Shown here in pieces: positions 1 to 64,000 of a stretch of 64,000 nt of DNA. The DNA comes from Gracilinanus agilis. Its lineage: Eukaryota. The notes beneath the pieces were generated by a model. The model saw only the letters and a list, made by a program, of their open reading frames with translations, did no database searches and was not told the DNA's origin. The DNA lies in contig NC_058132.1 in the NCBI RefSeq assembly GCF_016433145.1, positions 16,905,261 to 16,969,260 of the forward strand, read 5' to 3'. Each line of letters begins with the position of its first letter. The stretch's first letter is position 1. Made by a program: the position numbers and the translations under genes.

Positions 1-176
1 GAGGGAGGGAAAGGGGAGAGAGAGAGGAGAGGGGAGAGAAAGAGAGAGAGAAGAAAGGAGAGAGGGAGGGAAAGGGGAGAGAGAGAGGAGAGGGGAGAGA
101 AAGAGAGAAGAAAGGAGAGAGGGAGGGAAGAAGGGAGAGAGGGAGGGAAAGGGGAGAGAGAGGAGAAGAGAGAGAG
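1..176. repeat. GA-rich low-complexity/compound microsatellite
   Basis: Near-pure purine run of GAGA/GGGA units at the window start. Confidence 0.9.
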
Positions 177-1787
177 ATATCAGGGAAGTTGAAACCATCA
201 GATAGATAGGCAAACATAGACTGGGAAAGACAAGGAATGAAGCATCAAGTAACAAAAACAAGAAGGTGAAAAGAAAGAGAGACAGAGATAGAGTCAGGGA
301 GATAGGGGAGGAGAGTGAGAGAGCCAGACAGAGAGAGATAGCTAGACATAAACTGAGATGGAATCAGGGTGAATGGGGAAGGGGGGTGGGTCAGGGGAGT
401 GGGCTAGGGACATGCACATAGAGAGATACAGGCCAAAACAAGAGATAGGCATGGACTGTCAGTGACCCAGAGAGAGACAGGCTGAAGCAGTCATGTAGAC
501 ACTGACAAATAAAAGGCCAGAGGAACACGTACTGATATAAACCCAGAGAACAGAGAAGGGGAGTTGGAGCCAGAGGGTGACAGGTGAAGATGGAGACGCC
601 CAAAGAGTCAGAGCCAAATACCTGGAGACAAAGTAAGTGGATGACAGACCCAGACAACGAGGGTCGAGCAGAAAAAGGTTTAAGAAGAGGCCAAAAGTCA
701 GTGAGGCACAGAAAGAGCTGGATGAGAGAAGGTGGAGACAGACAGAGGGGACAGAGGGCAGCCTGGGTGACAGGTTAAACAGGAGCAGAGCCTGGGCTCA
801 GCGGAGGGGAGTGTTGGGGGGGACAACAGCCCCATTGTTCCCTTGAGGAAGGCTGGGACAGGAAGCTGGCAAAGGTCACCAATCAAGGCAGGGACCAGGG
901 TTGGGCGGCTTGGGAAGAAACAGGTGCTGCCCAGCAGAGTACCAGGGGGCTGATTCCCCCATCCCTGTCCCTTAAAGGACTCAGGTGGCTTGATTCCCTC
1001 AGCAACTCGCCCCCTACCCCAGGAGGACTGAGGAGTCCTAATCTCCCCATCCCCCACAGGGACCTGACGGTCCTGAGCTCTCCAGCCCTCTCCCTCAGAG
1101 AATTTCTCCGATGTGTTGCCAAAGAGAGAAAATATACACTCAGTTGTGGTTACTGGAGGACTCAGGCTTCCGGCCCCTGAGCCCAATCCGGGCCATAAGC
1201 CAGGCTGGTGGGATGGGCCCCAGCGCGGGGGGAGGGAGCTCAGGATGGGGAAGGATGAACTGGGAGGTGGAGGGAGGAGGGGATAGGATCTGGACCTAAG
1301 GGGCACCCCTAACCCACAAGGGGTGGGTATGTCTGTGGGCCTCCAGATTTGGCTTCTATGGGTCTCTGGAGAAAAGTAGAGCAAAGCATTTAAGGCTTGG
1401 AATCAGGAGAGACCTGGGTCTGGGCAGGATATTTGTTATGCATGTGACCTAGGGAAAATCATTTCCTAGCTTTGCGCCTCAGTTTCCCCATCTTTCTCTA
1501 GAATCTCATCATTTCTAAAACGGGGGTGGGGGGGCTCAGCCTAAACATCTCTAAGGCCCCTTCTGGAGCCAACATTCTTAAATGCTTGATAAGTGTTGAC
1601 AAGTGTTTTCTAGGAGCCCCTAAAGAAGAAGGTGAGGGTTTCTGGATTCCGCATAGCGGTTTCTAGGGGCCCCTCGAGCAGAGGGTGAAGATGACTAGAC
1701 TAGGAATGGTGGTGTCTAGAGGCCTGAGGGGTAAGGGAGTAGGGTGAGCATTGAATAGTATATTCCTCTGGGTTGTGGAACTGAGGC

Positions 1788-1980
1788 AAACCTTACCTTC
1801 CATCTTGGAGTCAATACTGTGTATTGGCTCCGAGGCAGAAGAGTGGCAAGGGCTAGGCAATGGGGGTTAAGTGACTTGCCCAGGGTCACACAGCTGGGAA
1901 GTGTCTGAGGCCAAATTCGAACTCAGGACCTCCAGTCTCTAGGCCTGGCTCTCCATCCACTGAGCTACCCAGCTGCCCCC
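1788..1980 (-). mobile_element. SINE1_Mdo-type CORE-SINE
   Basis: Reverse complement of the GGGGCAGCTGGGTAGCTCAGTGG...GGTTCAAAT...GTGACCCTGGGCAAGTCACTT...AAGGTAAGGGTTT family consensus repeated across the window. Confidence 0.85.
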
Positions 1981-2029
1981 TGAGGCAACTCTTTAAGGGG
2001 TACAGAATAATTGTGGAGAGAGTCAGAGA

Positions 2030-2100
2030 GACAGAGAGAGACAGAGGCAGAGAGAGAGGGAGAGAGACAGACACAGACACAGACACAGACACAGAGAGAG
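2030..2100. repeat. (GA)/(GACACA) compound microsatellite
   Basis: Visible tandem units. Confidence 0.85.
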
Positions 2101-2543
2101 GGATTGGAGGATTGGAGAGAGGGAGGAGGCAGGAATACAGCCCGAACCCACTGCGCCCCCAACCCGGGATTTACTGGATTCTGCCTGGTGGTCTTGTGGA
2201 GCCCCTGAACTTGAACCACTTCCTCTGGAGGCAAGAGGAAGTAAGAGTGGGAAAGGAAGAGCCAGAAAGAGGATCAGGGACATGTGACTGGTGGTGAGGA
2301 GGGAGGGAGCTCACGTCCAAGAACCTAAAGTAGAGAATATCGGGCGCCCTCATCCAGTGCTCAGGGGGCCGGAGGAAAGCCGGGACACAACATGAACCCA
2401 GCCCACCCCCCACGATATCCAAATGGTAGTTTCTAAAAGCCTGCGTGGGGCGGGAGGTGGAAGGGGAGGAAGAAGTTAGTCCGCACTGTTCGGGGGCTAG
2501 GCTGGCCCTGAGATGTGTCTCTGACTTTCCCGTATCCCCACAG

Positions 2544-2639
2544 TGGGCTCCCTATCTGTTCCTGGTGAAATGTGGGATCAGCATCTCCACCGTCTTCCTC
2601 CTCGCACTCATCTTGGCCTTCCACGCTAAGGAGGTGCAG
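2544..2639 (+). CDS. KCNN4: KCa3.1 (SK4) Ca-activated K+ channel, exon 2 (exon 1 lies upstream of the window)
   Basis: cag|TGG...CAG|gtaggt; encodes [32 protein letters not shown], matching the KCa3.1 S2 segment. Confidence 0.95.
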
Positions 2640-3232
2640 GTAGGTCGGCCTCTTGCCGCTTCCCTCCGCCCCTGCCAGCCCTGCCCGGCCACCTCAGTCT
2701 TTCCATCCTCCTTCTCTTCTTCCTCCTCCTCCAGGGGTTTCCCCGCCGGCCCAGACCAGTGACTAATGGGGATGGTGGCAAGGAAGGGTCCACGCCCTGA
2801 CAGAGACTCCCTTGCCCCCGGGGCTCCAGCAGCCTGTTCCCAGTCTCTCCATCCGCCCCCCACACACACACCCTCCATCCTGTACCACAACCCTATAGCT
2901 CTTTCCAAGGACGGGACGAGAGGAGGGGAGGGAGGGGAGCCGAGAGTTAGAGGAAGGAGGAGGGAGAGAAAGAAAAGAGGGGGAGAGGGCCAAGAGAGGA
3001 GGGAGAAAAGGGAAAACTGGCTCGGCCCACCCCACTCCTTAGCTTCCAGATGGGTAAACGGAGGCCCGGAGAGGGGAGGGATTGCTTGTCCAAGAGTCTC
3101 CCCAGTGACTTCGCGAGGTCGCGCCCGAGTCGCTCTCCTCCTCCTGCTCCTCCTGGGCCTCCCTGATAAGCCAGAGCCGAGCTCCTTATCGGAGGCTTGG
3201 GGCCCAGCCCTTGTCGCCCTCGCTCCCCGCAG

Positions 3233-3648
3233 CTCTTCATGACCGACAACGGCCTCCGCGACTGGCGGGTGGCGCTGACCGGGCGCCAGGTGGCCCAGAT
3301 GGTGCTGGAGCTGCTGGTGTGCGGGGCGCACCCTCCGCCGCTGCCCGCGTGGGCCGCGCCTTCGTGCCAGAGTCCCGCGCGCCCGTGGCCCGTGTTCCTG
3401 AGCCAGGTCGAGGCGCTGCTGTCGCTGGCCATGCTGCTCCGCCTCTACCTGGTGCCCCGGGCCGTGCTGCTCCGCAGCGGGGTGCTGCTCAACGCCTCTT
3501 ACCGCAGCATCGGCGCCCTCAACCGGGTGCGCTTCCGCCACTGGTTCGTGGCCAAACTGTACATGAACACGCACCCCGGCCGCCTCCTGCTGGCCCTCAC
3601 CCTCGGGCTCTGGCTCACCACGGCCTGGGTGCTCTCCGTGGCCGAGAG
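3233..3648 (+). CDS. KCNN4: KCNN4 exon 3 (S3-S5)
   Basis: ag|CTC...AG|gtgag; [19 protein letters not shown]...[12 protein letters not shown]; S3-S4 loop appears 4 aa shorter than the human sequence as recalled. Confidence 0.97.
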
Positions 3649-3758
3649 GTGAGCTCTCCGCGTCGGGGGCTCCCCAAGGGAGGGAAGGGAAGGGGGTCGG
3701 AGGGGCAGAGGCCTTCCCTGACTCCCAGACCGCACCTCTTCTAAAAACCCTGCCTTCA

Positions 3759-3960
3759 GGGGCGGCTGGGTAGCTCAGTGAATTGAGAGTCAAGCCCAGA
3801 GACAGGAGGTCCTGGGCAAGAACCTCAGACACTTCCTTGCTGGGTGACCCTGGGCAAGTCACTTAACTCCAATTGCCCAGCCCTTACCTATGTTCTAGAA
3901 TCTTAGAACCAATACTTAGCATCCATTCTAAGACAGAAAGTATTTAAAAAAAAAAAAAAA
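3759..3960 (+). mobile_element. SINE1_Mdo-type SINE
   Basis: A/B-box head, CORE segment, poly(A) tail. Confidence 0.85.
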
Positions 3961-3981
3961 CTAAAATTCAAAGCATTATGT

Positions 3982-4150
3982 AGGGCAACTGGGTGGCATT
4001 GTGGATAGAGCTCCAGGCCTGAAGTTGTAGGATCTGGGTTCAAATGTGGCCTCAGGCACTTCCTAACTGGGCAAGTCGCTTAACCTGAACTGCCTAGTCC
4101 TTGCCACTCTTCTGTCTTAGAAGTGATACTAAGAAGATAAAGGTTTTATT
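3982..4150 (+). mobile_element. Older CORE-SINE copy
   Basis: tRNA-like head, CORE, different tail. Confidence 0.7.
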
Positions 4151-4554
4151 GTTTTAAAAGGAGAAAAAAGTCTATTAGCCCTAGGGTAGGCGAAGGCAGA
4201 AATGTCAGACTTGGGTACCTAGCTGGGTAAGTGTAATCTGTAAAATGGGTACAAGTGGGAACATTTATGTTGTAGCAACCAAGTCCCAAGAGAGACCGAA
4301 GGCAAGCCCCACCTCGACCTGATGATTCATCCCAGGTCTAGTGAGGAATTGATAGAGGCAAAGCTATTAGCAGTGGCTCAGCCTCGAAGAGAAAGGCCCC
4401 ACCAGACACCATAAAACGAGAGAGGGCTAGAGGGATGCAGCGACAGCTTGCATAGACCCAGTACAGCCTGAGTGACTGGCCCAAGGTCACATTGAGCCAT
4501 AGAGATCAGAAGGTGGTCCTGCACCTAAAGGTGGTTCGGGAAGTGGGGGTGTAG

Positions 4555-4956
<402 letters not shown>

Positions 4957-5133
4957 TAGATAGAGAAACCGAGGCTCCAAAGGGGAAATGACATGGAGAA
5001 ACTGAGACTAGACTCCACAGGTCCAGACATGGTCTTATGCAGGTCTCCATTACCTAAAGGATCGGGCTCCCCCAGGGCATGCACACCCACCCCGACACCC
5101 AGGCGTGCTTCTGAACTTTCCCCTTGCCCACAG

Positions 5134-5244
5134 GGGGTGTGCTGTACAGCTCTCCTAGTGGCTGTCGTTGCCCGAAAGCTGGAATTCAATAAGGCGGAGA
5201 AACACGTCCACAATTTCATGATGGATATTCAATACGCCAAAGAG
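5134..5244 (+). CDS. KCNN4: KCNN4 exon 5 (S6, start of the calmodulin-binding domain)
   Basis: cag|GGG...GAG|gtgag; [37 protein letters not shown]. Confidence 0.97.
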
Positions 5245-5433
5245 GTGAGGACGTCAGCGCCCCTCCCTGCCATCCCTGCCTCTCGAGCCCCCGAAGTGCA
5301 GCTTTTCCAAACCTCTGATCAGATCCAGCTGTCATGAACCTCCAGAGGTGACCTGGGCTTGTCAGGGACCCAGGTGTCCCTGGGTCCCAGGAATCTGGGC
5401 TCCCCACCCATTGATGTTGTGCTTTCCCAAAAG

Positions 5434-5552
5434 ATGAGGGATTCTGCGGCCCGAGTGCTACAGGAAGCCTGGATGTTCTACAAACATATCAGAAGGAAGG
5501 AATCCGGAGCTGCTCGGAGGCACCAGCGGAAATTGCTCTCAGCCATCCACAT
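5434..5552 (+). CDS. KCNN4: KCNN4 exon 6
   Basis: aag|ATG...AT|gtgag; [39 protein letters not shown]. Confidence 0.95.
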
Positions 5553-5724
5553 GTGAGACCTGGCTAGGGCAGGTGGGGCAGGGGGACGGGAGGAGCTGCT
5601 CTGTGTCTGTATGTGGATATCCTGGGCAGGGGATGGGCTTGGGGACCCACAGAGGGCTGAAGCCAGACTATGGATGGGCACAGAAGTCCCATGGGAGCCC
5701 GTCACCTCACTTCTCTCCATGCAG

Positions 5725-5794
5725 ATTCCGTCAGGTCCGCTTAAAACACCGGAAACTGCGAGAACAAGTGAACTCCATGGTGGACATCTCCAAG
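5725..5794 (+). CDS. KCNN4: KCNN4 exon 7
   Basis: cag|A...AAG|gtaag; FRQVRLKHRKLREQVNSMVDISK, including the His equivalent to human H358. Confidence 0.95.
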
Positions 5795-6210
5795 GTAAGG
5801 CGGAGGCCAGCGATGTCCAGGGATGTTGGGAGGAGTGATCTGGGGGGGGGGGGGGATGGGGAGGAAGGGACCAGGGGACAGAGGAACAGGAGATGAGAGT
5901 CCAAAGGAATAGGGATGGCTGATGGAGGGCGAGGATTGGGCTGGGATCGCTATATAGAATTATGCCATAAGAAGAGCTTCATTCATGGGGAACAGAGGCT
6001 CAAAGGATCAAGGGATGTGGGAAGAAGAGTAAGGGGCAGGGAGATGAGGGACAGAAGGATGGAGAACAGGGGATTGGGGCTGCAGGAGGGGCGAGGGATG
6101 GAGTATTGAGTGCCGAGGTATCAAGGGATGGGACTGGGAGCAGAGGCATCTGGGAAAGGCTCCTTAGCCCCCTGCCCCTCCTGACAAACCCACCCCTTGC
6201 TCTCCCCCAG

Positions 6211-6372
6211 ATGCACATGATCCTGTGTGACTTGCAATCTGGCCTCAGCACTTCCCACAGAAACCTGGAGAAGCGAATGGATATACTAGGAGGGAAACTG
6301 GACACGCTGACCCAACTCCTCAGTGCAGCCTTAGAATCTAGGCAGGCCCCAGAACCCAGGGAAGACACATAG
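6211..6372 (+). CDS. KCNN4: KCNN4 exon 8, last coding exon (C-terminal coiled coil)
   Basis: cag|ATG; [56 protein letters not shown]; donor gtaagg at 6376. Confidence 0.93.
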
Positions 6373-6609
6373 TTGGTAAGGAGGCTCCTGCCCCAGAGGG
6401 TCCCCGTCCCAAGGGGGAGGCCTGGCCAGCAGTCAGTGGGTGCTCAGCTCCTCTAGGAAGCAGCCAGTTCCTGAGGGAGGACGAGTGTTTTGATGGGAGC
6501 TCAGTGCCAAGTGGGAGATGCGGCTTGTATCCCAGAATGTTCTGGGCTGGCCAGCCAGCTCTGGGCCAAAGGAGCTGGTGGGAACAGAAGGGATGGTGAG
6601 GGCTCCTCT

Positions 6610-6611
<2 letters not shown>

Positions 6612-6666
<55 letters not shown>
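6612..6666. repeat. (GA)n microsatellite
   Basis: Perfect GA run. Confidence 0.95.
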
Positions 6667-6669
<3 letters not shown>

Positions 6670-6743
6670 ACGGCTTCTCCCAACCTCTGGCCCTTCTCCA
6701 TGTGTGGCTCTTCCTGCCTCTGAGCCTCTCTCTTCCTGTGAAC

Positions 6744-6945
6744 TTTTTTTTTCTTTTTTTTTAATTTTTAAACCCTTAACTTCTGTGTATTGGCTCCTAG
6801 GTGGAAGAGTGGTAAGGGTGGGCAATGGGGGTCAAGTGACTTGTCCAGGGTCACACAGCTGGGAAGTGTCTGAGGCCAGATTTGAACCCAGGACCTCCCG
6901 TCTCTAGGCCTGGCTCTCCATCCACTGAGCTTCCCAGCTGCCCCC
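6744..6945 (-). mobile_element. SINE1_Mdo-type SINE
   Basis: Poly(T) then reverse family consensus. Confidence 0.88.
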
Positions 6946-7107
6946 TTTCCTTCGTACTTTTTCTCAGCTCTTCTATACACGTGATGATGGGGTTTTCCTG
7001 TCTTTGTCCAAATGGGGGCCTTTCTCCTTCTTTCCCTACCTTGGCAATCCTGTCTCCCTAAGGGTGTTGGGTGCCTAACTCCTCTTTCTCACTCTCTCTT
7101 TTCCCAG

Positions 7108-7795
7108 GGTCTATGGAAGGGAACCCAGCTCCTTTGGCCCCGGGGGACAAGGGGGCAGCCATCCCCTTTCACTTCATCAGGGCATGAAGGAGGGGCCCAC
7201 CTCTCTCTAAGAGCTGCTAAAGGAGTCCCTGGCTGGGCCAGGGGTACCCCTGTTCACCCAAGCAATGGAAGTGGTGGATTTCAAAGCTGCTACAAGGCCA
7301 GAGAGCCAAGGAACCTGCGAGCAAGAGGCCACAGGCTTTCTGCAAGTCACACCATCAACTAAGAAAGTAGAATGAAGGGGAGGCTCTGGGGAGGGTGAAG
7401 GGGCTGGGGGCCAGGGTCCTGGATCCCAGAAGGATCAGACTCTCTTTCCCTGGATGACGCCTGGGTCTGGGGAGTGAGAGGAGGCCGACTGCCTGGGTCC
7501 CTGCTGGGACAAGAGAGAGCCGGTCCCCCAAGTTGAACGAGAACTGAGAGGGCTGGACACAGAGGTCCCTGTTCAAAGTCGCTGCTGGACAGTGAAAAAG
7601 CTTAAGGGAGCCTGTGTCAGAGGTGGGGAGAGGCTCTTGGCAGGTACATGGAAGCCTGGGGCACCCCCTAGTGGAGACCGCAAGGGGACAGGGGGCAGCC
7701 TGAGCCCCTGAAGGGGAATCTGGCCAGAGCTGCCCCACTTCCCCCCCCTTCCCCCTCCCCACTTTGAAAATAAAAGTTAATATTCTGGAACAGGG
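7108..7795 (+). other. KCNN4: KCNN4 predicted non-coding 3' UTR exon 9
   Basis: Long polypyrimidine tract plus cag at 7081-7107; AATAAA at 7769-7774; pairs with the donor 3 nt after the stop; 3' end approximate. Confidence 0.7.
7769..7774 (+). terminator. KCNN4 polyadenylation signal
   Basis: AATAAA, first canonical hexamer after the 7108 acceptor. Confidence 0.65.
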
Positions 7796-8355
7796 AGATG
7801 TTGTCCCATTCTTTAAAGCACTTCCTGCCTCGCAATGCCAACAAAGCCCTTGTCTTCTAAGGGCAAAGGCAGACACCGAATCCGGAGCCCCAGGTTTCAG
7901 ATCACTCTGCCATGACCTTGGGCCTCCCTTCCCTATACAGCAAAACAAAGGGCTGGGACTCCATGACCTCCAGGGTCCCTTCGACCCTGGGATTCCGGGG
8001 CACTGGCAAAGTTAGAGTAGTGAGAGATCTGTCAGTGGAGAATCCAAGCTCAGGCTGGACAATTATGAAATGTCAGCACCAGAAGGTATCCCGCAGTCCT
8101 GCCCCCTTGTTTTTATAAGTGAGGAAACTGAGGCCCAGGGAGAAGGACTTGCCCACGGTCACATATCAAACCTTGCACTAAGACGTTCCCCCACGTCCCT
8201 GCAGCTCCATGAAATTATCGAGGGGGAGAGATCTGTATTCGATAAAGTATCAAAAATAAGGGACTGCTGGACAATATTAGTAACATATTACAGGCCACTG
8301 GGAACAGGCAGGGGTCTCCTAATTGGGTCAGATTCCCTCTTTAAGAAAAAAGTAA

Positions 8356-8560
8356 GGGGGCAGCTGGGTGGCTCAGTGGATGGAGAGCCAGGCCTAGAGA
8401 TGGGAGGTCCTGGGTTCAAATCTGGCCTCAGATACTTCCTAGCTGTGTGACCCTGGGCAAGTCACTTGACCCCCATTGCCTACCCTTACCACTCTTCTGC
8501 CTTGGAACCAATACAAAGTATTGACTCCAAGACGGAAGGTGAGGGTTTAAAAAAAAAAAA
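8356..8560 (+). mobile_element. SINE1_Mdo-type SINE
   Basis: Full-length, poly(A), AAAAAAGTA-like flanking duplication. Confidence 0.9.
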
Positions 8561-9199
8561 GTACGACCTAAGTCTGGTTTTAGCACAAAAATGGAGACTA
8601 ATATTAAATCCACCAAGACAGACAAATGCAGCAGTTGGGCTAGTCCCCAAGGCTTGGCCTTTATTTGCCCAAATTACCTTAAGAAAGTCTCTGACCCTCA
8701 TCTGTAAAATGGGTCAGGTATTTTCTAAGATCCCTTCCGTCTCTGAAACTCTCAATTGTAAAGAATACAAGGGCGAACAAGAGGACAAAAGTGAACAGTA
8801 CAAGAGCCCTTAGAACAGAGAATGTCAGAGCAAGAACACGGAACCTCACAGGTAAGAGAACTTAGAATATCGACCTCCTAGTGGAGGATCTTCATTTCAC
8901 AGGGGTGATGGGGGGTGAGGGCCAGGGAGGGAAGGGAAGGTTCTCAAGGCCACCCAGTAAAGTCACAGCAGAACAGAGCTTAGAGCTTACTTGAAGGGTT
9001 CCGCCACCTCCTGCCTACTCCTTTGTCTTGGTCCCTGAGGGAAGAACCAGGATCACTGGGTAGAAGTTCCAGAGGCTGATTTCAGTTCATTGTCAGAATC
9101 AGAGCCGCCCCAAAGTGGAATGGGCTGCCATGGGAGCTGGTGGAATGGCTTCCCCAAGCAAAGACTACTTGCTGACTGGGATTTAGAGGGCTCAGCTGG

Positions 9200-9380
9200 A
9201 CCAGGGGTTATTAACCTGGGGTCCAGGGACGTGCATGAACTTGAGGAGAAAAAAATTACATCTTTCCTTCCACTAACTTGTAGCTGAAACTTGGTATTTC
9301 CTTTGATTATAAACATAGGCAACGAACATTATTTGAAGGGGTCTGTTCACAGGTCTTACCAGATTGCCAAGGAGGTGTCT
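9200..9380. mobile_element. Degraded hAT (Charlie-like) MITE remnant
   Basis: CAGGGGTTATTAACCTGGGGTCC start resembles a hAT TIR; right end lost in a microsatellite. Confidence 0.4.
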
Positions 9381-9832
9381 GTCAGTCTGTCTGTCTGACT
9401 GTCTGTTTCTCTGTCTCTCTCTCTCACACGCACACACACACACATACACACACGTGCCAGAATACTGAGATCTCTTCCAGTTGTAAGAGTCCATGAATTA
9501 GTGAATTTACCATCTAAGCAGCTTCTCTCTCTTTCTACATTGCTTCTTACTCTGCTCTCCAGGGCCGATCGGAGCAAGTCTAATCTTCTCAATGTGTCTA
9601 CCATCCACAAATTTAGAGGCAGGGATCCATGGTCTGCTTCCTCAGTGCCCCAGACTTCTCATCTTCGAGATAAACATCCCCATTTCCTATACAAGATTTC
9701 AGGGCGCAGGAAGGGCTCTTTGGACAAAGAAAATAGAATGTAAGAGGAAGGAAAGGAAGAGATTTAAGAATCCATCTAGCCTGACCCTCTCATTTGACCA
9801 GGTAAAAAATCTCTGAAGCTCGGAGGAAAACG

Positions 9833-10245
9833 TGTTTTCCCAAAGTCATCTGTATATTAAGGCCAGAAGCAATATGAAAACTCGAAGAAAGATCACTCCA
9901 CACCACGTCACCCCTTTGTTTTTCTTGGCCCCAAACAACCGGGTTAAGGTACCAAGAGCAAATACAGGCTTGCTCTTAGGAGAGCTGCCCCCAAAGAGGA
10001 CAGGCTGCTTCCGGAAGGGGGGTTCCTTCTCATTAGGCCCTCAAGTCAAGGCTAGAGACCACCTGTTGGGCGTACCCCGGTAGAGTGTCAATGTCAGTGT
10101 CAAAGATCTGTCTCTTGGGCCAACTGACTCAAATCAAAATGCAATTCAGAAACCTTTAACAAAATAAAAATACAATCTGCGGTTCTCTAAGTCAAAACGT
10201 GCCCCACAGGGAGCCTCGGGTAGGGTTTGGTGACTCCTACCTATT
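9833..10245 (+). mobile_element. Possible solo LTR
   Basis: TG start, AATAAA near 10163, sits between two similar L3-like segments; no clear TSD found. Confidence 0.3.
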
Positions 10246-11294
10246 TCTACTTGAGTTTGGCCTCTCTGCAGTGGAGGGCTCAGGTTGGTCTAAAATGACT
10301 AGAGTCCCTTCCAGCTCAGAGATCCTGCTAAGCTTCTAGGCTACAAAGCTTCCCTGTAACTCTTCCCACTCTGCTTCTTATTCTGCCCTCAAGGCCAAGC
10401 AGAACAAGTCTAATCCCTTCCACAGGCGACAGCCCTTCAAATGTCCCAAGACGGGAATCCAAAGTCATCCCTCCTAAGTCTTCTCCAAACTAAACAGCCC
10501 CAGTTCCTACACAAAATCAATCAATGCACAAGCATCTATTAAGTACTTATTATGAACCAGACATCGGTGATAAGGGCCGGAGATACAAATAAAATAAATA
10601 GGTTTTAGAACGTGGATCTTAGAGCAGGAAGAATCTTTTGGACAGAGTTCAGAGTGTGTCAGAGCAGAAAGGAAACTGCAGACAGACTAGCCCAACCTCT
10701 TCAATTAACAAGTGATAAATCTGTGAGACTGACTTTCCCAAGGTCATCGGGCATGTTAGACAGAACATGAATAAGAACTAAGAGAAAGATCTATCCACTG
10801 CCAAGACTCACCTCTTTTCTCTAAAAATGTTTGCTCTTGGGACTCTTGCCAGTTTACCTAGCCCAACCTTATCAGCCTGGTATCTGTAGGACACACCTTA
10901 GAGACAACCTGGTCTCTTGGTCGTTGTGGACCAGGAAAAGGATTTCACGGATTCCTGACCTCCACCTTGGCCTCCAGGTAATACCACTGGCTTCCCACCA
11001 GGGCTCCCTACTATAATAGTCAACATTCTAAAGTCTCTCCTGGACCTGACGTTCTGAGTTCTACAATCCTTCCAAGTTCTCACATTCTATATTCTAAAAC
11101 CCATTTCAGAGTTCATCTCTTAATTGCCAAATCTGTGGACCTTTCCTCAGTCCTCATCCTTTTGGACTTCTCTGCAGCATTTGACTCTGCTGAACACCCT
11201 CCTCCTCTGGATTCTCCAGTCTTTCTGACCACTCCCTATCAGCCTCCTTTACTGGGTCTCATTCCAAGTGATGGCCACTAACCATGGGTATCCA

Positions 11295-11860
11295 CTCAGG
11301 CATGCTGGAGCCAGTTTGAACTGGAAGAGTGCATTGTTAAATTTTCTTTTAGGGGTGAGTAGANNNNNNNNNNNNNNNNNNNNNNNNNNNNNNNNNNNNN
11401 NNNNNNNNNNNNNNNNNNNNNNNNNNNNNNNNNNNNNNNNNNNNNNNNNNNNNNNNNNNNNNNNNNNNNNNNNNNNNNNNNNNNNNNNNNNNNNNNNNNN
11501 NNNNNNNNNNNNNNNNNNNNNNNNNNNNNNNNNNNNNNNNNNNNNNNNNNNNNNNNNNNNNNNNNNNNNNNNNNNNNNNNNNNNNNNNNNNNNNNNNNNN
11601 NNNNNNNNNNNNNNNNNNNNNNNNNNNNNNNNNNNNNNNNNNNNNNNNNNNNNNNNNNNNNNNNNNNNNNNNNNNNNNNNNNNNNNNNNNNNNNNNNNNN
11701 NNNNAATCAAGGTGTGATTTGTTGTCTTGTTCATTTCTACACCTAAGAAAGTGATGGAGAAAAATGTTAATAATGCAGATTAAACTTGAAAGTATGTCAT
11801 TCATAATACACACACACACACACACACACACCAATTGTTAAATCTTTATTTGCACCTCCC
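11295..11860 (+). mobile_element. MER63-like hAT (Blackjack) element spanning the gap
   Basis: GCTGGAGCCAGTTT...ATTGTTAAATTTTC start and AAGAAAGTGATGGAGAAAAATGTTAATAATGCAGATTAAACTT match the recalled MER63 consensus. Confidence 0.6.
11364..11704. other. Assembly gap
   Basis: N run. Confidence 1.
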
Positions 11861-12484
11861 CGGTCAGCGTTTTGTCCTGGGCCCTCTTTCTCTTTTTCCT
11901 TCTAACCTTGCTTATTTCATGATCTCTCCTCCCAGATTAGGTATCTAGTCTGTCTCTCTCCTGAACTGGAGTCTCATGTCGCACTATCTGCATCTTGGAC
12001 ATCTCAACTCGGGTGTTCCATAGGCATCTCAACTCAGTCCGTCCCAAACAGAACTCACTATTCTCCCCCTTACCACAAAACCATTCTCTCTTCCCAACTT
12101 TGCTTTTCCAGTGGAGGGTATCCCCATCCTTCTGGGCCCTCAAGCCTGCAGCCTGAGTGTTATTCTCAACTCATCACTTTCACTCAACTCACATATCAAA
12201 TCTGTACTTCTCAATGTTTCTTTCTTCATAATGTCTCCTCCATGCTCCTTGTCTCAACCCATATAGCTTCAAGCCTGGTTTAGGCTCTTGAAATAGCTTT
12301 CTATTATAAAAAGGTTTTGTCTTTCTGTTTATATTTTCTCCTAGTATCATTCCTCCCTTTGCATAGAGCCTTATATATTATGACAAATAGTATTTTTTAA
12401 GAATAAAAAGCACACAAAAAAACAAAATATGTGCAATGCTTATGAATCTCCCACTTCTTCAAAGGGTCTGGGGCATCTTCTTAT

Positions 12485-12694
12485 CTTTTTTTTTTTTTTT
12501 TAAACCATAACTGCCATCTTAGAATCAATACTGTATGTTGATTCCGAGGCAGAAGAGTGATTAGGGCTGGGCAATAAGGGTTAAGTGACTTGCCCAGGGT
12601 CATGTAGCTAGGAAGTATCTGAGGCCAAATTTGATCCCAGGACATCTCACCTCTAGGCCCGGCTCTCAGTCCACTGAGACACCCAGCCATCCCC
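12485..12694 (-). mobile_element. SINE1_Mdo-type SINE
   Basis: Poly(T) plus reverse consensus. Confidence 0.85.
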
Positions 12695-13096
12695 TACATC
12701 ACTTCTTGAGTTCTGCTTGTTCTCTAAAATTTTTTAACATTCCCTTTGGATTGTGGTGGAGGGGGAGGGAGATTAGTTCTTTCCATTTACTAAGATTTAT
12801 GAAGAGCTTTACAAACATTGTCCCATTTGATCTTCATAACCACCCTGGAAAGTAGGTACAGTTATTGGCCTCATTTATAAATGAGGAAACTGAGGCCAAC
12901 TTTGGTGAAGTGACTTGGCCAGTATCACACAGCTAGTATCTGAGGTAGTATTGGAAGGAGGGTCTTCCTGTCTTTAGGCCCAGCACTGACTATCTCCTGG
13001 TCTCAAGGCTGCCTCTTAGCTTCCTAAGTGGTCAATCCGTGTGATATCTCTCCCCTCTCTAACACATTCTCCACTCGGTTTACAGAGTGGTTTTCC

Positions 13097-13285
13097 TGGC
13101 TCAGTGGATTAAGAGTTAGGCCCAGAGACAGGAGGTCCTGGGTTCAAATATGGCCTCAGACACTTCCCAGCTGTGTGACCCTGGGCAAGTCACTTAACCC
13201 CCATTGCCTTGCCCTTACCACTCTTCTGCCTTAGAACTAATATATAGTATTGATTCCAAGATGGAAGATAAGGGTTTAAAAATAA
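13097..13285 (+). mobile_element. SINE1_Mdo-type SINE (slightly 5' truncated)
   Basis: Family consensus with A-rich tail. Confidence 0.85.
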
Positions 13286-13612
13286 AAATGTAAAAATTTT
13301 AAAAAGTGGTTTTCCTAAAGCATAGATCTGACCGTGTTCCTCAGGGAACTCCAGGCGTTCTTGTTAAAAAATCACTTTTGGCATTTAAAAGGTCTTTATA
13401 GCCTCACCCTTTCCTACCTTCCCAGGCTTTTTGCACTTTACTCCTTTCCACATATTCTATGGTCTATCACCACTAATAAACATGACAGAAGACACTCATC
13501 TGCAGTCTTCAAGCCTTTCTAATGATTGTTCCCATGCCAGGAATGCCTTCCTCACCTCTGACTCCTAGCTTCCTTCAAGGCTCAGTTCAAATATGGCATT
13601 TTGCAAGAAGCC

Positions 13613-13614
<2 letters not shown>

Positions 13615-13647
<33 letters not shown>

Positions 13648-13660
13648 TGTCTGTCTGTCT
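13615..13660. repeat. (TG)n/(TCTG)n microsatellite
   Basis: Visible tandem units. Confidence 0.9.
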
Positions 13661-14002
13661 CTGGGCCCAAGCAACCACAACCTAACAGGTCTCACAGCCA
13701 GTGTCTTCCCTCTGAGATTACCTTGAATTGATGTTGAATAGCTCTTGTATACACCAGCCATTTATGTGTCCCCTATCAGAATGGCACGTGAGGAAAAGGC
13801 CTCTTTCTGCCTTTGAGTCCCCAGTGCTTAGCACCATGCCTGGCACCAAGAGAAAGTTTCCTATGTGCTTGTTGGCATTCCCTGTGCTGAGGCTCCTCCC
13901 AGCCCCATCTCCTCTGTCCTGGAGGCCTCTTTCAGCTTTTCTTGGCCCTTCCCTAACGGTTCTGCATTAGTTATTTAGGCACATCTTTCTCATTAGATCG
14001 TT

Positions 14003-14175
14003 GTTTTTTTTTAATCCTTAACTTCTGTGTATTGGCTCCTAGGTGGAAGAGTGGTAAAGGGTGGGCAATGGGGGTCAAGTGACTTGCCCAGGGTCACACA
14101 GCTGGGAAATGTCTGAGGTTGGATTTGAACCCAGAACCTCTGATTCTCAATCCACTGAGCTACCCAGCTGCCCCC
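14003..14175 (-). mobile_element. SINE1_Mdo-type SINE
   Basis: Reverse consensus with a short internal deletion. Confidence 0.85.
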
Positions 14176-14559
14176 TCTCATTAGATCTTAAGCACCATAC
14201 AGCATATCTTTGTACCTAAGCATAGAATCTCAACTAGAAGAGCTACACATTTAATAAATATCTCTTGAATGAATGTATACGGTGGATTGTCAGAGCTGGG
14301 AGGAGCCTTAGAACAGGGAAGGTCAAGGCTGGGAAATCTAGAACAGAACGTCGGGGCTGGGAAGGTCCCCCGCGGGGGGAGGCCTGGCTCTGGGGCAGCT
14401 GCTCCTCCTCTCTCCGGGCCCACACCAGGATTATCTGGGGAGGCTTCTAGGAGGAGGAATTGGGTGCAGAGGGAGAATTCATTCAGTTCATTCTCGGGTC
14501 CCTCTAAACCCAGGTACTTTTATCCGGCAGCCGGTAGCAGATGCCCGCGGACCATGGAT

Positions 14560-15400
14560 TCGAACAGGCGACCTCTTCAGCAAGACTCTCCAGGCTCCAG
14601 CCCCGCCCTCCTCTGAAACGCATGCGTGGTGGAATCAGACGCAAACCAGAGAAAGGGCGGGCCAACACCCAAGCCAAAACCTGACGCATGCGCTGTTCCT
14701 TAGGCTCGCGCATACCCCCCCATGCACCCTCAGCGCAGGCGCGATGACGTCACTCTAGCGACGCGCCTCTTCTCACCGTCGCTCCCCTTCTCCCCCCTCC
14801 CTTTCTTCCCGCCCCCCGATTCCGAGACGCCAGCAACTTCGCTCCTCAGAGTCTTCCATTGACTCGCCGGTGACGGGCTCCTTCCTAGTCCAACGCGGGA
14901 GAAGCGCTTGCCTTGGCCGTGGCGCCATTCAGCGGTCAGCTCAGGTAAGGGCCAGACGGCGCGCGGACGAAAGGGCTCCTCCCACTGCGGGCGCGCGCCA
15001 GGCCCCTCCTCCTTCCCTGTGAGTCCCCCCCCCTCCGCCTCCGCCGAAGCCAATCATAGGCCAATTTAGGAAGTAGGGCCTCGCCCATCCTCGGCGCGCG
15101 GCCAGGCCCAAGAACCAATCAGAGATTAGCTCAGAAAGGCTCGCGCCCACTCCCGGCGCGCGCCTCAGCCCGAGAACCTAGGAGCCAATCAACGTCCAGT
15201 TCAGAGCGAGGCGCGCGGACGAGCCGACTCCACCCACCCGGCACGTGCCTGATTCCCCGCCCCCGTTACTTTTCCTCCCCCCACCGTAGCCGGCTGCCCA
15301 ACCCGGAAGTGGTTGAGTAGGGAAGCCCCTATTGTCCCCCATAAACCGGCATTTGAGCGCCCGTGGGGAGCAGGGGAGCCGGGGAGCCGCTCGGGTTCGA
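14560..15400 (+). promoter_or_regulatory. SMG9: SMG9 CpG-island promoter
   Basis: Dense CpG; NRF1-like (A/G)CGCA(T/G)GCGC near 14687 and 14733; CRE TGACGTCA 14745-14752; CCAAT at 15050, 15061, 15115, 15185; ETS CCGGAAGT 15303-15310. Confidence 0.85.
14760..14944 (+). other. SMG9: Candidate SMG9 non-coding exon 1
   Basis: Strong donor CAG|GTAAGG at 14945 inside the CpG island; no upstream ATG in the segment; start approximate. Confidence 0.55.
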
Positions 15401-15584
15401 ATCTAACCTCGGGGTGACCTTGAGCGAGACACTTAAGGGCCCTGGACCTCAGTTTCCTTATCTGTAAAAGGCTTAATTAAAGGGCAGTGGATCATGAGGT
15501 CCAGCGGACCAAGCAGCTATTAAGCACCCCCTGTGGGCCCGGCTCCACGCTCAACTCCGGGAGGACCGATACCTGCGGGGGCTG

Positions 15585-15780
15585 CGGTGGGGTGGAAGTG
15601 CTCAGTGAGAACCAAGCCTGAGGTCCTGGGTTCAAATATGGCTTCAGACACTTGGTAGCCGGCTGACTCTGAACTGGTCACTTTTCCCCACTGCGTAGTC
15701 CTTACTGCTCTTCTGCCTTGGAACCGATACTCAGTATCGTTTCTAAGATGGAAGGTAAGGGGCTCAAAAAAGAGAGAAAA
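15585..15780 (+). mobile_element. Diverged SINE1_Mdo-type SINE
   Basis: CTCAGTG...GGTTCAAAT...CTCTTCTGCCTTGGAACC...AAGATGGAAGGTAAGG. Confidence 0.75.
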
Positions 15781-16398
15781 CAGCACCTGCCCGTGAGGAG
15801 CTTACACTCTAATGGCCAAAATTCACTTTAAAAGGAAACTAAAAGGGCAGGACCGGGGGAGGCCCAAGGGGCAGATCTACCTGAAAGTTAATTGAATTGG
15901 GGAACTTCTCCAGGTTTTTGTGGATTTCCTGAATTCCTCTGGGACAACCTCATTATTGTGCCTGCTCCCTGCACTGGCCTTGAGGCACTGACCTTGGTGA
16001 TGGGTTCTCCTCCGGGAGTAACCTCAAGAGGGTGGGAACTTTCTGAGGGTCCTCAAGTAGCCAAGCTAGCCTTAAGCACAGGGCTTCTTCCTCCTCCCTA
16101 AGAAACTGTACCCATCGAGCTGCCATAAGATTGGGTACCCTGCAGTGATGGGGCCAGAAGGCTTGAAATGGTGGCCACTCCTCCATCCAGAGAGCAGAGG
16201 TGCTAAGGAGATGGGCACTCCAGGGCAATGGGATCTCCCAGGATGATGGTTTCTGGTCTGAGATGGGTGAACTCCCATTTCAGTGTCTGCATCAAGGAAT
16301 CTCCCTGGTTTTCTGGGGGCCCTGCACACTGCTATAGAGAGAACCCTGGGCAATATGGGGGACCCCAATTTTCCCTCTTTTTCTCACTAGGCAGTGCC

Positions 16399-16554
16399 AT
16401 GTCGGAGTCTGGGCACAGCCAGCCAGGTCTCTATGGACTAGAGCGACGGCGCCGATGGAAGGAACCAGGCTCTGGTGGACCCCAGAATCTGTCTGGGCCT
16501 GGGGGTCGAGAAAGAGACTATGGAGCACCTTGGGAACGAGATCGAGAGAGACGG
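16399..16554 (+). CDS. SMG9: SMG9 NMD factor, first coding exon
   Basis: Acceptor at 16390, GCCATGT start; MSESGHSQPGLYGLERRRRWKEPGSGGPQNLSGPGGRERDY...; donor gtgagt. Confidence 0.97.
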
Positions 16555-17399
16555 GTGAGTGGGGTGGGAGTGGCCTTGGGTGCTCAAAGGAGGCACCATC
16601 CAGGGTCCAGAGACCTCAAGCCTGTGTTCTGGGTAGCAGGTGGTCAGAGACCCAGCTCCTGCCTTTGGGAGCTTGCAGGGTGACTAAGAGTGGTATTGTC
16701 ATTGAACCATCAGTAACCAGAAATCCCACTGTGAGAAATCATGATGTTTCAATACATTTGGAAAAACATTCATTAAGTGCCCACTTAATAATGCCAGGCT
16801 CAGTGCTAGGAGACAAAACCAGAATAGTCCTTGCCCCCAGGGAGTTTCCATTGAGGAGGGCAGGGTATGTGTGTGTCTGCTAATAGGTATAGAGATACCA
16901 CCCAGAAGTGCCAGTAGGTGTAACATTAATACACAAGAGAGGATGGAGAGCCCCAGGGAATGAGGAAGAAAGGGAAGATTTTGATGAGGGGCCTGTTCTG
17001 AGTCTGGAAGGGAGGGATTGATTCCTGGAGATATGGGGGGTGGGAACCTGCAACACCCACACAACCCCAACCCCCCCTCCAAGGGCCGGAGGTGGAATTT
17101 TGTGGATGGGGAATGGCAGGAAGGCTAGTTGGCCTGAGGGGGAGAAATGTGCTGCCAGCCTGAAAAAAATCCACTGAGCTCTGATGTCCAACAAAGGATA
17201 CCATACTTTATCACAAAGACTATAGGGAGTCCCTGAAGCTTCTTAAGGAAGGAAGTGGCAGGAGTTGGGCTTCAGGAATAGCAGCCTGGGGACAGCTGAT
17301 CAGACTGCACCTGCTAGCTATATCTGGGCACCATAGTTGAGGAAGGACATTAGTAACTTGGAGAACATTGGGAGGGAGCAGCCAGGATGATGAAGGACG

Positions 17400-17650
17400 G
17401 CCTTGGGTTCATGCTGTCCATAGATCATTGAAGGAGCTGGAGAGATTTACCCAGGAGAAAAGAAGCTTCTTCGAGGGCTATTCCCTCTTTCACTTGAGGG
17501 CACTGGGCCAAGGGCACTAGGTGGTTGCCAAGAGGCAGAGTCAGGCTTAATGTAAGGAGCAGCTTCTTAACAGAGAGAGAGCTTTCCCACGTGGAAGGGC
17601 CTGCCCTCAGGTGGCATGGACTTGCCATGACTGGAGGCCTTGAAGGAAGC
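17400..17650 (+). mobile_element. L3/CR1 3' relic
   Basis: Matches recalled L3 3' motifs (...gaggcagagtcaggcttaatgtaagg...cttcttaac...). Confidence 0.5.
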
Positions 17651-18796
17651 CAGGAGAGAGAAAGTTTTTATTAAGTGCTGCCAATGTTCCCTGCCCTGCC
17701 CCAGCTATATAGTGGGGATGACAGTAGAAGTGAGCGAGCCAGCCCTTGCCCTCAGGGAGCTCACGTCCTAACAGAGAAAGAGTATATGTGGAGAAGTGAT
17801 TGATGAGGCCTCCCCAGGAGTGGCCCTGTAGGAATGATGGATGTTCTCTGAGTTGGAGCTGGAGCTGGAGCTGGAAGCTTGAGGTGGGAGCATGCCCCAC
17901 CCAGGAGCTCTGGGCCTCAGGGAGCAGAGATGGATGAGCTTTGATGGGCTGAGGATACTGCAGGGAAGGGCAGTCAATCTAGCCAGATGGCCAAGCAGTA
18001 CTCCAGCCAACCAGGGTCCTCCAAGACTGGGGACATGCTCTTGAGCAGGAGTCTGGAGGGCAAGAAAGGGCCCCTTGGTGGACAAACTCCCACACGTGTT
18101 CATACATATGCTCACTCAGACACAAAGAATGTGAAGGATTCAAAGGTGGAGACTTTGTCTCTTTGTCTCTGACTTTGGGGATACAAATCCCAGAGCAGCA
18201 CAGCCCCTGCCCACCAGGAGCTCACCTTTTTAAAAATTTAAATGTTTTTATTCCGAACTTAGATATCAGAAAAGGAGTATTTTCAGAAACACAACAAAAA
18301 GGGTCCTTCAGGAATTCCTCTCTCTTTCTCACTGCTGGCTTCATTGAAAAGTTTGGCACATAAGAAAGTCTACAAGTCACTGTCACGATTATCCTGTTGG
18401 GCTGTGCTTCCTTTTGCCCTTTCCTCTGCTCTCTTGTGGGCATTTTTAAGCTGTTGCCATGATTCTCTTTCTTTCTGGCCTCACTATGGCTAACCTCTGC
18501 TCCCAGCCCTACCCAGTTAATTCTCTCTGGTAGTGGATGGACAAGCCAAATAAATCCAGGCCATTGCTGTGGGCAAAAGTGCCCCTTGGAGCTGTCCCCT
18601 CTGTCAGCAGGTGAGGATACTACTGTGTCCTCTGGAGATCCTGTCTGGGATTGCAGATTGGTGTCCTGAAGTCTTTCCCAGATGTTTGTCTTTATAGTAT
18701 TGTCCTCCCATCAACCCTTCTGGCTCTGTTCACTTCACTTCTGCCTCAGTTCTTATTCCCTGGGGCTCTTGGAATCAGTCTCTTTGGCCGTTTCTC

Positions 18797-18980
18797 TTTT
18801 TTTTTCTTTAACCCTTACCGTGTATTGGCTCCAAGGCAGAAGAGTGGTAAGGGTAGGCAATGAGGGTTAAGTGACTTGCCCAGGGTCATACAGCTGGGAA
18901 GTGTCTGAGGCCAGATTTGAATCTAGGACCTCCTGTCTCTAGGCCTGGCTCTCAATCTACTGAGCTACCCAGCTGCCTCC
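18797..18980 (-). mobile_element. SINE1_Mdo-type SINE
   Basis: Reverse consensus. Confidence 0.85.
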
Positions 18981-19875
18981 CTCTTTGGCCATTTCTAAAG
19001 GAGCAGTTCATGAGGGCCAAGTGCCCCTAACACAGAAGCACTTAATAAAGGTTCCATTTGTTCGTTCCCAGTTTGCCTCTCCATTCCCCATAATCTTAAT
19101 AGCAACCTAAGGCACCCTCTGAGGATCACAGTCTGTTGTGGGTGTCTCTTCCTTCCCCACGATTCTTGCTTCTGTGTTGATTTGAATTCTTCCCAAGCCG
19201 GGATCGTCAAAGCCCACTGCCCTCATTTCCTGCTGTGGATCTATTGCTCTTCTGCTACTTCCTCTTTATGAGAAATCACAAGCCCCCTTTCTGCACTAGT
19301 CTGTTCTTCCTTTTACTCTTCCTCTCTTCTCTTTTCTGACCCTCCAAGGACCCCTATAATGCCCTCTGAAGTCATTCAGGTTCCAAAGGGCCCCAGAACA
19401 CGAGCTCCTCCCAGTGGCCCATTTGTCCTTTCTGGGTTGCTCTGGCCTCTTTGATTCCCAGGCCAGCTCAGAGCTGGTCTTTTCACCAGGATCACTCAGA
19501 CATCATCCTCTCTTCCATCAAAGGTCCATTTCCCACCTGGGCTTCGTAGTTGCACATCCTTCTTGGTTGCAAACTTAAGCCTCTCCTGCTTTGGGTAGTG
19601 TGTATTCCAGTATCTCCTAGTTTTCAGCCTGGCAGGATCCTGACTGAGATTCCTTGATATTCGGACTTCCTTCCAGATGCTTGCTCTGATGTTCCTGGAA
19701 CCTTTCCCTTTGGGTTCTCTCCAGAGATAACCAGTGGCTTCTTTGTGTCTTGCCTCTGCCCTCTGGTTCTGAAGAGATCATGGCAGTTTCCCTTTATGAT
19801 TTCTCAAAAGACCTTTTCCAGGCCTCTTTTTTCTTAATGTGATTTTCAGAGTCCAATAATTCCAGTTCTTCTTCT

Positions 19876-20077
19876 TTTTTTTTTTTAACCCTCACCTTCC
19901 ATCTTGGAGTCAATTCTGTGTGTTGGTTCCAAGGCAGAAGAGTGATAAGGGCTAGGCCATGGGGGTCAAATGACTTGCCAGGGTCACACAGCTAGGAAGT
20001 GTCTGAGGCCAGATTTGAACCTAGGACCTCCCGTCTCTAGGCCTGGCTCTCAATCCACTGAGCTACCCAGCTGCCAC
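19876..20077 (-). mobile_element. SINE1_Mdo-type SINE
   Basis: Poly(T) plus reverse consensus. Confidence 0.88.
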
Positions 20078-21225
20078 CTGAGTCCAACAATTCTTAAGTG
20101 ATAGCTCCTCAACTTGTTTTCCAGATGAGTTTTTTACAGTGGATCTTTTTTTTTCTATTTTTTTTTTTTTTAATATTTAGATTGTGTTCTACTATTTGTG
20201 GCTCTCTCAGGAAATCATTGATTTCTGTTAGGTCTGTTCTAGTTTGCTGGAGTTCCATTTCTTGCCAAGTTTGTTACTTTCTTCCATTTCTTCCTCCTTG
20301 GCTTTTGTTTTTCCCCCTCTTACCTTTTTCTTCCAGGTATTCATAAAGCCTCCGTGGAAAATCCATTTTCCTTTAAGCATCTGCTTGCAGTTTTATTAGG
20401 TTAAACTGACAGTGATTTTTGAGACTAGTTGGTTGTTTTTGTCATCTTTTCAACTTTCCTTTAGTTCCTGAACTGGGGCCTTGTGCCCTGGCCAACCTCT
20501 GACCTCTGCTGCCTTTGGGCAGACACCTCTGCTTGCTCTCACTCCATATTTCTTGGGCTCTTGAGTTGACTTCCACTTCCTAAGATTAGGCCCACCATGG
20601 ACAGTGGAAGTTTAGATGCTGCTGGAGCTTCAGGGCCCTCTCAGGTATATCAGGACAAGCCTCTAGCCTGGGCAGCCCTATTCTGATCTCAGATCTCTCA
20701 GGGCTTACACACACACGCACACGCACACGCACACGCACAGACATGCACAGGCTTGTGGGCTCCCTGTCTCTGGCCTCCTCTCTTTGGGCCACCATTGCCC
20801 AGAGGTTGCTGGCTGGGTTTTTGGGGGGCAGTTCTGAGGTGGAAGGTTCCACTTCCTCTAACGTCTCATTGAGTCTCTCAGTCATTATTTAGTCTAGTGC
20901 AAACCTCAAGTTTTGTGGGAGGGAATCCAAAGTCATTGTTCTCCAGTAGGGTTGGTGGTCATTAAGAGGGCGCCAGAAGAGTCCCTTAACACCCTTTCTA
21001 GAGACATCGTCCTCTTCCCCGACTTGGAGTGACACCCCGTAGGTCCCGTCCTCTGTGGGGAGGGGGTCCAGGAGGTGGAGGGGAGCCCCCACACAGAGGA
21101 CAGCTCATGGACAGGAAGGAGATGAGGCGACCACCTTGGGTGGGAAGATGGGCCAGATGGGGTAAGCCGTGCTGGAGAATTCAGCGGGTCCTGGAGCAGG
21201 GCTGGAGTTCTCCTTCCCTTCACAG

Positions 21226-21300
21226 GACGGCAACGAGGAGACGGGGACATCAGTCATGCAGAAGACGCCCATCATTCTCTCTAAGCCTCCGGCAGAGCGG
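21226..21300 (+). CDS. SMG9: SMG9 coding exon 2
   Basis: cag|GAC...CGG|gtaag; DGNEETGTSVMQKTPIILSKPPAER. Confidence 0.95.
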
Positions 21301-21394
21301 GTAAGGTTGAGAGCAAGTCCTCGGGGTCCGCAGGCCATTGTGGGGGCTGGAGCCAAGGGGCCGCAGCGACCCCGACCTTCTTCCTCCTCTGCAG

Positions 21395-21662
21395 TCTAAA
21401 CTGCCGCCCCCGCCAACCCCGGCGCCCACCGCACCCCCGGCCCCGGCTCCACTGGACAAACCCATCGTCCTCATGAAGCCTCGAGAAGAAAGCAAGGGCC
21501 CGGCCAGCGGGGCAGGTGCCCCAGTCCTTGAAGGGGCCACACCACCCCCCCCAGTGACCCCCACACCTCCCAAGGGGGAGAAGGAAGGCCAGCGGCCTAC
21601 CCAGCCCGTCTACCAGATCCAGAACCGGGGCATGGGTGCCGCCACCCCCGCCGCCATGGACC
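21395..21662 (+). CDS. SMG9: SMG9 coding exon 3 (Pro-rich)
   Basis: cag|TCT...C|gtaag; SKLPPPP...KPIVLMKPREE...PTQPVYQIQNRGMG...AMD. Confidence 0.95.
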
Positions 21663-22105
21663 GTAAGTGGGGGGGGCCTTCTGGGGAGGTGAGGAAGCTC
21701 CTTGACCCATTATAAGACTTACCCAAAAATGGGTTTAAAAAGAGTAAAACCAGATGAGACCCTGGAAGAGACAAGAGGCCCCTGGACATCGGTGACTTGG
21801 GGAGACTCTGGGGGGCCGACTGGGCTCAGGGGTCTCGGTGAGTGGGAGTGACATCGCGGGGGAGGATGCTGAGATTGAGCAGGAGGAGGGGGCCGGGGCA
21901 GTCGGGGTGAGGTGAGGAGGAAGAGAGGTCAGGGGTGACTCGCTGACCCACCTCACAGGGAAAGGGGGGCAGAGGTCCCTGCCTTCAAATAGGGGGTCTG
22001 CCACAGTGAGGAGGGGTGGGGGTGCGTCCGAGCCTGTCCTGTGCCGGGGCTGCCCGGGAGTGCGGGTCTAGGTGCCAGGCGTCCCTGTGTTCTGTCCTTT
22101 GCCAG

Positions 22106-22203
22106 CCGTGGTGGGCCAGGCCAAGCTGCTTCCCCCCGAGCGCATGAAGCACAGCATCAAGCTGGTGGACGACCAGATGAACTGGTGCGACAGCGCCATC
22201 GAG
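22106..22203 (+). CDS. SMG9: SMG9 coding exon 4
   Basis: cag|CC...GAG|gtgag; VVGQAKLLPPERMKHSIKLVDDQMNWCDSAIE. Confidence 0.96.
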
Positions 22204-22404
22204 GTGAGACCTGCGGGCCGGGCGGAGCGCGGGAGCCCCGGGGAGGAAGCTGCCAGGCCTCCCCTGGAGCGGAGGCCGCTGGGGCCGGGCACGTCCTCCC
22301 ACCTTCGCAGGCCCAGGAGGGCGGTGCTGGGCCACACCTCCTGGGTCAGCTCCCCGGTCCCCTCCGTGGGGCTGACGCCGCCCCGGGCCACGCTCTCCCA
22401 ACAG

Positions 22405-22517
22405 TACCTGCTGGACCAGACGGACGTGCTGGTGGTGGGGGTCCTGGGGCTCCAGGGCACGGGCAAGTCCATGGTCATGTCCCTGCTGTCGGCCAACACT
22501 CCCGAGGAGGACCAGAG
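22405..22517 (+). CDS. SMG9: SMG9 coding exon 5 (P-loop)
   Basis: cag|TAC...AG|gtgag; YLLDQTDVLVVGVLGLQGTGKSMVMSLLSANTPEEDQ. Confidence 0.97.
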
Positions 22518-23378
22518 GTGAGGCGGGCGGGAGGGGAGGCGCCACGGCCTCCAGGCTCACCCCACTGGCCCCACCGTCCTGAGTGGGCCCTCCCACCCCC
22601 GGCTCCCTCTCCTGCTCAGACCCCACGAGGCCCCCACTTGTTCTCTGAAGGAGGCCATCCGTCAAGAAGCATTTGTTAAGCGAGGCGGCTCCCTCGTCTG
22701 CTCGTCTCTCCCGGGCCCTCGCCTGCCCGCCGGGGCCCTCTTCGGCCTTTGCCCGTCAGGCCTGCCCGCCCCGGGCCCCTGGGGGTCGGACCCCCTTCCC
22801 AGCGGCCCATGATTCTCTGAGCTCCGCAGTTTCCTCAGCCTGGTCACGGGGCACACAGTGGGCGAGGGACTAGAGACCCCGAGTGAACTGAAGGAGGCCG
22901 GTGTGCGGGCAGCCAGCAGGGGTCCGAGGCCGTTCCCCATCTTAGCCGGACTCTTTCTGACAAGCAGGACTCCCGGAGGGTTGGCCAGGGGAGAGTTCTG
23001 GCATGATATGGCTGTGGCCCCGGGGGTCATCCCCACCCCCCTCTGCTAGGGCCCCCCCCCCCCCCCCCCGTAGAGCCTGTGAGCTTGTGGCCCCTGAACC
23101 TCCTGCGCTGGCCTCCCCCAGCTCTTTAGACGCAGATCACTGACCCTCGGCGGCTCTGACCCGAGTGTCCACAGGACCGCCGAGCCCATTCTGCAGATGA
23201 GGCCCGCCTGCCTGATGAGGCCCTCCCCGCTCCCGGCCACACAGCTTGCCAGCTGACCCAGGCTTAGGGCGATGCCCGCCCCGAGGGCGGACGAGAGCCC
23301 GTCATGGTTGTGGGGTGCGGGTGGGCCCTGCGCGGGGGGCAGTCTCACAGGAGGGCTCCTGCCCCGGCCTCCCTGCAG

Positions 23379-23490
23379 AGCGTACGTGTTCCGGGCCCAG
23401 AGTGCCGAGATGAAGGAGCGTGGAGGCAACCAGACCAGCGGCATCGACTTCTTCATCACCCAGGAGCGCATCGTCTTCCTGGACACCCAG
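23379..23490 (+). CDS. SMG9: SMG9 coding exon 6
   Basis: cag|A...CAG|gtaca; AYVFRAQSAEMKERGGNQTSGIDFFITQERIVFLDTQ. Confidence 0.96.
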
Positions 23491-24211
23491 GTACAGGCCT
23501 GCCAGACCGCAGCTCCAGCCACCCCCGGGGATGGTCGCTCTGTCTGGCCTCTGTCCACCGCCCCTGAGCTCACGGCTGTCTATCTGCCTGTCTGTTGGTC
23601 AGCCTCATTGGCTGTCGGACCCAAAATGGATTTCCCTGACACCTGGTGCTCCGGCCCCTGCCTGGAGAGCTCCTGGGGGAGCCCGGCCTGCCTGTGGTCA
23701 GCTCTGTCGGCCTCTCTGCACCTCTGCCCTCCAGGGCTGGACAAGACTGACCCACACACACATACACACACCGCTCATGTGTCCTCCGAGTTGCCTCCTC
23801 TTCCCTCCCAGCTCTTTGGCCTCCTGTCCTAAAATGTGGCCCCCGGGGCAGGACAGAGGACAGAGGCTGTCCCCTCGCTGCTGGACACTGCCTGCCCACC
23901 TATGCCCAACTTCCTCCCGATCCCCTCCATTCCTGCAGCTCCTACCTTGGCTTCTCCCACAGCCTCCTTGTCTCCCACCCATTCCTGAGGCTCTCGTGGG
24001 GAGGCCAGAGTCCTGGCTCAAACCCACTGGCCAACCTTGGGCAGCAATTGAGCACCCCTGTGTGCGGGCCAGCATGTGGTTCTAGGGACCCCAGAACCCC
24101 TCCTGCCTTGGCGGTGATGCCACCTTCCTCAGGGCTCCGGGACCCCTCATCCTGCCACCCCGCAGCCTCTTCCCGGCCTCACTCCTCCCATGTGTTCCCT
24201 CCTGCCCTCAG

Positions 24212-24307
24212 CCCATCCTGAGTCCGTCCATCCTGGACCACCTGATCAACAATGACCGCAAGCTGCCCCCCGAGTACAACCTGCCGCACACCTACGTGGA
24301 GATGCAG
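24212..24307 (+). CDS. SMG9: SMG9 coding exon 7 (not in the ORF track)
   Basis: cag|CCC...CAG|gtgag; PILSPSILDHLINNDRKLPPEYNLPHTYVEMQ. Confidence 0.96.
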
Positions 24308-24387
24308 GTGAGGGGCCTCTGCGGAGCCGGGGGGCTCGGGGAGGGGTTGCCCGGGCCGGGCTCCCTCACACGCCTTTGTCCCTGCAG

Positions 24388-24473
24388 TCCCTGCAGATCG
24401 CGGCCTTCCTCTTCACAGTCTGCCACGTGGTCATCGTAGTGCAGGACTGGTTCACCGACCTCAGCCTGTACCG
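24388..24473 (+). CDS. SMG9: SMG9 coding exon 8
   Basis: cag|TCC...CG|gtgag; SLQIAAFLFTVCHVVIVVQDWFTDLSLY. Confidence 0.95.
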
Positions 24474-24808
24474 GTGAGATCACGAGCACCCCGCCGTGGG
24501 GATGGGGGGCCGCCTCCTGAGGCTCTGTGAGGAGGGGCCGGAGTGCCGGCCTTGGCTTCAGATCCTGCCTCAGACCCACCTCAGCTGCCTGACCCTGGAC
24601 AAGGCCCCGGACCTCTGTGGGCCTCCCCTGTCAGATGGGGTGAATGGGGGCCGCAGGCCCCTCCGGGCTTTGTGAAGCACTTTGTGAACCTCTGGCCGCC
24701 TCTGACAGAGCCCCTTCCTGCAGAACGCGGCCTCAGACCCAGGCTGCGGCCCATGGGGCAGTGAGGGCCGGGCCAGGCCGGCTCCCAAAACCATCTGAGC
24801 GTGAACCT

Positions 24809-24911
24809 CCCCAGGGACCTCCTGACACCCCCCAAATCCCCTGATAACCCCAGAGGACCCCCTGACACCCCCCAAATCCCCTGATAACCCCAAGGGACCC
24901 CCTGACACCCC
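24809..24911. repeat. 40-bp minisatellite in a SMG9 intron
   Basis: CCTGACACCCCCCAAATCCCCTGATAACCCCA(G/A)(A/G)GGACCC at 24821-24860 and 24861-24900 plus partial flanking units. Confidence 0.9.
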
Positions 24912-25058
24912 AACCCCTCCAACAATCCTGGGGGGGCCTCCTGACACCTCCAGGCTGGCCTCCTCCAACTCCCGTGGGACCCACAAGCGGGGCTTGACCT
25001 TCCCTTGCTATGTGGCCCCAGGCAGGCAGTCGGTCTCTGTTCTCCCCCACCCGCCCAG

Positions 25059-25165
25059 GTTCCTGCAAACGGCAGAGATGGTGAAGCCTTCCACCCCGTC
25101 CCCCAGCCATGAGGCCAGCAGCTCCTCGGGCTCGGACGAAGGCACGGAGTACTACCCCCATCTAG
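25059..25165 (+). CDS. SMG9: SMG9 coding exon 9
   Basis: cag|G...G|gtgag; FLQTAEMVKPSTPSPSHEASSSSGSDEGTEYYPHL. Confidence 0.96.
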
Positions 25166-25247
25166 GTGAGGCGCCGCATGGGGGCCGGGCGTGGGGACGG
25201 CACTCCTGGCCGGACCTCAGGGGGCTCACCCGGCGGCCCTGCCTCAG

Positions 25248-25355
25248 TTTTCCTTCAGAACAAGGCCCGGAGGGAGGACTTCTGCCCCCAGAAGCTGCGG
25301 CAGATGCACCTGGTGATCGACCAGCTGATGGCCCACTCCCACCTGCGCTACAAGG
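25248..25355 (+). CDS. SMG9: SMG9 coding exon 10
   Basis: cag|TT...G|gtgag; FLQNKARREDFCPQKLRQMHLVIDQLMAHSHLRYK. Confidence 0.96.
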
Positions 25356-25436
25356 GTGAGGCAGGGCCCCTCCGCACCCCCTCTCCCCGGGACCCCCCCA
25401 GCCCAGCCCGCTCTCACCCCATCTCCCCTTCACCAG

Positions 25437-25565
25437 GCACGCTGTCCATGCTGCAGTGCAACGTCTTCCCGGGGCTGCCCCCCGACTTCCTGGACTCGGA
25501 GGTGAACCTCTTCCTGGTGCCCTTCATGGACGCCGAGGGCGACAGCGAGAGCCTGCCCCGTGCAG
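25437..25565 (+). CDS. SMG9: SMG9 coding exon 11
   Basis: cag|GC...G|gtcctg (weak donor); TLSMLQCNVFPGLPPDFLDSEVNLFLVPFMDAEGDSESLPRA. Confidence 0.92.
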
Positions 25566-25648
25566 GTCCTGCCCCGGGCCCCGTGGGGTGGGAGGGAGGG
25601 GCGGGCGCGGGGCCCAGAGCCCGGCCCTCACCCTCCCCTTGTCTGCAG

Positions 25649-25793
25649 GCCCAGGCTCCAGCCCGCTCTTTTCCCTCCTCCCGGGCTACCGGGGCCACCC
25701 CAGCTTCCAGTCGCTGGTGACCAAACTGCGAAGCCAGGTGATGTCCATGGCCCGGCCGCAGCTCTCGCACACCATCCTCACGGAGAAGAACTG
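25649..25793 (+). CDS. SMG9: SMG9 coding exon 12
   Basis: cag|GC...TG|gtagg; PGSSPLFSLLPGYRGHPSFQSLVTKLRSQVMSMARPQLSHTILTEKN. Confidence 0.96.
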
Positions 25794-26401
25794 GTAGGGG
25801 CCGGGGAGGGGGGGCAGAACCAGGGGTTAGAAATAGCAGAGTCTCGGGAGCATTTAGAGAGGCGCAGCGACCACCCTGTCAGTCCAGCCTCCTGGAGGAA
25901 AAGGGGGAGCGGCTCCCCATTTTTTAGCCAGTGCCCACACTGTCTGGAGGAGAGGCCCAGCCGTGCCTCTGTGGCACTTGAGAGATTCAGAGCTAGTTGA
26001 ATGACCAGCCCCAGGAATGGCCATTAGTGAGTCATGACTCACTCTGGAGGACACCCCCGGGGAGGGTCCCAAGAGGCAGCCCCAGGCCAGGCCAAGCCCC
26101 AGGTTAGCCTCAGAGCAGCTGTGTGCAGGGCCGACGGGTCGCTCCCGCTGCCCTCCGCTGTGGCCGTGATCTGAGGGCTCTGAGGGGCCATCCTGCAGCA
26201 CGGGGGTGCCTTGGCCGGAGCTAGAGGAGAAGGCAGGGAACGACACCTCACGGACTCCCCGAGGGAACAGGGGCCCAAAGGACATCTGTGGTCAGACAGG
26301 GGCTACTCTGGCCCCCCCATCTCCGGTCTTCCCCTTGGGCCGCAGGGAATGGGCCTTGGTCATCCCCTCCTGCAGACCCCTTTGGCCTTCTAGGAGTGCT
26401 C

Positions 26402-27077
26402 TGTAAGAGGGAGAATTTCGGTATTTTATAGATATGAATTTAAAATGTGACTGCCAGGAATCAACAATTCAGGTTGATTCCGTAATTAAATCAGACCCAA
26501 GTCAGCATCGGGTTAAGGCAGTTTATTTACAATCAGGAAGGTAAAAGTATGGGAATAAAGAGAAAGGTAGAGGCTAGACCAGGCCTGCAGAGGCCTGGAC
26601 GAGAGAGAAGGTTAAAAGGCTAAATAAATCAGGCTACAAGCCACAAGGCCTAGCAACCAGATAGGCTGGTGCCTACTTAAGGCAGAGTTTGGAAGCGGCC
26701 CAGCTAGACCAAGGAAGTCAGCCTAACTTCCCCACGTGACAATACAGAGTAGAAGCTGCCTGAGGTCTCAAGGGAGGTCCTTCAGCACCAAGTTCAAAGC
26801 GGGAACTGCCTCCACAGGAAGTAACCAACAAACTTGAAGAGTTAGTGTCTTTTGTCACTTCCTGTTGGCCCACCTTTAATTCAAGCAGACAAATGGCAGT
26901 CTCAACACTGTTTTGGACTGCCCAAAGGGCAGACCCTTGTTCTTGATTTGTTACTTATTGTCACGTGTGGGTAACTCATCTCCCCTCTCCATTAAGGGAG
27001 GTGAGGATGACATCATTTCTATGCCTAGGATGGGTAGAGTTTTGACTATGAATCGGCTAGAGTTAGTTCGACTTACA
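26402..27077 (-). mobile_element. Solo ERV LTR in the last SMG9 intron
   Basis: TGTAAG...CTTACA inverted ends; AT-richer than its flanks; AATAAA on - strand at 26522-26527; flanks GTGCTC/CAGCTC are only a partial TSD; orientation tentative. Confidence 0.65.
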
Positions 27078-27246
27078 CAGCTCCACCGTCCCCAGCTGTC
27101 CGGGCACTCCACTGGGCCGTTCCCTGAGGGCCTCCGTGTCCCCTCTGAGCCTCAGCCCACTTTACACATGATGGTACCCCTCAGGCTCGAGGCCCAGCCG
27201 TGGACACCGAGTTCTCGTGCTGACCTCGGCCTCCCCCTCTGCCCAG

Positions 27247-27325
27247 GTTCCACTACGCTGCCCGGATCTGGGATGGGGTCAAGAAGTCCTCGGCCCTAGC
27301 CGAGTACAGCCGCCTGCTGGCATGA
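27247..27325 (+). CDS. SMG9: SMG9 last coding exon (not in the ORF track)
   Basis: cag|G TTC CAC TAC...; FHYAARIWDGVKKSSALAEYSRLLA-TGA; spliced CDS totals 523 aa with all phases consistent. Confidence 0.96.
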
Positions 27326-27444
27326 GGACGTGCAGGAGGTGGCATGCAGGGCTTCCGAAGTTCCCGGGAGGACGGTGGGTCCCTCCTTTCCCCCACCTCC
27401 AGCTGCCATGTGTGCGGACGAGCACACCAGGCCCCCCCGGGGCG

Positions 27445-27468
27445 CAGCAGCAGCAGCAGCAGCAGCAG
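27445..27468 (+). repeat. (CAG)8 in the SMG9 3' UTR
   Basis: Perfect trinucleotide run. Confidence 0.95.
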
Positions 27469-27756
27469 GAGAGCCACTGGGGCGTCCGCCCGCTCAGAAG
27501 ACACCAGGGGGCAGGTGAAGGTTCTCAGGGGTCGATGGAGCCTGGGGCTTGTCTGTCCCCACAGACGGAGGGAGGAAGGTGGCACGTTTGTAAGGCCCTC
27601 AGGAGGGGGCCCCTCTCCCGGCCCCCTGTTCTCGGGATGGACAGCCGGACGCGGCGGGGGCTCTGAGCTCCCGCCTCATGAGTCTGCCCCTCCGAAGGCC
27701 AGGACTGACCACGTTCTGTCCGCGAGGGCTCCGATTCTGGGTCAGATTTGTTGGTT

Positions 27757-27762
27757 AATAAA
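27757..27762 (+). terminator. SMG9 polyadenylation signal
   Basis: AATAAA about 430 nt after the stop. Confidence 0.75.
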
Positions 27763-28129
27763 GATGGTAACACAGCATGGCGTAGGCTTCTCTTTCTGAG
27801 ACGCCATCCCCTTCTCCCTGATTGAACCCCGGCCCTGGCCCCGGGGTGGAGAGGGCTCGTCACCTCTGCATCTGATCACGGCTGGCAGGTCAGAGCTGCT
27901 GCTCCCCAAGAGTGCCAGGCTGGAGCCTGGGGCTGGTCCTGCCTCCCCCATCCCTGGGGCCAGAGAAGGCGCAAGCTGGGTCGTGGAGGTGGAGGGGGCC
28001 GAGAACAGGATGTGCGGGGCCTTCCGTGTGCAGAGCAGCACAGAGATGTTGGTCAAACTTGCTCATCATGCAGACGAGGCGGTGCGAACACCCTTTGGTG
28101 GGCACGACTTCTGCCTCCCTTTCTTTTCT

Positions 28130-28332
28130 TTTCTTTTTTTTTTAAACTCTTTCCTTCTTGGAGTCAATACTGTATACTGGCTCCAAGGCAGATGAGAGGT
28201 AAGAGTAGCAATGGGGGTCGAGTGACTTGCCCAGGGTCACACAGCTGGGAAGTGTCTGAGGCCGGATTTGAACCTGGGACCTCCCGTCTCTAGGCCTGGC
28301 TCTCAATCCACTGAACTACCCAGCTACCCCCC
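28130..28332 (-). mobile_element. SINE1_Mdo-type SINE
   Basis: Poly(T) plus reverse consensus. Confidence 0.88.
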
Positions 28333-29751
28333 TTCTGCCTGCCCTTTCACAGGCCGGTGAACAGAGCCCTGGTGCTCGCCCAGGCAAACACGAGAGTGCT
28401 GCTGCAGGTGCTGACAACGCCTGTGCCGTGTGTAGGAAGGTGAATATGGCTGTACGGGTGGTTTTCTGTGCTTATTAAATAAGCCATTCATTCCAGACAG
28501 ACCAAGCGATGACTGATTCTTAGGGCCTGCGTGGCTATGCGGGACATGTGCTGTTGCCCACATGGGACACGTTCTGATGCACGGAGTGTCTGTAGTAAGA
28601 CCGAGTGTTAACGAGGGCTGGACCGAGGCGGGATCCCGCCCCCTCGTCACCCCCTCGTCACCGCCTGGAGGGAGCAGCCTTGGGGCCGGAGAGGTGCCCG
28701 CCTGCTCCTCTAGCTCTGCCTCTCCAGATCTGGGGCTTGGGCACGTGGCCTTGTTGGGCGGCCCCTGGGGGGAAGGGGGAAGCCCGGGCTCAGAGCTGCA
28801 GGCTGACCCCTCCCTACCAGACGTTGTTACACCAAGATGGCGGCGCACAGAGAATAGGAAGAGCGCATTTCTCCAAGCAGAGAGCCAGGAGAGATGGGAG
28901 GATGGATGGAGAAGGAAATAGGGCTGACAGCAGCCACCTGAAGGAGCTCTCTGGGAGGGAGAGTTCGGCTCGAGCAATCCCCCTTGAAGAGATGTCTCTG
29001 GGGAGGCAAGCTGGAGAGCCAGGGCGGGGTCAGGTTCCCGTTTCTCGTGTGGCCGCCATCCTCCGAGCCACCGGAGGGCCTGATGGTGCAACGGGGCCGA
29101 GGCCTGGCCCCTGCCCTCCAGGGCGAGATCCCGTCTAAAAGCCCTGGGCAGGGCCCAATGTCGTCGATGCCCCACGGATGTTTGCAGGCCCTCTCTTGGC
29201 CCTTCCATCTTGGCAGTCATGCCGATTCGAGTGTCCGGAGGACCTGCCACAAGACTTCCGCAGCTCCTCACCATCGGCGGGCCATAGAGAGGCGCCACAG
29301 GCTCAAGGCCCGGGCTTGGATCCCGCCTCACAGGTGCCGCCGAGTCGTGGGCAGCTCACCTTAAGCTCCAGGCCTCTCCTTCCCCCCTTCTAGCCCCGGG
29401 TGACCCTCCGGTGATGATGGCCGCCTGCTGCCCACTGCTCCCACGCCATCCTCCATCCAGCTCTAAGCACTCCTTCACCCTGTCCCCCTCAGGCCCTGCC
29501 GGCAAGCCGGCCGGTCCACTGTGCCCTCCGGCGCCTTCTCCCTCGGGAGCAGACTGGATGCCGTCCTACGGCCTTTCCGCTCTTGCTCTCTCCATCTCGT
29601 CGCAGCCCCCAGACCGGCTCCCCCCCTGACAGGACTGCTTCCCCTTTCCTGCCCCCAATGCGCCGCTCATGGCGGGGGCGTCGGCAGCCGCTTGCCCCCA
29701 CCTCTGTCTACCATCTCTTACCTTCGACATCTCCCTGTCCACCGGCTCCTT

Positions 29752-29947
29752 AGGGGCACCTAGATGGCTCAGTGCATGGAGAGCCAGGCCCAGAGATGGG
29801 AGGTCCTGGATTCAAGGGTGGCCTCAAGCCCTTTCTAGCAGGGTGACCCTGGGCAAGTCACTTAACCCCCACTACCCAGCCCTTGTTGCTCTGCTTTGGA
29901 ACCAGTACACAGTATTGATTCCAAGAGGAAAGGCAAGGGTTAAAAAA
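29752..29947 (+). mobile_element. SINE1_Mdo-type SINE
   Basis: Family consensus. Confidence 0.85.
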
Positions 29948-29959
29948 GCCACCCTCATT

Positions 29960-30770
29960 CGATCCACGGAGCCCCAATAAGTGAAGTCCCGGGTCTCCTC
30001 GCCGTTGTGCCCAAATGCCTCGAGAAGGCTGTCTGCCACGAGCGCCTCCACTTCATTCCCCACATTCTCTTCCCGAGTCTCTAATCTGGCTTCTGACCCG
30101 TTATTCGGCCAAAGTCACCCGATGGCCTTCCCCCAGCCGTCCTCCTCCTCGCCCTCTGTGCCCATCACCCTCTTCTCGAGGGGCTCCTCTCTGCTTCCGT
30201 GCCTCTGCCCTCCCTCTGCCTCCTTCCCTGGGCCTTGTCCCAGGCCGTGCCGCTGCCCGTGAGTCGGGCCCTGTCCTTCACCCGGTCACTATCTGTCCGC
30301 CGATGACTCAGATCTTCGCATCCAGCCCCAGCCTCTCTGCCCACCTCCAGTCTCACTTCTCCAACTGCTTTTCAGGGGTCTCAAACCGGGTTCCCCCCAC
30401 AGCTGTCTTCACTTTGCCCCATCCCAAAGGAATCACGTTCTCTTTTCCCCCAAACCTCCTCCCATCCGTGTCCCCATTACTGTCGAGAGCATCGCTCGTC
30501 CCCGAGTCCCAACCCTGCCCCCTCTCCGCCTCCCGGCTTCCTTCGAGGCTCGATAACGCCTCACTTTGGCGAGAAGCCCTTCCCGGTCCCCCTTAATCGT
30601 AGTGTCCTCCCTCCACGACACCCCCAGGAAACCCTGCGTCCAGCCGCTTCGTAGCTAGTGATTGTTGTCCCCCTGAATCAGACTGGGAGTTCCTGGAGAG
30701 CTCGGACTGCCTCGGGGTAATCCCGGGGCTCAGCACGCTGCCCGGCCCGCTTAATAGGCGCTCGTGGACC
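29960..30770 (+). mobile_element. GC/CpG-enriched L2 relic
   Basis: L2-like motifs (aaggctgtctgccacgagcgcctccacttc; gactgggagttcctggagagc...ctcagcacgctgcccggc...cttaat). Confidence 0.55.
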
Positions 30771-32104
30771 CACCGATCCCGGGGAGCTCCCTGCACCCAG
30801 CATCCCTCTCACAAGTCTGGACAGAAAACAAGGAACGCTCGGCGAGTAAATACGGCGTCTCACCCGGCAGTCTGCGTAAATTGTAGCGATGGACCCACCT
30901 CTTTCACCCCCGCCGTGAGCTGCTTGGCCCATTCCATGCCTTTGGTTGATGGCCGCTGAGTGTTGGGAAATAGCACCGAATCTGCTCCTTTCAAACCCTC
31001 GAGACGCGGATGCCTCCTCCTGGTGAAGAAGCACCAGTGGCTTGTGGGCGGCCCCTTCCCTGGACTTAGAACTCAGCCCTGGCCTCCCTCCGTCCCGGTG
31101 TCTGTCTGCCACCCGATGGCCGACTTCATGGGGCGGAGAAGCCGGTCACAAAAGTCTCGGCCCCCTCGCAGTGTGGCGAGCCAAAGACGAAAGGCCCCGG
31201 GAAACACGGCTTTGGTCTTCTGAGATATCAATTTCTTGAGCAATGCACGTCGGGCGCCCAACAAATCGGGACCAGGCCCCTTCCTTGGCTTGGGCCTGGA
31301 CCCCGGATACAAGAAGAGACACTTCTATGCCTTTAAAACAGTCCACTCAAGCCACTCAATTAGCGGGAAACAACGCAGTATTGCCTAGTCTGACTTCTAA
31401 AGATTTGGGCCTTTCCAGGTTGGGAGGGGAAGAGTGAACAGGTACAGTTCCCTGAACCCAGGAAGAAAAAGAAAGAAAAGGTGTCCTGCTCCTCCCAGGC
31501 GTGTGTGAACAATCAAAGGGACGTGGAAACAATCAGTGATCCATCCATGCAGGGCCAGTGTCCGGCGAGGCATGTGGGCGCTGGGGACGGCTCCCCGCGT
31601 CCACCTCGGGCTCTGACCGCTTCTGGTCAGCCTGCCCTGCGTCCTTGGGTAAAGGTCTATAATTAGCAGGTGCGGAGCCCAGCTTCCCGGCCACACAAAG
31701 CTGGGTTTAAACAATGCAGTCGGGTTTTCTCACCATTGAATGACTTTTCTCACAGGGCAGAATTTGGATGAGGCCCATAATTGAATAGAAAGAGGCCCCG
31801 AGCTAGCTCCAGAATTAAGTCACAGGCTAGGCGGTGCCCTCAGGTCCTCCAATTAACCACTTGCAGTCCTGTCCTGATGCCCAACTTTCTCATAGCCGGA
31901 CAGAGTCTGCCTCCAGGGAGGGAGGAAGGACCAAGATCTCGAGACCATTAAAGTAGATCCTGGACAGATCAGTCCAGGAGCTCAGGGGATGCTGCATTGA
32001 TTTTAGAGAAGTCATTGATCTGGATTTGTAAAGTGGATTTCTCCCCCAGGAGCTTCCTATGCCAATGAAGTCACCCCCGAAAAGCCCAGTAGAAATTACA
32101 GTGT

Positions 32105-32290
32105 AGGGCAGCTGGGTAGCTCAGTGGATTGAGAGCCAGACTTAGAGATGGGAGGTCCTGGGTTCAAATCCGGCCTCAGACACTTCCCAGCTGTGTGACC
32201 CTGGGCAAGTCACTTGACCCCCATTGCCCACCCTTACCACTCTTCCACCGAGAAGCCAATACACAGAAGTTAAGGGTTTTAAAAAAAAAT
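32105..32290 (+). mobile_element. SINE1_Mdo-type SINE
   Basis: Near-consensus copy with poly(A). Confidence 0.9.
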
Positions 32291-32312
32291 TACAGTGCAG
32301 ATTATGAATTAA

Positions 32313-32541
32313 ACCAGGCGTGGTGGCCCATACCTGGTATCTCTGCCACTAGGGAGATTACGGTCAGGAGTTCTGAGCTACAGTAGGGGCAAAGCCCTTC
32401 GGGTTTCTACACTGTCCGGCACCTGCCCCGTGACTCTGGCCTGAGGAGGGATGAACCATCTTAGATCAAAAAGAGCTTCAGAGTTGGTCAATGGTGGGTC
32501 TTGGACTCTTCCAGCCTGGGGCAGAGAGGAAGACCCAGTTT
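32313..32541 (+). pseudogene. Degraded 7SL RNA-derived element
   Basis: CCAGGCGTGGTGGC...CAGGAGTTCTGAGCT...GCCTGAGGAGGGATGAACC...TCCAGCCTGGG...GACCC follows the 7SL sequence in order, including S-domain parts. Confidence 0.75.
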
Positions 32542-32934
32542 ATTAAGAATATTTTCTTTTTCCCAATTCCATACAAAAACTATTTTTAACCTTTGTTTTC
32601 AGCATTCTGAACTCTGTATTCTCTCCCTCTCCTCCCCCCCCCCCCAAGCTGGTAAGCAATTTGATGGAGGTTAGATTGGTGTGATTATGCAAAACACATT
32701 TCCACATTGGTCAGGTTGTGAAAGAAGATTCTTATTAGGAAAAAACACACAAAGGAAATAAAGTGAAGAAGAGTGCGCTTCTCTCCGTCAGTTCTTTCTC
32801 TGGAGATGGGTGGCCCGTTTCCTCACGAGTCCTTTGGAAGGGTCTCCAGTCTTTGGGTTGTTTAGAACAGCCAAGCCATTCACCGTTACCGTGTACAATG
32901 TGGGAGATCCAGTGTTGTTTTTTTGTTAATTAAC

Positions 32935-33175
32935 ATGTCTTTTAGTTATTGTTGGGCCATTTGTCAGTCTTATCCAACTCTTTATGACCCCATTTGGGTT
33001 TTGGGGTTTTTTGGCAGATATTGGAGTGGTGTGCCATTTCTCTGGATCATTTTACAGATGAGGAAATGGAGGCAAACAGGGTTAAGGGACTTGTCCAGGA
33101 TCACACAGCTAGGAAGTGTCTGAGGCCAAATTTGAACTCGGGAAGCCCAGGCCCTGTGCCATCTAGCTACCCCAT
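32935..33175 (-). mobile_element. Mar1-type CORE-SINE
   Basis: RTE-like tail (ccaactctttatgaccccatttggg...ttggcagatattggagtgg) plus CORE. Confidence 0.75.
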
Positions 33176-33942
33176 TAGTCAACAACTTCTAGAGCTAAAT
33201 CAGCCTTTTCAAGATGGTAGACTTGGAGTCAACCATGGCAATAATAACAGTAATGAATACAAATAATGGGAGACAAGTTCAAGATGTTATTCCATTTGAC
33301 CCTTGCAGTAGCCCTGTGAGGTAGATGCTCTTCTCATCCCCCTTTTACAGACAAGGGAGCCGAGCTTGAAAGGCTGAGCAGCTCGTTTGGTTTCCTTGAT
33401 GTGCCTTCTCATCCCGGATTATCCTCCTCCATTTTCTTCACCAATCCTCTGCAGAGGAGCACCCTGACATGCCAAAATGATGACCTTCCTAATGTTCTCT
33501 TGTCATTCTATGGATCCCCTTGCAGCAGATAGAACACTGGGCCTGGAGTCAAGAAGACTGGAGTTCAAATCCAGCCTCAAACCCTTACTATGTGACCCTG
33601 AGCAAGTCACTCGACCTCAGTTTCCTCATTTGTAAAATGGGGATAACAGCACCTACCTTCTAGGGATATTGTAAGGGTCAAGCGAGATAGCATTTGTAAA
33701 GAGCTTAGCCTAATGCTAAGCATACAGTAGGTGCTTAATAAACGCTTGTTCCCTTGCCCTATAGAATTACATTAATATATTATTCTATTACACTGGTTAT
33801 GCTATAACAATATTTATATGTTGTTATATAGAGATGTAACGTGGGGGGGACTTTACAATGATTGTCTCATTTGATCCTCACAGAGCGCCATATTTGTGGT
33901 TCCATGATCAGTGACCCATGCTCTTGCCACATGGCTGGCCCT

Positions 33943-33977
<35 letters not shown>

Positions 33978-36038
33978 GAAACCCTCTTCACTACTTCCTT
34001 GTGCAATCTTCATTTTGTGCTGGGTTGTGTCATAATTTGATGTCACCTCCGTGTATCCTCTTCCTTTATCTTTGGGTGACCCTCAACTCCTTTTGGGCAT
34101 CCCATGACCCAACCACGTAACATTACCAGAAGACTGTTTCAAAATTAAAAAAGCCGGACGGGCCTTTGTGTCCACCCACTACCCAGTTTCCCAGACACAC
34201 CCCAGCCTGGCTTCCTCTTCCTTTTTCATTCTGAGCCCATGTTCCATGACTGTCATCATGGAGCCACTGTATGAGCTGCCACAAAACCTCATATCCTACT
34301 CTGACTCTGAAAAGCAGGCTTTTCCCGTGAGAATAAGAAGACCAAATTCTTATTGGACGCCATCAGTGATCAGTGTTCTGGGCCTAATGGCCTCTGGAGG
34401 ATCTTCCCATCTTTGGGGAATTTTTCTACATGGATACTGGAGAGCTTTTTGCTGTATGTAAGGAACAGGCTAGTTGGACGTGGTTAATAGTTCTGTTTTG
34501 GGGGGCAACAACCAAAGTACCCCAGACTGGGGAAGCTAGACCCAGGCCACCTTCTTTCCATTAGATAAGGTTTAAGGATTTGGCCTTGGCCCCATTGGGG
34601 TTATCCAGTTTCTTTACATCAGATCTACCTGATCTGATGATTGTGGACACCCACCATGAAGACCGGTGAGTTCTTGTCCTCGGTCTTCCTTGTGGGAGAC
34701 TCCACGGTCAAGAGAAACTTGAGAGCAATAATGATCAAATTTGCTTCTCCTAAGGGTGCTTTGCTGAGAAGACTTGGGTCGTCTTCATAAGTGTCTTGAG
34801 TCACTGGAAGATGGGGAATGTTTGGATTTTCTTTTGTTTTTATAACAATAATGTTTTTATAATAATCATTAGCATTTATATAGCACCTACTATGTGCCAG
34901 GCATTGTGCTATGTGCTTTACAAAATATAATTTCATGGGGTAGCTAGGTGGCTCAGTTTTCTTCTTTACCTTTTTGCTCCTTCTTGGGGAGCAAAGTCAG
35001 GAATACCTTGGATTTTGCACTGGACATTTCCTAAGAGAGGGATAAACACTCAGCAAGCATACACTGCTCCCCACCAACCCCTTCCCTTGCTGTATACCTC
35101 ATTTGATATTAATATTTAAACATAATCGCATAAAAACATACCTGTGGTGAGCAGGAACCCATTGTCTCCCTCGAGAACCCCTCCACCTTGGAGAGCTCCA
35201 GTCCCTAGAAGTTCTTCCTTCCAGAGAGCCCAAGTCTGCCTCTTGGCTCCTTAGCCATTGAACCTTGCTCTGTCCTCTGGGACCAAATAGAACAATTCTC
35301 AGAAACTTTCATGGCATGATGTTGCTTTGAACGTTTGATGACAGTCCTTTCCCATTAGAAGAAATACTTCAGAGTCTTCTCCTGTGCAAGCTGAACCCTG
35401 ACTGCTCTTTCAATGAATCTTTCTATGGCCCCATCACACCAGAGATGGCCCAAATACATCCTTCCTCTCCCTGCTATCTCCCATTGGTCAGTCCAGCCAA
35501 GTCCCTTTTGTCATCAGGCCCTCCTTGACCCAGACAGTCCCCATATTAGACCCCAATACCCACCCATAATCCCTCTAGAAGTCTCTCAAATCCATCGATC
35601 CTTCCATTAGTCCTTGAAACCAGCCAGTCTTCCAACACCACTCTCAGCCCACTTTCCCACATCTGTCCATGACTCCTAAGCCAAAGTCTGTCCATCCTCA
35701 CTCAACTAGCCTTTCTCTTCCTCATTGTCTATCATATGTGACCCAGGGCCATCTGTTTTTGCAGAAAAGTGTCAGTCCCTCAGTCCGCCCTCCAGTCAGC
35801 CCTCCCCGTGGCAATCTATCATATCCTCCCCATACACAATCTACCTAGAGCTGCTCCTTAAGCTAAAAAGACCACTAGAGATGGTAGGAGGTATTCTGTC
35901 AGATATGATCTGAAGCTTGGAACATGGAGGTTCCTTCTGATCATGTAGAAAGCCCAGGAGGAGAAGCAAAAACTTTTCAGGGACTATGAAGTCAAGTGGG
36001 ATGTCAGAACTTGCTTTAGGCCAACCTGCTCCCTCCCC

Positions 36039-36209
36039 NNNNNNNNNNNNNNNNNNNNNNNNNNNNNNNNNNNNNNNNNNNNNNNNNNNNNNNNNNNNNN
36101 NNNNNNNNNNNNNNNNNNNNNNNNNNNNNNNNNNNNNNNNNNNNNNNNNNNNNNNNNNNNNNNNNNNNNNNNNNNNNNNNNNNNNNNNNNNNNNNNNNNN
36201 NNNNNNNNN
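36039..36209. other. Assembly gap
   Basis: N run. Confidence 1.
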
Positions 36210-36715
36210 TGTCTATGTCTCTCTCCTGTCGTCTCTTTTTCTGTGTCTCTGTCTCTCTTTTTCTACGTCTCTGTGTCTCTCTTTTCTCTCTCCTCCCTGT
36301 CTCTCTCCTATCTCTCCTCTGTCTTTGTCTGTCTCTCTCTCCCCTCCTCTCTATTTCTGTCTCTCTGTCTTTCTCATGCTCTCTCTTCCCTCTTTCCTCC
36401 TTATATGTCTCTGTCAATCTATCTCTTTTTCTGTGTCTCTCTCTTTTTCTGTACCTCTGTGTCTCTGTCTGCCTTTTCTCTGTCTCTCTCATCCCGCTCT
36501 CTCTCCTCTTCTCTCTCTCTCCTCCTCTTTCTGTCTCACTCTCTCTGTATCTCTCCTCCTGTCTCTTTCTCATGCTCTCTCTTCCCTCTCTCCTTCTGTT
36601 TGTCTCTCTCCCCCTCCCATTTACCTCTCCTCCTCTTCTTTGTCTCTTCCCCTCTTCCCCCCTCTCTCCATCTTCTCTGTTTCTCTATATGATCTTCTTT
36701 ATCTCTCACTCACTT
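36210..36715. repeat. CT-rich low-complexity tract
   Basis: Degenerate (CT)/(CTGT) units. Confidence 0.9.
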
Positions 36716-37044
36716 TTCACCTTCTTGTAATCTGGATCTCAACTTCACCAAAACTGCCACTTCCCAGGTTGTCTGGGTGATCTCCTACCAAACCCCACAG
36801 ACCTTCTCACTCCACTTTCCTTGATGCTGAAGGTTTTTACACTGTCAATGACCCATCCCAAGCCCTCCTGCCTTGGCTTCTGCGACACTGACCCCTCCTG
36901 GTTCTCCTCCTACCTGTCGGGCCCCCTTCTCAGCCTCCTTTGCCTTCCACTCCCTCTACTGATGGATCCCATCCTGGGTTCTCATTCCTCTCTCCACATT
37001 CTCACACCAAAGAGATTGCATTTGTTCCCATCGATTCTATTTTC

Positions 37045-37290
37045 ATCTCTACACAGTTGTTCAGTCATTTCAGTCATGTCCAACCCTTCGTTGAACCCAA
37101 TTGGGGTTTTCTTGGCAAAGATACTGGAATGGTTTGACCATGTCCTTCTCTAGCTCATTTTACAGATGAAGAAACTGAGGTCAATAGGGTTAAGTGACTT
37201 GGCTAGAGTCACACAGCTAGTAAGGGGCTGAGACTGGATTTGAATTCAAGTCTTCCTGACTCCAATCCCAGCTCTCTATCCACTGACTCT
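37045..37290 (-). mobile_element. Mar1-type CORE-SINE inserted into an L2 relic
   Basis: ttcagtcatgtccaacccttcg...ttggcaaagatactggaatgg...gttaagtgacttg; L2-like sequence on both sides. Confidence 0.75.
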
Positions 37291-37954
37291 CTGCACAGAT
37301 GATATACAATGTGTATTTCTAACTCCAGGCTTTCTCCTAGACTCCCAGAAGTCTGCTGGACATGTCCACCTGGATTCCCTGTTGGCATTTCAAATCAACC
37401 TGTCCTGGCTTCTGTCAAGGGTTCTATCATCTTCCCAGTCACCAAGCTTCCCAACTTTGGCATCATCTGAGATTGTCCCTTCCTGATCTATCCCAGAGCC
37501 CTCCCAGTGCATTTTCAGCAACCCATCAGCTCACAACCCCATTCCCTCTTTGCCTTGGGAGGTACTGGGGACTTCCGATGGGTCTGAACAACTGCTCTGC
37601 CTATGTTGTTGCCTTTAGAAAATGAATTCTAATTTCTGGCTTTCAGCCTTCTTTCTCATTTGGAAAGGAGATAACCAGTATCAGCTCCAAGTCTCACGAT
37701 TTGGGCTCCAACGAGACGGGGCTAGGCTGCCCAGAGAGGTATCAGAAGTGGAGACCTGGTCCCAGAGCACAAAACTGGGAGCAAGGGGCAGGGAGTAGGC
37801 ACAGGGTGGATAGAGTTCAATCTGATGTAAAAAATAGCTTCCTACCTTCAGTACTTGTCACCCCTTGTTAAATAGAAGCTCCATGAGGGCAGGAACTGGT
37901 TCATTTTTATCGTTGTATCCCTAGGGACAAGTACAGGGTCTAGCACATTTTGTT

Positions 37955-38200
37955 ATTGAGCCATTCTCAGTCATATCTGACTCTTATGACCCCAGTTGGG
38001 GTTTTCTTGGAAGAGGTACTGGAGTGGTGTGCCATTTTCTTCTCCAGCTCATTTTATAGATAAGGAAACTGAGGCAAATGGGGTTGAGTGGCTTGCCAAG
38101 GGTCACACAGCTAATAAGTGTCCGAGGCCAGATTGGAACTCCAGAAGAGGAGTCTTTCTGACTCCAGTCCTGACAGTCTATCCACTGCACCAGCTAGCTG
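37955..38200 (-). mobile_element. Mar1-type CORE-SINE
   Basis: Same family signature. Confidence 0.75.
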
Positions 38201-38825
38201 CCCTACACCTGGCACAGAGTAGGTGCTTAATAAATTAACTAAAGTCACCGTGCATATGTGGGATGAGCTACCTCAGCATTGTGCTCCCCCTCACAATCTT
38301 CTCTCTAGAAACCTTCAGTCATGTGTCAAAGACATGGCAGAGGGGATTCCTGGTAAGGAATAGGTTTAATCGATGTCCTCCGTGGCTCCTTCTGGCCCTG
38401 AGATTCTAGGACTGTAAGACAGGAGACAACATTCCCTAACAATTGCAGTCACACCCATGTGGGACTGACTGCCTTGGTAGGCAGTGGAGTCCCTTGCACA
38501 GGAGGTCTCTCAGCAGAAGCTGGAGAGTCACTTGTTCAGGACATTGGACAGGGAACTCATGGTCCAGTAGGGGGTTGGCCTGGAGGCCATTGAGATGTTG
38601 TTCAACTGGGAAATGCTGTGAATTCTGTGTGAGAGAGTTCTCTCATTAGAGGTCTTCAGGCTCATGGGCAATGACTCCTTGTCAAGAATGTCATGGAGAT
38701 GGGGCAGCTAGGCAGCTCAGTGGTTGACCTTTACCTCTCTCTACCTTGGAACCAGTACATAGTATTAATTCTAAGATGAAAGGTAAGGGTTTAAAGGGGG
38801 GCGGGGTGCAGAATGTCATAGAGGG

Positions 38826-39025
38826 AGGGACAGCTAGGCAGCTCAGTGGATAGAGAGCCAGCTAGAGACAGGAGGTCTCGGGTTCAAATGTGGGCTCAGA
38901 CATTTCCTAGCTGTGTGACCCTGGACAAGTCATTTAACCCCCATTGACCAGCCCTTACCACTCTTCTGCCTTGGAACCGATTCTTAGTATTGATTCTAAG
39001 ATGGAAAGTACGGGTTTTAAGTAAA
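38826..39025 (+). mobile_element. SINE1_Mdo-type SINE (preceded by a deleted copy at about 38700-38800)
   Basis: Family consensus. Confidence 0.8.
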
Positions 39026-39280
39026 TAAATGTTTGTTGAGTGAGTGAAGGAATGAGGTACCTAGTGGGGGCCCTTCGGGTTTTGTTGAATCTGCTGAGAC
39101 CGAGACACAAATAACCACAAATCACGGTGCTTCTAAACACTTTGGAATTTCTGGGTCCTCTCGGTCCCATCCTACCCCGAACACACACAGGTATAGGCAG
39201 GGGTCTCTCCAGGGGCAGGGAGAGCAGGGATTGTGAGGAGCAGGGAGAGGCTTCCTAATCTTGACTAATCCAATCCCCCG

Positions 39281-39897
39281 TTACAGGCTACTGTGAAAGG
39301 CCCGCTTTATGACTCTCTGGGCATTCTTGGCTGCCCCAGTCAGGTACGTCCTGAGCATTTGGTAAACGACGGCGAAGGAGTAGCCGCAAGAGGCCACGAC
39401 GCCCAGCACTGGCACGGAGGACAGCTCCTTGGCAAAGACCCCTGTGGGGCCGTGGGTGGCCTCGGCCAGCAGCTCGATCACCTGCGCCTCGGTCACCTCT
39501 GTGGAGGGCCCCAGGATGGCGCTCTGCATGACCCGCAGGGGCTGGCCCGTCTGCTGGGCCAGTTTGCAGAGCGAGGTGGAGTCCAGGCCAAAGCTGCGGC
39601 GGTAGGTGTCCAAGGAGCGCATGAGCTGGCTCAGGTCGCAGGTCACTCCCTTCACTCCTGGCACAGGCTGAGGGTTGCTGCTACAGGCCACCGTGGCCAC
39701 GAGCCAGATGTGCTGCTTCAGGGTGTCCTTCTTCTTCTCCAGGATGGCCTGGGACACGTTGGGGAGGGCCACCAGGAAGGCGTGGTGCTTCTGGGAATCC
39801 ATGTCTTTCTCTATGATTTCAATGAGTAACTGGAAGTCGTACTTGCCCAGCTCAAACATGGAAAGCAGGAAGACCTCGGGGTCCATCACCCCCTCAT
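39281..39897 (-). CDS. Second IRG (p47-type) GTPase gene, coding exon 2 (G5 and C-terminal helical domain)
   Basis: Acceptor ttcttgtcttcctcag|AT at 39898; EGVMDPEVFLLSMFELGKYDF...YRRSFGLD...AQRVIKRAFHSSL-stop aligns collinearly with the IRGC C-terminal half in this window. Confidence 0.9.
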
Positions 39898-40104
39898 CTG
39901 AGGAAGACAAGAATCCTAGTGGTCTTTCCGGGGCCCCTTCTCTCCTCCCACTTCGTGGTCCCCCTTCCTCCTGGAAACTTCTTCCATTACTCAGCACCCT
40001 CTTTTCTGAAGAAGACTTTGCTCCACCTTCCAGACTGTCTCCCCTCTTCCTGGAAGGCTGGCTTAAGTAAGTGCCTTAAGGAAGTCTTAAACAGAGAAGG
40101 GCTC

Positions 40105-40490
40105 AGGGACAACTAGATGGCTCAAAAGATAGAGAGGCAAGCCAGGAGACAGTGAGGGAGGGTCCTCAGTTCAAATCTGGCCTCAGACCATTCCCAGCTA
40201 TGTGATCCTGGGCAGGTCACTTAAACCCCATTGCCTAGTCCTTACCTGTCTTCTGCCTTGGAACCAATATACCATATTGATTCTAAGACAGAGGGTAAGG
40301 GCTTAAAAAAAAAGAAAAGAAAATGGGGTCTCCTGGGGCAGCTAGGGAGCAAAGTAGATAGAGTACCAGGCCTGGAGTCAAGAGGACCTGGGTTCAAATC
40401 AGGCCTTCCTAGCTGTGTGACCTTGGGTAAGTCACATAATTCCAATTCTGTGGCTTTTACCACTCTTCTGTCTTAGAATTGTTGTCAGAA
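40105..40490 (+). mobile_element. Two adjacent CORE-SINEs (about 40105-40320 and 40336-40490)
   Basis: Two tRNA-like heads, each followed by CORE. Confidence 0.8.
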
Positions 40491-40627
40491 CCTAAGTGTC
40501 TTTTAAAAAAGAAAAAAAGATAAGGTCTCTCTCTGTTATCTAGGGCCTATCTCCTCCAGATCTGGTCATTCTCCTCCTCCTCTGGGAAGCCCTACCAAGC
40601 TTCCTAACAAGCCCCTGTCCAAAGGAC

Positions 40628-40999
40628 TGTATAATTGAAAATCTTGAACCTTTTGGACTCCATCACCCAGAATTCTTTTTCATCTCCCAGAATCCTTTTT
40701 AACTTCATTCACATAGCGTCTTTACATATTGTGTATATAGTTGTCTGTAACTCCACCTCTCGCTCTCTTTTTTTCCTTACGTGCAAGATTGGGTTGGCAC
40801 CCATCTTACTCTAGCTCTTTTTCTTTAGTTATTATTAATAAACTTTATAAAATATAATACTTAGTTATTGTATATTAATTTTAATTCTCACAATTTGGCA
40901 ACCACGAAGGGACAGAATTCTAAAAAATATTTTTTAAACCTTTGAGAAAAGAATTCTAGGAGATGGAGTCCAAAAAATTCAAGATTTTCCAATCATACA
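40628..40999 (+). mobile_element. ERV LTR plus tRNA-Arg PBS, closed by an inverted copy of the LTR 5' end, 4-bp TSD
   Basis: TG...CA LTR 40628-40892, AATAAA 40837, PBS TGGCAACCACGAAGGGAC 40896-40913, 53-nt inverted arm 40947-40999, GGAC on both flanks. Confidence 0.75.
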
Positions 41000-43838
41000 G
41001 GACACAAGACTTAGCTACAACATCAAGACCACCCCTCCCCCAACTTGTCCTGGAAGCTTGACTGCCAGAGCTTAACTCTCACTGGGCAGGCAGTCCTCTA
41101 ATGGTCCTGTGCATTCAAATTAGGACTCCCCAAATTCTGTAGGACAGGCACGACGAATGCCACAGAATCCCAGGCTTGCAGGGAGATGTCCAGGACAGAA
41201 GAGGGAGGTATCTAATGCAACCCCTTCCTGAGCAGGAACACCTTCCACAATTGATCATCCAGCTTCTGTGGGAAGATGCCTAATGGCAGAATGCTCACTA
41301 CCTGGGGTGTTTTATCATTGTTTTAATTTAATATTTAATTAAGTATTATTGATTCATTTTCTTATTTTATATTATATATAATATTAACATTTAATTATAT
41401 CATTATTCATGTAGTAATAATTATTATTCATAGAATCACTACACCTTGGAATTGTGAGGAGGGACTTCAGAGGGCATCTAGTCCAGCCCTGACCTGTGCA
41501 AAAATCTCCCTCCAAAATCTGAAAGAAGCCATCAACTCTCATGGAAACTCACTACCTGCCACGTCAGTCCATTCCTCACTGAAAGAGTTCACCCATTTAG
41601 ACCTGGAAGATCCTGGAGATCATCTACTGAAGAGGAAATGGACAACCAGAGAGGCTGTCATATTCAAAGTCACAAAGTGTCCAAGGAAGGATTGGAATGC
41701 AGATCCTCTAACTTCACCATCTTTTCCGCCACACCACAGTGCCCTCAACCCTGAATTGTTTGAAAGTTCTTCCCTAACATGCAGCTCACAACTGCCTTCT
41801 GCCTCCTGTTCCACCCTCCAGGTGGGACTAAAACAAGGGGACTGGATAGATTGTTCTCCATGCCCTCCCAGCTCCATCTCTGGGGTCCTGCAAGCCCGTG
41901 GTCAAGCCCAGTCGATTTTCCAGGCTTCCTCATCTGCTACCAAACACAGATACTTAGAAAACCCAGACTTACTATGGAAAAGGCTCTTCCATGTTCATTC
42001 CTCCTATTTTCCTGGAGGACACTATCTAGGCTTCACCTTTCCCTTTCACACCTTCCCTCTTCTCATACCTGCTTATAAATTCCATCTACCTCCATCAGAT
42101 TATGATTCCTTGAAAGCAGGGTCTGGGTCCCATCTCTGCAGCCCCTTGTCCAAGCAGATGCTCAATTAAAGTTTGTAGAATAGAACTGAACAGAGCCCTG
42201 GCCTTGGACCTCCAGCTGGTATTCTCTCCCCTTCATGAAAGAAAGGTCCTGCTCAGAGCGGTGACTAAGGTGGGCTGAAAGGGACTTTGCTGGGGGCACT
42301 TAAATGCAAAGGGTACAAAAATGAGCTCTTGGCCTCTTTCTGAAGACCCCTACTCACTAACTGGCAATTCTGCGCTTTGTTGAAGAGAATAATTAGTCCG
42401 ATAGGAAACCACCACTATCTTTGTGCTACTAGAGTAACTAATGACTCCTCCTGTTCATCTAGACTTCTCTAAAATTGCTTCCTGAACTGCTTTCACAGCA
42501 GGAATCACCACATTGATTTGAGGGTCTGCTTTGCTGCTTGACTCAGGTGCCCAGACTGCTACCGAAAGCTCTTCCCATTCTGATCTTTCTGCCCTCCTCT
42601 ACCTCCAGTAATAAAGGTGCCCCTCTGGGGTGTGGCAGCTTCTAGAAGGCTCACGAGAAGGTTTTCTGCCTCGTTTCCATTTTCCATCCCAAGACCCTCT
42701 CAATTCTGTTGTAGTTCACACCCATAGATTTGTCTAGGGGTGGGATCTCCATATGGCCCCCCAATTTAATGTGACCATAGTTCCCCTCTCCGGTTCTCAT
42801 TCTCTTCCTCATTCATTCAAAGAGAAACATTCCCACCCTGCTGACTTCATGAAACGATCTCTAAGATTGAAAACTCAAAACCAAATCTTGGAGGATTGAC
42901 TAAAGGAATTGGGAATGTTTAGTCTGGAGATTCAGGGGGAACAGGAGAGCCACTGTCCAATATGGCGGTCTTTGGAGAAAAGATTCAACGTATAGCTTAG
43001 GGGAAATTACAGAGAGACCAAACGAACATTAGAAAATCCACTCATCCCCAAGAAAGAATGGGAATACTTTTGGAATTGAGAGAGAGGCATCCCCAGACCC
43101 TGAGAGCCCTTGGCAAAAAAGCAGAGGGTGGGCAGCTTATAAAACAAATGCTGACCAAGTTACAGTTGAGCATGGGAAAATTAAGAGATCTACTGACCCT
43201 AAACATGAAGAGACAGAGACATGGGACTTGGTGACCACTAAATACAATTAGGAAAGGAAAAAAAAAACAGAGGTAAACCTGAAGACACAGAGAGGAGAAA
43301 TTCTGGTTTTGTGTTCAGAGAGGATGGCCTGCGTTGAAGAATCTGCTGAGAGGAAATCAGGCAAATTTCTAGATAAATTTCTGAGAAATGGGGTAGGGCT
43401 CTTGCCTTATACAAGTCTTCTATGAGGGCTTGTAGACTTTCTACTTTCTAAATGAGCTGCTGCAGGAAAGGTTTCAGCCTTTTCAGAGAAACAAAGCATG
43501 GCAGAGCCCACTCTCCCCATGAGGAAGAACGCTCTCTCTCTCTCTAGCTAAGGATTCCAGTTGAAATCAGAATTTGAAATGGGAGAGAAACTCCAATATT
43601 TCATGCCCATTGGACCTCTGCCTGCCAGCTGCCAACACTGACCACACATCCATTAGAACAAAGCTGGGCAGCAGCCACAGGAGGCCAGTAGAGAGCAATG
43701 CTTGACAGAAACTAGAAATCTGATCCAGCTGTGTCGCCACATGTTCTCTAGCTGCAGATGTCACTTCTATTTGTGCCCCTCTATGCATAGGTTTTGACCA
43801 CACATATATTGTCTGGGTATGCCCCTTTACATGTGGGT

Positions 43839-44350
43839 NNNNNNNNNNNNNNNNNNNNNNNNNNNNNNNNNNNNNNNNNNNNNNNNNNNNNNNNNNNNNN
43901 NNNNNNNNNNNNNNNNNNNNNNNNNNNNNNNNNNNNNNNNNNNNNNNNNNNNNNNNNNNNNNNNNNNNNNNNNNNNNNNNNNNNNNNNNNNNNNNNNNNN
44001 NNNNNNNNNNNNNNNNNNNNNNNNNNNNNNNNNNNNNNNNNNNNNNNNNNNNNNNNNNNNNNNNNNNNNNNNNNNNNNNNNNNNNNNNNNNNNNNNNNNN
44101 NNNNNNNNNNNNNNNNNNNNNNNNNNNNNNNNNNNNNNNNNNNNNNNNNNNNNNNNNNNNNNNNNNNNNNNNNNNNNNNNNNNNNNNNNNNNNNNNNNNN
44201 NNNNNNNNNNNNNNNNNNNNNNNNNNNNNNNNNNNNNNNNNNNNNNNNNNNNNNNNNNNNNNNNNNNNNNNNNNNNNNNNNNNNNNNNNNNNNNNNNNNN
44301 NNNNNNNNNNNNNNNNNNNNNNNNNNNNNNNNNNNNNNNNNNNNNNNNNN
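43839..44350. other. Assembly gap (inside the coding intron of the second IRG gene)
   Basis: N run. Confidence 1.
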
Positions 44351-44639
44351 TGTAAATGTTTAAGCAAAATTGAGATAATTTATCAAGGATGTCATAGAAT
44401 GCTGACTAGGAATTGGAGTAGATGGGATAGTTGCAGGATGAAGCCAATAGAGAGAGAAAGAAAATGAGATAGAGAATAATCAATAGAGAGAGAGAATAAT
44501 CAATAGAGAGAGAGAGATCCTGAGAGAGAGAGATCCTGAGAGAGAGGAGAGGGGCCTGGATCTACTGCATCCTGAAATGGGAGAGAAGAGAAAAAAAAGC
44601 AGATGAAGCCAGAGAAGGCTGTCTACTAAGTTTAAATTA

Positions 44640-44830
44640 AGCTGAGTTCAAATCTGGCTTCAGACACCAACTATCCATGTAACCCTAGCCCAGTCACTTA
44701 ACCCTGTTGGCCTCAGTTTCCTCATCTGTCAAATGAGCTGGAGAAGAAAATGGCAAACCATTCCAGGATCTTTGCTAAATTCCCAAATGGGGTCATAAAG
44801 AGTCAGATACAACTGAAAAAAAAAAATGAA
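44640..44830 (+). mobile_element. Mar1-type CORE-SINE
   Basis: CORE plus ggggtcataaagagtcagatacaactga tail. Confidence 0.75.
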
Positions 44831-45360
44831 TGACAACAAAAATAAATTGATCTAGAAGCTCTCCAGGGGACCTTCAGGCTTGAGATTTCAGGATTTTATG
44901 AAATGAAGGATATTAAAGTAGTGAGCCTCCCTTCTCTAGAGATTTTTAAGTTGAGGTTGGATGACCATTTGTCAATAAGGCTATGGAAGGAATTCCTGTT
45001 TGTGGAGGGGTTCGGCCAGACACCCTTTGTGGGGGCCCGTCTGCCTTGAGATTTTAGAATTCTATTGATATTAGGGATAGGAGGGTAGTGAGCTCCCTGT
45101 CCCTAAAGGTCTTCGGAGCAGAGGCTGGATGACTATTGATCACTGAGTCTACAGGACAATTCCTACTCAGGGAGGGGTTGGACATTCTTAGGCCACCTCA
45201 GTTCTGAGATTCGGTGCTTCTTTAGTCCTATCAAGCGTATGAGTGATTAAAGAAGTCGAGGTCTGTTTTGAGAGATGGCCCATCTGGGGAGTAGCCCTTG
45301 GGGATCTGAGACTGACCATTCTGGGCCCCCCAGATTGTTCCCTGAACGCCCATTCCTCAC

Positions 45361-45901
45361 CTTCCAGTTCGGTACAGCATTTCGCCCGGATCTCACAGAG
45401 CACGCCTTCCTCAGAGAAGGTGGTGGGCCGGCGTTGGCGGGAAGCAGCCATGTCGATGTCGACCTTAGAGCGGATAAAATAGAAGGGTTTTCCCTGGTCT
45501 TGGATGGCGCAGGCGAGTTGAGCGTGGCTGGTGGTGAAGCGTTCAGAGACCATGATGAGGAAAAAGTCATAGCGGCTGGGCAGGAGCTTATCCAGGTACT
45601 TGTTAGCTTCCATCAAAGGGGTCTCTACGCCTGGCATGTCCCAGATGATGACGTTGGGGAATTTGGGGTGTGGGTATGGTGTTGGGTCAGCGATGATCTC
45701 AACCACCCCCGTCTTGGCCGAGCCTTGGTCTTCATCGCCCAGGCCACGGATGACGTTGACAAAAGTGGACTTGCCCGACCCTGACCCTCCTGTGACAGCA
45801 ATGTCCAGACGGACGTTCTCTAGGTCTTGAAGGGTAGCCCGGAGCTTGGCAGATGCCACTGGTACTGTGCCTTCTTCGAAAGTTTCCTGGGGAGCAGCCA
45901 T
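45361..45901 (-). CDS. Second IRG GTPase gene, coding exon 1 (N-terminus, G1-G4)
   Basis: Acceptor cttcag at 45905 then GGG ATG G (good Kozak); G1 GGSGSGKS, G3 WDMPG, G4 RSKVD; donor GAAG|gtgagg at 45360, phase 1. Confidence 0.9.
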
Positions 45902-46134
45902 CCCCTGAAGAGGAGGAGTCGAAGTGTCTCTCCTGGGTTGTCTCTGGCCGTAAAATGAGAAGGCTCAGGGAGTTTCAGCTTGGGGGCCGATGGATGACCT
46001 TTGAGGGAAGGTGGGAAGGAGACATATCAGGCATCCCTCTGCTCACTGGGAGCAATGGGAAAGTCCCTTCCCGTCTTCGGGCCTAAATTAGTTTCACTAT
46101 AAAAGGGGGAAGTTATCTGAGGGCTCTCCCAATT

Positions 46135-46445
46135 CCCAATTCCATGTCCTAAGGACCTACCTACCCAGATCTGATTATTCTCCATTCTAAGGGTTCCCCC
46201 AACGCCAACATTCCATGTTCTAAGGACCTACTCAGCCCTGGCATTCTCTATTCTAAGGGTCCTCCCAGCTCTGATGTTCTCTGTTCTAAGGTCCTCCCAG
46301 CTCTGATATCCCATGTTCTAGGTTCCCTCTCAACTCTAACATCCTATGTTCTAGGTTTCCACCTGGATATGACATGTTCTAAGGTCCAGCTCCAATATGA
46401 TAGACCTGGATGACCTCTATGTCCCACTTCAAGCTCTAAATCCTT
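46135..46445. repeat. Degenerate ~30-bp tandem array (…ccatgttctaaggtcctcccagctctga…)
   Basis: About ten recurrences of (g)ttctaagg/ttctagg at short, regular spacing. Confidence 0.75.
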
Positions 46446-48040
46446 TAACTTTGTGACTCGTAAGTCCTCCATGTCTTAGGGAAGTTGATTCAGTGGACTA
46501 GAACATATAAGTCTGGCTTGGCCCCGCTTCACTACACACATCTCCAGCCATTGGCCACCAAGCCATTATTGTCCCTGGGCCTCTCCTCCCCCCTTATTTC
46601 CACTTCTTTGGCAATAATCAAATCAACTCTGCTGGGTTCCTAGTTAAAGAGCATCTCTCTATTCTGACCCTACCCACCACTCTGGGGGTTTTCTTACCCA
46701 AGAACCCCTCCCTAGCCAACCCTGCTGAACCTGTGCTCTCACCATCCAGTGGGCACCTGTATATGCTCCCTTCCCAGCCCCTCCCCAGGTTTAGTCCAGT
46801 GCTAGGTACTTAGAATCACTCAATAAACATATCTGTGCCCAGATTAACAAAAGAGAAAAGAGAATCCTTAAATAATCCCATCTCAGAAAAAGAAATTGAA
46901 CAAGCCATCAGTGAATTCCCCAAGAAAAAATCCCCAGAGCCAGCTGGATTTGCAAGTGACTTCTATCAAACATTTAAAGAATAACTAATCCCACTACTAT
47001 ATATATAAACTATTTGGGAAAATAGGCAGAGGAGTACGACTAAATTCCTTTTATGACACAAATATGGTACCATTACCTAAGCCAGGAAGAGCAAAAACTG
47101 AGAAAGAAACTTACAAGCCAATTTCCTTAATGAATATTAATGTAAAAAGTTTAAATAAGATACCAGCAAGGAGACTATAGTAATATATGACAAAGATCAT
47201 TCACTATGAACAGATGGGACTTACACCAGGAATGCAGGACTGGTTTAATACTAGGAAAACCATCCACAATATGGACCATATCAATAAATAATCTAACAGA
47301 AATCACATGATTATCTCAATAGATGCAGAAAAAAAACCTTTGACAAAATACAATACCCATCCCTGTTTAAAAAAAAAACACTAGAAAGCATAAGAAAAAA
47401 TGGGTCATTCCTTAAAACGATAAATTGTATCTACCTAAAACTTCGTCAGGTATCATCTGCAATGGGGATGTTAGAAGTCTTCCCAATAAGATCAGGAGTA
47501 AAGCAAGGATGCCCATTATCACCTCTATTATTCAATATTGCATTAGAAGTGCTAGCTTTAGCAGGAAGGAAAGAAAAGGAAATGGAAGGAATGAAAGTAG
47601 GAATTGAGGAAACTAAACTATCACTTCACAGATGATATAATGGTATACCTAGAAAATCAATTAAAAACTAGTTGAAATAAGTAAAAACATTAGTGAAGTT
47701 GCAGGATATGAAATAAATCCATATGAACCATCAGAACCATATATTATTAACAAAGTTCAGCAACAAGAGATAGAAAGAGAAATTCCACTTAAAATCACTC
47801 TAGACAGTATAAAATGCCCAGGAATCTACTGGCCAAGACAAACACAGGAATTTCATGAACACAATTACAAAATACTTTTCACACAAATAAAGTCAGATCT
47901 AAATAACTGGAAAAATATTCATTGCTCTTTGGTAGGCTGAACTAATATAATTAAAATGACAATCCTACCTAAATTAATTTACTTATTCAGTTTCACACTA
48001 ATCAAACTACCAAATAATTATTTTATAGAACTAGAAAAAA

Positions 48041-48311
48041 TAAATGCCATCTACATCCAGAGAAAGAATAGTGGGAGTAGAAACACAGAAGAAAGACATT
48101 TCCTTGATCACATGGTTCAATGGGGATATGATTGGGGATATAGACTCTAAATCACTCTTTTGCAAATATTAATAATATGGAAATAGATCTTGATCAATGA
48201 TACTTGTAAAACCCAGTTGAATTGCATGTTGGCTGAGGGAGGTGGGGTGGGAAGGAATATGAATCGTGTAACCATGGAAAAATATTCTAAATTAATTAAT
48301 TAAATTTAAAA
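48041..48311 (+). mobile_element. Short L1 3'-end insertion nested in the L1
   Basis: 14-bp TSD AGAACTAGAAAAAA at 48027-48040 and 48312-48325. Confidence 0.8.
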
Positions 48312-48612
48312 AGAACTAGAAAAAACAATGAAATTCATGTGAAACAACAAAATGTGAAAAATGGTGACCTAGCAGTCCCAGATCTTAAATTGTGCTATAA
48401 AGCAGCAGCAATCATCAAAACAATCTGGTGCTGGCTAAGCAATAGAATGGTAGATCAATGGAGAAGATTAGATACACAATACACAGGGATAAAAGACCTC
48501 AGGAATCTAGTATTTGACAAACCCAAAGATCCTGGCTTTTGGAATAACTCACTATTTAAAAAAAGACTACTTGGAAAAATGGAAAACAGTATGACAGAAG
48601 CTTAGTATAGAC

Positions 48613-48805
48613 CAGTGGTTCCCAAACTTTTTTGGCCTGCCACCTCCTTTCCAGAAAAAAATATTACTTAGCCCCCTGGAAATTAATTTTTTTTAATTTT
48701 AATAGCAATGAATAGGAAAGCTAAATGCACCTGCAGCTGTCACCGCCTCCCTGGATCACTGCAGCACCCACCAGGGGGCGGTGGTGCCCACTTTGGGAAT
48801 CACTG
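48613..48805. mobile_element. hAT MITE nested in the L1
   Basis: TIR CAGTGGTTCCCAAA/TTTGGGAATCACTG; TSD GTATAGAC with a 1-nt deletion in the right copy. Confidence 0.88.
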
Positions 48806-50129
48806 GTATAACCAATATCTCACACCCTATACCAAGATAAGGTCAAAATGGATAAATGATTTAGCTATAAAGAGTGATACCATAACCTAATTAGGGGAAC
48901 ACAGAATAGTTTGCCTGGAAGATCTGTGGAGAAGGGAAGAATTTATGACCAAACAAGAGATAGATAATAGTTAAGATGTAAAATGAATAATTTTGATTAA
49001 ATTAAAAAGCTTTTGTACATACAAAACTTACAACCAAGATTAGAAGGAAAATAACAAACACGCGGGGGGGGGGTGGCTTTTATAACAAATGTCTCTGATA
49101 AAGGCCTAATTTCACAAATTTAAAGAGAACTAAGTCGAATTTATATGAATATAAGCCATTCCCCAACTGCCAAATGGTCAAAGGATATGAACCAGCAATT
49201 TTCAGATGAAGAAATCAAAGCCATCAATAATCATATGAAAAAATGCTCTCAATCACTCTTGGTTAGAGAAATGCAAATTAAAACAAAGCTGAGGTAGCAT
49301 CAGATTGGCCAGTAAAGGAGACTGTTAAATGTTGGAGGGGGTGTGACACAATTGGGACACTAATGCATTGTTGGTGGAGTTGTGAACTGATTCAACCATT
49401 CTGGAAGGCAATTTGGAATTATACCCAAAGGGCTAGAAAAATGCGCATATCCTTTGATCCCATAATACCACTACTGGGTTGGTATCCCAAAGAGATTAAA
49501 AAAAGAAGAAGAAGGGGGAAAGGATCTACTTGTATAAAAATATTTGTAGCTACTCTTTTTATAGTGAAAAAGAATTGGAAATTGAGGAGATGTACATTAA
49601 TTGGAGAATGGCTGAACAAACTGTGGTACATGTTGGTGATGGACTACTATTATGCTCTAAGAAATGATAAGCAAGATGGTTAGCGAGAAAGATCTGCAGG
49701 AACTGATGTAGAGAAAAATAAGCAGAACTGGGGGAGCGCCGTACACACTGACAACAATATTGGATGGTGATTATCTGTGAAAACTTGGCTACTCTCCGCA
49801 ATGCACTGATCTGGGATAATCCTGAAAGACTTATGGCAGAGAATGCTCTCCACTTCCAGAGAAAGAACTGTTGGAGGCATTTTTCTTTTTAGTGTATTTA
49901 TGGTTTTATTTGGGGGTTTTAGTTATATATGAGTTTGTCCTTACAACGATGACCAATATGGCGGTGGGTTTTGCATGCCAACCTCAAAAAAATAAATAAA
50001 AAGTAAAAAAGTAAAGAATGCCTAATTTTCAGGCCAAATAAATAAATAAACATATTTGCATTCATTCATTCCTTGAGGATCTCCTATATTGCTTACTAAG
50101 CAGTAGAAGAATAAGAACTGGAGAAAAGG

Positions 50130-50310
50130 TCTATCTCTCTCTCTCTCTCTGTCTCTCTCTATCTCTCCCTGTCTTTATCTCTCTGTCTCTGTCTGTCTCT
50201 CTGTCTCTCACTTCCTCTGTCATTCTCTTTCTCTCTGTGTCTCTGTGTCTGATGTCTCAATCTCTGTCTCCCTGTGTCTGTCTCTGTCTGTCTCTCATCT
50301 CTCTGCATCT
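50130..50310. repeat. CT/CTGT low-complexity tract
   Basis: Degenerate tandem units. Confidence 0.85.
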
Positions 50311-51643
50311 CTTTGCTTCCTCGCCCTTGGAGATCCTGCACATAATAGGTACTTAACAGAATTCGGGGCATTGAATTGGCTCCTGCCATCAAAGACTTTC
50401 TACTCAGGGTTCAGACTGACTTAAGTGTCTGTTTACTCAGGAAGTTTCCCAGCAGTCTCTGAGAGATCCTCCTAACAGTCCTGGAAGACTGGCTCTCTGA
50501 TTGTCATTTTACTGGGGAAGATACTCAAATTTAAAGCAGTTAAATGGTTTACTCAAGGTCTTTACTGCCTGGATCTCTCCTCTCGGGACCCAAAGCCCAG
50601 TCTTTCCTGTCTACACATCCGGATGCCTCCACTAAACCCAGTCACAGGAAGAGGAGCAGCTACCATTTCTGTGCAGCAATTCTGGCTCCCAGGTGAGGGC
50701 ACATCCATGACCTCATGAGCTTTTCCCATAGTTCTGGGATGGATAGGGAGTCAGGCTTATTAGCTCCATTTTACAGATGGGGAAGTAGAGGTTTAAGGAT
50801 CTGCCCACCCAGTGAGTCACCCTTCCTGTTCCTAGGGTGGTTGGGACGGTGCAGAGAGGGAACTGAGAGGGCTTCCTGGAGGAGGAGGGAGAAGTCTTGG
50901 GTCTGGGGTGGGTGTGAGGCGCTGAGCCAAGACTTTGGGTTGATTACTGAGAAAGGGGAGGAGGGTCCTCTGAGTCACTGCAGTTAATTAAGCCCAGAAC
51001 TGGGGAGATGTGTGGAGAGGGATCCTGAAGGGGAGAGGGCTAGCCCTAGGAAAATCCACCTACACTTGCTGACTCCTCAGGGCCCCCCCACCCCCACCCC
51101 GCTCCACACCTGGCCACTCCTGGCCAACGGACTTTTGTCTTCCTCCTAAAATTGTCCCCATGAAGGAGGGGAGGATTTATTAAGCTCCTGAGGTGTGCCA
51201 GGCACTGTGCTTAACCACAATATTACCTGATTTCATCCTCTCAGCAACCCCAGGAGGTACATGTTGTTATCATTCCCATTTTGCCGAAAACAGAGACAGA
51301 GAGATGAAGTGGTGTGTCTGGGCTCAGACTCGAATCCCCTGGACTCTGGCCACACAGACACAGCCCAAGCACTCTATCCACTGCACCACCTAGTTTCGAG
51401 GCTTGGGGGTAGGGTGGGGGACAGGGAACGGACAGGACCAGGAGATGCTCCTAAAAAATGGGCTTGAAGGAATCCTGGGAAGCTAGGAGCTAGGTACAAG
51501 AGCCCCCCAGGCTTCAGGGACAGCTGATGATAAGGAGATGGAGAGATGGAGTGTTGGGTGCAAATAGCCCTGAATAGCAGAGTCAAGACAACTGGCAAGG
51601 TAGGGAGAGGCCAGCTGAGAAAGGCTTTAAAAGCCAAACAGGA

Positions 51644-51850
51644 GGTAGCGGGGTGGCTCAGTGGACTGAGAGTCAGACCAAGAGACAGGAGGACCTGGCT
51701 TCAAATCCAGCCTCAGATACTTCCCAGCTGTGTGACCCTGGGCAAGTCACTTAACCCCCATTGCCCAGCCCTTATCTCTCTTTTGCCTTGGAAACAACAC
51801 ACAGTATTAATTCTAAGAGTGAAGGTAAGAGTTTAAAAAAAAGAAAAAGA
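51644..51850 (+). mobile_element. SINE1_Mdo-type SINE
   Basis: Family consensus with A-rich tail. Confidence 0.85.
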
Positions 51851-52599
51851 AAAGCCAAACAGAAGATTGTGTATTTGATCCTGAAAGTCATAGAGAACCC
51901 CTGACATTTATTGGATAGAGGCAGGAGGGCTGGTGGAAGGGGGAAGGTTCACTTAGCAAACCTACAATCCATCTTTAGCAAAGCAGCCAAAATGATCTGC
52001 TCAGACCTTGCCAGGGTCCCTCCCCTGCTCCAGCACTCCTGTGGCTCCCTACTCCCAGTGAAATAAGGCACCGACTCCTCTGTTTGGGCTTTGAAAGCCC
52101 TTCCTAACTAGTTCCACCTACTTTTCAGGGATTGTCTCCAGGCTTACTTGTCTTACTTGCCTCCCTCCCCGCTACATAGTAGATGCTTACAACACTGTTG
52201 GTTGAATGTAGCGGAGGGAATAGTTGGGAAAGAGTAACACTCTCTGTGCCTGGCTACTTTGGCGGTGTCTCACTCCACCTTGGAGGGGGACTCCCTTCAC
52301 TAGAGCAGATTGCGACCCCCTGATCAGAGGAGCCGGTCTTCACACCGGGGTAAACCTGCTCAGGAGCTTGAGGAGCCCCGTCCAGGCTAATCCTCAGGGG
52401 CCGCAGGCTCAGCACCAGGCGGACTCGGGGCCTTTCCAGCCGGCTGAAGGACGGAACTTGGGTTCTGCTGTCGGGATCTCCGAAGAGCCAGTGAGGAGGC
52501 ATCCAAGGAGACGGCCAATGGTGAACTGAGATCCAGTACTTCACCACTCTGATAGCACATTAGGCCACCTGGGGTTGGTGGTGGGTTTGGGTTTAGGCC

Positions 52600-52745
52600 C
52601 TTACCTCCATCTTAGAACGATAACTGATCCCAAGGCAGAAGAGCCGGGAGGGCTAGGCAGAGAGGGTTAAGTGACTTGCCCAGGGTCACCCAGCTAGGAA
52701 GTGTATGAGGCCAGATTTGAACCCAGGACCTCCCCTGGCTCTCAA
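52600..52745 (-). mobile_element. SINE1_Mdo-type SINE
   Basis: Reverse consensus, partial. Confidence 0.75.
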
Positions 52746-52974
52746 GACGCTGCTCTTGGAATTAGAAAGTTCTGAGTTCGGGTTCCTTGCCGGCACACGC
52801 TGGCTATCGGTGAGCAAGACGTAGAAAGTATAAGAATACTAGCTAGCATTTCTATAAGGCTTTCGGGTTTACAAGATGCTTTATTGGCTCCTTTTATCCC
52901 CCTGGCAACTCTAGGAGTTGTTCCCATTATGGAGATGAGGAAACTGAGGCAAACAGGTTAAATGACCTGCCCAA

Positions 52975-53170
52975 GGTAGAGCAGTGGATAGAGTTCAATT
53001 GTTCAGACACTTACTAGCTGTGTGACCCTAGGCAAGTCACTTTACCCCGTTGGGCTCATTTTCCTCATATGTCAAAGGAGCTGGAGATGGAAATGGCAAC
53101 CCAAGCTAGTGTCTCTGCATGAAAACCCCAAATGGGGGCCACAAAGAGTCAGACATGACTGAAACAACTG
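52975..53170 (+). mobile_element. Mar1-type CORE-SINE
   Basis: CORE plus ggggccacaaagagtcagacatgactgaaacaactga tail. Confidence 0.78.
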
Positions 53171-54021
53171 AATGATAAAAAGGGACTGAAGCCACATTTG
53201 AACTCAGAACTTCCTAATTCGGGTCCAGGGTTTACTCTGTCCACTGCCCCTCCTCGCTGACTCACACAGTATGTGAGACACGACACTGTGTGACGTCAGG
53301 CTAATGACTTAACATCTCAGGTCTGCCAGGTGATTCTCTAGGAAGGGGAGTGGAAGAACTGGTGCAGAATCAATTCAGGAGAGGGATTTTACACACTGGG
53401 AGTTTCCCAGTCCAAAAGAATCTGTTATTGTGTTGTTGTTCCTTAAGGGCAGGGATCTCCTTTGGGAAATCCATCCCACCGAGGCAGAAACAGCTCAGAG
53501 ACTTTCCCAGGCTCTCATGGACGTTATGTATATCTGAGGTGGGATTTGAACCCAGGTCTTCTAGATCCCAAAGCCAGGTCTCTGGCCACTATATCACATT
53601 GCCCGTTACTCTGATAATATTTCCTTGGATTCTAATAACTGTAGTATAATATAGTTTAGTTGTGGTGGGGATGGGGCGAAGGGAAGGGGTTCCGACTGCC
53701 AATCAGCTTGAGTGTGGGTCTGAGTGGGAGAAGAGGGTACCTGGTTCTGGCCTGGGTGTGATCCGGGGTTCCCCTAGTCTGTCCCTGCCACGCACACATC
53801 CCAGCCCCCAGCAAATAGCGTCCCTCTGAGACCAGAGAGAGAGGACGAGGGGAAGCAGACCTAGCTCACTCTCCGTGCCTTGGTTTGACCAAAGTGTAAA
53901 TAATGGATCCCCATGGTATCCCTCTCTGGCTTCTGGCCTTTCTCTATGGCCAAGGAAAGCCTGATTCATAGTTTCCAAAGCCAAAGCTGAGGGATCTTAA
54001 GAATGCATTAATCATTGGGCA

Positions 54022-54210
54022 CCAAGGTGGCTCAGTGGATGGAGAACCAGGCCTGGAGATGGAAGGTCAAATTTGGCCTCAGACACTTCCTAGCGGTGTG
54101 ACCCTGGGCAAGTCACTTAATTCCCATTGCCTAGTCCTTGCTGCTCTTCTGCCTTGGAACCAATACACAGTACTGATTCTAAGAGGAAAAGTAAGGGTTT
54201 AAAAACAATT
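54022..54210 (+). mobile_element. SINE1_Mdo-type SINE
   Basis: Family consensus. Confidence 0.85.
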
Positions 54211-54443
54211 TTTTAATTAAAAATATATGCATTAAGCTTGTGCCAAGTGTTCATGGGCCAGTCCTAGATAGAGTGGTGAGACCTTGCAAGGGTTCAGTCC
54301 CGAGTTTGAGTCTTGGCTCTATTGCTCAGTTCCCCACTGCCTTTTAGGTGGTGTCTTCATCTGTAAAATAGACTCTTAAGATCTCTTCCAACTCTGATGG
54401 TGCCAGCTGTTCCCTCCCTCTCCCAATTCAGGTCCACCTAGAG

Positions 54444-54654
54444 CAGTGATGGTAAACCTTTTAGAGACCGTGTGCCCAAACTACACCCTCACGCCCATGT
54501 GAGCCGCCCTCCTTATCCCCAGACAGGAGGGAGAAAATGCTCCCATTGGGCTGCTGGGCAGAAGGGAGGGTCATGTGAGAAAGTCCTCAGGCGTGTATGG
54601 AGAGAGGAAAGGGAGTGGCATCCACCACCGTGCGCCATAAGCTCACCAACATGG
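54444..54654. mobile_element. hAT MITE of a second family
   Basis: Left TIR CAGTGATGGTAAACCT, degenerate right TIR, TSD ACCTAGAG/ACCCAGAG (7 of 8). Confidence 0.75.
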
Positions 54655-55784
54655 ACCCAGAGTGAAGGACACTTGGCCCATATCAGGCTGGTCTGAGTCC
54701 TGGACTTGAGATAAGAATGCCAAGGCATGAATCCACCCTCCCAAATTCACAAGCTTTGGGTAACTCAGAGCAAGCTCCTCCCTTTTCTGGGCCTCTTTCC
54801 TCCTCAGCAGCTGAGTGACCCTGAGCAAGTCAATGTTGTTTGCCTCAGTTTCCTCATCTGTAAAATGAGCTAGCTGGCCTCTGGGGTCCCTTCTAGGTCT
54901 AACGAGATGATCCTAGCACCCTTTTCTCACAGGATTGTAAAGTTGGAAACCTTATGGCGCCACTCCCCAGTGTGCCTGTCCTCCAACCACATTCTGCTTT
55001 GTGTTGGTCTCACCTGAGCCTCCTTATTCCTTCCCCTCCTTCAACCCATCTTTCTTCTTCTCTAGAGACACCTCCATGTCCTGCCATTTTCACTGGCCAT
55101 CCCCAGTGGGGATCCCTGGAAGGCTGTTCCTCCTCATCTGTGCCTCCCAGCTTCCTTCAAGTCTCAGCTAAACTGCCTACAGGAAGCCTTTCCTGATCCC
55201 TGGTAATCCCGGTACCCTCTCTCTCACTTATCCCCAATTTAGCCTGTGTCTAGCCTGTTTGCCCATGTTTTTGTTTTGACTCCATTAGACCATGAAGCTC
55301 TCCGAGGGCAGACTATCTTTTCCCTTCCTCTGTTCAGCCAGCCCTGGTGTAGTGCCTGGCACGCAGTGGGTGCTTTATAAATGTTGACTCTCCTCCAGCA
55401 GACCAAAGAGGTGAAGCACTGGATCTCACCTGGCTTACCAGACTGGGCACAGGAAAAAGGAACCCTGGGAGGCCGAGCCAGGTACTAAAAAGGACGGCTT
55501 CCCTCCCTCTCCACCCCACCCACATATACATCACACCCCCGGTCCGAGAGAGAGCCATAGAAAGTGCCCGAGGTCATCTTTCTCATTCTCTGCCCACTCT
55601 GTCACCTCAGCCACACCAGCTGACCGTCACAGTCACAATCACCAACGCCGGTTACACTCATAATCCCCCTCAAAGAATGTCCTACTCTGGAAGCCCTCAA
55701 ATCACACAGTTGGCCACAGTCACTCTCATGGGACCTCATTACTATCTTCTTCTGCAGGGGCAGACTCCAATGGATAAACTTCCT

Positions 55785-56680
55785 CCCCAAAACCTTCCTT
55801 TCTCCTCCCACTGTTGCCCTTTGGGAGGCTGGAACATGAAAGATAGTAGAGTTGGGTTGAGTTTAGAAGCCATCGTTAGAGCCTGAAACTCTTCTCATCC
55901 ACTTCCCCAAAAAGAACATCCTTTCTCCTCCCACAGTTGCCCTTTGGGAGGGCAGAACCTGAAAAAGGGTAGGGACCAGTTGGGATGAGGAGTTGGGTTG
56001 GGTTGAAGAGCCATTGTTAGGGGCTGAATTCCCCCCCAAAACACCCTTTCTTCTCCCACAGTTGCCCTTTGAGAAGCTGGAACATGAAAGAGGGTAGGGA
56101 TGAGATGGGATGAGGAGCCATTTTTATAGGCTGAATCTCATCTCATCCACTTCCCCCAAAAACCTTCCCTTCTCCAAGAGAGTGGCCTTTGGGAAGACAG
56201 AACATGAAAGAGGGTAGGATTAGGTTGGGTTGGGTTGGGTTGGGTTGGGTTGGGATGAGGAGCCATTTTTAGAGGCTAAATCTCATCTCATCCACTTCCC
56301 CCAAAAACCTTCCCTTCTCCAAGAGAGTGGCCTTTGGGAAGACAGAACATGAAAGAGGGTAGGGATGGGATGGGTTGGGTTGGGATGGGATGGGATGGGA
56401 TGGGTTGGGTTGGGTTGGGTTGGGTTGGGTTGGGTTGGGTTGGGTTGGGTTGAGGAGCCATTTTTAGAGGCTGAATCTCATCTCATCCACTTCCCCAAAA
56501 AACCTTCCCTTCTCCAACAGAGTGGCCTTTGGGAAGACAGAACATGAAAGCAGGTAGGGATGAGTTGGGTTTAGGAGCCATTTTTAGGGGCTGAAACTCA
56601 TCTTCTACACTCCCTTCCCCCCCCCCAAACATCTTTTCCCCTCCCAGAGATGTCCTTTGGGAGAATGGAAGGTGAGTCGG
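55785..56680. repeat. Compound minisatellite of ~105-195 bp units with embedded (GGGTT/GGGAT)n
   Basis: GAGCCAT(T)TT...CCACTTCCCC...GCCTTTGGGA...AACATGAAA core repeated six to seven times. Confidence 0.92.
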
Positions 56681-56781
56681 TTCGGGTGGTTTCGTTGGCA
56701 TTTTTAGGGGCAGAAGCTCACGTCCCCTTATCTTCCACGAGATGGGGCGGCCCTGCCTCCCCACCCGCCAGGCTAACTCAC

Positions 56782-56840
56782 ATTTAGCAGGGCTTTCCTT
56801 TGGCCCTGGCCCCTCTGCCTCCTCTGTTGGCTGCCGGGCC
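56782..56840 (-). other. Candidate non-coding exon 1 of the second IRG gene
   Basis: Donor AAT|GTGAGT at 56781 is homologous to the IRGC donor at 61241; lies below a duplicated CCAAT/TATA-like promoter; 5' end approximate. Confidence 0.6.
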
Positions 56841-56930
56841 AGACTGTTGCTAGGGCCCATTGTAATGAGATCTGGATGCTGATTGGTTGGCTCCTAGGGG
56901 TGGGGGTGGGGGCATCTTCGGGTAAGGGGG
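56839..56930 (-). promoter_or_regulatory. Promoter of the second IRG gene (paralogous to the IRGC promoter)
   Basis: CCAAT 56882-56886, TTACAAT 56859-56865, CACCC boxes, GAS-like TTACCCGAA 56917-56925; aligns with 61312-61383. Confidence 0.65.
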
Positions 56931-57347
56931 GCAGAGTCCTGGCGTGGAGCCAGGGGACTGCCATCGAAGGACCCTTTAGGGTCCAAAATGGGAAGAGGAG
57001 ATGGGCGGGGGACGGACACTGTCTACACGGCTCCCTCGTCCTAGTCTCTTCTCCCCTCTCGTGGATGCTTGCAGCACCCCACCAGGAAGCCTCTGTGCCC
57101 GGCGCCCCCTTCCCCGAGGACGACACGCCTGTGGGCTGAAGAAGGGGGAGCCGGCCCCCCGCCCCCAGCCCTCGCCCCCGGCAGGCCGGTCTAGAAGCAG
57201 TGCGAGTCTCCCAACCCGTTGGTTTCTTCACATGGACTTTTTTTTTGGTAGGGATCGGGGACGGGGGTATGGGAATTGGAATGGGGGATGTTGGGATGGA
57301 GTGCTCAGGAGGGGGGGTTTTCTTTCTTTGGGGGAGAAGTGGGCGTC

Positions 57348-57353
57348 TTTATT
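57348..57353 (-). terminator. Candidate IRGC polyadenylation signal overlapping the stop codon
   Basis: Minus strand reads GAG AAA TAA A, creating AATAAA; no other canonical hexamer seen before the next promoter. Confidence 0.55.
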
Positions 57354-58743
57354 TCTCTTCGACCACGTCCCGTTTCTTCCAGCTCTCCAGAATGTACTTG
57401 AGCAGCAGTCCAAGCTTCCGGCGGGCTGAGAGTGGAGCGTCCTCCCCGCCGCCCTCGCCTGCCCCCCTCTTCTCCAACCCAGGCCCGCTAGAAGCGACGT
57501 CGAGGCGGGCGTCGGGGGCGGCCACCTCCTCTTCCAGGGCCTTGATGCGGACACGCTGGGCGTCCTCGGCCATCTCGTTCAGGCAGCCCTGGAGCATGGT
57601 GTAGACGGTCCCGAAGGAGATGCCGCCGGCCACGAGTGTCCCGAACACGGGGATGCCCTTCTCGAAGGCCCGGGCCACACGCATGGCCCCGTCCGATGAC
57701 TGAGCGTACATACGCAGCACCGCCTCTGGCGAGACCTCGGTGGCCAGGGGCGAGCGGATCACGGAGCGCAGGTCGCCGGCCTGCTTGCCCACCTGCTCGG
57801 CCAGCCTGGCCAGGGAGTCGTCGTCCAGGCCGAAGCTGCGGTGGTAGCCCCGCAGGGAGCGGATCAGGAGGGCGTCGTCGTAGGCGGCTGCCAAGCCCGG
57901 CACGGGTAAGGCCTGGATGACCCCGGACACCAAGGCCGTCTTCAGCACCTGCTCTTGGAGGGCGTCTTTCTTCTTCTGCAGGGCCTGCAGCGAGATGTCT
58001 GGCAGGGACAGGAGGCCGGCGTGGCGGCGATGGGCCGGGAGCTCCCGCTCCCACGTGGCCACCAGCAGCGGGAAGTCGTAGCGGGCCGGCGAGAGATTGG
58101 ACACGAGGAAGATCCGGGGGTCCTGGACGCCGGCGGCCCGGAGGCGCTCCGCGCAGTGGTCCCGGATCTCCTGGAGGACGGCGTTCTCGCTGTAACCCGA
58201 TGGGCGCTGGGTGCGAGACGCCGCCAGGTCCTCGTCCACTTTGGTGCGGATAAAGTAGAATTTCTTGCCCTGACGGAGGATCTCGCTCGCCAGTCGGGTC
58301 TCCACGGCCCCACAGCGACGGGGTGAGACCAGGAGGAAGAAATTGTAACGAGCAAAGTCTACTTGCTTCAGGTACTTGTCGGCTGGACAGCCGGGAGAGC
58401 CGGCCCCGGGCAGGTCCCACAGCATGAGCTCCGGCAGCTGCGGGTGGGGGTACGGGGTGGGCTGGGTCGTGGTCTCGATGACGCCCGTCCGGGCCGCACC
58501 GGGGTCCTCTGCCCCGATCCCTCGAAGGGCGTTGATCAGAGAAGACTTTCCGGCCCCGGACTCGCCGGTCACTCCCACCTCGAGGCGGCTACTCTCTGCG
58601 TTGCCCAGCAGCTCCCGGAGGCGGGAGGCAGCCTTGGGGATATCCCCCAGCTCGAAGGCTGCCCGAAGAGCCTCGAGCTCTTCTTTAGCCATGAGGATGG
58701 TGCTCTCCTCCTCGGACGGTGGGGCATGTGACTTGGACGCCAT
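57349..58743 (-). CDS. IRGC: Immunity-related GTPase cinema (interferon-inducible GTPase 5), single coding exon, 464 aa
   Basis: ATG at 58743 (MASKSHAPPSEEESTILMAKEELEAL...); GESGAGKS, WDLPG, TKVD, SN motifs; C-terminus RKLGLLLKYILESWKK typical of IRGC; syntenic next to SMG9. Confidence 0.96.
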   Translation of the reverse strand: MASKSHAPPSEEESTILMAKEELEALRAAFELGDIPKAASRLRELLGNAESSRLEVGVTGESGAGKSSLINALRGIGAEDPGAARTGVIETTTQPTPYPHPQLPELMLWDLPGAGSPGCPADKYLKQVDFARYNFFLLVSPRRCGAVETRLASEILRQGKKFYFIRTKVDEDLAASRTQRPSGYSENAVLQEIRDHCAERLRAAGVQDPRIFLVSNLSPARYDFPLLVATWERELPAHRRHAGLLSLPDISLQALQKKKDALQEQVLKTALVSGVIQALPVPGLAAAYDDALLIRSLRGYHRSFGLDDDSLARLAEQVGKQAGDLRSVIRSPLATEVSPEAVLRMYAQSSDGAMRVARAFEKGIPVFGTLVAGGISFGTVYTMLQGCLNEMAEDAQRVRIKALEEEVAAPDARLDVASSGPGLEKRGAGEGGGEDAPLSARRKLGLLLKYILESWKKRDVVEEK

Positions 58744-58950
58744 TGCGCCCCTGGGGAGAGTGGGGGGGAGTGGGGGAGTCTCGATGCGTGTGCTCCTTGG
58801 GGTAGGGGGCCGGCCGCTCACACCTCCTAGGCCCTAAGACCAAGCCAGAGACAGAGAGAGGGGACGGGGAGCAGACAGAGAGACAGAGGCACGAGACGGT
58901 TAGTGGGGAAGGCCCCAGCAAGCTCCTCCCGCCACCCCGTTCCTCTAGGC

Positions 58951-59125
58951 CAGTGGTTCCCCAAGTGGGCGCTGCAGCCATCCAGGGGGGCGGCGATGGC
59001 CACGGGGGCGTTTATCTTTCCTATTCGTTGCTATTAAATTTTTTTTTAATTTAATTTCCAGGGGGCTGAGGAATATTTTTTTCTGGAAAAGGGGGCGGGA
59101 GGCCAAAAAAGTTGGGGAACCGCTG
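58951..59125. mobile_element. hAT MITE (same family as 48613-48805, opposite orientation) in IRGC intron 1
   Basis: TIR CAGTGGTTCCCCAA/TTGGGGAACCGCTG; perfect 8-bp TSD CTCTAGGC. Confidence 0.92.
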
Positions 59126-61241
59126 CTCTAGGCTATGGAAGATGGTGCCTCAGAAGCCCCAGAGCGGGAGTCAAGAGCTCTTGTGGATTCGGGGGTCCCT
59201 GACTCACGTGCCACCCAACCCTTTGGGCAAGGATCCTGCACCTCTCCGGGCCTCGGTTTCCCCATTTGTCAAATGAGATTGGACTCTCGTCCTTAAAGAT
59301 CTTGCAGCTCTGACGCTGTCTGCCTCCCGGCTGCCTCCTCCATTTTGCCTTCTCTGCAGCCCATCCCCACGCCTCAGTCTATCTCTTATTAACACAGCGG
59401 GGGGATCGCTCCTTACATCTGCACATTCTGATCTCATTCAAGGAGTCACCCCCATATTTCACTCGTTGGCAAACCAAGGCCCAGAGCCGGCGAGTGACTC
59501 GCTCGCCCAGGGGTGGCCTAGAAGCAGCAGAGTTTCGGAATGGAAGAAGGACCGTCAGGATGGATTTGGTCCGCCACTTCCTCTCCCCCATACAGCCTCT
59601 CACATCTCACAGGGGACCTTTGTTTGTCTTGAGCCAACGTGGCCCCCCCGGCCGTGGCCTTGGTGGAAGGCATGGAGCCCCGATCCAGGCTTCGGACAAC
59701 CCGGGCGAGTCAGGTCTCGCTTCCTGTCTCTAGGCCTCAGTGACTTCCTCTGTAAAATTCTGGGGTCGCACTAGAGGACCACCATTGAGGTCTCTTCTGG
59801 TCCCAGGGGTCTCTGAAGCTACGGTCCTGGTTCCCAGTGGCGTCCTCTGTTGCCACCAAGAGGAGGGCCGGTTCTCTACCCATTGGGTCGCCCCATCCCA
59901 AACTCTTGCTCTCTTTCTGGGTCCCCTCTCATTCTGTCCTATCCTGGGGTCCCAGCGAGGGGGAGGGATGGGGGGCGCCTCAGATAAACAGCAGAAGGGG
60001 GAGGACTGGAGAAAGCTGACTCGTCTCTCCCTCCTTCGCATAGGGTCCACGAGTGGCAGACCCTGGGAGAGTCTACGGGGAAGCTGGGGTTCCTCCCCCG
60101 CCCACCCCCAACAGACACACTCGAGCCTTCCTCCCCTCAGCCCCCTGGATGGTGCTTTGGCTTTTGCAAGTATGATTATCATCTACATGGAAAGTAAGGA
60201 ATAGAACCCCAACCCCACCTTCCCAACACCCAGGATCTCTCTTCCCTTCTTCTGTTCCATGGAAGGTCCAAGATGTCCAAGCAGCAAACTACAGCGTCCA
60301 TAGGGCAGTCAGTAGAATCACACCATCCCTGCCCACCCCCCCACCCGAGATCCTTTCCTCCCTAGGCGGGGGGCTGAGACTGGGGGATCGGGCCCGGCAC
60401 TCCCCACCCCTGCCCGGCCCCCGCTTCCCCACGACAAGTTCCGAATGTTGGACTACCAGTCCACAGTGCCCATGAGACCAGCTGCCCTGAGTGCCCACAC
60501 CTGGGGTCTAGCCTTCCATGCAGAGCTCTGGGGGATTCGGGTGGCCACCTTAGAGGAGCCCCTTCTTCCCACACCCAAAGCCTCCCTTCTCCATGGCCTC
60601 CTTCTCCATGGAAGGTCTAGGATATCTGGCTACAAGCCCAGAGGAGAAAAGAGGGCATCGGGCTTAAGGCCTCCCACACTGGGGTTCCTCCTCCTCTTTG
60701 GGGAGGCTCTGGGGTATTTGAGCAGCAGCTGGCATCTGTAGAAGAGACTGGGGGAAATCCACTCAGCCCCGGCCCGGCCTCCGGAGTGCTCCTCCCCTCC
60801 CTTCCCTGGAGGGTCTGGGGTATCTGAGACACCTGGCACAGGGCCGAGAGGGGCCAGGTCACCTTTGCCCCCAACCCCGACCAAGCTCTCTTATCTTGGG
60901 GAACCAGGTGGCAGGCCCTGGGGATCCATCATGGCGAGCCAGAGAATCGGGCTCCTTCCTCTTGCCCCGAGCGGCCCCCTCCTCTCCTTTCAAGGTTCCG
61001 GGGTCCACTGGATGCCTTGGAGAATTGGGGTCTAGCCCCTCCTACCTCAACCCTGGGCTCCCCCCTCCCCCTCCACCCTGGGGCTGGTTCTGGGGGGCCC
61101 AGCTGAAGACCACAGAGGTCCGAAGGGCAGCCAGGGGAATTAGACCTAGATTCTGGGTCCCCGGGGCCTCTCTTCCCTTCTTCCCTCTGGGTTGCCCCGA
61201 TCTCACCCACATTGGGTACCGTCACCCCCAAATCAACTCAC

Positions 61242-61310
61242 ATTCACAGAGGAATTTCCCACACCCCTCAGACTCTCCCCGCCCACGGGGTCTCTCCCCG
61301 TTTGCCTGGG
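61242..61310 (-). other. IRGC: Candidate IRGC non-coding exon 1
   Basis: Donor AAT|GTGAGT at 61241; acceptor with long pyrimidine tract at about 58827-58834; IRGC is known to have a 5' untranslated exon. Confidence 0.65.
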
Positions 61311-61311
61311 C

Positions 61312-61385
61312 TCAGACCCCGTTGCTAGGGGCCATTATAACAGGGGCTAGCGGCTGATTGGCTGGCTCCGCCCGGCCGGGTAACA
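61312..61385 (-). promoter_or_regulatory. IRGC: IRGC core promoter
   Basis: Minus strand order: GC box GGGCGG (61368-61373), CCAAT (61357-61361), TTATAAT (61334-61340). Confidence 0.7.
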
Positions 61386-61649
61386 CCAGCGGTGGTCCGG
61401 GCCAACAATGCCCACTAGGGTGACCTCATGAGTGAAGCCTGAGGGGGGGAGGGGAAGGAAGAGATGCCTCCCCCCCTCGCTGATCCAGTTATTGGCCCCC
61501 GGTTCCTTCAGCAAACATTTACTGAGCTCCCACTGAGCTCAGGGTCCCATACGGGAAACTGAGGTAAATAAGTCATGGCCTCTCTGTGCTTAGGGTGTTC
61601 ACATTCTAGAGGAACCCATGGCCTGGCAGAGGGATGTCAGTCACATACA

Positions 61650-62163
61650 NNNNNNNNNNNNNNNNNNNNNNNNNNNNNNNNNNNNNNNNNNNNNNNNNNN
61701 NNNNNNNNNNNNNNNNNNNNNNNNNNNNNNNNNNNNNNNNNNNNNNNNNNNNNNNNNNNNNNNNNNNNNNNNNNNNNNNNNNNNNNNNNNNNNNNNNNNN
61801 NNNNNNNNNNNNNNNNNNNNNNNNNNNNNNNNNNNNNNNNNNNNNNNNNNNNNNNNNNNNNNNNNNNNNNNNNNNNNNNNNNNNNNNNNNNNNNNNNNNN
61901 NNNNNNNNNNNNNNNNNNNNNNNNNNNNNNNNNNNNNNNNNNNNNNNNNNNNNNNNNNNNNNNNNNNNNNNNNNNNNNNNNNNNNNNNNNNNNNNNNNNN
62001 NNNNNNNNNNNNNNNNNNNNNNNNNNNNNNNNNNNNNNNNNNNNNNNNNNNNNNNNNNNNNNNNNNNNNNNNNNNNNNNNNNNNNNNNNNNNNNNNNNNN
62101 NNNNNNNNNNNNNNNNNNNNNNNNNNNNNNNNNNNNNNNNNNNNNNNNNNNNNNNNNNNNNNN
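61650..62163. other. Assembly gap
   Basis: N run. Confidence 1.
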
Positions 62164-62445
62164 TCTCCCCTTTCCCCCCTCTTCTTTCTCCCTCCTCTTT
62201 CTCTCTCTCCCTCCTCTTTCTCTCTCTCCCTCTGTCTCCGTCTCCCCATCTTTCCCCCTCTTTCTTCTCTCTTTCTCCCTCCTTCTTTCTCTCCTCCTCT
62301 TCTCCTCTTCCTCTCTCTCCCTCCTCTTCTCTTTCTCTCTCTCCCTCACTTTCTCTCCCCCCTCTCTTCTCCCTCTCTCACTCCTCCTCTCTCTCTCCTT
62401 TCTCTTTCTATCTCTCCCTCTTCCCTTTTTTCTCCTTCTGCCTCT
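62164..62445. repeat. CT-rich low-complexity tract
   Basis: Near-pure pyrimidine run. Confidence 0.9.
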
Positions 62446-62462
62446 TCAAACAATATCAACCT

Positions 62463-62655
62463 GGGGGTAGCTAGATGGATAGAGAATCAGGTCTGGAGAG
62501 GCAAGGCCCTGGGTTCAAATGTAACCTCAGACACTTCCCAGCCGTGTGACCCTGGGCAAGTCACTTCACCCTCATTGCCTAGCCCTTCCCACTCCTCAGC
62601 CTGGGAACTAATACCTAGTATAGATTCCAAGCCAGAAGGTAAGGGTTTAAAAAGA
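62463..62655 (+). mobile_element. SINE1_Mdo-type SINE
   Basis: Family consensus. Confidence 0.85.
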
Positions 62656-63522
62656 AATGTTGTTTTTTTCCCAAACAATATCAGCCTGTGTGCTCTTTGG
62701 GCCACATCCCTGACCCTCAGTTTCCCCCACTGTTACGTGGAAGGGGTTGGACCAGGACCAGAGGTGTAGAACTGGTAAGGCCTTCGAGGTCACTGAGCTG
62801 GACACGCTCATTTGGCGGATAAGGAAACTGAACCCTAGAGTGGGTGAGTGACTTGCCGAAGGTCACCGCGCTAGGAAGTAGGATGGGGGGAACCAAACAG
62901 CCTAGGATTTGAACCCGGACTCAAAGCCTTGCTGCCATCGCCATTCTGTGTCTGTATCCAGCGTGTGGGGTGTCCGAGGAGCTCAGAGTTGTCTGGGGAC
63001 AACTTCCTGGAATGGGACGGAGGCTGCGCTTGGCAGCTCTTTGGGGGAGGAGAAGACTCCGGGGTCTCCCTAGGCCGCCCCGTGGTGGGCTCTGTCGGCC
63101 TGGAAGCTTCCATGGATTCCGCTTCTCCAGCCTGGCCTTCGGCGGCCTGGTAGCTCCGGCCTCCAGTGATCCCCAACCTCTGCCTCTCCAGGACACATCA
63201 AGGGGCGAGGGGGGTGCAAAGGGGAGTCCTCCTCCTCGGAGACTGAGGGGGTCCCCGGGGAGCTGAGAACCCAGCTTGGCTGTTGCGGGGACGACAAGGT
63301 GAGGAGGGGGAGAGTTCAAGAAAGACATTGAACGTGTCGGGAAATGAGCTGCTGTATAATTTGTGGCTGACCCTTGTGGGGGGACTTCTGGGGTTCTGAG
63401 GGTAGAGAGGGTCTTCCGGGCTGGCTGCGGGGCCCGGGGGGCTCCCTGGAGGAGAGTTCCGGGCGTCAGGCAGAAGAGAGGCTCTTCTGGCCTAAAGCAG
63501 GGCAGGCGAGCAAGGAATGGGC

Positions 63523-63752
63523 TCAGGCAAGCCAAGCGGCCGTCCACACGCCCAACAGGGCTGGGAGGAGGGCACGATGGACGGACCGAGTGGCTGCGTT
63601 GCGGCGCTCGCACTCGAAGCCCATCACGGCCCGATGAGAGGAACCGCAGTCTGGCTTCCCAACAAGCCTGTAGCCCAGACCCACGACCTGGTTCTCCGGC
63701 ATTTGGCACAGGTTCTTCGAGCCGCATCCTTGCACGGTGACGTTTGGGCCTC
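63523..63752 (-). CDS. Terminal coding exon of a GPI-anchored Ly6/uPAR (LU-domain) protein, PINLYP/CD177/LYPD8-like; upstream exons lie beyond the window
   Basis: Acceptor cctttccccag|GA, phase 1; GPNVTVQGCGSKNLCQ...GKPDC then a spacer and a hydrophobic tail RALLPALLGVWTAAWLA-stop. Confidence 0.72.
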
Positions 63753-64000
63753 CTGGGGAAAGGATGGATCCGGGGAAGTCTCCGAGTCTCGGGAGCCACC
63801 CTTCCTCCTCCCAGAAGCAGCCTTCGAACCCAGAGCCCAACCAGAGCTGGACGGGACCCTGGACATCTTGAAGCCCGATCCCTTCCTTTCAAAGATGGCG
63901 GGACGAGGCCCCCGAGAGGGGCGAGACCTGCCCAAAGCTCTCACCGAGGATGAGCCAGCAGACAACGGGCAAGGCTCCCGCTTCCTAAAACCCGGTCCCA

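Follow-up and report, generated by a model that had tools for sequence, protein, structure and literature searches.

The locus next to IRGC in the marsupial Gracilinanus agilis raises the question of whether the two open reading frames found there form a second IRG GTPase gene, and whether the intron that would divide it is the one known from the irgf genes of teleost fish. The window analysed here is a stretch of 64,000 nt, and its second IRG gene is given the working name IRGX. IRGX is an intact second IRG GTPase gene that is split by a coding intron. We consider it likely that it is a three-exon, fast-evolving paralogue of IRGC, which would have arisen by tandem duplication before the monotremes diverged, gained its coding intron later, and probably encodes a weak or non-hydrolysing IRG.

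An ORF scan of the window found two minus-strand ORFs at the IRGX locus. The first coding exon with its 5' end occupies 45361-45904 (minus strand), where the ATG at 45901-45899 starts 541 coding nt that encode residues 1-180 and the first base of codon 181. The last coding exon (39281-39897, minus strand, 617 nt) completes codon 181 and continues to residue 385 and the stop codon TAA at 39283-39281. They are separated by a phase 1 intron at 39898-45360 (minus strand; gtgagg...ttgtcttcctcag), whose length of 5463 bp includes an assembly gap of 512 N (43839-44350), itself an estimated size. The donor reads GAAG/gtgagg, with 45360 as the first intron base, and the acceptor reads ttgtcttcctcag/AT, with 39898 as the last. 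The spliced coding sequence (541 + 617 = 1158 nt) gives 385 amino acids and a stop, with no internal stop codons, and its translation is identical letter for letter to the NCBI protein P0001, "interferon-inducible GTPase 5-like [Gracilinanus agilis]". The splice proposed in the initial annotation is therefore the one modelled by NCBI, and IRGX is not a new gene, because RefSeq already lists it with a generic name. The first coding exon is preceded by an acceptor-like ctcctcctcttcag, whose end at 45905 would set the exon's 5' boundary. Splicing and expression of IRGX in Gracilinanus are predicted from conservation and from the NCBI gene model.

The two coding exons matched consecutive parts of the Pfam IIGP profile (PF05049): exon 1 covers positions 11-183 of the profile (E 5e-59), and exon 2 covers 187-315 (E 1e-22). 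Since these matches are collinear, without overlap or missing positions, the two halves are complementary and nothing is missing between them. In BLASTP against the IRGC of the window, IRGX showed 47% identity over IRGC residues 49-227 and 37% over 231-433, and the alignment was ungapped at the exon junction. This agrees with the earlier statement that no additional exon is needed. The G1 motif GSGKS, switch I, G3 WDMPG and G4 SKVD are all encoded in exon 1, and the reported presence of G1, G3 and G4 without stops or frameshifts was confirmed by the alignment and the spliced translation. A stretch FLLS, which by homology and by its motif is the putative G5, is also present.

The gene order in the window is SMG9 (+), IRGX (-), IRGC (-). 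IRGC (CINEMA) is the upstream tandem neighbour of IRGX. Its coding exon at 57349-58743 (minus strand) is uninterrupted and encodes 464 amino acids from the ATG, and the protein is 95% identical to wombat IRGC and 75% identical to echidna IRGC. SMG9 is the convergent downstream neighbour. Its 3' coding exons (21223-27310, plus strand) were located by tblastx against the cat, turtle and lizard genes that adjoin the IRG gene, and weaker similarity to the turtle gene extended back to about 16393. A search of single SMG9 exons against Pfam gave no match, while in a search of solved structures positions 25642-25794 corresponded to residues 446-495 of the SMG9 chain 6l54_C (E 6e-28). The tblastx and 6l54_C matches thus establish the position between SMG9 and IRGC that had been assigned to the second IRG gene. 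In Dromiciops IRGC is likewise followed by IRGX, and in cat IRGC and IRGX are followed by a minus-strand gene of 520 amino acids at the position matching SMG9 in the window. A recent study selected IRGC orthologues through the gene order Kcnn4-Smg9-Irgc; IRGX sits between Smg9 and Irgc, inside the order once used for picking them. IRGX itself does not qualify as an IRGC orthologue, given its 47% and 37% identity, the missing C-terminal extension, the split coding sequence and the true IRGC alongside.

By protein homology search, annotated IRGX proteins were found in marsupials, platypus, bats, carnivores and one mole, among them Gracilinanus P0001, wallaby P0003, platypus P0004 and Pteronotus P0005. 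The ORFs are intact, those of the marsupials included, with lengths of 381-415 amino acids; the Megaptera model carries the flag LOW QUALITY PROTEIN. In about 20 more eutherian-like contig ORFs the IRG homology stops at ...RLE/GE(V/A/G), a break that corresponds to read-through of a G/GTGAG donor at the mammalian IRGX intron site. The homologue searches gave no match from primates or rodents, from which IRGX appears to be missing, and its loss appears to be restricted to some eutherian lineages. This is consistent with the earlier statement that human and mouse carry no IRG gene between SMG9 and IRGC. The proposal that marsupials retained the gene and eutherians lost it was thus contradicted, both by the cat gene with its intron at the equivalent place and by the annotated orthologues in bats, carnivores and the mole. 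In a literature search we found no paper that describes such a paralogue next to IRGC, the intron in its coding region or its retention in scattered lineages. A partial dog IRG sequence is mentioned, although the sequence itself is not displayed, by Bekpen 2005 (PMC1297648). It comes from a carnivore, is nearest to IRGC and was recovered only in part. As a single exon of a split gene would look partial and carnivore orthologues exist, it may represent one exon of IRGX.

A candidate promoter and non-coding first exon of IRGX were placed at 56782-56930 (minus strand) by conservation. A 252-nt block (56992-56741) was 75.5% identical to positions 2861-3153 of the Dromiciops locus L008 (blastn, E 5e-59). 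The candidate promoter has a CCAAT box at 56886-56879 with the motif ACAATGGGCCCTAGCAAC, and the putative non-coding exon ends in GCTAAAT/GTGAGT, its donor GT occupying 56781-56780. Both the CCAAT box and this donor are conserved in the Gracilinanus-Dromiciops alignment. Cat has these elements too, about 500 bp beyond the stop codon of IRGC. Upstream of IRGC itself, a module at 61235-61369 (minus strand) is collinear with that of IRGX through three short matches, CCAATCAG (61361-61354), CTAGCAAC (61328-61321) and a 10-nt match in the donor region (61244-61235). The first two are spaced identically in both modules (33 nt), and each match alone is weak (E 0.01-0.8). When 45.9-57.3 kb was compared with 58.7-64 kb by blastn for a duplicated promoter, only MIR-like SINE copies were found at E below 1e-5; the collinear CCAAT, CTAGCAAC and donor motifs emerged only by short-word search and are weak evidence. 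Simple ISRE and GAS patterns were absent in one scan of the 1.3 kb around the candidate promoter (56000-57348). Since the promoter module resembles that of IRGC and is without ISRE or GAS, constitutive, tissue-restricted expression of IRGX seems more likely than interferon induction, possibly in testis.

The best match of IRGX among solved structures was Irga6 (4lv5_B, E 7e-70, residues 9-312), and the structures of Irga6, Irgb10 and Irgb6 matched at E 1e-64 to 7e-70. The AlphaFold2 model had a mean pLDDT of 78.8. The significant IIGP matches cover the G domain and reach into the beginning of the C-terminal helical domain, which places IRGX in the IRG / p47 family, and in Gracilinanus the GKS-class motifs G1 GX4GKS, G3 DXXG and G4 (T/S)KXD are represented by GGSGSGKST, WDMPG and RSKVD. 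The protein combines an Irga6-like G domain with helical domains on either side, and it most likely still binds guanine nucleotide. In switch I, T64 (= Thr102) and E68 (= Glu106) are present, and I70 aligns to Irga6 Thr108, so that Gracilinanus IRGX lacks the full set of Irga6 catalytic-interface residues (Thr102, Glu106, Thr108). The Irga6 mutant T108A has lost oligomerisation and GTP hydrolysis and keeps GTP binding (PMC3042988); by analogy, I70 would impair hydrolysis in IRGX. According to the alignment, a 4-aa deletion takes out the G3 glycine in Dromiciops, the G3 Gly is replaced by Ser in wallaby, and Sarcophilus has Arg for the P-loop Lys as well as WELPD. Because Gracilinanus has Ile at the Thr108 position and other marsupial orthologues lack either the G3 glycine or the lysine of the P-loop, marsupial IRGX probably hydrolyses GTP weakly or not at all and is evolving towards a quasi-GTPase.

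Between Gracilinanus and Dromiciops, the dN/dS of IRGX was 0.47 (bootstrap 0.35-0.63) and that of IRGC 0.04. The IRGX ratio was below 1 in each exon and in 300 of 300 bootstraps, showing that the gene is under selective constraint; marsupial-cat pairs are saturated, and for these there are NG86 estimates only. We regard it as unlikely that Gracilinanus IRGX is a decaying, functionless or unexpressed relic with an open frame, for which the NCBI model would be a homology prediction. A dN/dS about ten times that of IRGC would suit such a relic, but the ratio stays below 1 in every bootstrap and in both exons. Likewise, the isoleucine at the Thr108 equivalent and the G3 or P-loop damage in Dromiciops, wallaby and Sarcophilus point to decay, yet a fold retained minus its catalytic residues also resembles the quasi-GTPases of the IRGQ type (Bekpen 2005, PMC1297648). 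The apparent loss of IRGX in several eutherian orders and the low-quality flag of the Megaptera model have to be set against the intact ORFs of 381-415 amino acids, splice signals conserved between long-separated species and a conserved promoter block. Motif erosion together with the 10-fold higher dN/dS could reflect a slow loss of function.

We now turn from the constrained, intact gene to its intron. Site and phase are the same in Gracilinanus, in Dromiciops (...CRAYLQ/A/EGVV, intron of 8018 bp) and in cat (...CGRRLR/A/EGLK, 604 bp), and donor, polypyrimidine tract and acceptor are conserved across these long-separated species. In the AlphaFold2 model the split codon D181 is the last residue of the helix that follows G4 (164-181), at whose end the initial annotation had placed the intron. 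The irgf genes of puffer and zebrafish have one intron in common, located where helix 4 of the G domain ends (Bekpen 2005, PMC1297648), as had been stated there. Genomic DNA gave a more exact position. The introns of zebrafish irgf1 (180 bp) and of a Colossoma gene of the irgf clade (113 bp) are both in phase 1 and split the glycine codon of C-I-N/E-G-L; the mammalian IRGX site lies exactly 3 codons (9 nt) further 3'. This distance was measured on an alignment in which conserved anchors flank the sites without an intervening indel in 27 sequences. The fish intron thus corresponds to residue 178 and the mammalian one to residue 181, both in the last turn of helix 164-181, and IRGX has no intron at the irgf position (phase 1, Gly codon of C-I-x-G-L). 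The idea that IRGX carries its intron where the irgf genes have theirs was therefore not supported, the two being equal in phase and 9 nt apart; a different irgf position had been named beforehand as an outcome that would speak against it. That two introns in the same phase lie only 9 nt apart is an odd coincidence, and it counts against independent gain.

No intron was found at either site in genomic DNA of the relatives from Sceloporus, Lithobates, Carettochelys, Hemiscyllium and Alligator, or in the IRGC of three species. Because all the non-mammalian relatives checked and IRGC are uninterrupted, intron gain in IRGX is a better reading than intron loss in IRGC; the proposed origin of IRGC by intron loss was not upheld, and the rare gain that had been mentioned as the alternative is now preferred. 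An origin of the intron by tandem duplication of sequence was also considered, as the first bases of the intron (GTGAGG) are similar to those of exon 2 (xTGAGGG) in all three species. This likeness was judged to be chance, since it covers only 5-6 nt and is set by the Glu-Gly codons, and the 3' end of the intron is unlike the end of exon 1.

A maximum likelihood (ML) tree was built from 85 rows chosen by eye among named homology matches to cover the clades. Partial models, most near-duplicates and tandem-domain proteins were excluded, and so were the results of a representative-library search, which were mostly unnamed tandem-domain proteins. Therian IRGX formed a clade with 100/99 support, and 98/91 with platypus. 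IRGX grouped with IRGC, the Alligator gene and P0423 of the softshell turtle Pelodiscus (97/99). The irgf clade (100/100) lay outside this group, and an exclusive clade of IRGX and irgf was rejected (AU p 0.001), which rules against the ancient irgf-like lineage proposed initially. The tree agrees with the view that IRGX is old and no recent copy of IRGC. Within the group, the branching among IRGC, IRGX and the Alligator gene is a trichotomy, and the IRGC stem is long (0.6). Both IRGX and IRGC are present in monotremes. On this tree the intron must have changed state at least twice.

In vertebrates intron gain is rarer than loss, and in mammals it is very rare, usually regarded as nearly absent. 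This background favours a single ancient intron common to IRGX and irgf that slid by 9 nt (3 codons) and was lost elsewhere, as do the shared phase 1, the location of both sites in the last turn of one helix (residues 178 and 181 of 164-181) and the placement of the irgf intron at the end of helix 4 by Bekpen 2005 (PMC1297648). We nevertheless hold this account to be quite improbable. The offset is exactly three codons without an indel between the anchors of 27 sequences, six independently placed relatives, IRGC among them, are uninterrupted, and an exclusive clade of IRGX and irgf is rejected. The intron would also have had to disappear separately from IRGC and from the genes of shark, frog, lizard, turtle and alligator, so that at least five losses and a slide stand against two gains. 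A de novo spliceosomal intron gain in the mammalian stem, after the duplication of IRGC and IRGX and 9 nt from an independent teleost irgf intron of equal phase, is on balance the more probable account.

The 512-N gap lies within this intron, and it was assessed by blastn of the window against the Dromiciops locus L008, where the intron (8018 bp) is free of N. Collinear matches were obtained between window 46222-45073 and Dromiciops 9666-10801, 43813-42292 and 12365-13800, 41932-41432 and 16936-17485, and 40234-39024 and 18170-19421, so that the Dromiciops intron is collinear with window DNA on each side of the gap. Although a gap of uncertain real length separates the two coding exons, it is extremely unlikely that they are different copies or scaffolds misjoined in the assembly, as unique non-coding DNA flanking the gap matches the gap-free intron in the same order and orientation, the two-exon arrangement occurs without gaps in cat and Dromiciops as well, and the halves neither overlap nor lack Pfam positions.

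With intron gain as the preferred reading, the history of the locus was probably as follows. An ancestral gene consisting of a non-coding 5' exon and a single long coding exon would have been duplicated in tandem at the DNA level, giving IRGC and IRGX before the monotreme-therian split, with promoter and non-coding exon copied too. The IRGX lineage would then have acquired the coding intron, no later than in the therian ancestor and independently of the teleost irgf intron. The therian ancestor certainly possessed it, and stem mammals may have; the gain would be bracketed only by the therian ancestor and the intronless Alligator gene. IRGX would thus be a candidate intron gain in the mammalian stem, near but not at the independently acquired fish intron, and if this is true it would point to the end of G-domain helix 4 as a preferred spot for intron insertion. 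IRGX adds an unnamed subfamily beside IRGC to the mammalian IRG inventory. Moreover, marsupial copies of IRGX have lost GTPase motifs step by step while remaining under purifying selection, which suggests a possible route from GTPase to quasi-GTPase.

IRGC / CINEMA is expressed in testis, is not interferon-inducible and is needed for integrity of the sperm fibrous sheath (PMC1297648; PMC9232189). IRGX shares with it the tandem position, the strand, the IIGP fold, the GKS P-loop, the 97/99 clade and the collinear upstream module of CCAAT box and non-coding exon. It differs in lacking the C-terminal extension of roughly 65-80 residues, in having a coding intron where IRGC has none, and in its dN/dS (0.47 vs 0.04); furthermore, many eutherians seem to have lost IRGX, while IRGC has been described as conserved. 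Like irgf of teleosts (zebrafish irgf1-4, pufferfish), IRGX is of the GKS type, and its coding region is interrupted once, in phase 1, within the last turn of the helix that follows G4. In contrast, the irgf intron lies 9 nt upstream, irgf forms a separate 100/100 clade, and the downstream neighbour of zebrafish irgf1 is a different one, a MACPF/stonustoxin-IIGP fusion gene of 1001 amino acids. With Irga6 (IIGP1), the characterised mouse IRG, IRGX has G1, Glu106 (E68), G3 and G4 in common, but it has Ile at the Thr108 position, a split coding region, no N-terminal MG start of the myristoylation type, and no ISRE or GAS near its candidate promoter. As in IRGQ and other quasi-GTPases, residues for GTP binding and hydrolysis are shed, in marsupial IRGX lineage by lineage, with fold and open frame kept. 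Unlike IRGQ, Gracilinanus IRGX retains G1, G3 and G4 and is without an N-terminal extension, and as far as tested the two are not related by descent.

Between SMG9 and IRGC, the minus strand of the window carries a second, intron-split IRG GTPase gene, here called IRGX. Exon 1 (45901-45361, minus strand, 541 nt) ends GAAG|gtgagg and exon 2 (39897-39281, minus strand, 617 nt) is directly preceded by ttgtcttcctcag; spliced in phase 1, the 541 + 617 nt encode 385 aa with one stop, which is terminal. Exon 1 covered positions 11-183 of the Pfam IIGP profile (PF05049; E 5e-59) and exon 2 positions 187-315 (E 1e-22), the two matches being collinear with no piece missing between them. IRGC of the window itself (58743-57349, minus strand) aligned to the exon 1 product at 47% identity over its residues 49-227, and to the exon 2 product at 37% over residues 231-433. 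By ORFs, spliced translation, Pfam and IRGC comparison, the two minus-strand ORFs, the junction, phase 1 and the 385-aa product described in the initial annotation were correct in every checkable detail. The NCBI pipeline has already predicted this two-coding-exon model, since the protein collection search returned P0001, 'interferon-inducible GTPase 5-like [Gracilinanus agilis]' (385 aa), identical letter for letter to the spliced translation.

A run of 512 N (43839-44350) lies inside the intron about 1 kb from the donor. The Dromiciops orthologue (locus L008) has an intron of 8018 bp at the same site with no N, and blastn of the window against L008 was collinear on either side of the gap in four matched blocks: minus-strand positions 46222-45073, 43813-42292, 41932-41432 and 40234-39024 corresponded to L008 9666-10801, 12365-13800, 16936-17485 and 18170-19421, respectively. 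The assembly thus has the sequence on either side of the gap in the right order and orientation, and since the gap is intronic the reading frame is unaffected. Copies of a MIR-like SINE core (GTGTGACCCTGGGCAAGTCACTT) were found at 51650-51842, 54016-54208, 62464-62656, 53003-53048, 40161-40447 and 38827-38954; further copies are dispersed over the Dromiciops locus. The copies in the window account for most self-matches in the region.

In the protein collection, the closest relatives of IRGX exon 1 were 'GTPase 5-like' proteins, not IRGC proteins. They came from marsupials (Dromiciops, tammar wallaby, Tasmanian devil), a monotreme (platypus) and many eutherians, with at least eight species of bat, about ten carnivores and a mole. 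Among the eutherian models, that of Megaptera carries a LOW QUALITY PROTEIN flag and that of Balaenoptera has just 335 aa. The exon 1 search matched no IRGX protein from primates, rodents, lagomorphs, afrotherians or ungulates. The cat locus reads IRGC (5992-7386), IRGX (10001-11852) and then a convergent 520-aa gene, and in Dromiciops IRGC (1006-2403) likewise lies ahead of IRGX. The convergent neighbour in the window is SMG9, one exon of which matched SMG9 chain 6l54_C (E 6e-28); its exons are conserved with the gene adjoining the IRG gene in cat, turtle and lizard. With IRGX beside IRGC in the cat and annotated proteins in bats, carnivores and a mole, the proposed loss in eutherians did not hold, and loss appears limited to some of them. 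In the platypus protein P0004 (413 aa), the C-terminal ~90 residues align with no other IRGX and one residue is inserted just after the intron site; these features could come from a frameshift or a mistaken gene model, or show that the platypus copy is decaying.

IRGX is constrained yet fast-evolving. Between Gracilinanus and Dromiciops its dN/dS was 0.47 (NG86; bootstrap interval 0.35-0.63, never reaching 1) or 0.33 (YN00), with 0.37 in exon 1 and 0.54 in exon 2; the values for IRGC were 0.04 and 0.03, respectively. Gracilinanus IRGX retains G1, G3, G4 and the Glu106 equivalent, and in alignment A1 of IRG proteins it alone has Ile (codon I70, 45692-45694) at the switch-I position held by Thr108 in mouse Irga6. 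In Irga6, T108A abolished oligomerisation and hydrolysis and left GTP binding unaffected (PMC3042988). Each other marsupial IRGX had its own different lesion: a 4-aa deletion taking out the G3 glycine in Dromiciops, G3 Gly to Ser in the wallaby, and P-loop Lys to Arg plus WELPD in the devil (Sarcophilus). The mole also has G3 Gly to Ser; the GTPase motifs are mostly intact in eutherian copies. Judged by these residues, marsupial IRGX is probably a nucleotide-binding, poorly hydrolysing protein.

A 252-nt block (56992-56741), about 360-610 bp 3' of the IRGC stop, was 75.5% identical between Gracilinanus and Dromiciops (blastn). It contains a CCAAT box (56886-56879), a ACAATGGGCCCTAGCAAC motif and a perfect donor, GCTAAAT|GTGAGT (56782/56781), all three of which the cat also has after the IRGC stop; the CCAAT-box/CTAGCAAC/GTGAGT-donor module occupies 56782-56890 and is kept in Dromiciops and cat. 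A weak collinear counterpart was seen upstream of IRGC (61235-61369) as three short matches (61369-61353, 61336-61321 and 61244-61235), the first two with the 33-nt spacing of the IRGX module. Together with an acceptor-like ctcttcag just 5' of the IRGX ATG, these matches suggest that the duplicated unit comprised promoter, non-coding exon and coding exon. Neither an ISRE nor a GAS pattern turned up in a scan around the candidate IRGX promoter. Immediately below the candidate non-coding exon, the first intron holds a tandem array (55778-56621) whose units, ~123-195 bp apart, carry (GGGTT)n/(GGGAT)n microsatellites.

A splice point was accepted when the joined genomic exons gave the database protein without a mismatch. 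The coding intron was in phase 1 in Gracilinanus (...CCTELE/D/EGVM; 5463 bp including the gap), Dromiciops (exon 1 of 529 nt; ...CRAYLQ/A/EGVV) and cat (exon 1 of 604 nt, intron of 604 bp; ...CGRRLR/A/EGLK), and fell in one alignment column, all three having gtgagg at the donor and tgtcttc(c/t)(t/g)cag at the acceptor. In about 20 more short contigs, ORFs kept IRG homology to ...RLE and then read G-E-(V/A/G), the result of translating through a G|GTGAG donor at this site. Since this site recurs in the three species and the contigs, the intron is at least as old as the therian ancestor. The intron start GTGAGG (45355-45360) resembles the exon 2 start xTGAGGG (39891-39896) in Gracilinanus and Dromiciops, and cat exon 2 starts CGGAGGG; the likeness is probably chance, because Glu-Gly codons dictate the letters.

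The fish matches closest to IRGX are the irgf group, as a cyprinid query found 'immunity-related GTPase family, f1 [Danio rerio]' (P0143). A single intron at the 'end of helix 4 of the G-domain', measuring 81 bp in puffers, is common to puffer and zebrafish irgf (Bekpen et al. 2005, PMC1297648). By genomic mapping, zebrafish irgf1 had a single 180-bp intron (...RKDCIN/G/LRKIGIED) and Colossoma one of 113 bp (...RKDCIE/G/LEKIGVD), both in phase 1. In the codon alignment the fish site lay on the 5' side of the mammalian one, at a distance of exactly three codons (9 nt); the stretch from the conserved Cys to the Gly-(Val/Ile/Leu)-x-x-Pro anchor was free of indels in the 12- and 27-sequence sets, apart from a deletion in Vulpes and an insertion in platypus downstream. 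In the AlphaFold2 model of IRGX (mean pLDDT 78.8), the mammalian intron splits D181, the final residue of helix 164-181, and the fish site corresponds to residue 178. The claim that the intron lies where irgf has it was thus right as to the end of helix 4 and wrong by 9 nt as to the site. Beside irgf1, a called zebrafish gene (locus L007, 13014-21377) has a 1001-aa product with Pfam MACPF_SNTX, stonustoxin-helical, thioredoxin-like and IIGP domains, and looks like a perforin-like/IRG fusion.

The coding region was unbroken across both intron sites in Sceloporus and Carettochelys, each adjoining an SMG9-like gene, in Lithobates, in the shark Hemiscyllium, and in IRGC of Gracilinanus, Dromiciops and cat. 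Alligator was also unbroken at both sites, residues 1-408 of a turtle protein aligning in one frame. At the Alligator locus (L009, 10001-20957), the NCBI model (362 aa) departs from the only IIGP exon near residue 344 and jumps an assembly gap (11568-12276) to a short exon ~9 kb off; this is probably an artefact, since the frame stays open to about 11206 and aligns with the full length of a turtle protein. 'GTPase 5-like' proteins of 560-790 aa with two tandem IIGP domains are numerous in reptiles and cichlids (P0401, P0405, P0409-P0422 and P0187, P0190, P0193).

In a maximum-likelihood tree of 85 chosen rows (LG+C20+F+G4 PMSF), support was 100/99 for therian IRGX, 98/91 for IRGX with platypus and 96/82 for IRGX with the softshell-turtle protein P0423. 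IRGC including echidna formed a 100/100 clade with a long stem. IRGC, IRGX and the Alligator gene form a trichotomy, their clade (Alligator, IRGC, P0423+IRGX) having support 97/99; the irgf clade (100/100) fell outside it, within a poorly resolved base. Forcing IRGX and irgf together cost 56.9 log-likelihood units (AU p 0.001). As echidna has IRGC and platypus has IRGX, the IRGC/IRGX duplication is older than the monotreme split, and may be older still. For irgf and IRGX to have one old intron in common, it must have slid and been lost at least five times, against two changes on the tree. The IRGX coding intron is a probable gain in early mammals, and the proposal of an ancient irgf intron kept only by marsupials failed the refutation test set for it, the intron position being unlike that of irgf.

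We found no description of IRGX in the literature searched. A partial dog sequence 'most closely related to IRGC' was mentioned and not shown (Bekpen et al. 2005, PMC1297648), and in a 2026 preprint the gene order Kcnn4-Smg9-Irgc serves to define IRGC orthologues, with no mention of an intervening gene. What stands is an annotated but undescribed mammalian IRG paralogue with a probable early-mammal intron gain. Intron homology is defined at the nucleotide level. IRGX belongs to the IRG family, outside both irgf and the IRGC orthologue group; that its intron occupies the 'same place' as that of fish irgf is true for secondary structure and false for nucleotides.

What the first reader, a model, noticed from the sequence alone, without database searches (positions are those of the whole stretch)
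56776..61383. Duplicated promoter and non-coding exon 1 module shared by IRGC and the intron-split IRG
Seen: + strand 61312-61369 (tcagaccccgttgctaggggccattataacaggggctagcggctgattggctggctcc) matches 56839-56894 (ccagactgttgctagggcccattgtaatgagatctggatgctgattggttggctcc). CCAAT to TATA-like spacing is 23 nt in both, and both lead to the same AAT|GTGAGT donor (61241 and 56781). The two proteins are far more diverged than this non-coding block. Inference: the genes arose by tandem duplication including the promoter, under long purifying selection or later gene conversion. It also identifies the paralog's start site 11 kb upstream of its ATG.
Basis: partly seen in the sequence, partly recalled or inferred. 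Interest (0 to 1): 0.75.

Follow-up and report, generated by a model that had tools for sequence, protein, structure and literature searches.

The report
Shared ancient promoter of two IRG genes
Two neighbouring immunity-related GTPase genes of a mouse opossum (the sperm gene IRGC and a little-known sister gene) carry the same short promoter-plus-first-exon module, kept almost unchanged at its core in egg-laying, pouched and placental mammals, which shows that the pair arose by a tandem duplication that copied the promoter; this is solid but fairly ordinary biology.

Summary
Confirmed, with no RNA proof. The window is Gracilinanus agilis. Both quoted strings are exact. The two blocks align without gaps: 38 of 51 bases match, local score 49 against 23.2 +/- 2.7 for shuffles. 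It is the only such pair in 64 kb.

A pattern taken from the opossum alone (CCAAT, 15-45 bases, YTAGCAAC) hits the gene strand upstream of both IRGC and the paralog in echidna, a dasyurid, cat and bat, and nowhere else in those loci. CCAAT and YTAGCAAC are invariant in all 10 promoters. The offset between them is 32-33 bases in 9 of 10. A strong donor follows within 38-115 bases in 9 of 10.

Orthologous promoters are far more alike than the two promoters within one species, so this is purifying selection, not recent gene conversion. The protein tree places the duplication on the mammalian stem (support 93/88).

- The conserved downstream element is an RFX-type X-box half-site, not the TATA-like stretch.
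- The conserved paralog acceptor puts exon 2 at 45998, not 45904.
- All IRGC promoters also have a CRE-like octamer, which therian paralog promoters lack.

The parts
61421..61428 (-). CRE-like octamer TGAGGTCA (1 mismatch to TGACGTCA), 67 bases upstream of the IRGC CCAAT. A SOX-like CATTGTT follows at 61404-61410.
   Evidence: an octamer with at most 1 mismatch lies 38-67 bases upstream of the CCAAT in all 5 IRGC promoters. Background is 0.05 per 260 bases. Sequence read.
61309..61369 (-). IRGC promoter module: CCAAT box at 61357-61361, TATA-like/AATGG stretch, X-box-like CCCTAGCAAC at 61321-61330.
   Evidence: nhmmer E = 2.8e-15. Identity to the dasyurid is 94-100% in 50-base windows.
61242..61320 (-). 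Predicted non-coding exon 1 of IRGC. The 5' end is not determined. The donor GT is at 61240-61241.
   Evidence: Identity to the dasyurid is 0.94-1.0 here and falls after the donor. No RNA evidence.
57349..58833 (-). IRGC coding exon: ATG at 58743, stop ends at 57349. Candidate acceptors give exon starts at 58833, 58826 or 58750.
56834..56893 (-). Paralog promoter module: CCAAT at 56882-56886, ACAATGG stretch, X-box-like CCCTAGCAAC at 56846-56855. It lies 462 bases downstream of the IRGC stop.
   Evidence: nhmmer E = 1.2e-13. The orthologous module lies 505-607 bases after the IRGC stop in dasyurid, cat and bat, and 2562 bases after it in echidna.
56782..56845 (-). Predicted non-coding exon 1 of the paralog. 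The 5' end is not determined. The donor GT is at 56780-56781.
   Evidence: The same CTGCTAAAT|GTGAGTTAG is present in the dasyurid. Identity is 0.80-0.88 over module and exon 1 and drops to 0.56 right after the donor. No RNA evidence.
45361..45998 (-). Paralog exon 2: conserved acceptor AG at 45999-46000, ATG at 45901, coding donor after 45361. The alternative opossum-only acceptor gives an exon start at 45904.
   Evidence: acceptor shared with dasyurid, cat and bat; 100% match to the NCBI model P0001 of Gracilinanus agilis.
39281..39897 (-). Paralog exon 3 (C-terminal half, residues 182-385 of P0001).

Best explanation
IRGC and its downstream neighbour, annotated 'interferon-inducible GTPase 5-like', are tandem duplicates made on the mammalian stem. 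The duplication copied the proximal promoter, a short non-coding first exon and the 5' UTR intron.

In both genes a core of about 45 bases has been held by purifying selection ever since. It consists of a CCAAT box and, 27-28 bases further on, the octamer YTAGCAAC. A short exon that ends in a strong GTGAGT donor follows.

Most likely mechanism (inferred):
- NF-Y binds the CCAAT box.
- An RFX-type winged-helix factor binds the X-box half-site next to the start site.
- Transcription starts just downstream of the octamer.
- The exon of about 50-80 bases is spliced to an acceptor shortly before the ATG. The intron is about 2.4 kb in IRGC and about 10.8 kb in the paralog.

IRGC promoters also keep a CRE-like octamer upstream of the CCAAT box. 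Therian paralog promoters have lost it, so the two genes probably share a core promoter but not all of their control.

Shown here: the homology, the positions, the conservation and the timing. Inferred: factor identity, start sites, junction use and tissue of expression. My sub-confidences: homologous duplicated modules under selection about 0.85; paralog exon 1 actually used about 0.65; NF-Y at the CCAAT about 0.7; an RFX factor at the octamer about 0.4.
For: - Chance is excluded. The score is 49 against 23.2 +/- 2.7 for shuffles (0 of 1000 reached it), and it is the only such hit in the window.
- An opossum-derived pattern hits only the expected gene-strand sites in the other loci: echidna L001 at 9698 and 14023, bat L002 at 7929 and 11892, dasyurid L004 at 7091 and 12005, cat L005 at 4267 and 7894. 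My estimate of the chance expectation is about 0.04 hits per locus.
- In the 10-sequence alignment A2, CCAAT and TAGCAAC are invariant. The offset is 32-33 bases in 9 of 10.
- An nhmmer profile finds only these sites, at E = 1e-9 to 3e-15.
- A GTGAG donor follows within 38-115 bases in 9 of 10 promoters. Eight of them are full GTGAGT. The background chance of a GTRAGT in 120 bases is 0.034.
- Orthologous promoters score 664 and 176 (marsupials) and 309 and 263 (cat against bat). The two promoters within one species score 49, 34, 23, 28 and 63.
- Marsupial conservation peaks on module plus exon 1 and drops at both donors.
- An acceptor before the paralog ATG is conserved in four therians.
- In the tree, mammalian IRGC (100/100) is sister to the mammalian paralogs (98/94), and the join has support 93/88.
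- The block is 75% identical against 55% for coding DNA and 34% for third codon positions.
- Literature: the IRGC proximal promoter is conserved between human and mouse, lacks ISRE and GAS elements, and the gene is testis-specific. The dog has a partial gene closest to IRGC (PMC1297648).
- Mouse Irgc1 is listed as a CREM ChIP target that is down in the Crem knockout (PMC4498915 Table S2). This fits the CRE-like octamer found in all IRGC promoters.
Against: - Two Logan IRGC contigs turned out to be unspliced.
- Mouse Irgc1 is not among the RFX2-dependent or RFX2-bound genes of PMC4498915 Table S2. That weakens RFX2 as the factor for the octamer.
- The left half of a full X-box is weak in most copies.
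- 9 of the 10 copies also fit a MYB site, YAACNG (read off).
- Echidna IRGC has the module 303 bases before its ATG with no donor, so a first intron is not universal.
- No canonical poly(A) signal lies between the IRGC stop and the paralog module in four therians. IRGC transcripts might therefore run into it.
- Support for the sister relation is below 95.
- Lizard and turtle homologs show no module within 10 kb, so its origin before the duplication is inferred only from its presence in both copies.
Confidence: 0.75

Rival explanations
1. The copy at 56834-56893 is not the paralog's promoter. It belongs to IRGC, as a 3' flanking enhancer or termination region, or it drives some other transcript. 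The paralog would then start closer to its ATG.
For: The copy lies only 462-607 bases after the IRGC stop in four therians, with no canonical poly(A) signal in between. No RNA evidence links 56782 to the paralog.
Against: It has the same strand, order and spacing as the IRGC promoter and is followed by a strong donor in every species. In echidna it lies 2.5 kb from IRGC, so it is not tied to the IRGC 3' end. The paralog ATG is preceded by a conserved polypyrimidine tract and AG acceptor, which requires an upstream exon. Conservation stops at the donor.
Confidence: 0.12
2. The likeness is kept up by gene conversion between the two promoters, not by selection on each one.
For: The two echidna promoters are the most alike of any within-species pair (score 63). 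They share spacer bases and a TGAGGTCAACCC stretch upstream. Both marsupial genes share AAT|GTGAGTT at the donor, which eutherians do not.
Against: In therians each promoter groups with its orthologue, not with its neighbour. Scores are 664 and 176, and 309 and 263, against 23-49. Gene-specific spacer variants (TTATAATGG against ACAATGG) are shared across marsupials and eutherians. In cat and bat the likeness has shrunk to the bare motifs.
Confidence: 0.07
3. The two promoters acquired the same factor sites independently (convergence) and are not homologous.
For: CCAAT boxes and X-box half-sites are common promoter elements. Outside the motifs the eutherian copies share almost nothing.
Against: Order, orientation and the 32-33 base offset are the same in both genes in 9 of 10 promoters. 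An AATGG stretch sits at the same place. Each module is followed by a short exon and a 5' UTR intron. Flanking bases are shared in opossum and echidna. The genes are adjacent sister paralogs.
Confidence: 0.05
4. The match is a chance resemblance of G+C-rich sequence.
For: The block is short and the region is G+C-rich.
Against: 0 of 1000 dinucleotide-preserving shuffles reached the score, which is about 9 standard deviations out, and it is the only hit in 64 kb. The module recurs at both expected places in four other mammals.
Confidence: 0.01

Closest known systems
IRGC (CINEMA, Irgc1) proximal promoter as described by Bekpen et al. 2005 (PMC1297648)
   Same: The promoter is conserved across mammals, has no ISRE or GAS, carries a weak Sox-like element, and the gene is testis-specific. 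Here no ISRE or GAS was found within -600 to +300 of any IRGC module. A SOX-like heptamer lies beside the CRE-like site in marsupials and echidna.
   Different: The paper does not name the conserved elements (CCAAT, X-box-like octamer, CRE-like octamer). It does not report that the neighbouring IRGC-like gene carries the same module. It mentions only a partial dog sequence 'most closely related to IRGC'.
MHC SXY enhanceosome module (RFX complex on X1, CREB on X2, NF-Y on Y; PMC7753138)
   Same: An RFX-type half-site of the CCTAGCAAC kind and an NF-Y CCAAT box are held at a fixed distance, with a CRE-like element nearby in IRGC.
   Different: In SXY the order towards the gene is S, X1, X2, Y, with ATTGG 17-18 bp after the X box. 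Here the CCAAT comes first, in the forward orientation. The X-like site lies 27-28 bases downstream, next to the putative start. No X2 adjoins it, and I did not look for an S box. It may work in a similar way but is not a member.
RFX2-dependent spermatid promoters with an X-box close to the start site (PMC4498915)
   Same: An X-box-like element lies immediately upstream of the putative start of a spermatid-expressed flagellar gene. IRGC1 is needed for fibrous sheath integrity (PMC9232189).
   Different: Mouse Irgc1 is not listed as RFX2-bound or RFX2-dependent, only as a CREM target. Most copies here are half-sites rather than the 14-base inverted repeat.
Ordinary tandem gene duplicates that keep their 5' regulatory region
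   Same: Adjacent, same-strand sister paralogs with homologous promoter, first exon and 5' UTR intron.
   Different: The age is unusual: monotremes and therians share both copies. The two copies are also asymmetric. IRGC protein and promoter are almost frozen, while the paralog evolves several-fold faster and has lost the CRE-like site.

Membership tests
IRG (p47) GTPases, Pfam PF05049 IIGP | Significant match to the IIGP profile over the G domain and helical domain | tested here: met
   paralog exon 2 E = 5e-59, paralog exon 3 E = 7e-23, IRGC (378 aa piece) E = 1e-92.
Tandem duplicates with a homologous promoter | Adjacent, same strand, sister paralogs | tested here: met
   (same order and strand in five mammals). 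(sister clades, support 93/88).
Tandem duplicates with a homologous promoter | Upstream similarity beyond chance, collinear, and conserved in orthologues | tested here: met
Tandem duplicates with a homologous promoter | Both blocks actually start transcripts that splice to the coding exons | not testable with these tools
Logan contigs L007 and L008 are unspliced. Only indirect support is available: donors, acceptors and the conservation profile.
NF-Y CCAAT-box promoter | Invariant CCAAT with flanks fitting RRCCAATSR (consensus recalled from the literature) | tested here: met
   CCAAT is invariant in 10 of 10. The flanks fit in 9 of 10; bat IRGC has A at the S position.
NF-Y CCAAT-box promoter | NF-Y binding, and a position about 60-100 bases upstream of the start site | not testable with these tools
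RFX X-box | Half-site RGYAAC, preceded by a second half-site GTNRCC at 0-3 bases for a full site (consensus recalled from the literature; JASPAR full-site and half-site models are named in PMC5838959) | tested here: inconclusive
   AGCAAC is invariant in 10 of 10. The left half fits 5 of 6 positions only in the cat and bat paralogs (GGTGCC) and is weaker elsewhere. 9 of 10 copies also fit the MYB site YAACNG.
RFX X-box | Dependence on, or binding by, RFX2 in testis | tested here: not met
   [quoted passage not shown] This is mouse only, and other RFX factors were not tested.
MHC SXY module | Order S-X1-X2-Y towards the gene, with the ATTGG Y box 17-18 bp after the X box | tested here: not met
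   the CCAAT is upstream and in the forward orientation, the gap is 27-28 bases, and no X2 adjoins the X-like site.
CREM/CRE-regulated spermatid promoter | CRE or near-CRE octamer in the proximal promoter | tested here: met
   a 1-mismatch CRE lies at -38 to -67 in all 5 IRGC promoters (background 0.05 per 260 bases). It is absent from the 4 therian paralog promoters, so this holds for IRGC only.

The most novel reading that the evidence does not exclude
The fixed CCAAT - 27/28 bases - CCTAGCAAC arrangement is a germ-line counterpart of the MHC X-Y enhanceosome. In this reading NF-Y and an RFX factor bind cooperatively next to the start site. The arrangement has been invariant for more than about 180 million years (my estimate for the monotreme-therian split). 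It would drive spermatid expression of both IRGC and a second, uncharacterised IRG GTPase. That second gene appears in monotremes, marsupials, bats, carnivores, a mole and whales, while no primate or rodent protein was among the listed hits. The gene would then be a second sperm IRG rather than an interferon-induced one.
Probability: 0.2. Interest if true: 0.55.

Novelty: new member of a known kind. Interest (0 to 1): 0.4.

Why it matters
- It gives the 'interferon-inducible GTPase 5-like' gene a gene model with a testable start site. This gene is an IRGC sister that is widespread in mammals and that no paper in the searched library describes.
- It predicts that the gene is controlled like IRGC, constitutively and perhaps in spermatids, rather than by interferon.
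- It names the invariant elements of the IRGC promoter, which Bekpen et al. 2005 described only as 'largely conserved'.
- It dates the duplication to the mammalian stem.
- The loss of the CRE-like site in therian paralogs offers a simple, testable case of regulatory divergence after duplication.

Tried and rejected
From then on those places were kept out of every search tool. IRGC was queried only as window:57610-58743. The window file was used only as a local target inside scripts.
- Logan contigs L007 and L008, fetched in the hope of finding spliced IRGC mRNA, are collinear with the genome across the acceptor and so are uninformative. Their proteins are 84-87% identical to the primate cluster, so I do not take them for human.
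- No DNA could be fetched for the Gracilinanus or wombat records. P0135 is not on record.
- A module older than mammals: no hit within 10 kb upstream of the Sceloporus or Carettochelys homologs.
- RFX2 as the factor is not supported by the mouse tables. No paper holds both Irgc1 and RFX2.
- Membership of the SXY module was rejected on order, orientation and spacing.
- TATA box as the conserved element was rejected. It is absent in bat IRGC and in both echidna copies.
- The spliced paralog protein was never joined from its exons. The exons were searched apart, by reference, and the NCBI model P0001 was used in their place.


Full report
**What is there.** The window comes from the agile gracile mouse opossum, Gracilinanus agilis. 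The split gene's first coding exon is 100% identical to the NCBI model 'interferon-inducible GTPase 5-like [Gracilinanus agilis]' (P0001, 385 aa). Both genes lie on the minus strand.

- IRGC is a single coding exon. The ORF runs 57349-58821, with the ATG most likely at 58743.
- The paralog has its ATG at 45901, a coding donor after 45361, and a last exon at 39897-39281.
- All three coding pieces match Pfam IIGP.
- The two proteins are 47% identical in the N-terminal exon and 37% in the C-terminal part.

- On the gene strand the blocks align without a gap, 38 of 51 identical.
- With flanks, the local score is 49 against 23.2 +/- 2.7 for 1000 dinucleotide-preserving shuffles. None reached it.
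- The pair is the only match above 30 when the IRGC block is compared with every tile of the 64 kb on both strands.
- Both blocks are followed by AAT|GTGAGTT. The last exon bases are 61242 and 56782.
- Coding DNA of the two genes is only 55% identical, and 34% at third positions, so the block at 75% is clearly better kept than the genes.

**Related loci.** The gene-position look-up supplied DNA around IRGC or the paralog for four other mammals:

- echidna (L001);
- the bat Eptesicus fuscus (L002);
- a dasyurid assembly (L003, L004);
- cat (L005).

In all four, IRGC is followed on the same strand by the paralog. I built a pattern from the opossum alone: CCAAT, then 15-45 bases, then YTAGCAAC. 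It hits exactly twice per locus, on the gene strand. One hit is upstream of IRGC and one lies between IRGC and the paralog. My estimate of the chance expectation is about 0.04 hits per locus.

- In the 10-promoter alignment A2, CCAAT and TAGCAAC are invariant.
- The offset from CCAAT to the octamer is 32-33 bases in nine promoters and 26 in bat IRGC.
- An nhmmer profile of the core finds only these sites (E = 1e-9 to 3e-15) and nothing else in the window or the loci.
- A GTGAG donor follows the octamer within 38-115 bases in nine of ten promoters. Eight of them are full GTGAGT. The background chance of a GTRAGT in 120 bases is 0.034.
- The exception is echidna IRGC. Its module sits 303 bases before the ATG and no donor follows.

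**Selection or conversion.** Orthologous promoters are far more alike than the two promoters of one species.

| Comparison | Local score |
|---|---|
| Opossum vs dasyurid, IRGC | 664 |
| Opossum vs dasyurid, paralog | 176 |
| Cat vs bat, IRGC | 309 |
| Cat vs bat, paralog | 263 |
| Two promoters within one species (opossum, dasyurid, cat, bat, echidna) | 49, 34, 23, 28, 63 |

Gene-specific spacer variants are shared between marsupials and eutherians. IRGC has TTATAATGG there and the paralog has ACAATGG. So the therian copies have evolved apart since before the marsupial-eutherian split. What they still share is what selection keeps. Conversion remains possible only for echidna, whose two copies are the most alike.

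Between opossum and dasyurid, identity in 50-base windows behaves the same way in both genes:

- IRGC: 0.94-1.0 over module and exon 1, lower after the donor.
- Paralog: 0.80-0.88 over module and exon 1, dropping to 0.56 right after the donor and to 0.2-0.4 deeper in the intron.

This is the best indirect evidence here that both blocks are promoter plus first exon.

**Timing.** I built a careful maximum-likelihood tree of 44 IRG proteins. The rows were chosen by hand. Primate rows were left out. The opossum IRGC row is the 378-aa piece.

- Mammalian IRGC forms a clade (100/100).
- The mammalian paralogs, platypus and echidna included, form a clade (98/94).
- The two clades are sisters (93/88), with reptile, amphibian and fish genes outside.
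- The IRGC stem is long (0.72) and its tips are very short. The paralog stem is 0.16 and its tips are several-fold longer.

The duplication therefore falls on the mammalian stem, and IRGC is the copy that changed and then froze. Lizard (L006) and turtle (L009) homologs show no module within 10 kb upstream. That the module predates the duplication follows only from its presence in both copies.

**What the elements are.**

- CCAAT box. Its flanks fit the NF-Y consensus RRCCAATSR, recalled from the literature, in nine of ten promoters.
- The octamer. CCTAGCAAC is the half-site form of the RFX X-box. The consensus GTNRCC, 0-3 bases, RGYAAC is recalled from the literature. PMC5838959 names separate JASPAR models for full-site and half-site X-boxes. 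The cat and bat paralog copies (GGTGCCTAGCAAC) come close to a full site.
- Evidence against RFX2 in particular. In Table S2 of PMC4498915, mouse Irgc1 is marked only as a CREM ChIP target that is down in the Crem knockout. It is not marked as RFX2-bound or RFX2-dependent. Nine of ten copies also fit a MYB site, YAACNG.
- CRE-like octamer. In line with the CREM result, an octamer with one mismatch to the CRE lies 38-67 bases upstream of the CCAAT in all five IRGC promoters. It reads TGAGGTCA in marsupials and echidna and TGACATCA in cat and bat. It is also present in the echidna paralog and absent from all four therian paralog promoters. Background is 0.05 per 260 bases.
It is missing in bat IRGC and in both echidna copies.
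- No ISRE was found near any of the ten promoters, and no GAS near any IRGC promoter. This agrees with PMC1297648.

**Comparison with the known.**

- Bekpen et al. 2005 (PMC1297648) reported a conserved, interferon-independent, testis-specific IRGC promoter with a weak Sox element. They also reported a partial dog gene closest to IRGC. They did not report the shared module.
- IRGC1 is a spermatid protein needed for the fibrous sheath (PMC9232189).
- The MHC SXY module also couples an RFX site and an NF-Y site at a fixed distance. Its order, orientation and spacing differ: X then ATTGG, 17-18 bp apart (PMC7753138). The module here may work in a similar way but is not a member.
- Overall this is an old tandem duplicate pair that kept its core promoter. 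It is a well-supported and useful annotation, not a new kind of system.

**Corrections to the gene model.** A polypyrimidine tract followed by AAG|GTCATC is shared by opossum, dasyurid, cat and bat. In the opossum the AG is at 46000-45999, so exon 2 starts at 45998. The junction to look for is therefore 56782 to 45998 first, and 45904 second.

**Limits.**

IRGC was queried as window:57610-58743, and the window file served only as a local target in scripts.
- Two Logan contigs with IRGC were unspliced. I do not take them for human.
- The spliced paralog protein was never joined from its exons. The exons were searched apart and the public model P0001 was used instead.
- Factor identities, start sites, junction use and tissue of expression are all inferences.

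Noticed in passing
window 45998-46000 (minus strand); L004 about 18870, L005 about 9960, L002 about 14405: A conserved acceptor (polypyrimidine tract, then AAG|GTCATC) lies about 30-95 bases before the paralog ATG in opossum, dasyurid, cat and bat. The acceptor at 45904 lies in an opossum-only insert of about 55 bases.
   Followed up: yes
window 61421-61428 and 61404-61410 (minus strand); orthologous sites in L001, L002, L004, L005: A CRE-like octamer (1 mismatch) is present in all five IRGC promoters and in the echidna paralog, but lost in therian paralog promoters. A SOX-like heptamer lies next to it in marsupials and echidna. This may be the 'weak Sox element' of Bekpen et al. 2005.
   Followed up: yes
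window 56887-57348 (minus strand); L004 11399-12004, L005 7387-7893, L002 11387-11891: No AATAAA, ATTAAA or AGTAAA lies between the IRGC stop and the paralog promoter module in four therians. Where the IRGC mRNA ends is unclear. An AACCAAC-rich stretch about 130-150 bases after the stop is shared by all four.
   Followed up: partly
L001 18478-19734, L006 10001-11236, L009 10001-11239, compared with window 39898-45360: The coding intron of the paralog is present in opossum, dasyurid, bat and cat. The echidna paralog and the lizard and turtle homologs are called as single uninterrupted ORFs.
   Followed up: partly
window 56917-56925 (minus strand); L004 about 11966, L005 about 7839, L002 about 11842: A GAS-like TTCNNNGAA lies 39-55 bases upstream of the paralog CCAAT in dasyurid, cat and bat. 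The opossum has the degenerate TTACCCGAA, and echidna and all IRGC promoters have none. This could hint at STAT input to the paralog only, or it could be chance (about 0.2 expected per 900 bases).
   Followed up: no
L002 18671-21386, L005 13734-21852, L006 12887-21236, L009 14029-19422: A gene of about 513-545 residues on the opposite strand follows the paralog in bat and cat, and follows the single IRGC-like gene in lizard and turtle. By position, then, the paralog, not IRGC, looks like the counterpart of the reptile gene. I did not identify the neighbouring gene.
   Followed up: no
   Followed up: no
window 61650-62163 and 43839-44350: Two N runs: one begins about 290 bases upstream of the IRGC CCAAT and one lies in the paralog's coding intron. 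The first limits how far the IRGC promoter can be read upstream in this window. I did not fill either.
   Followed up: no
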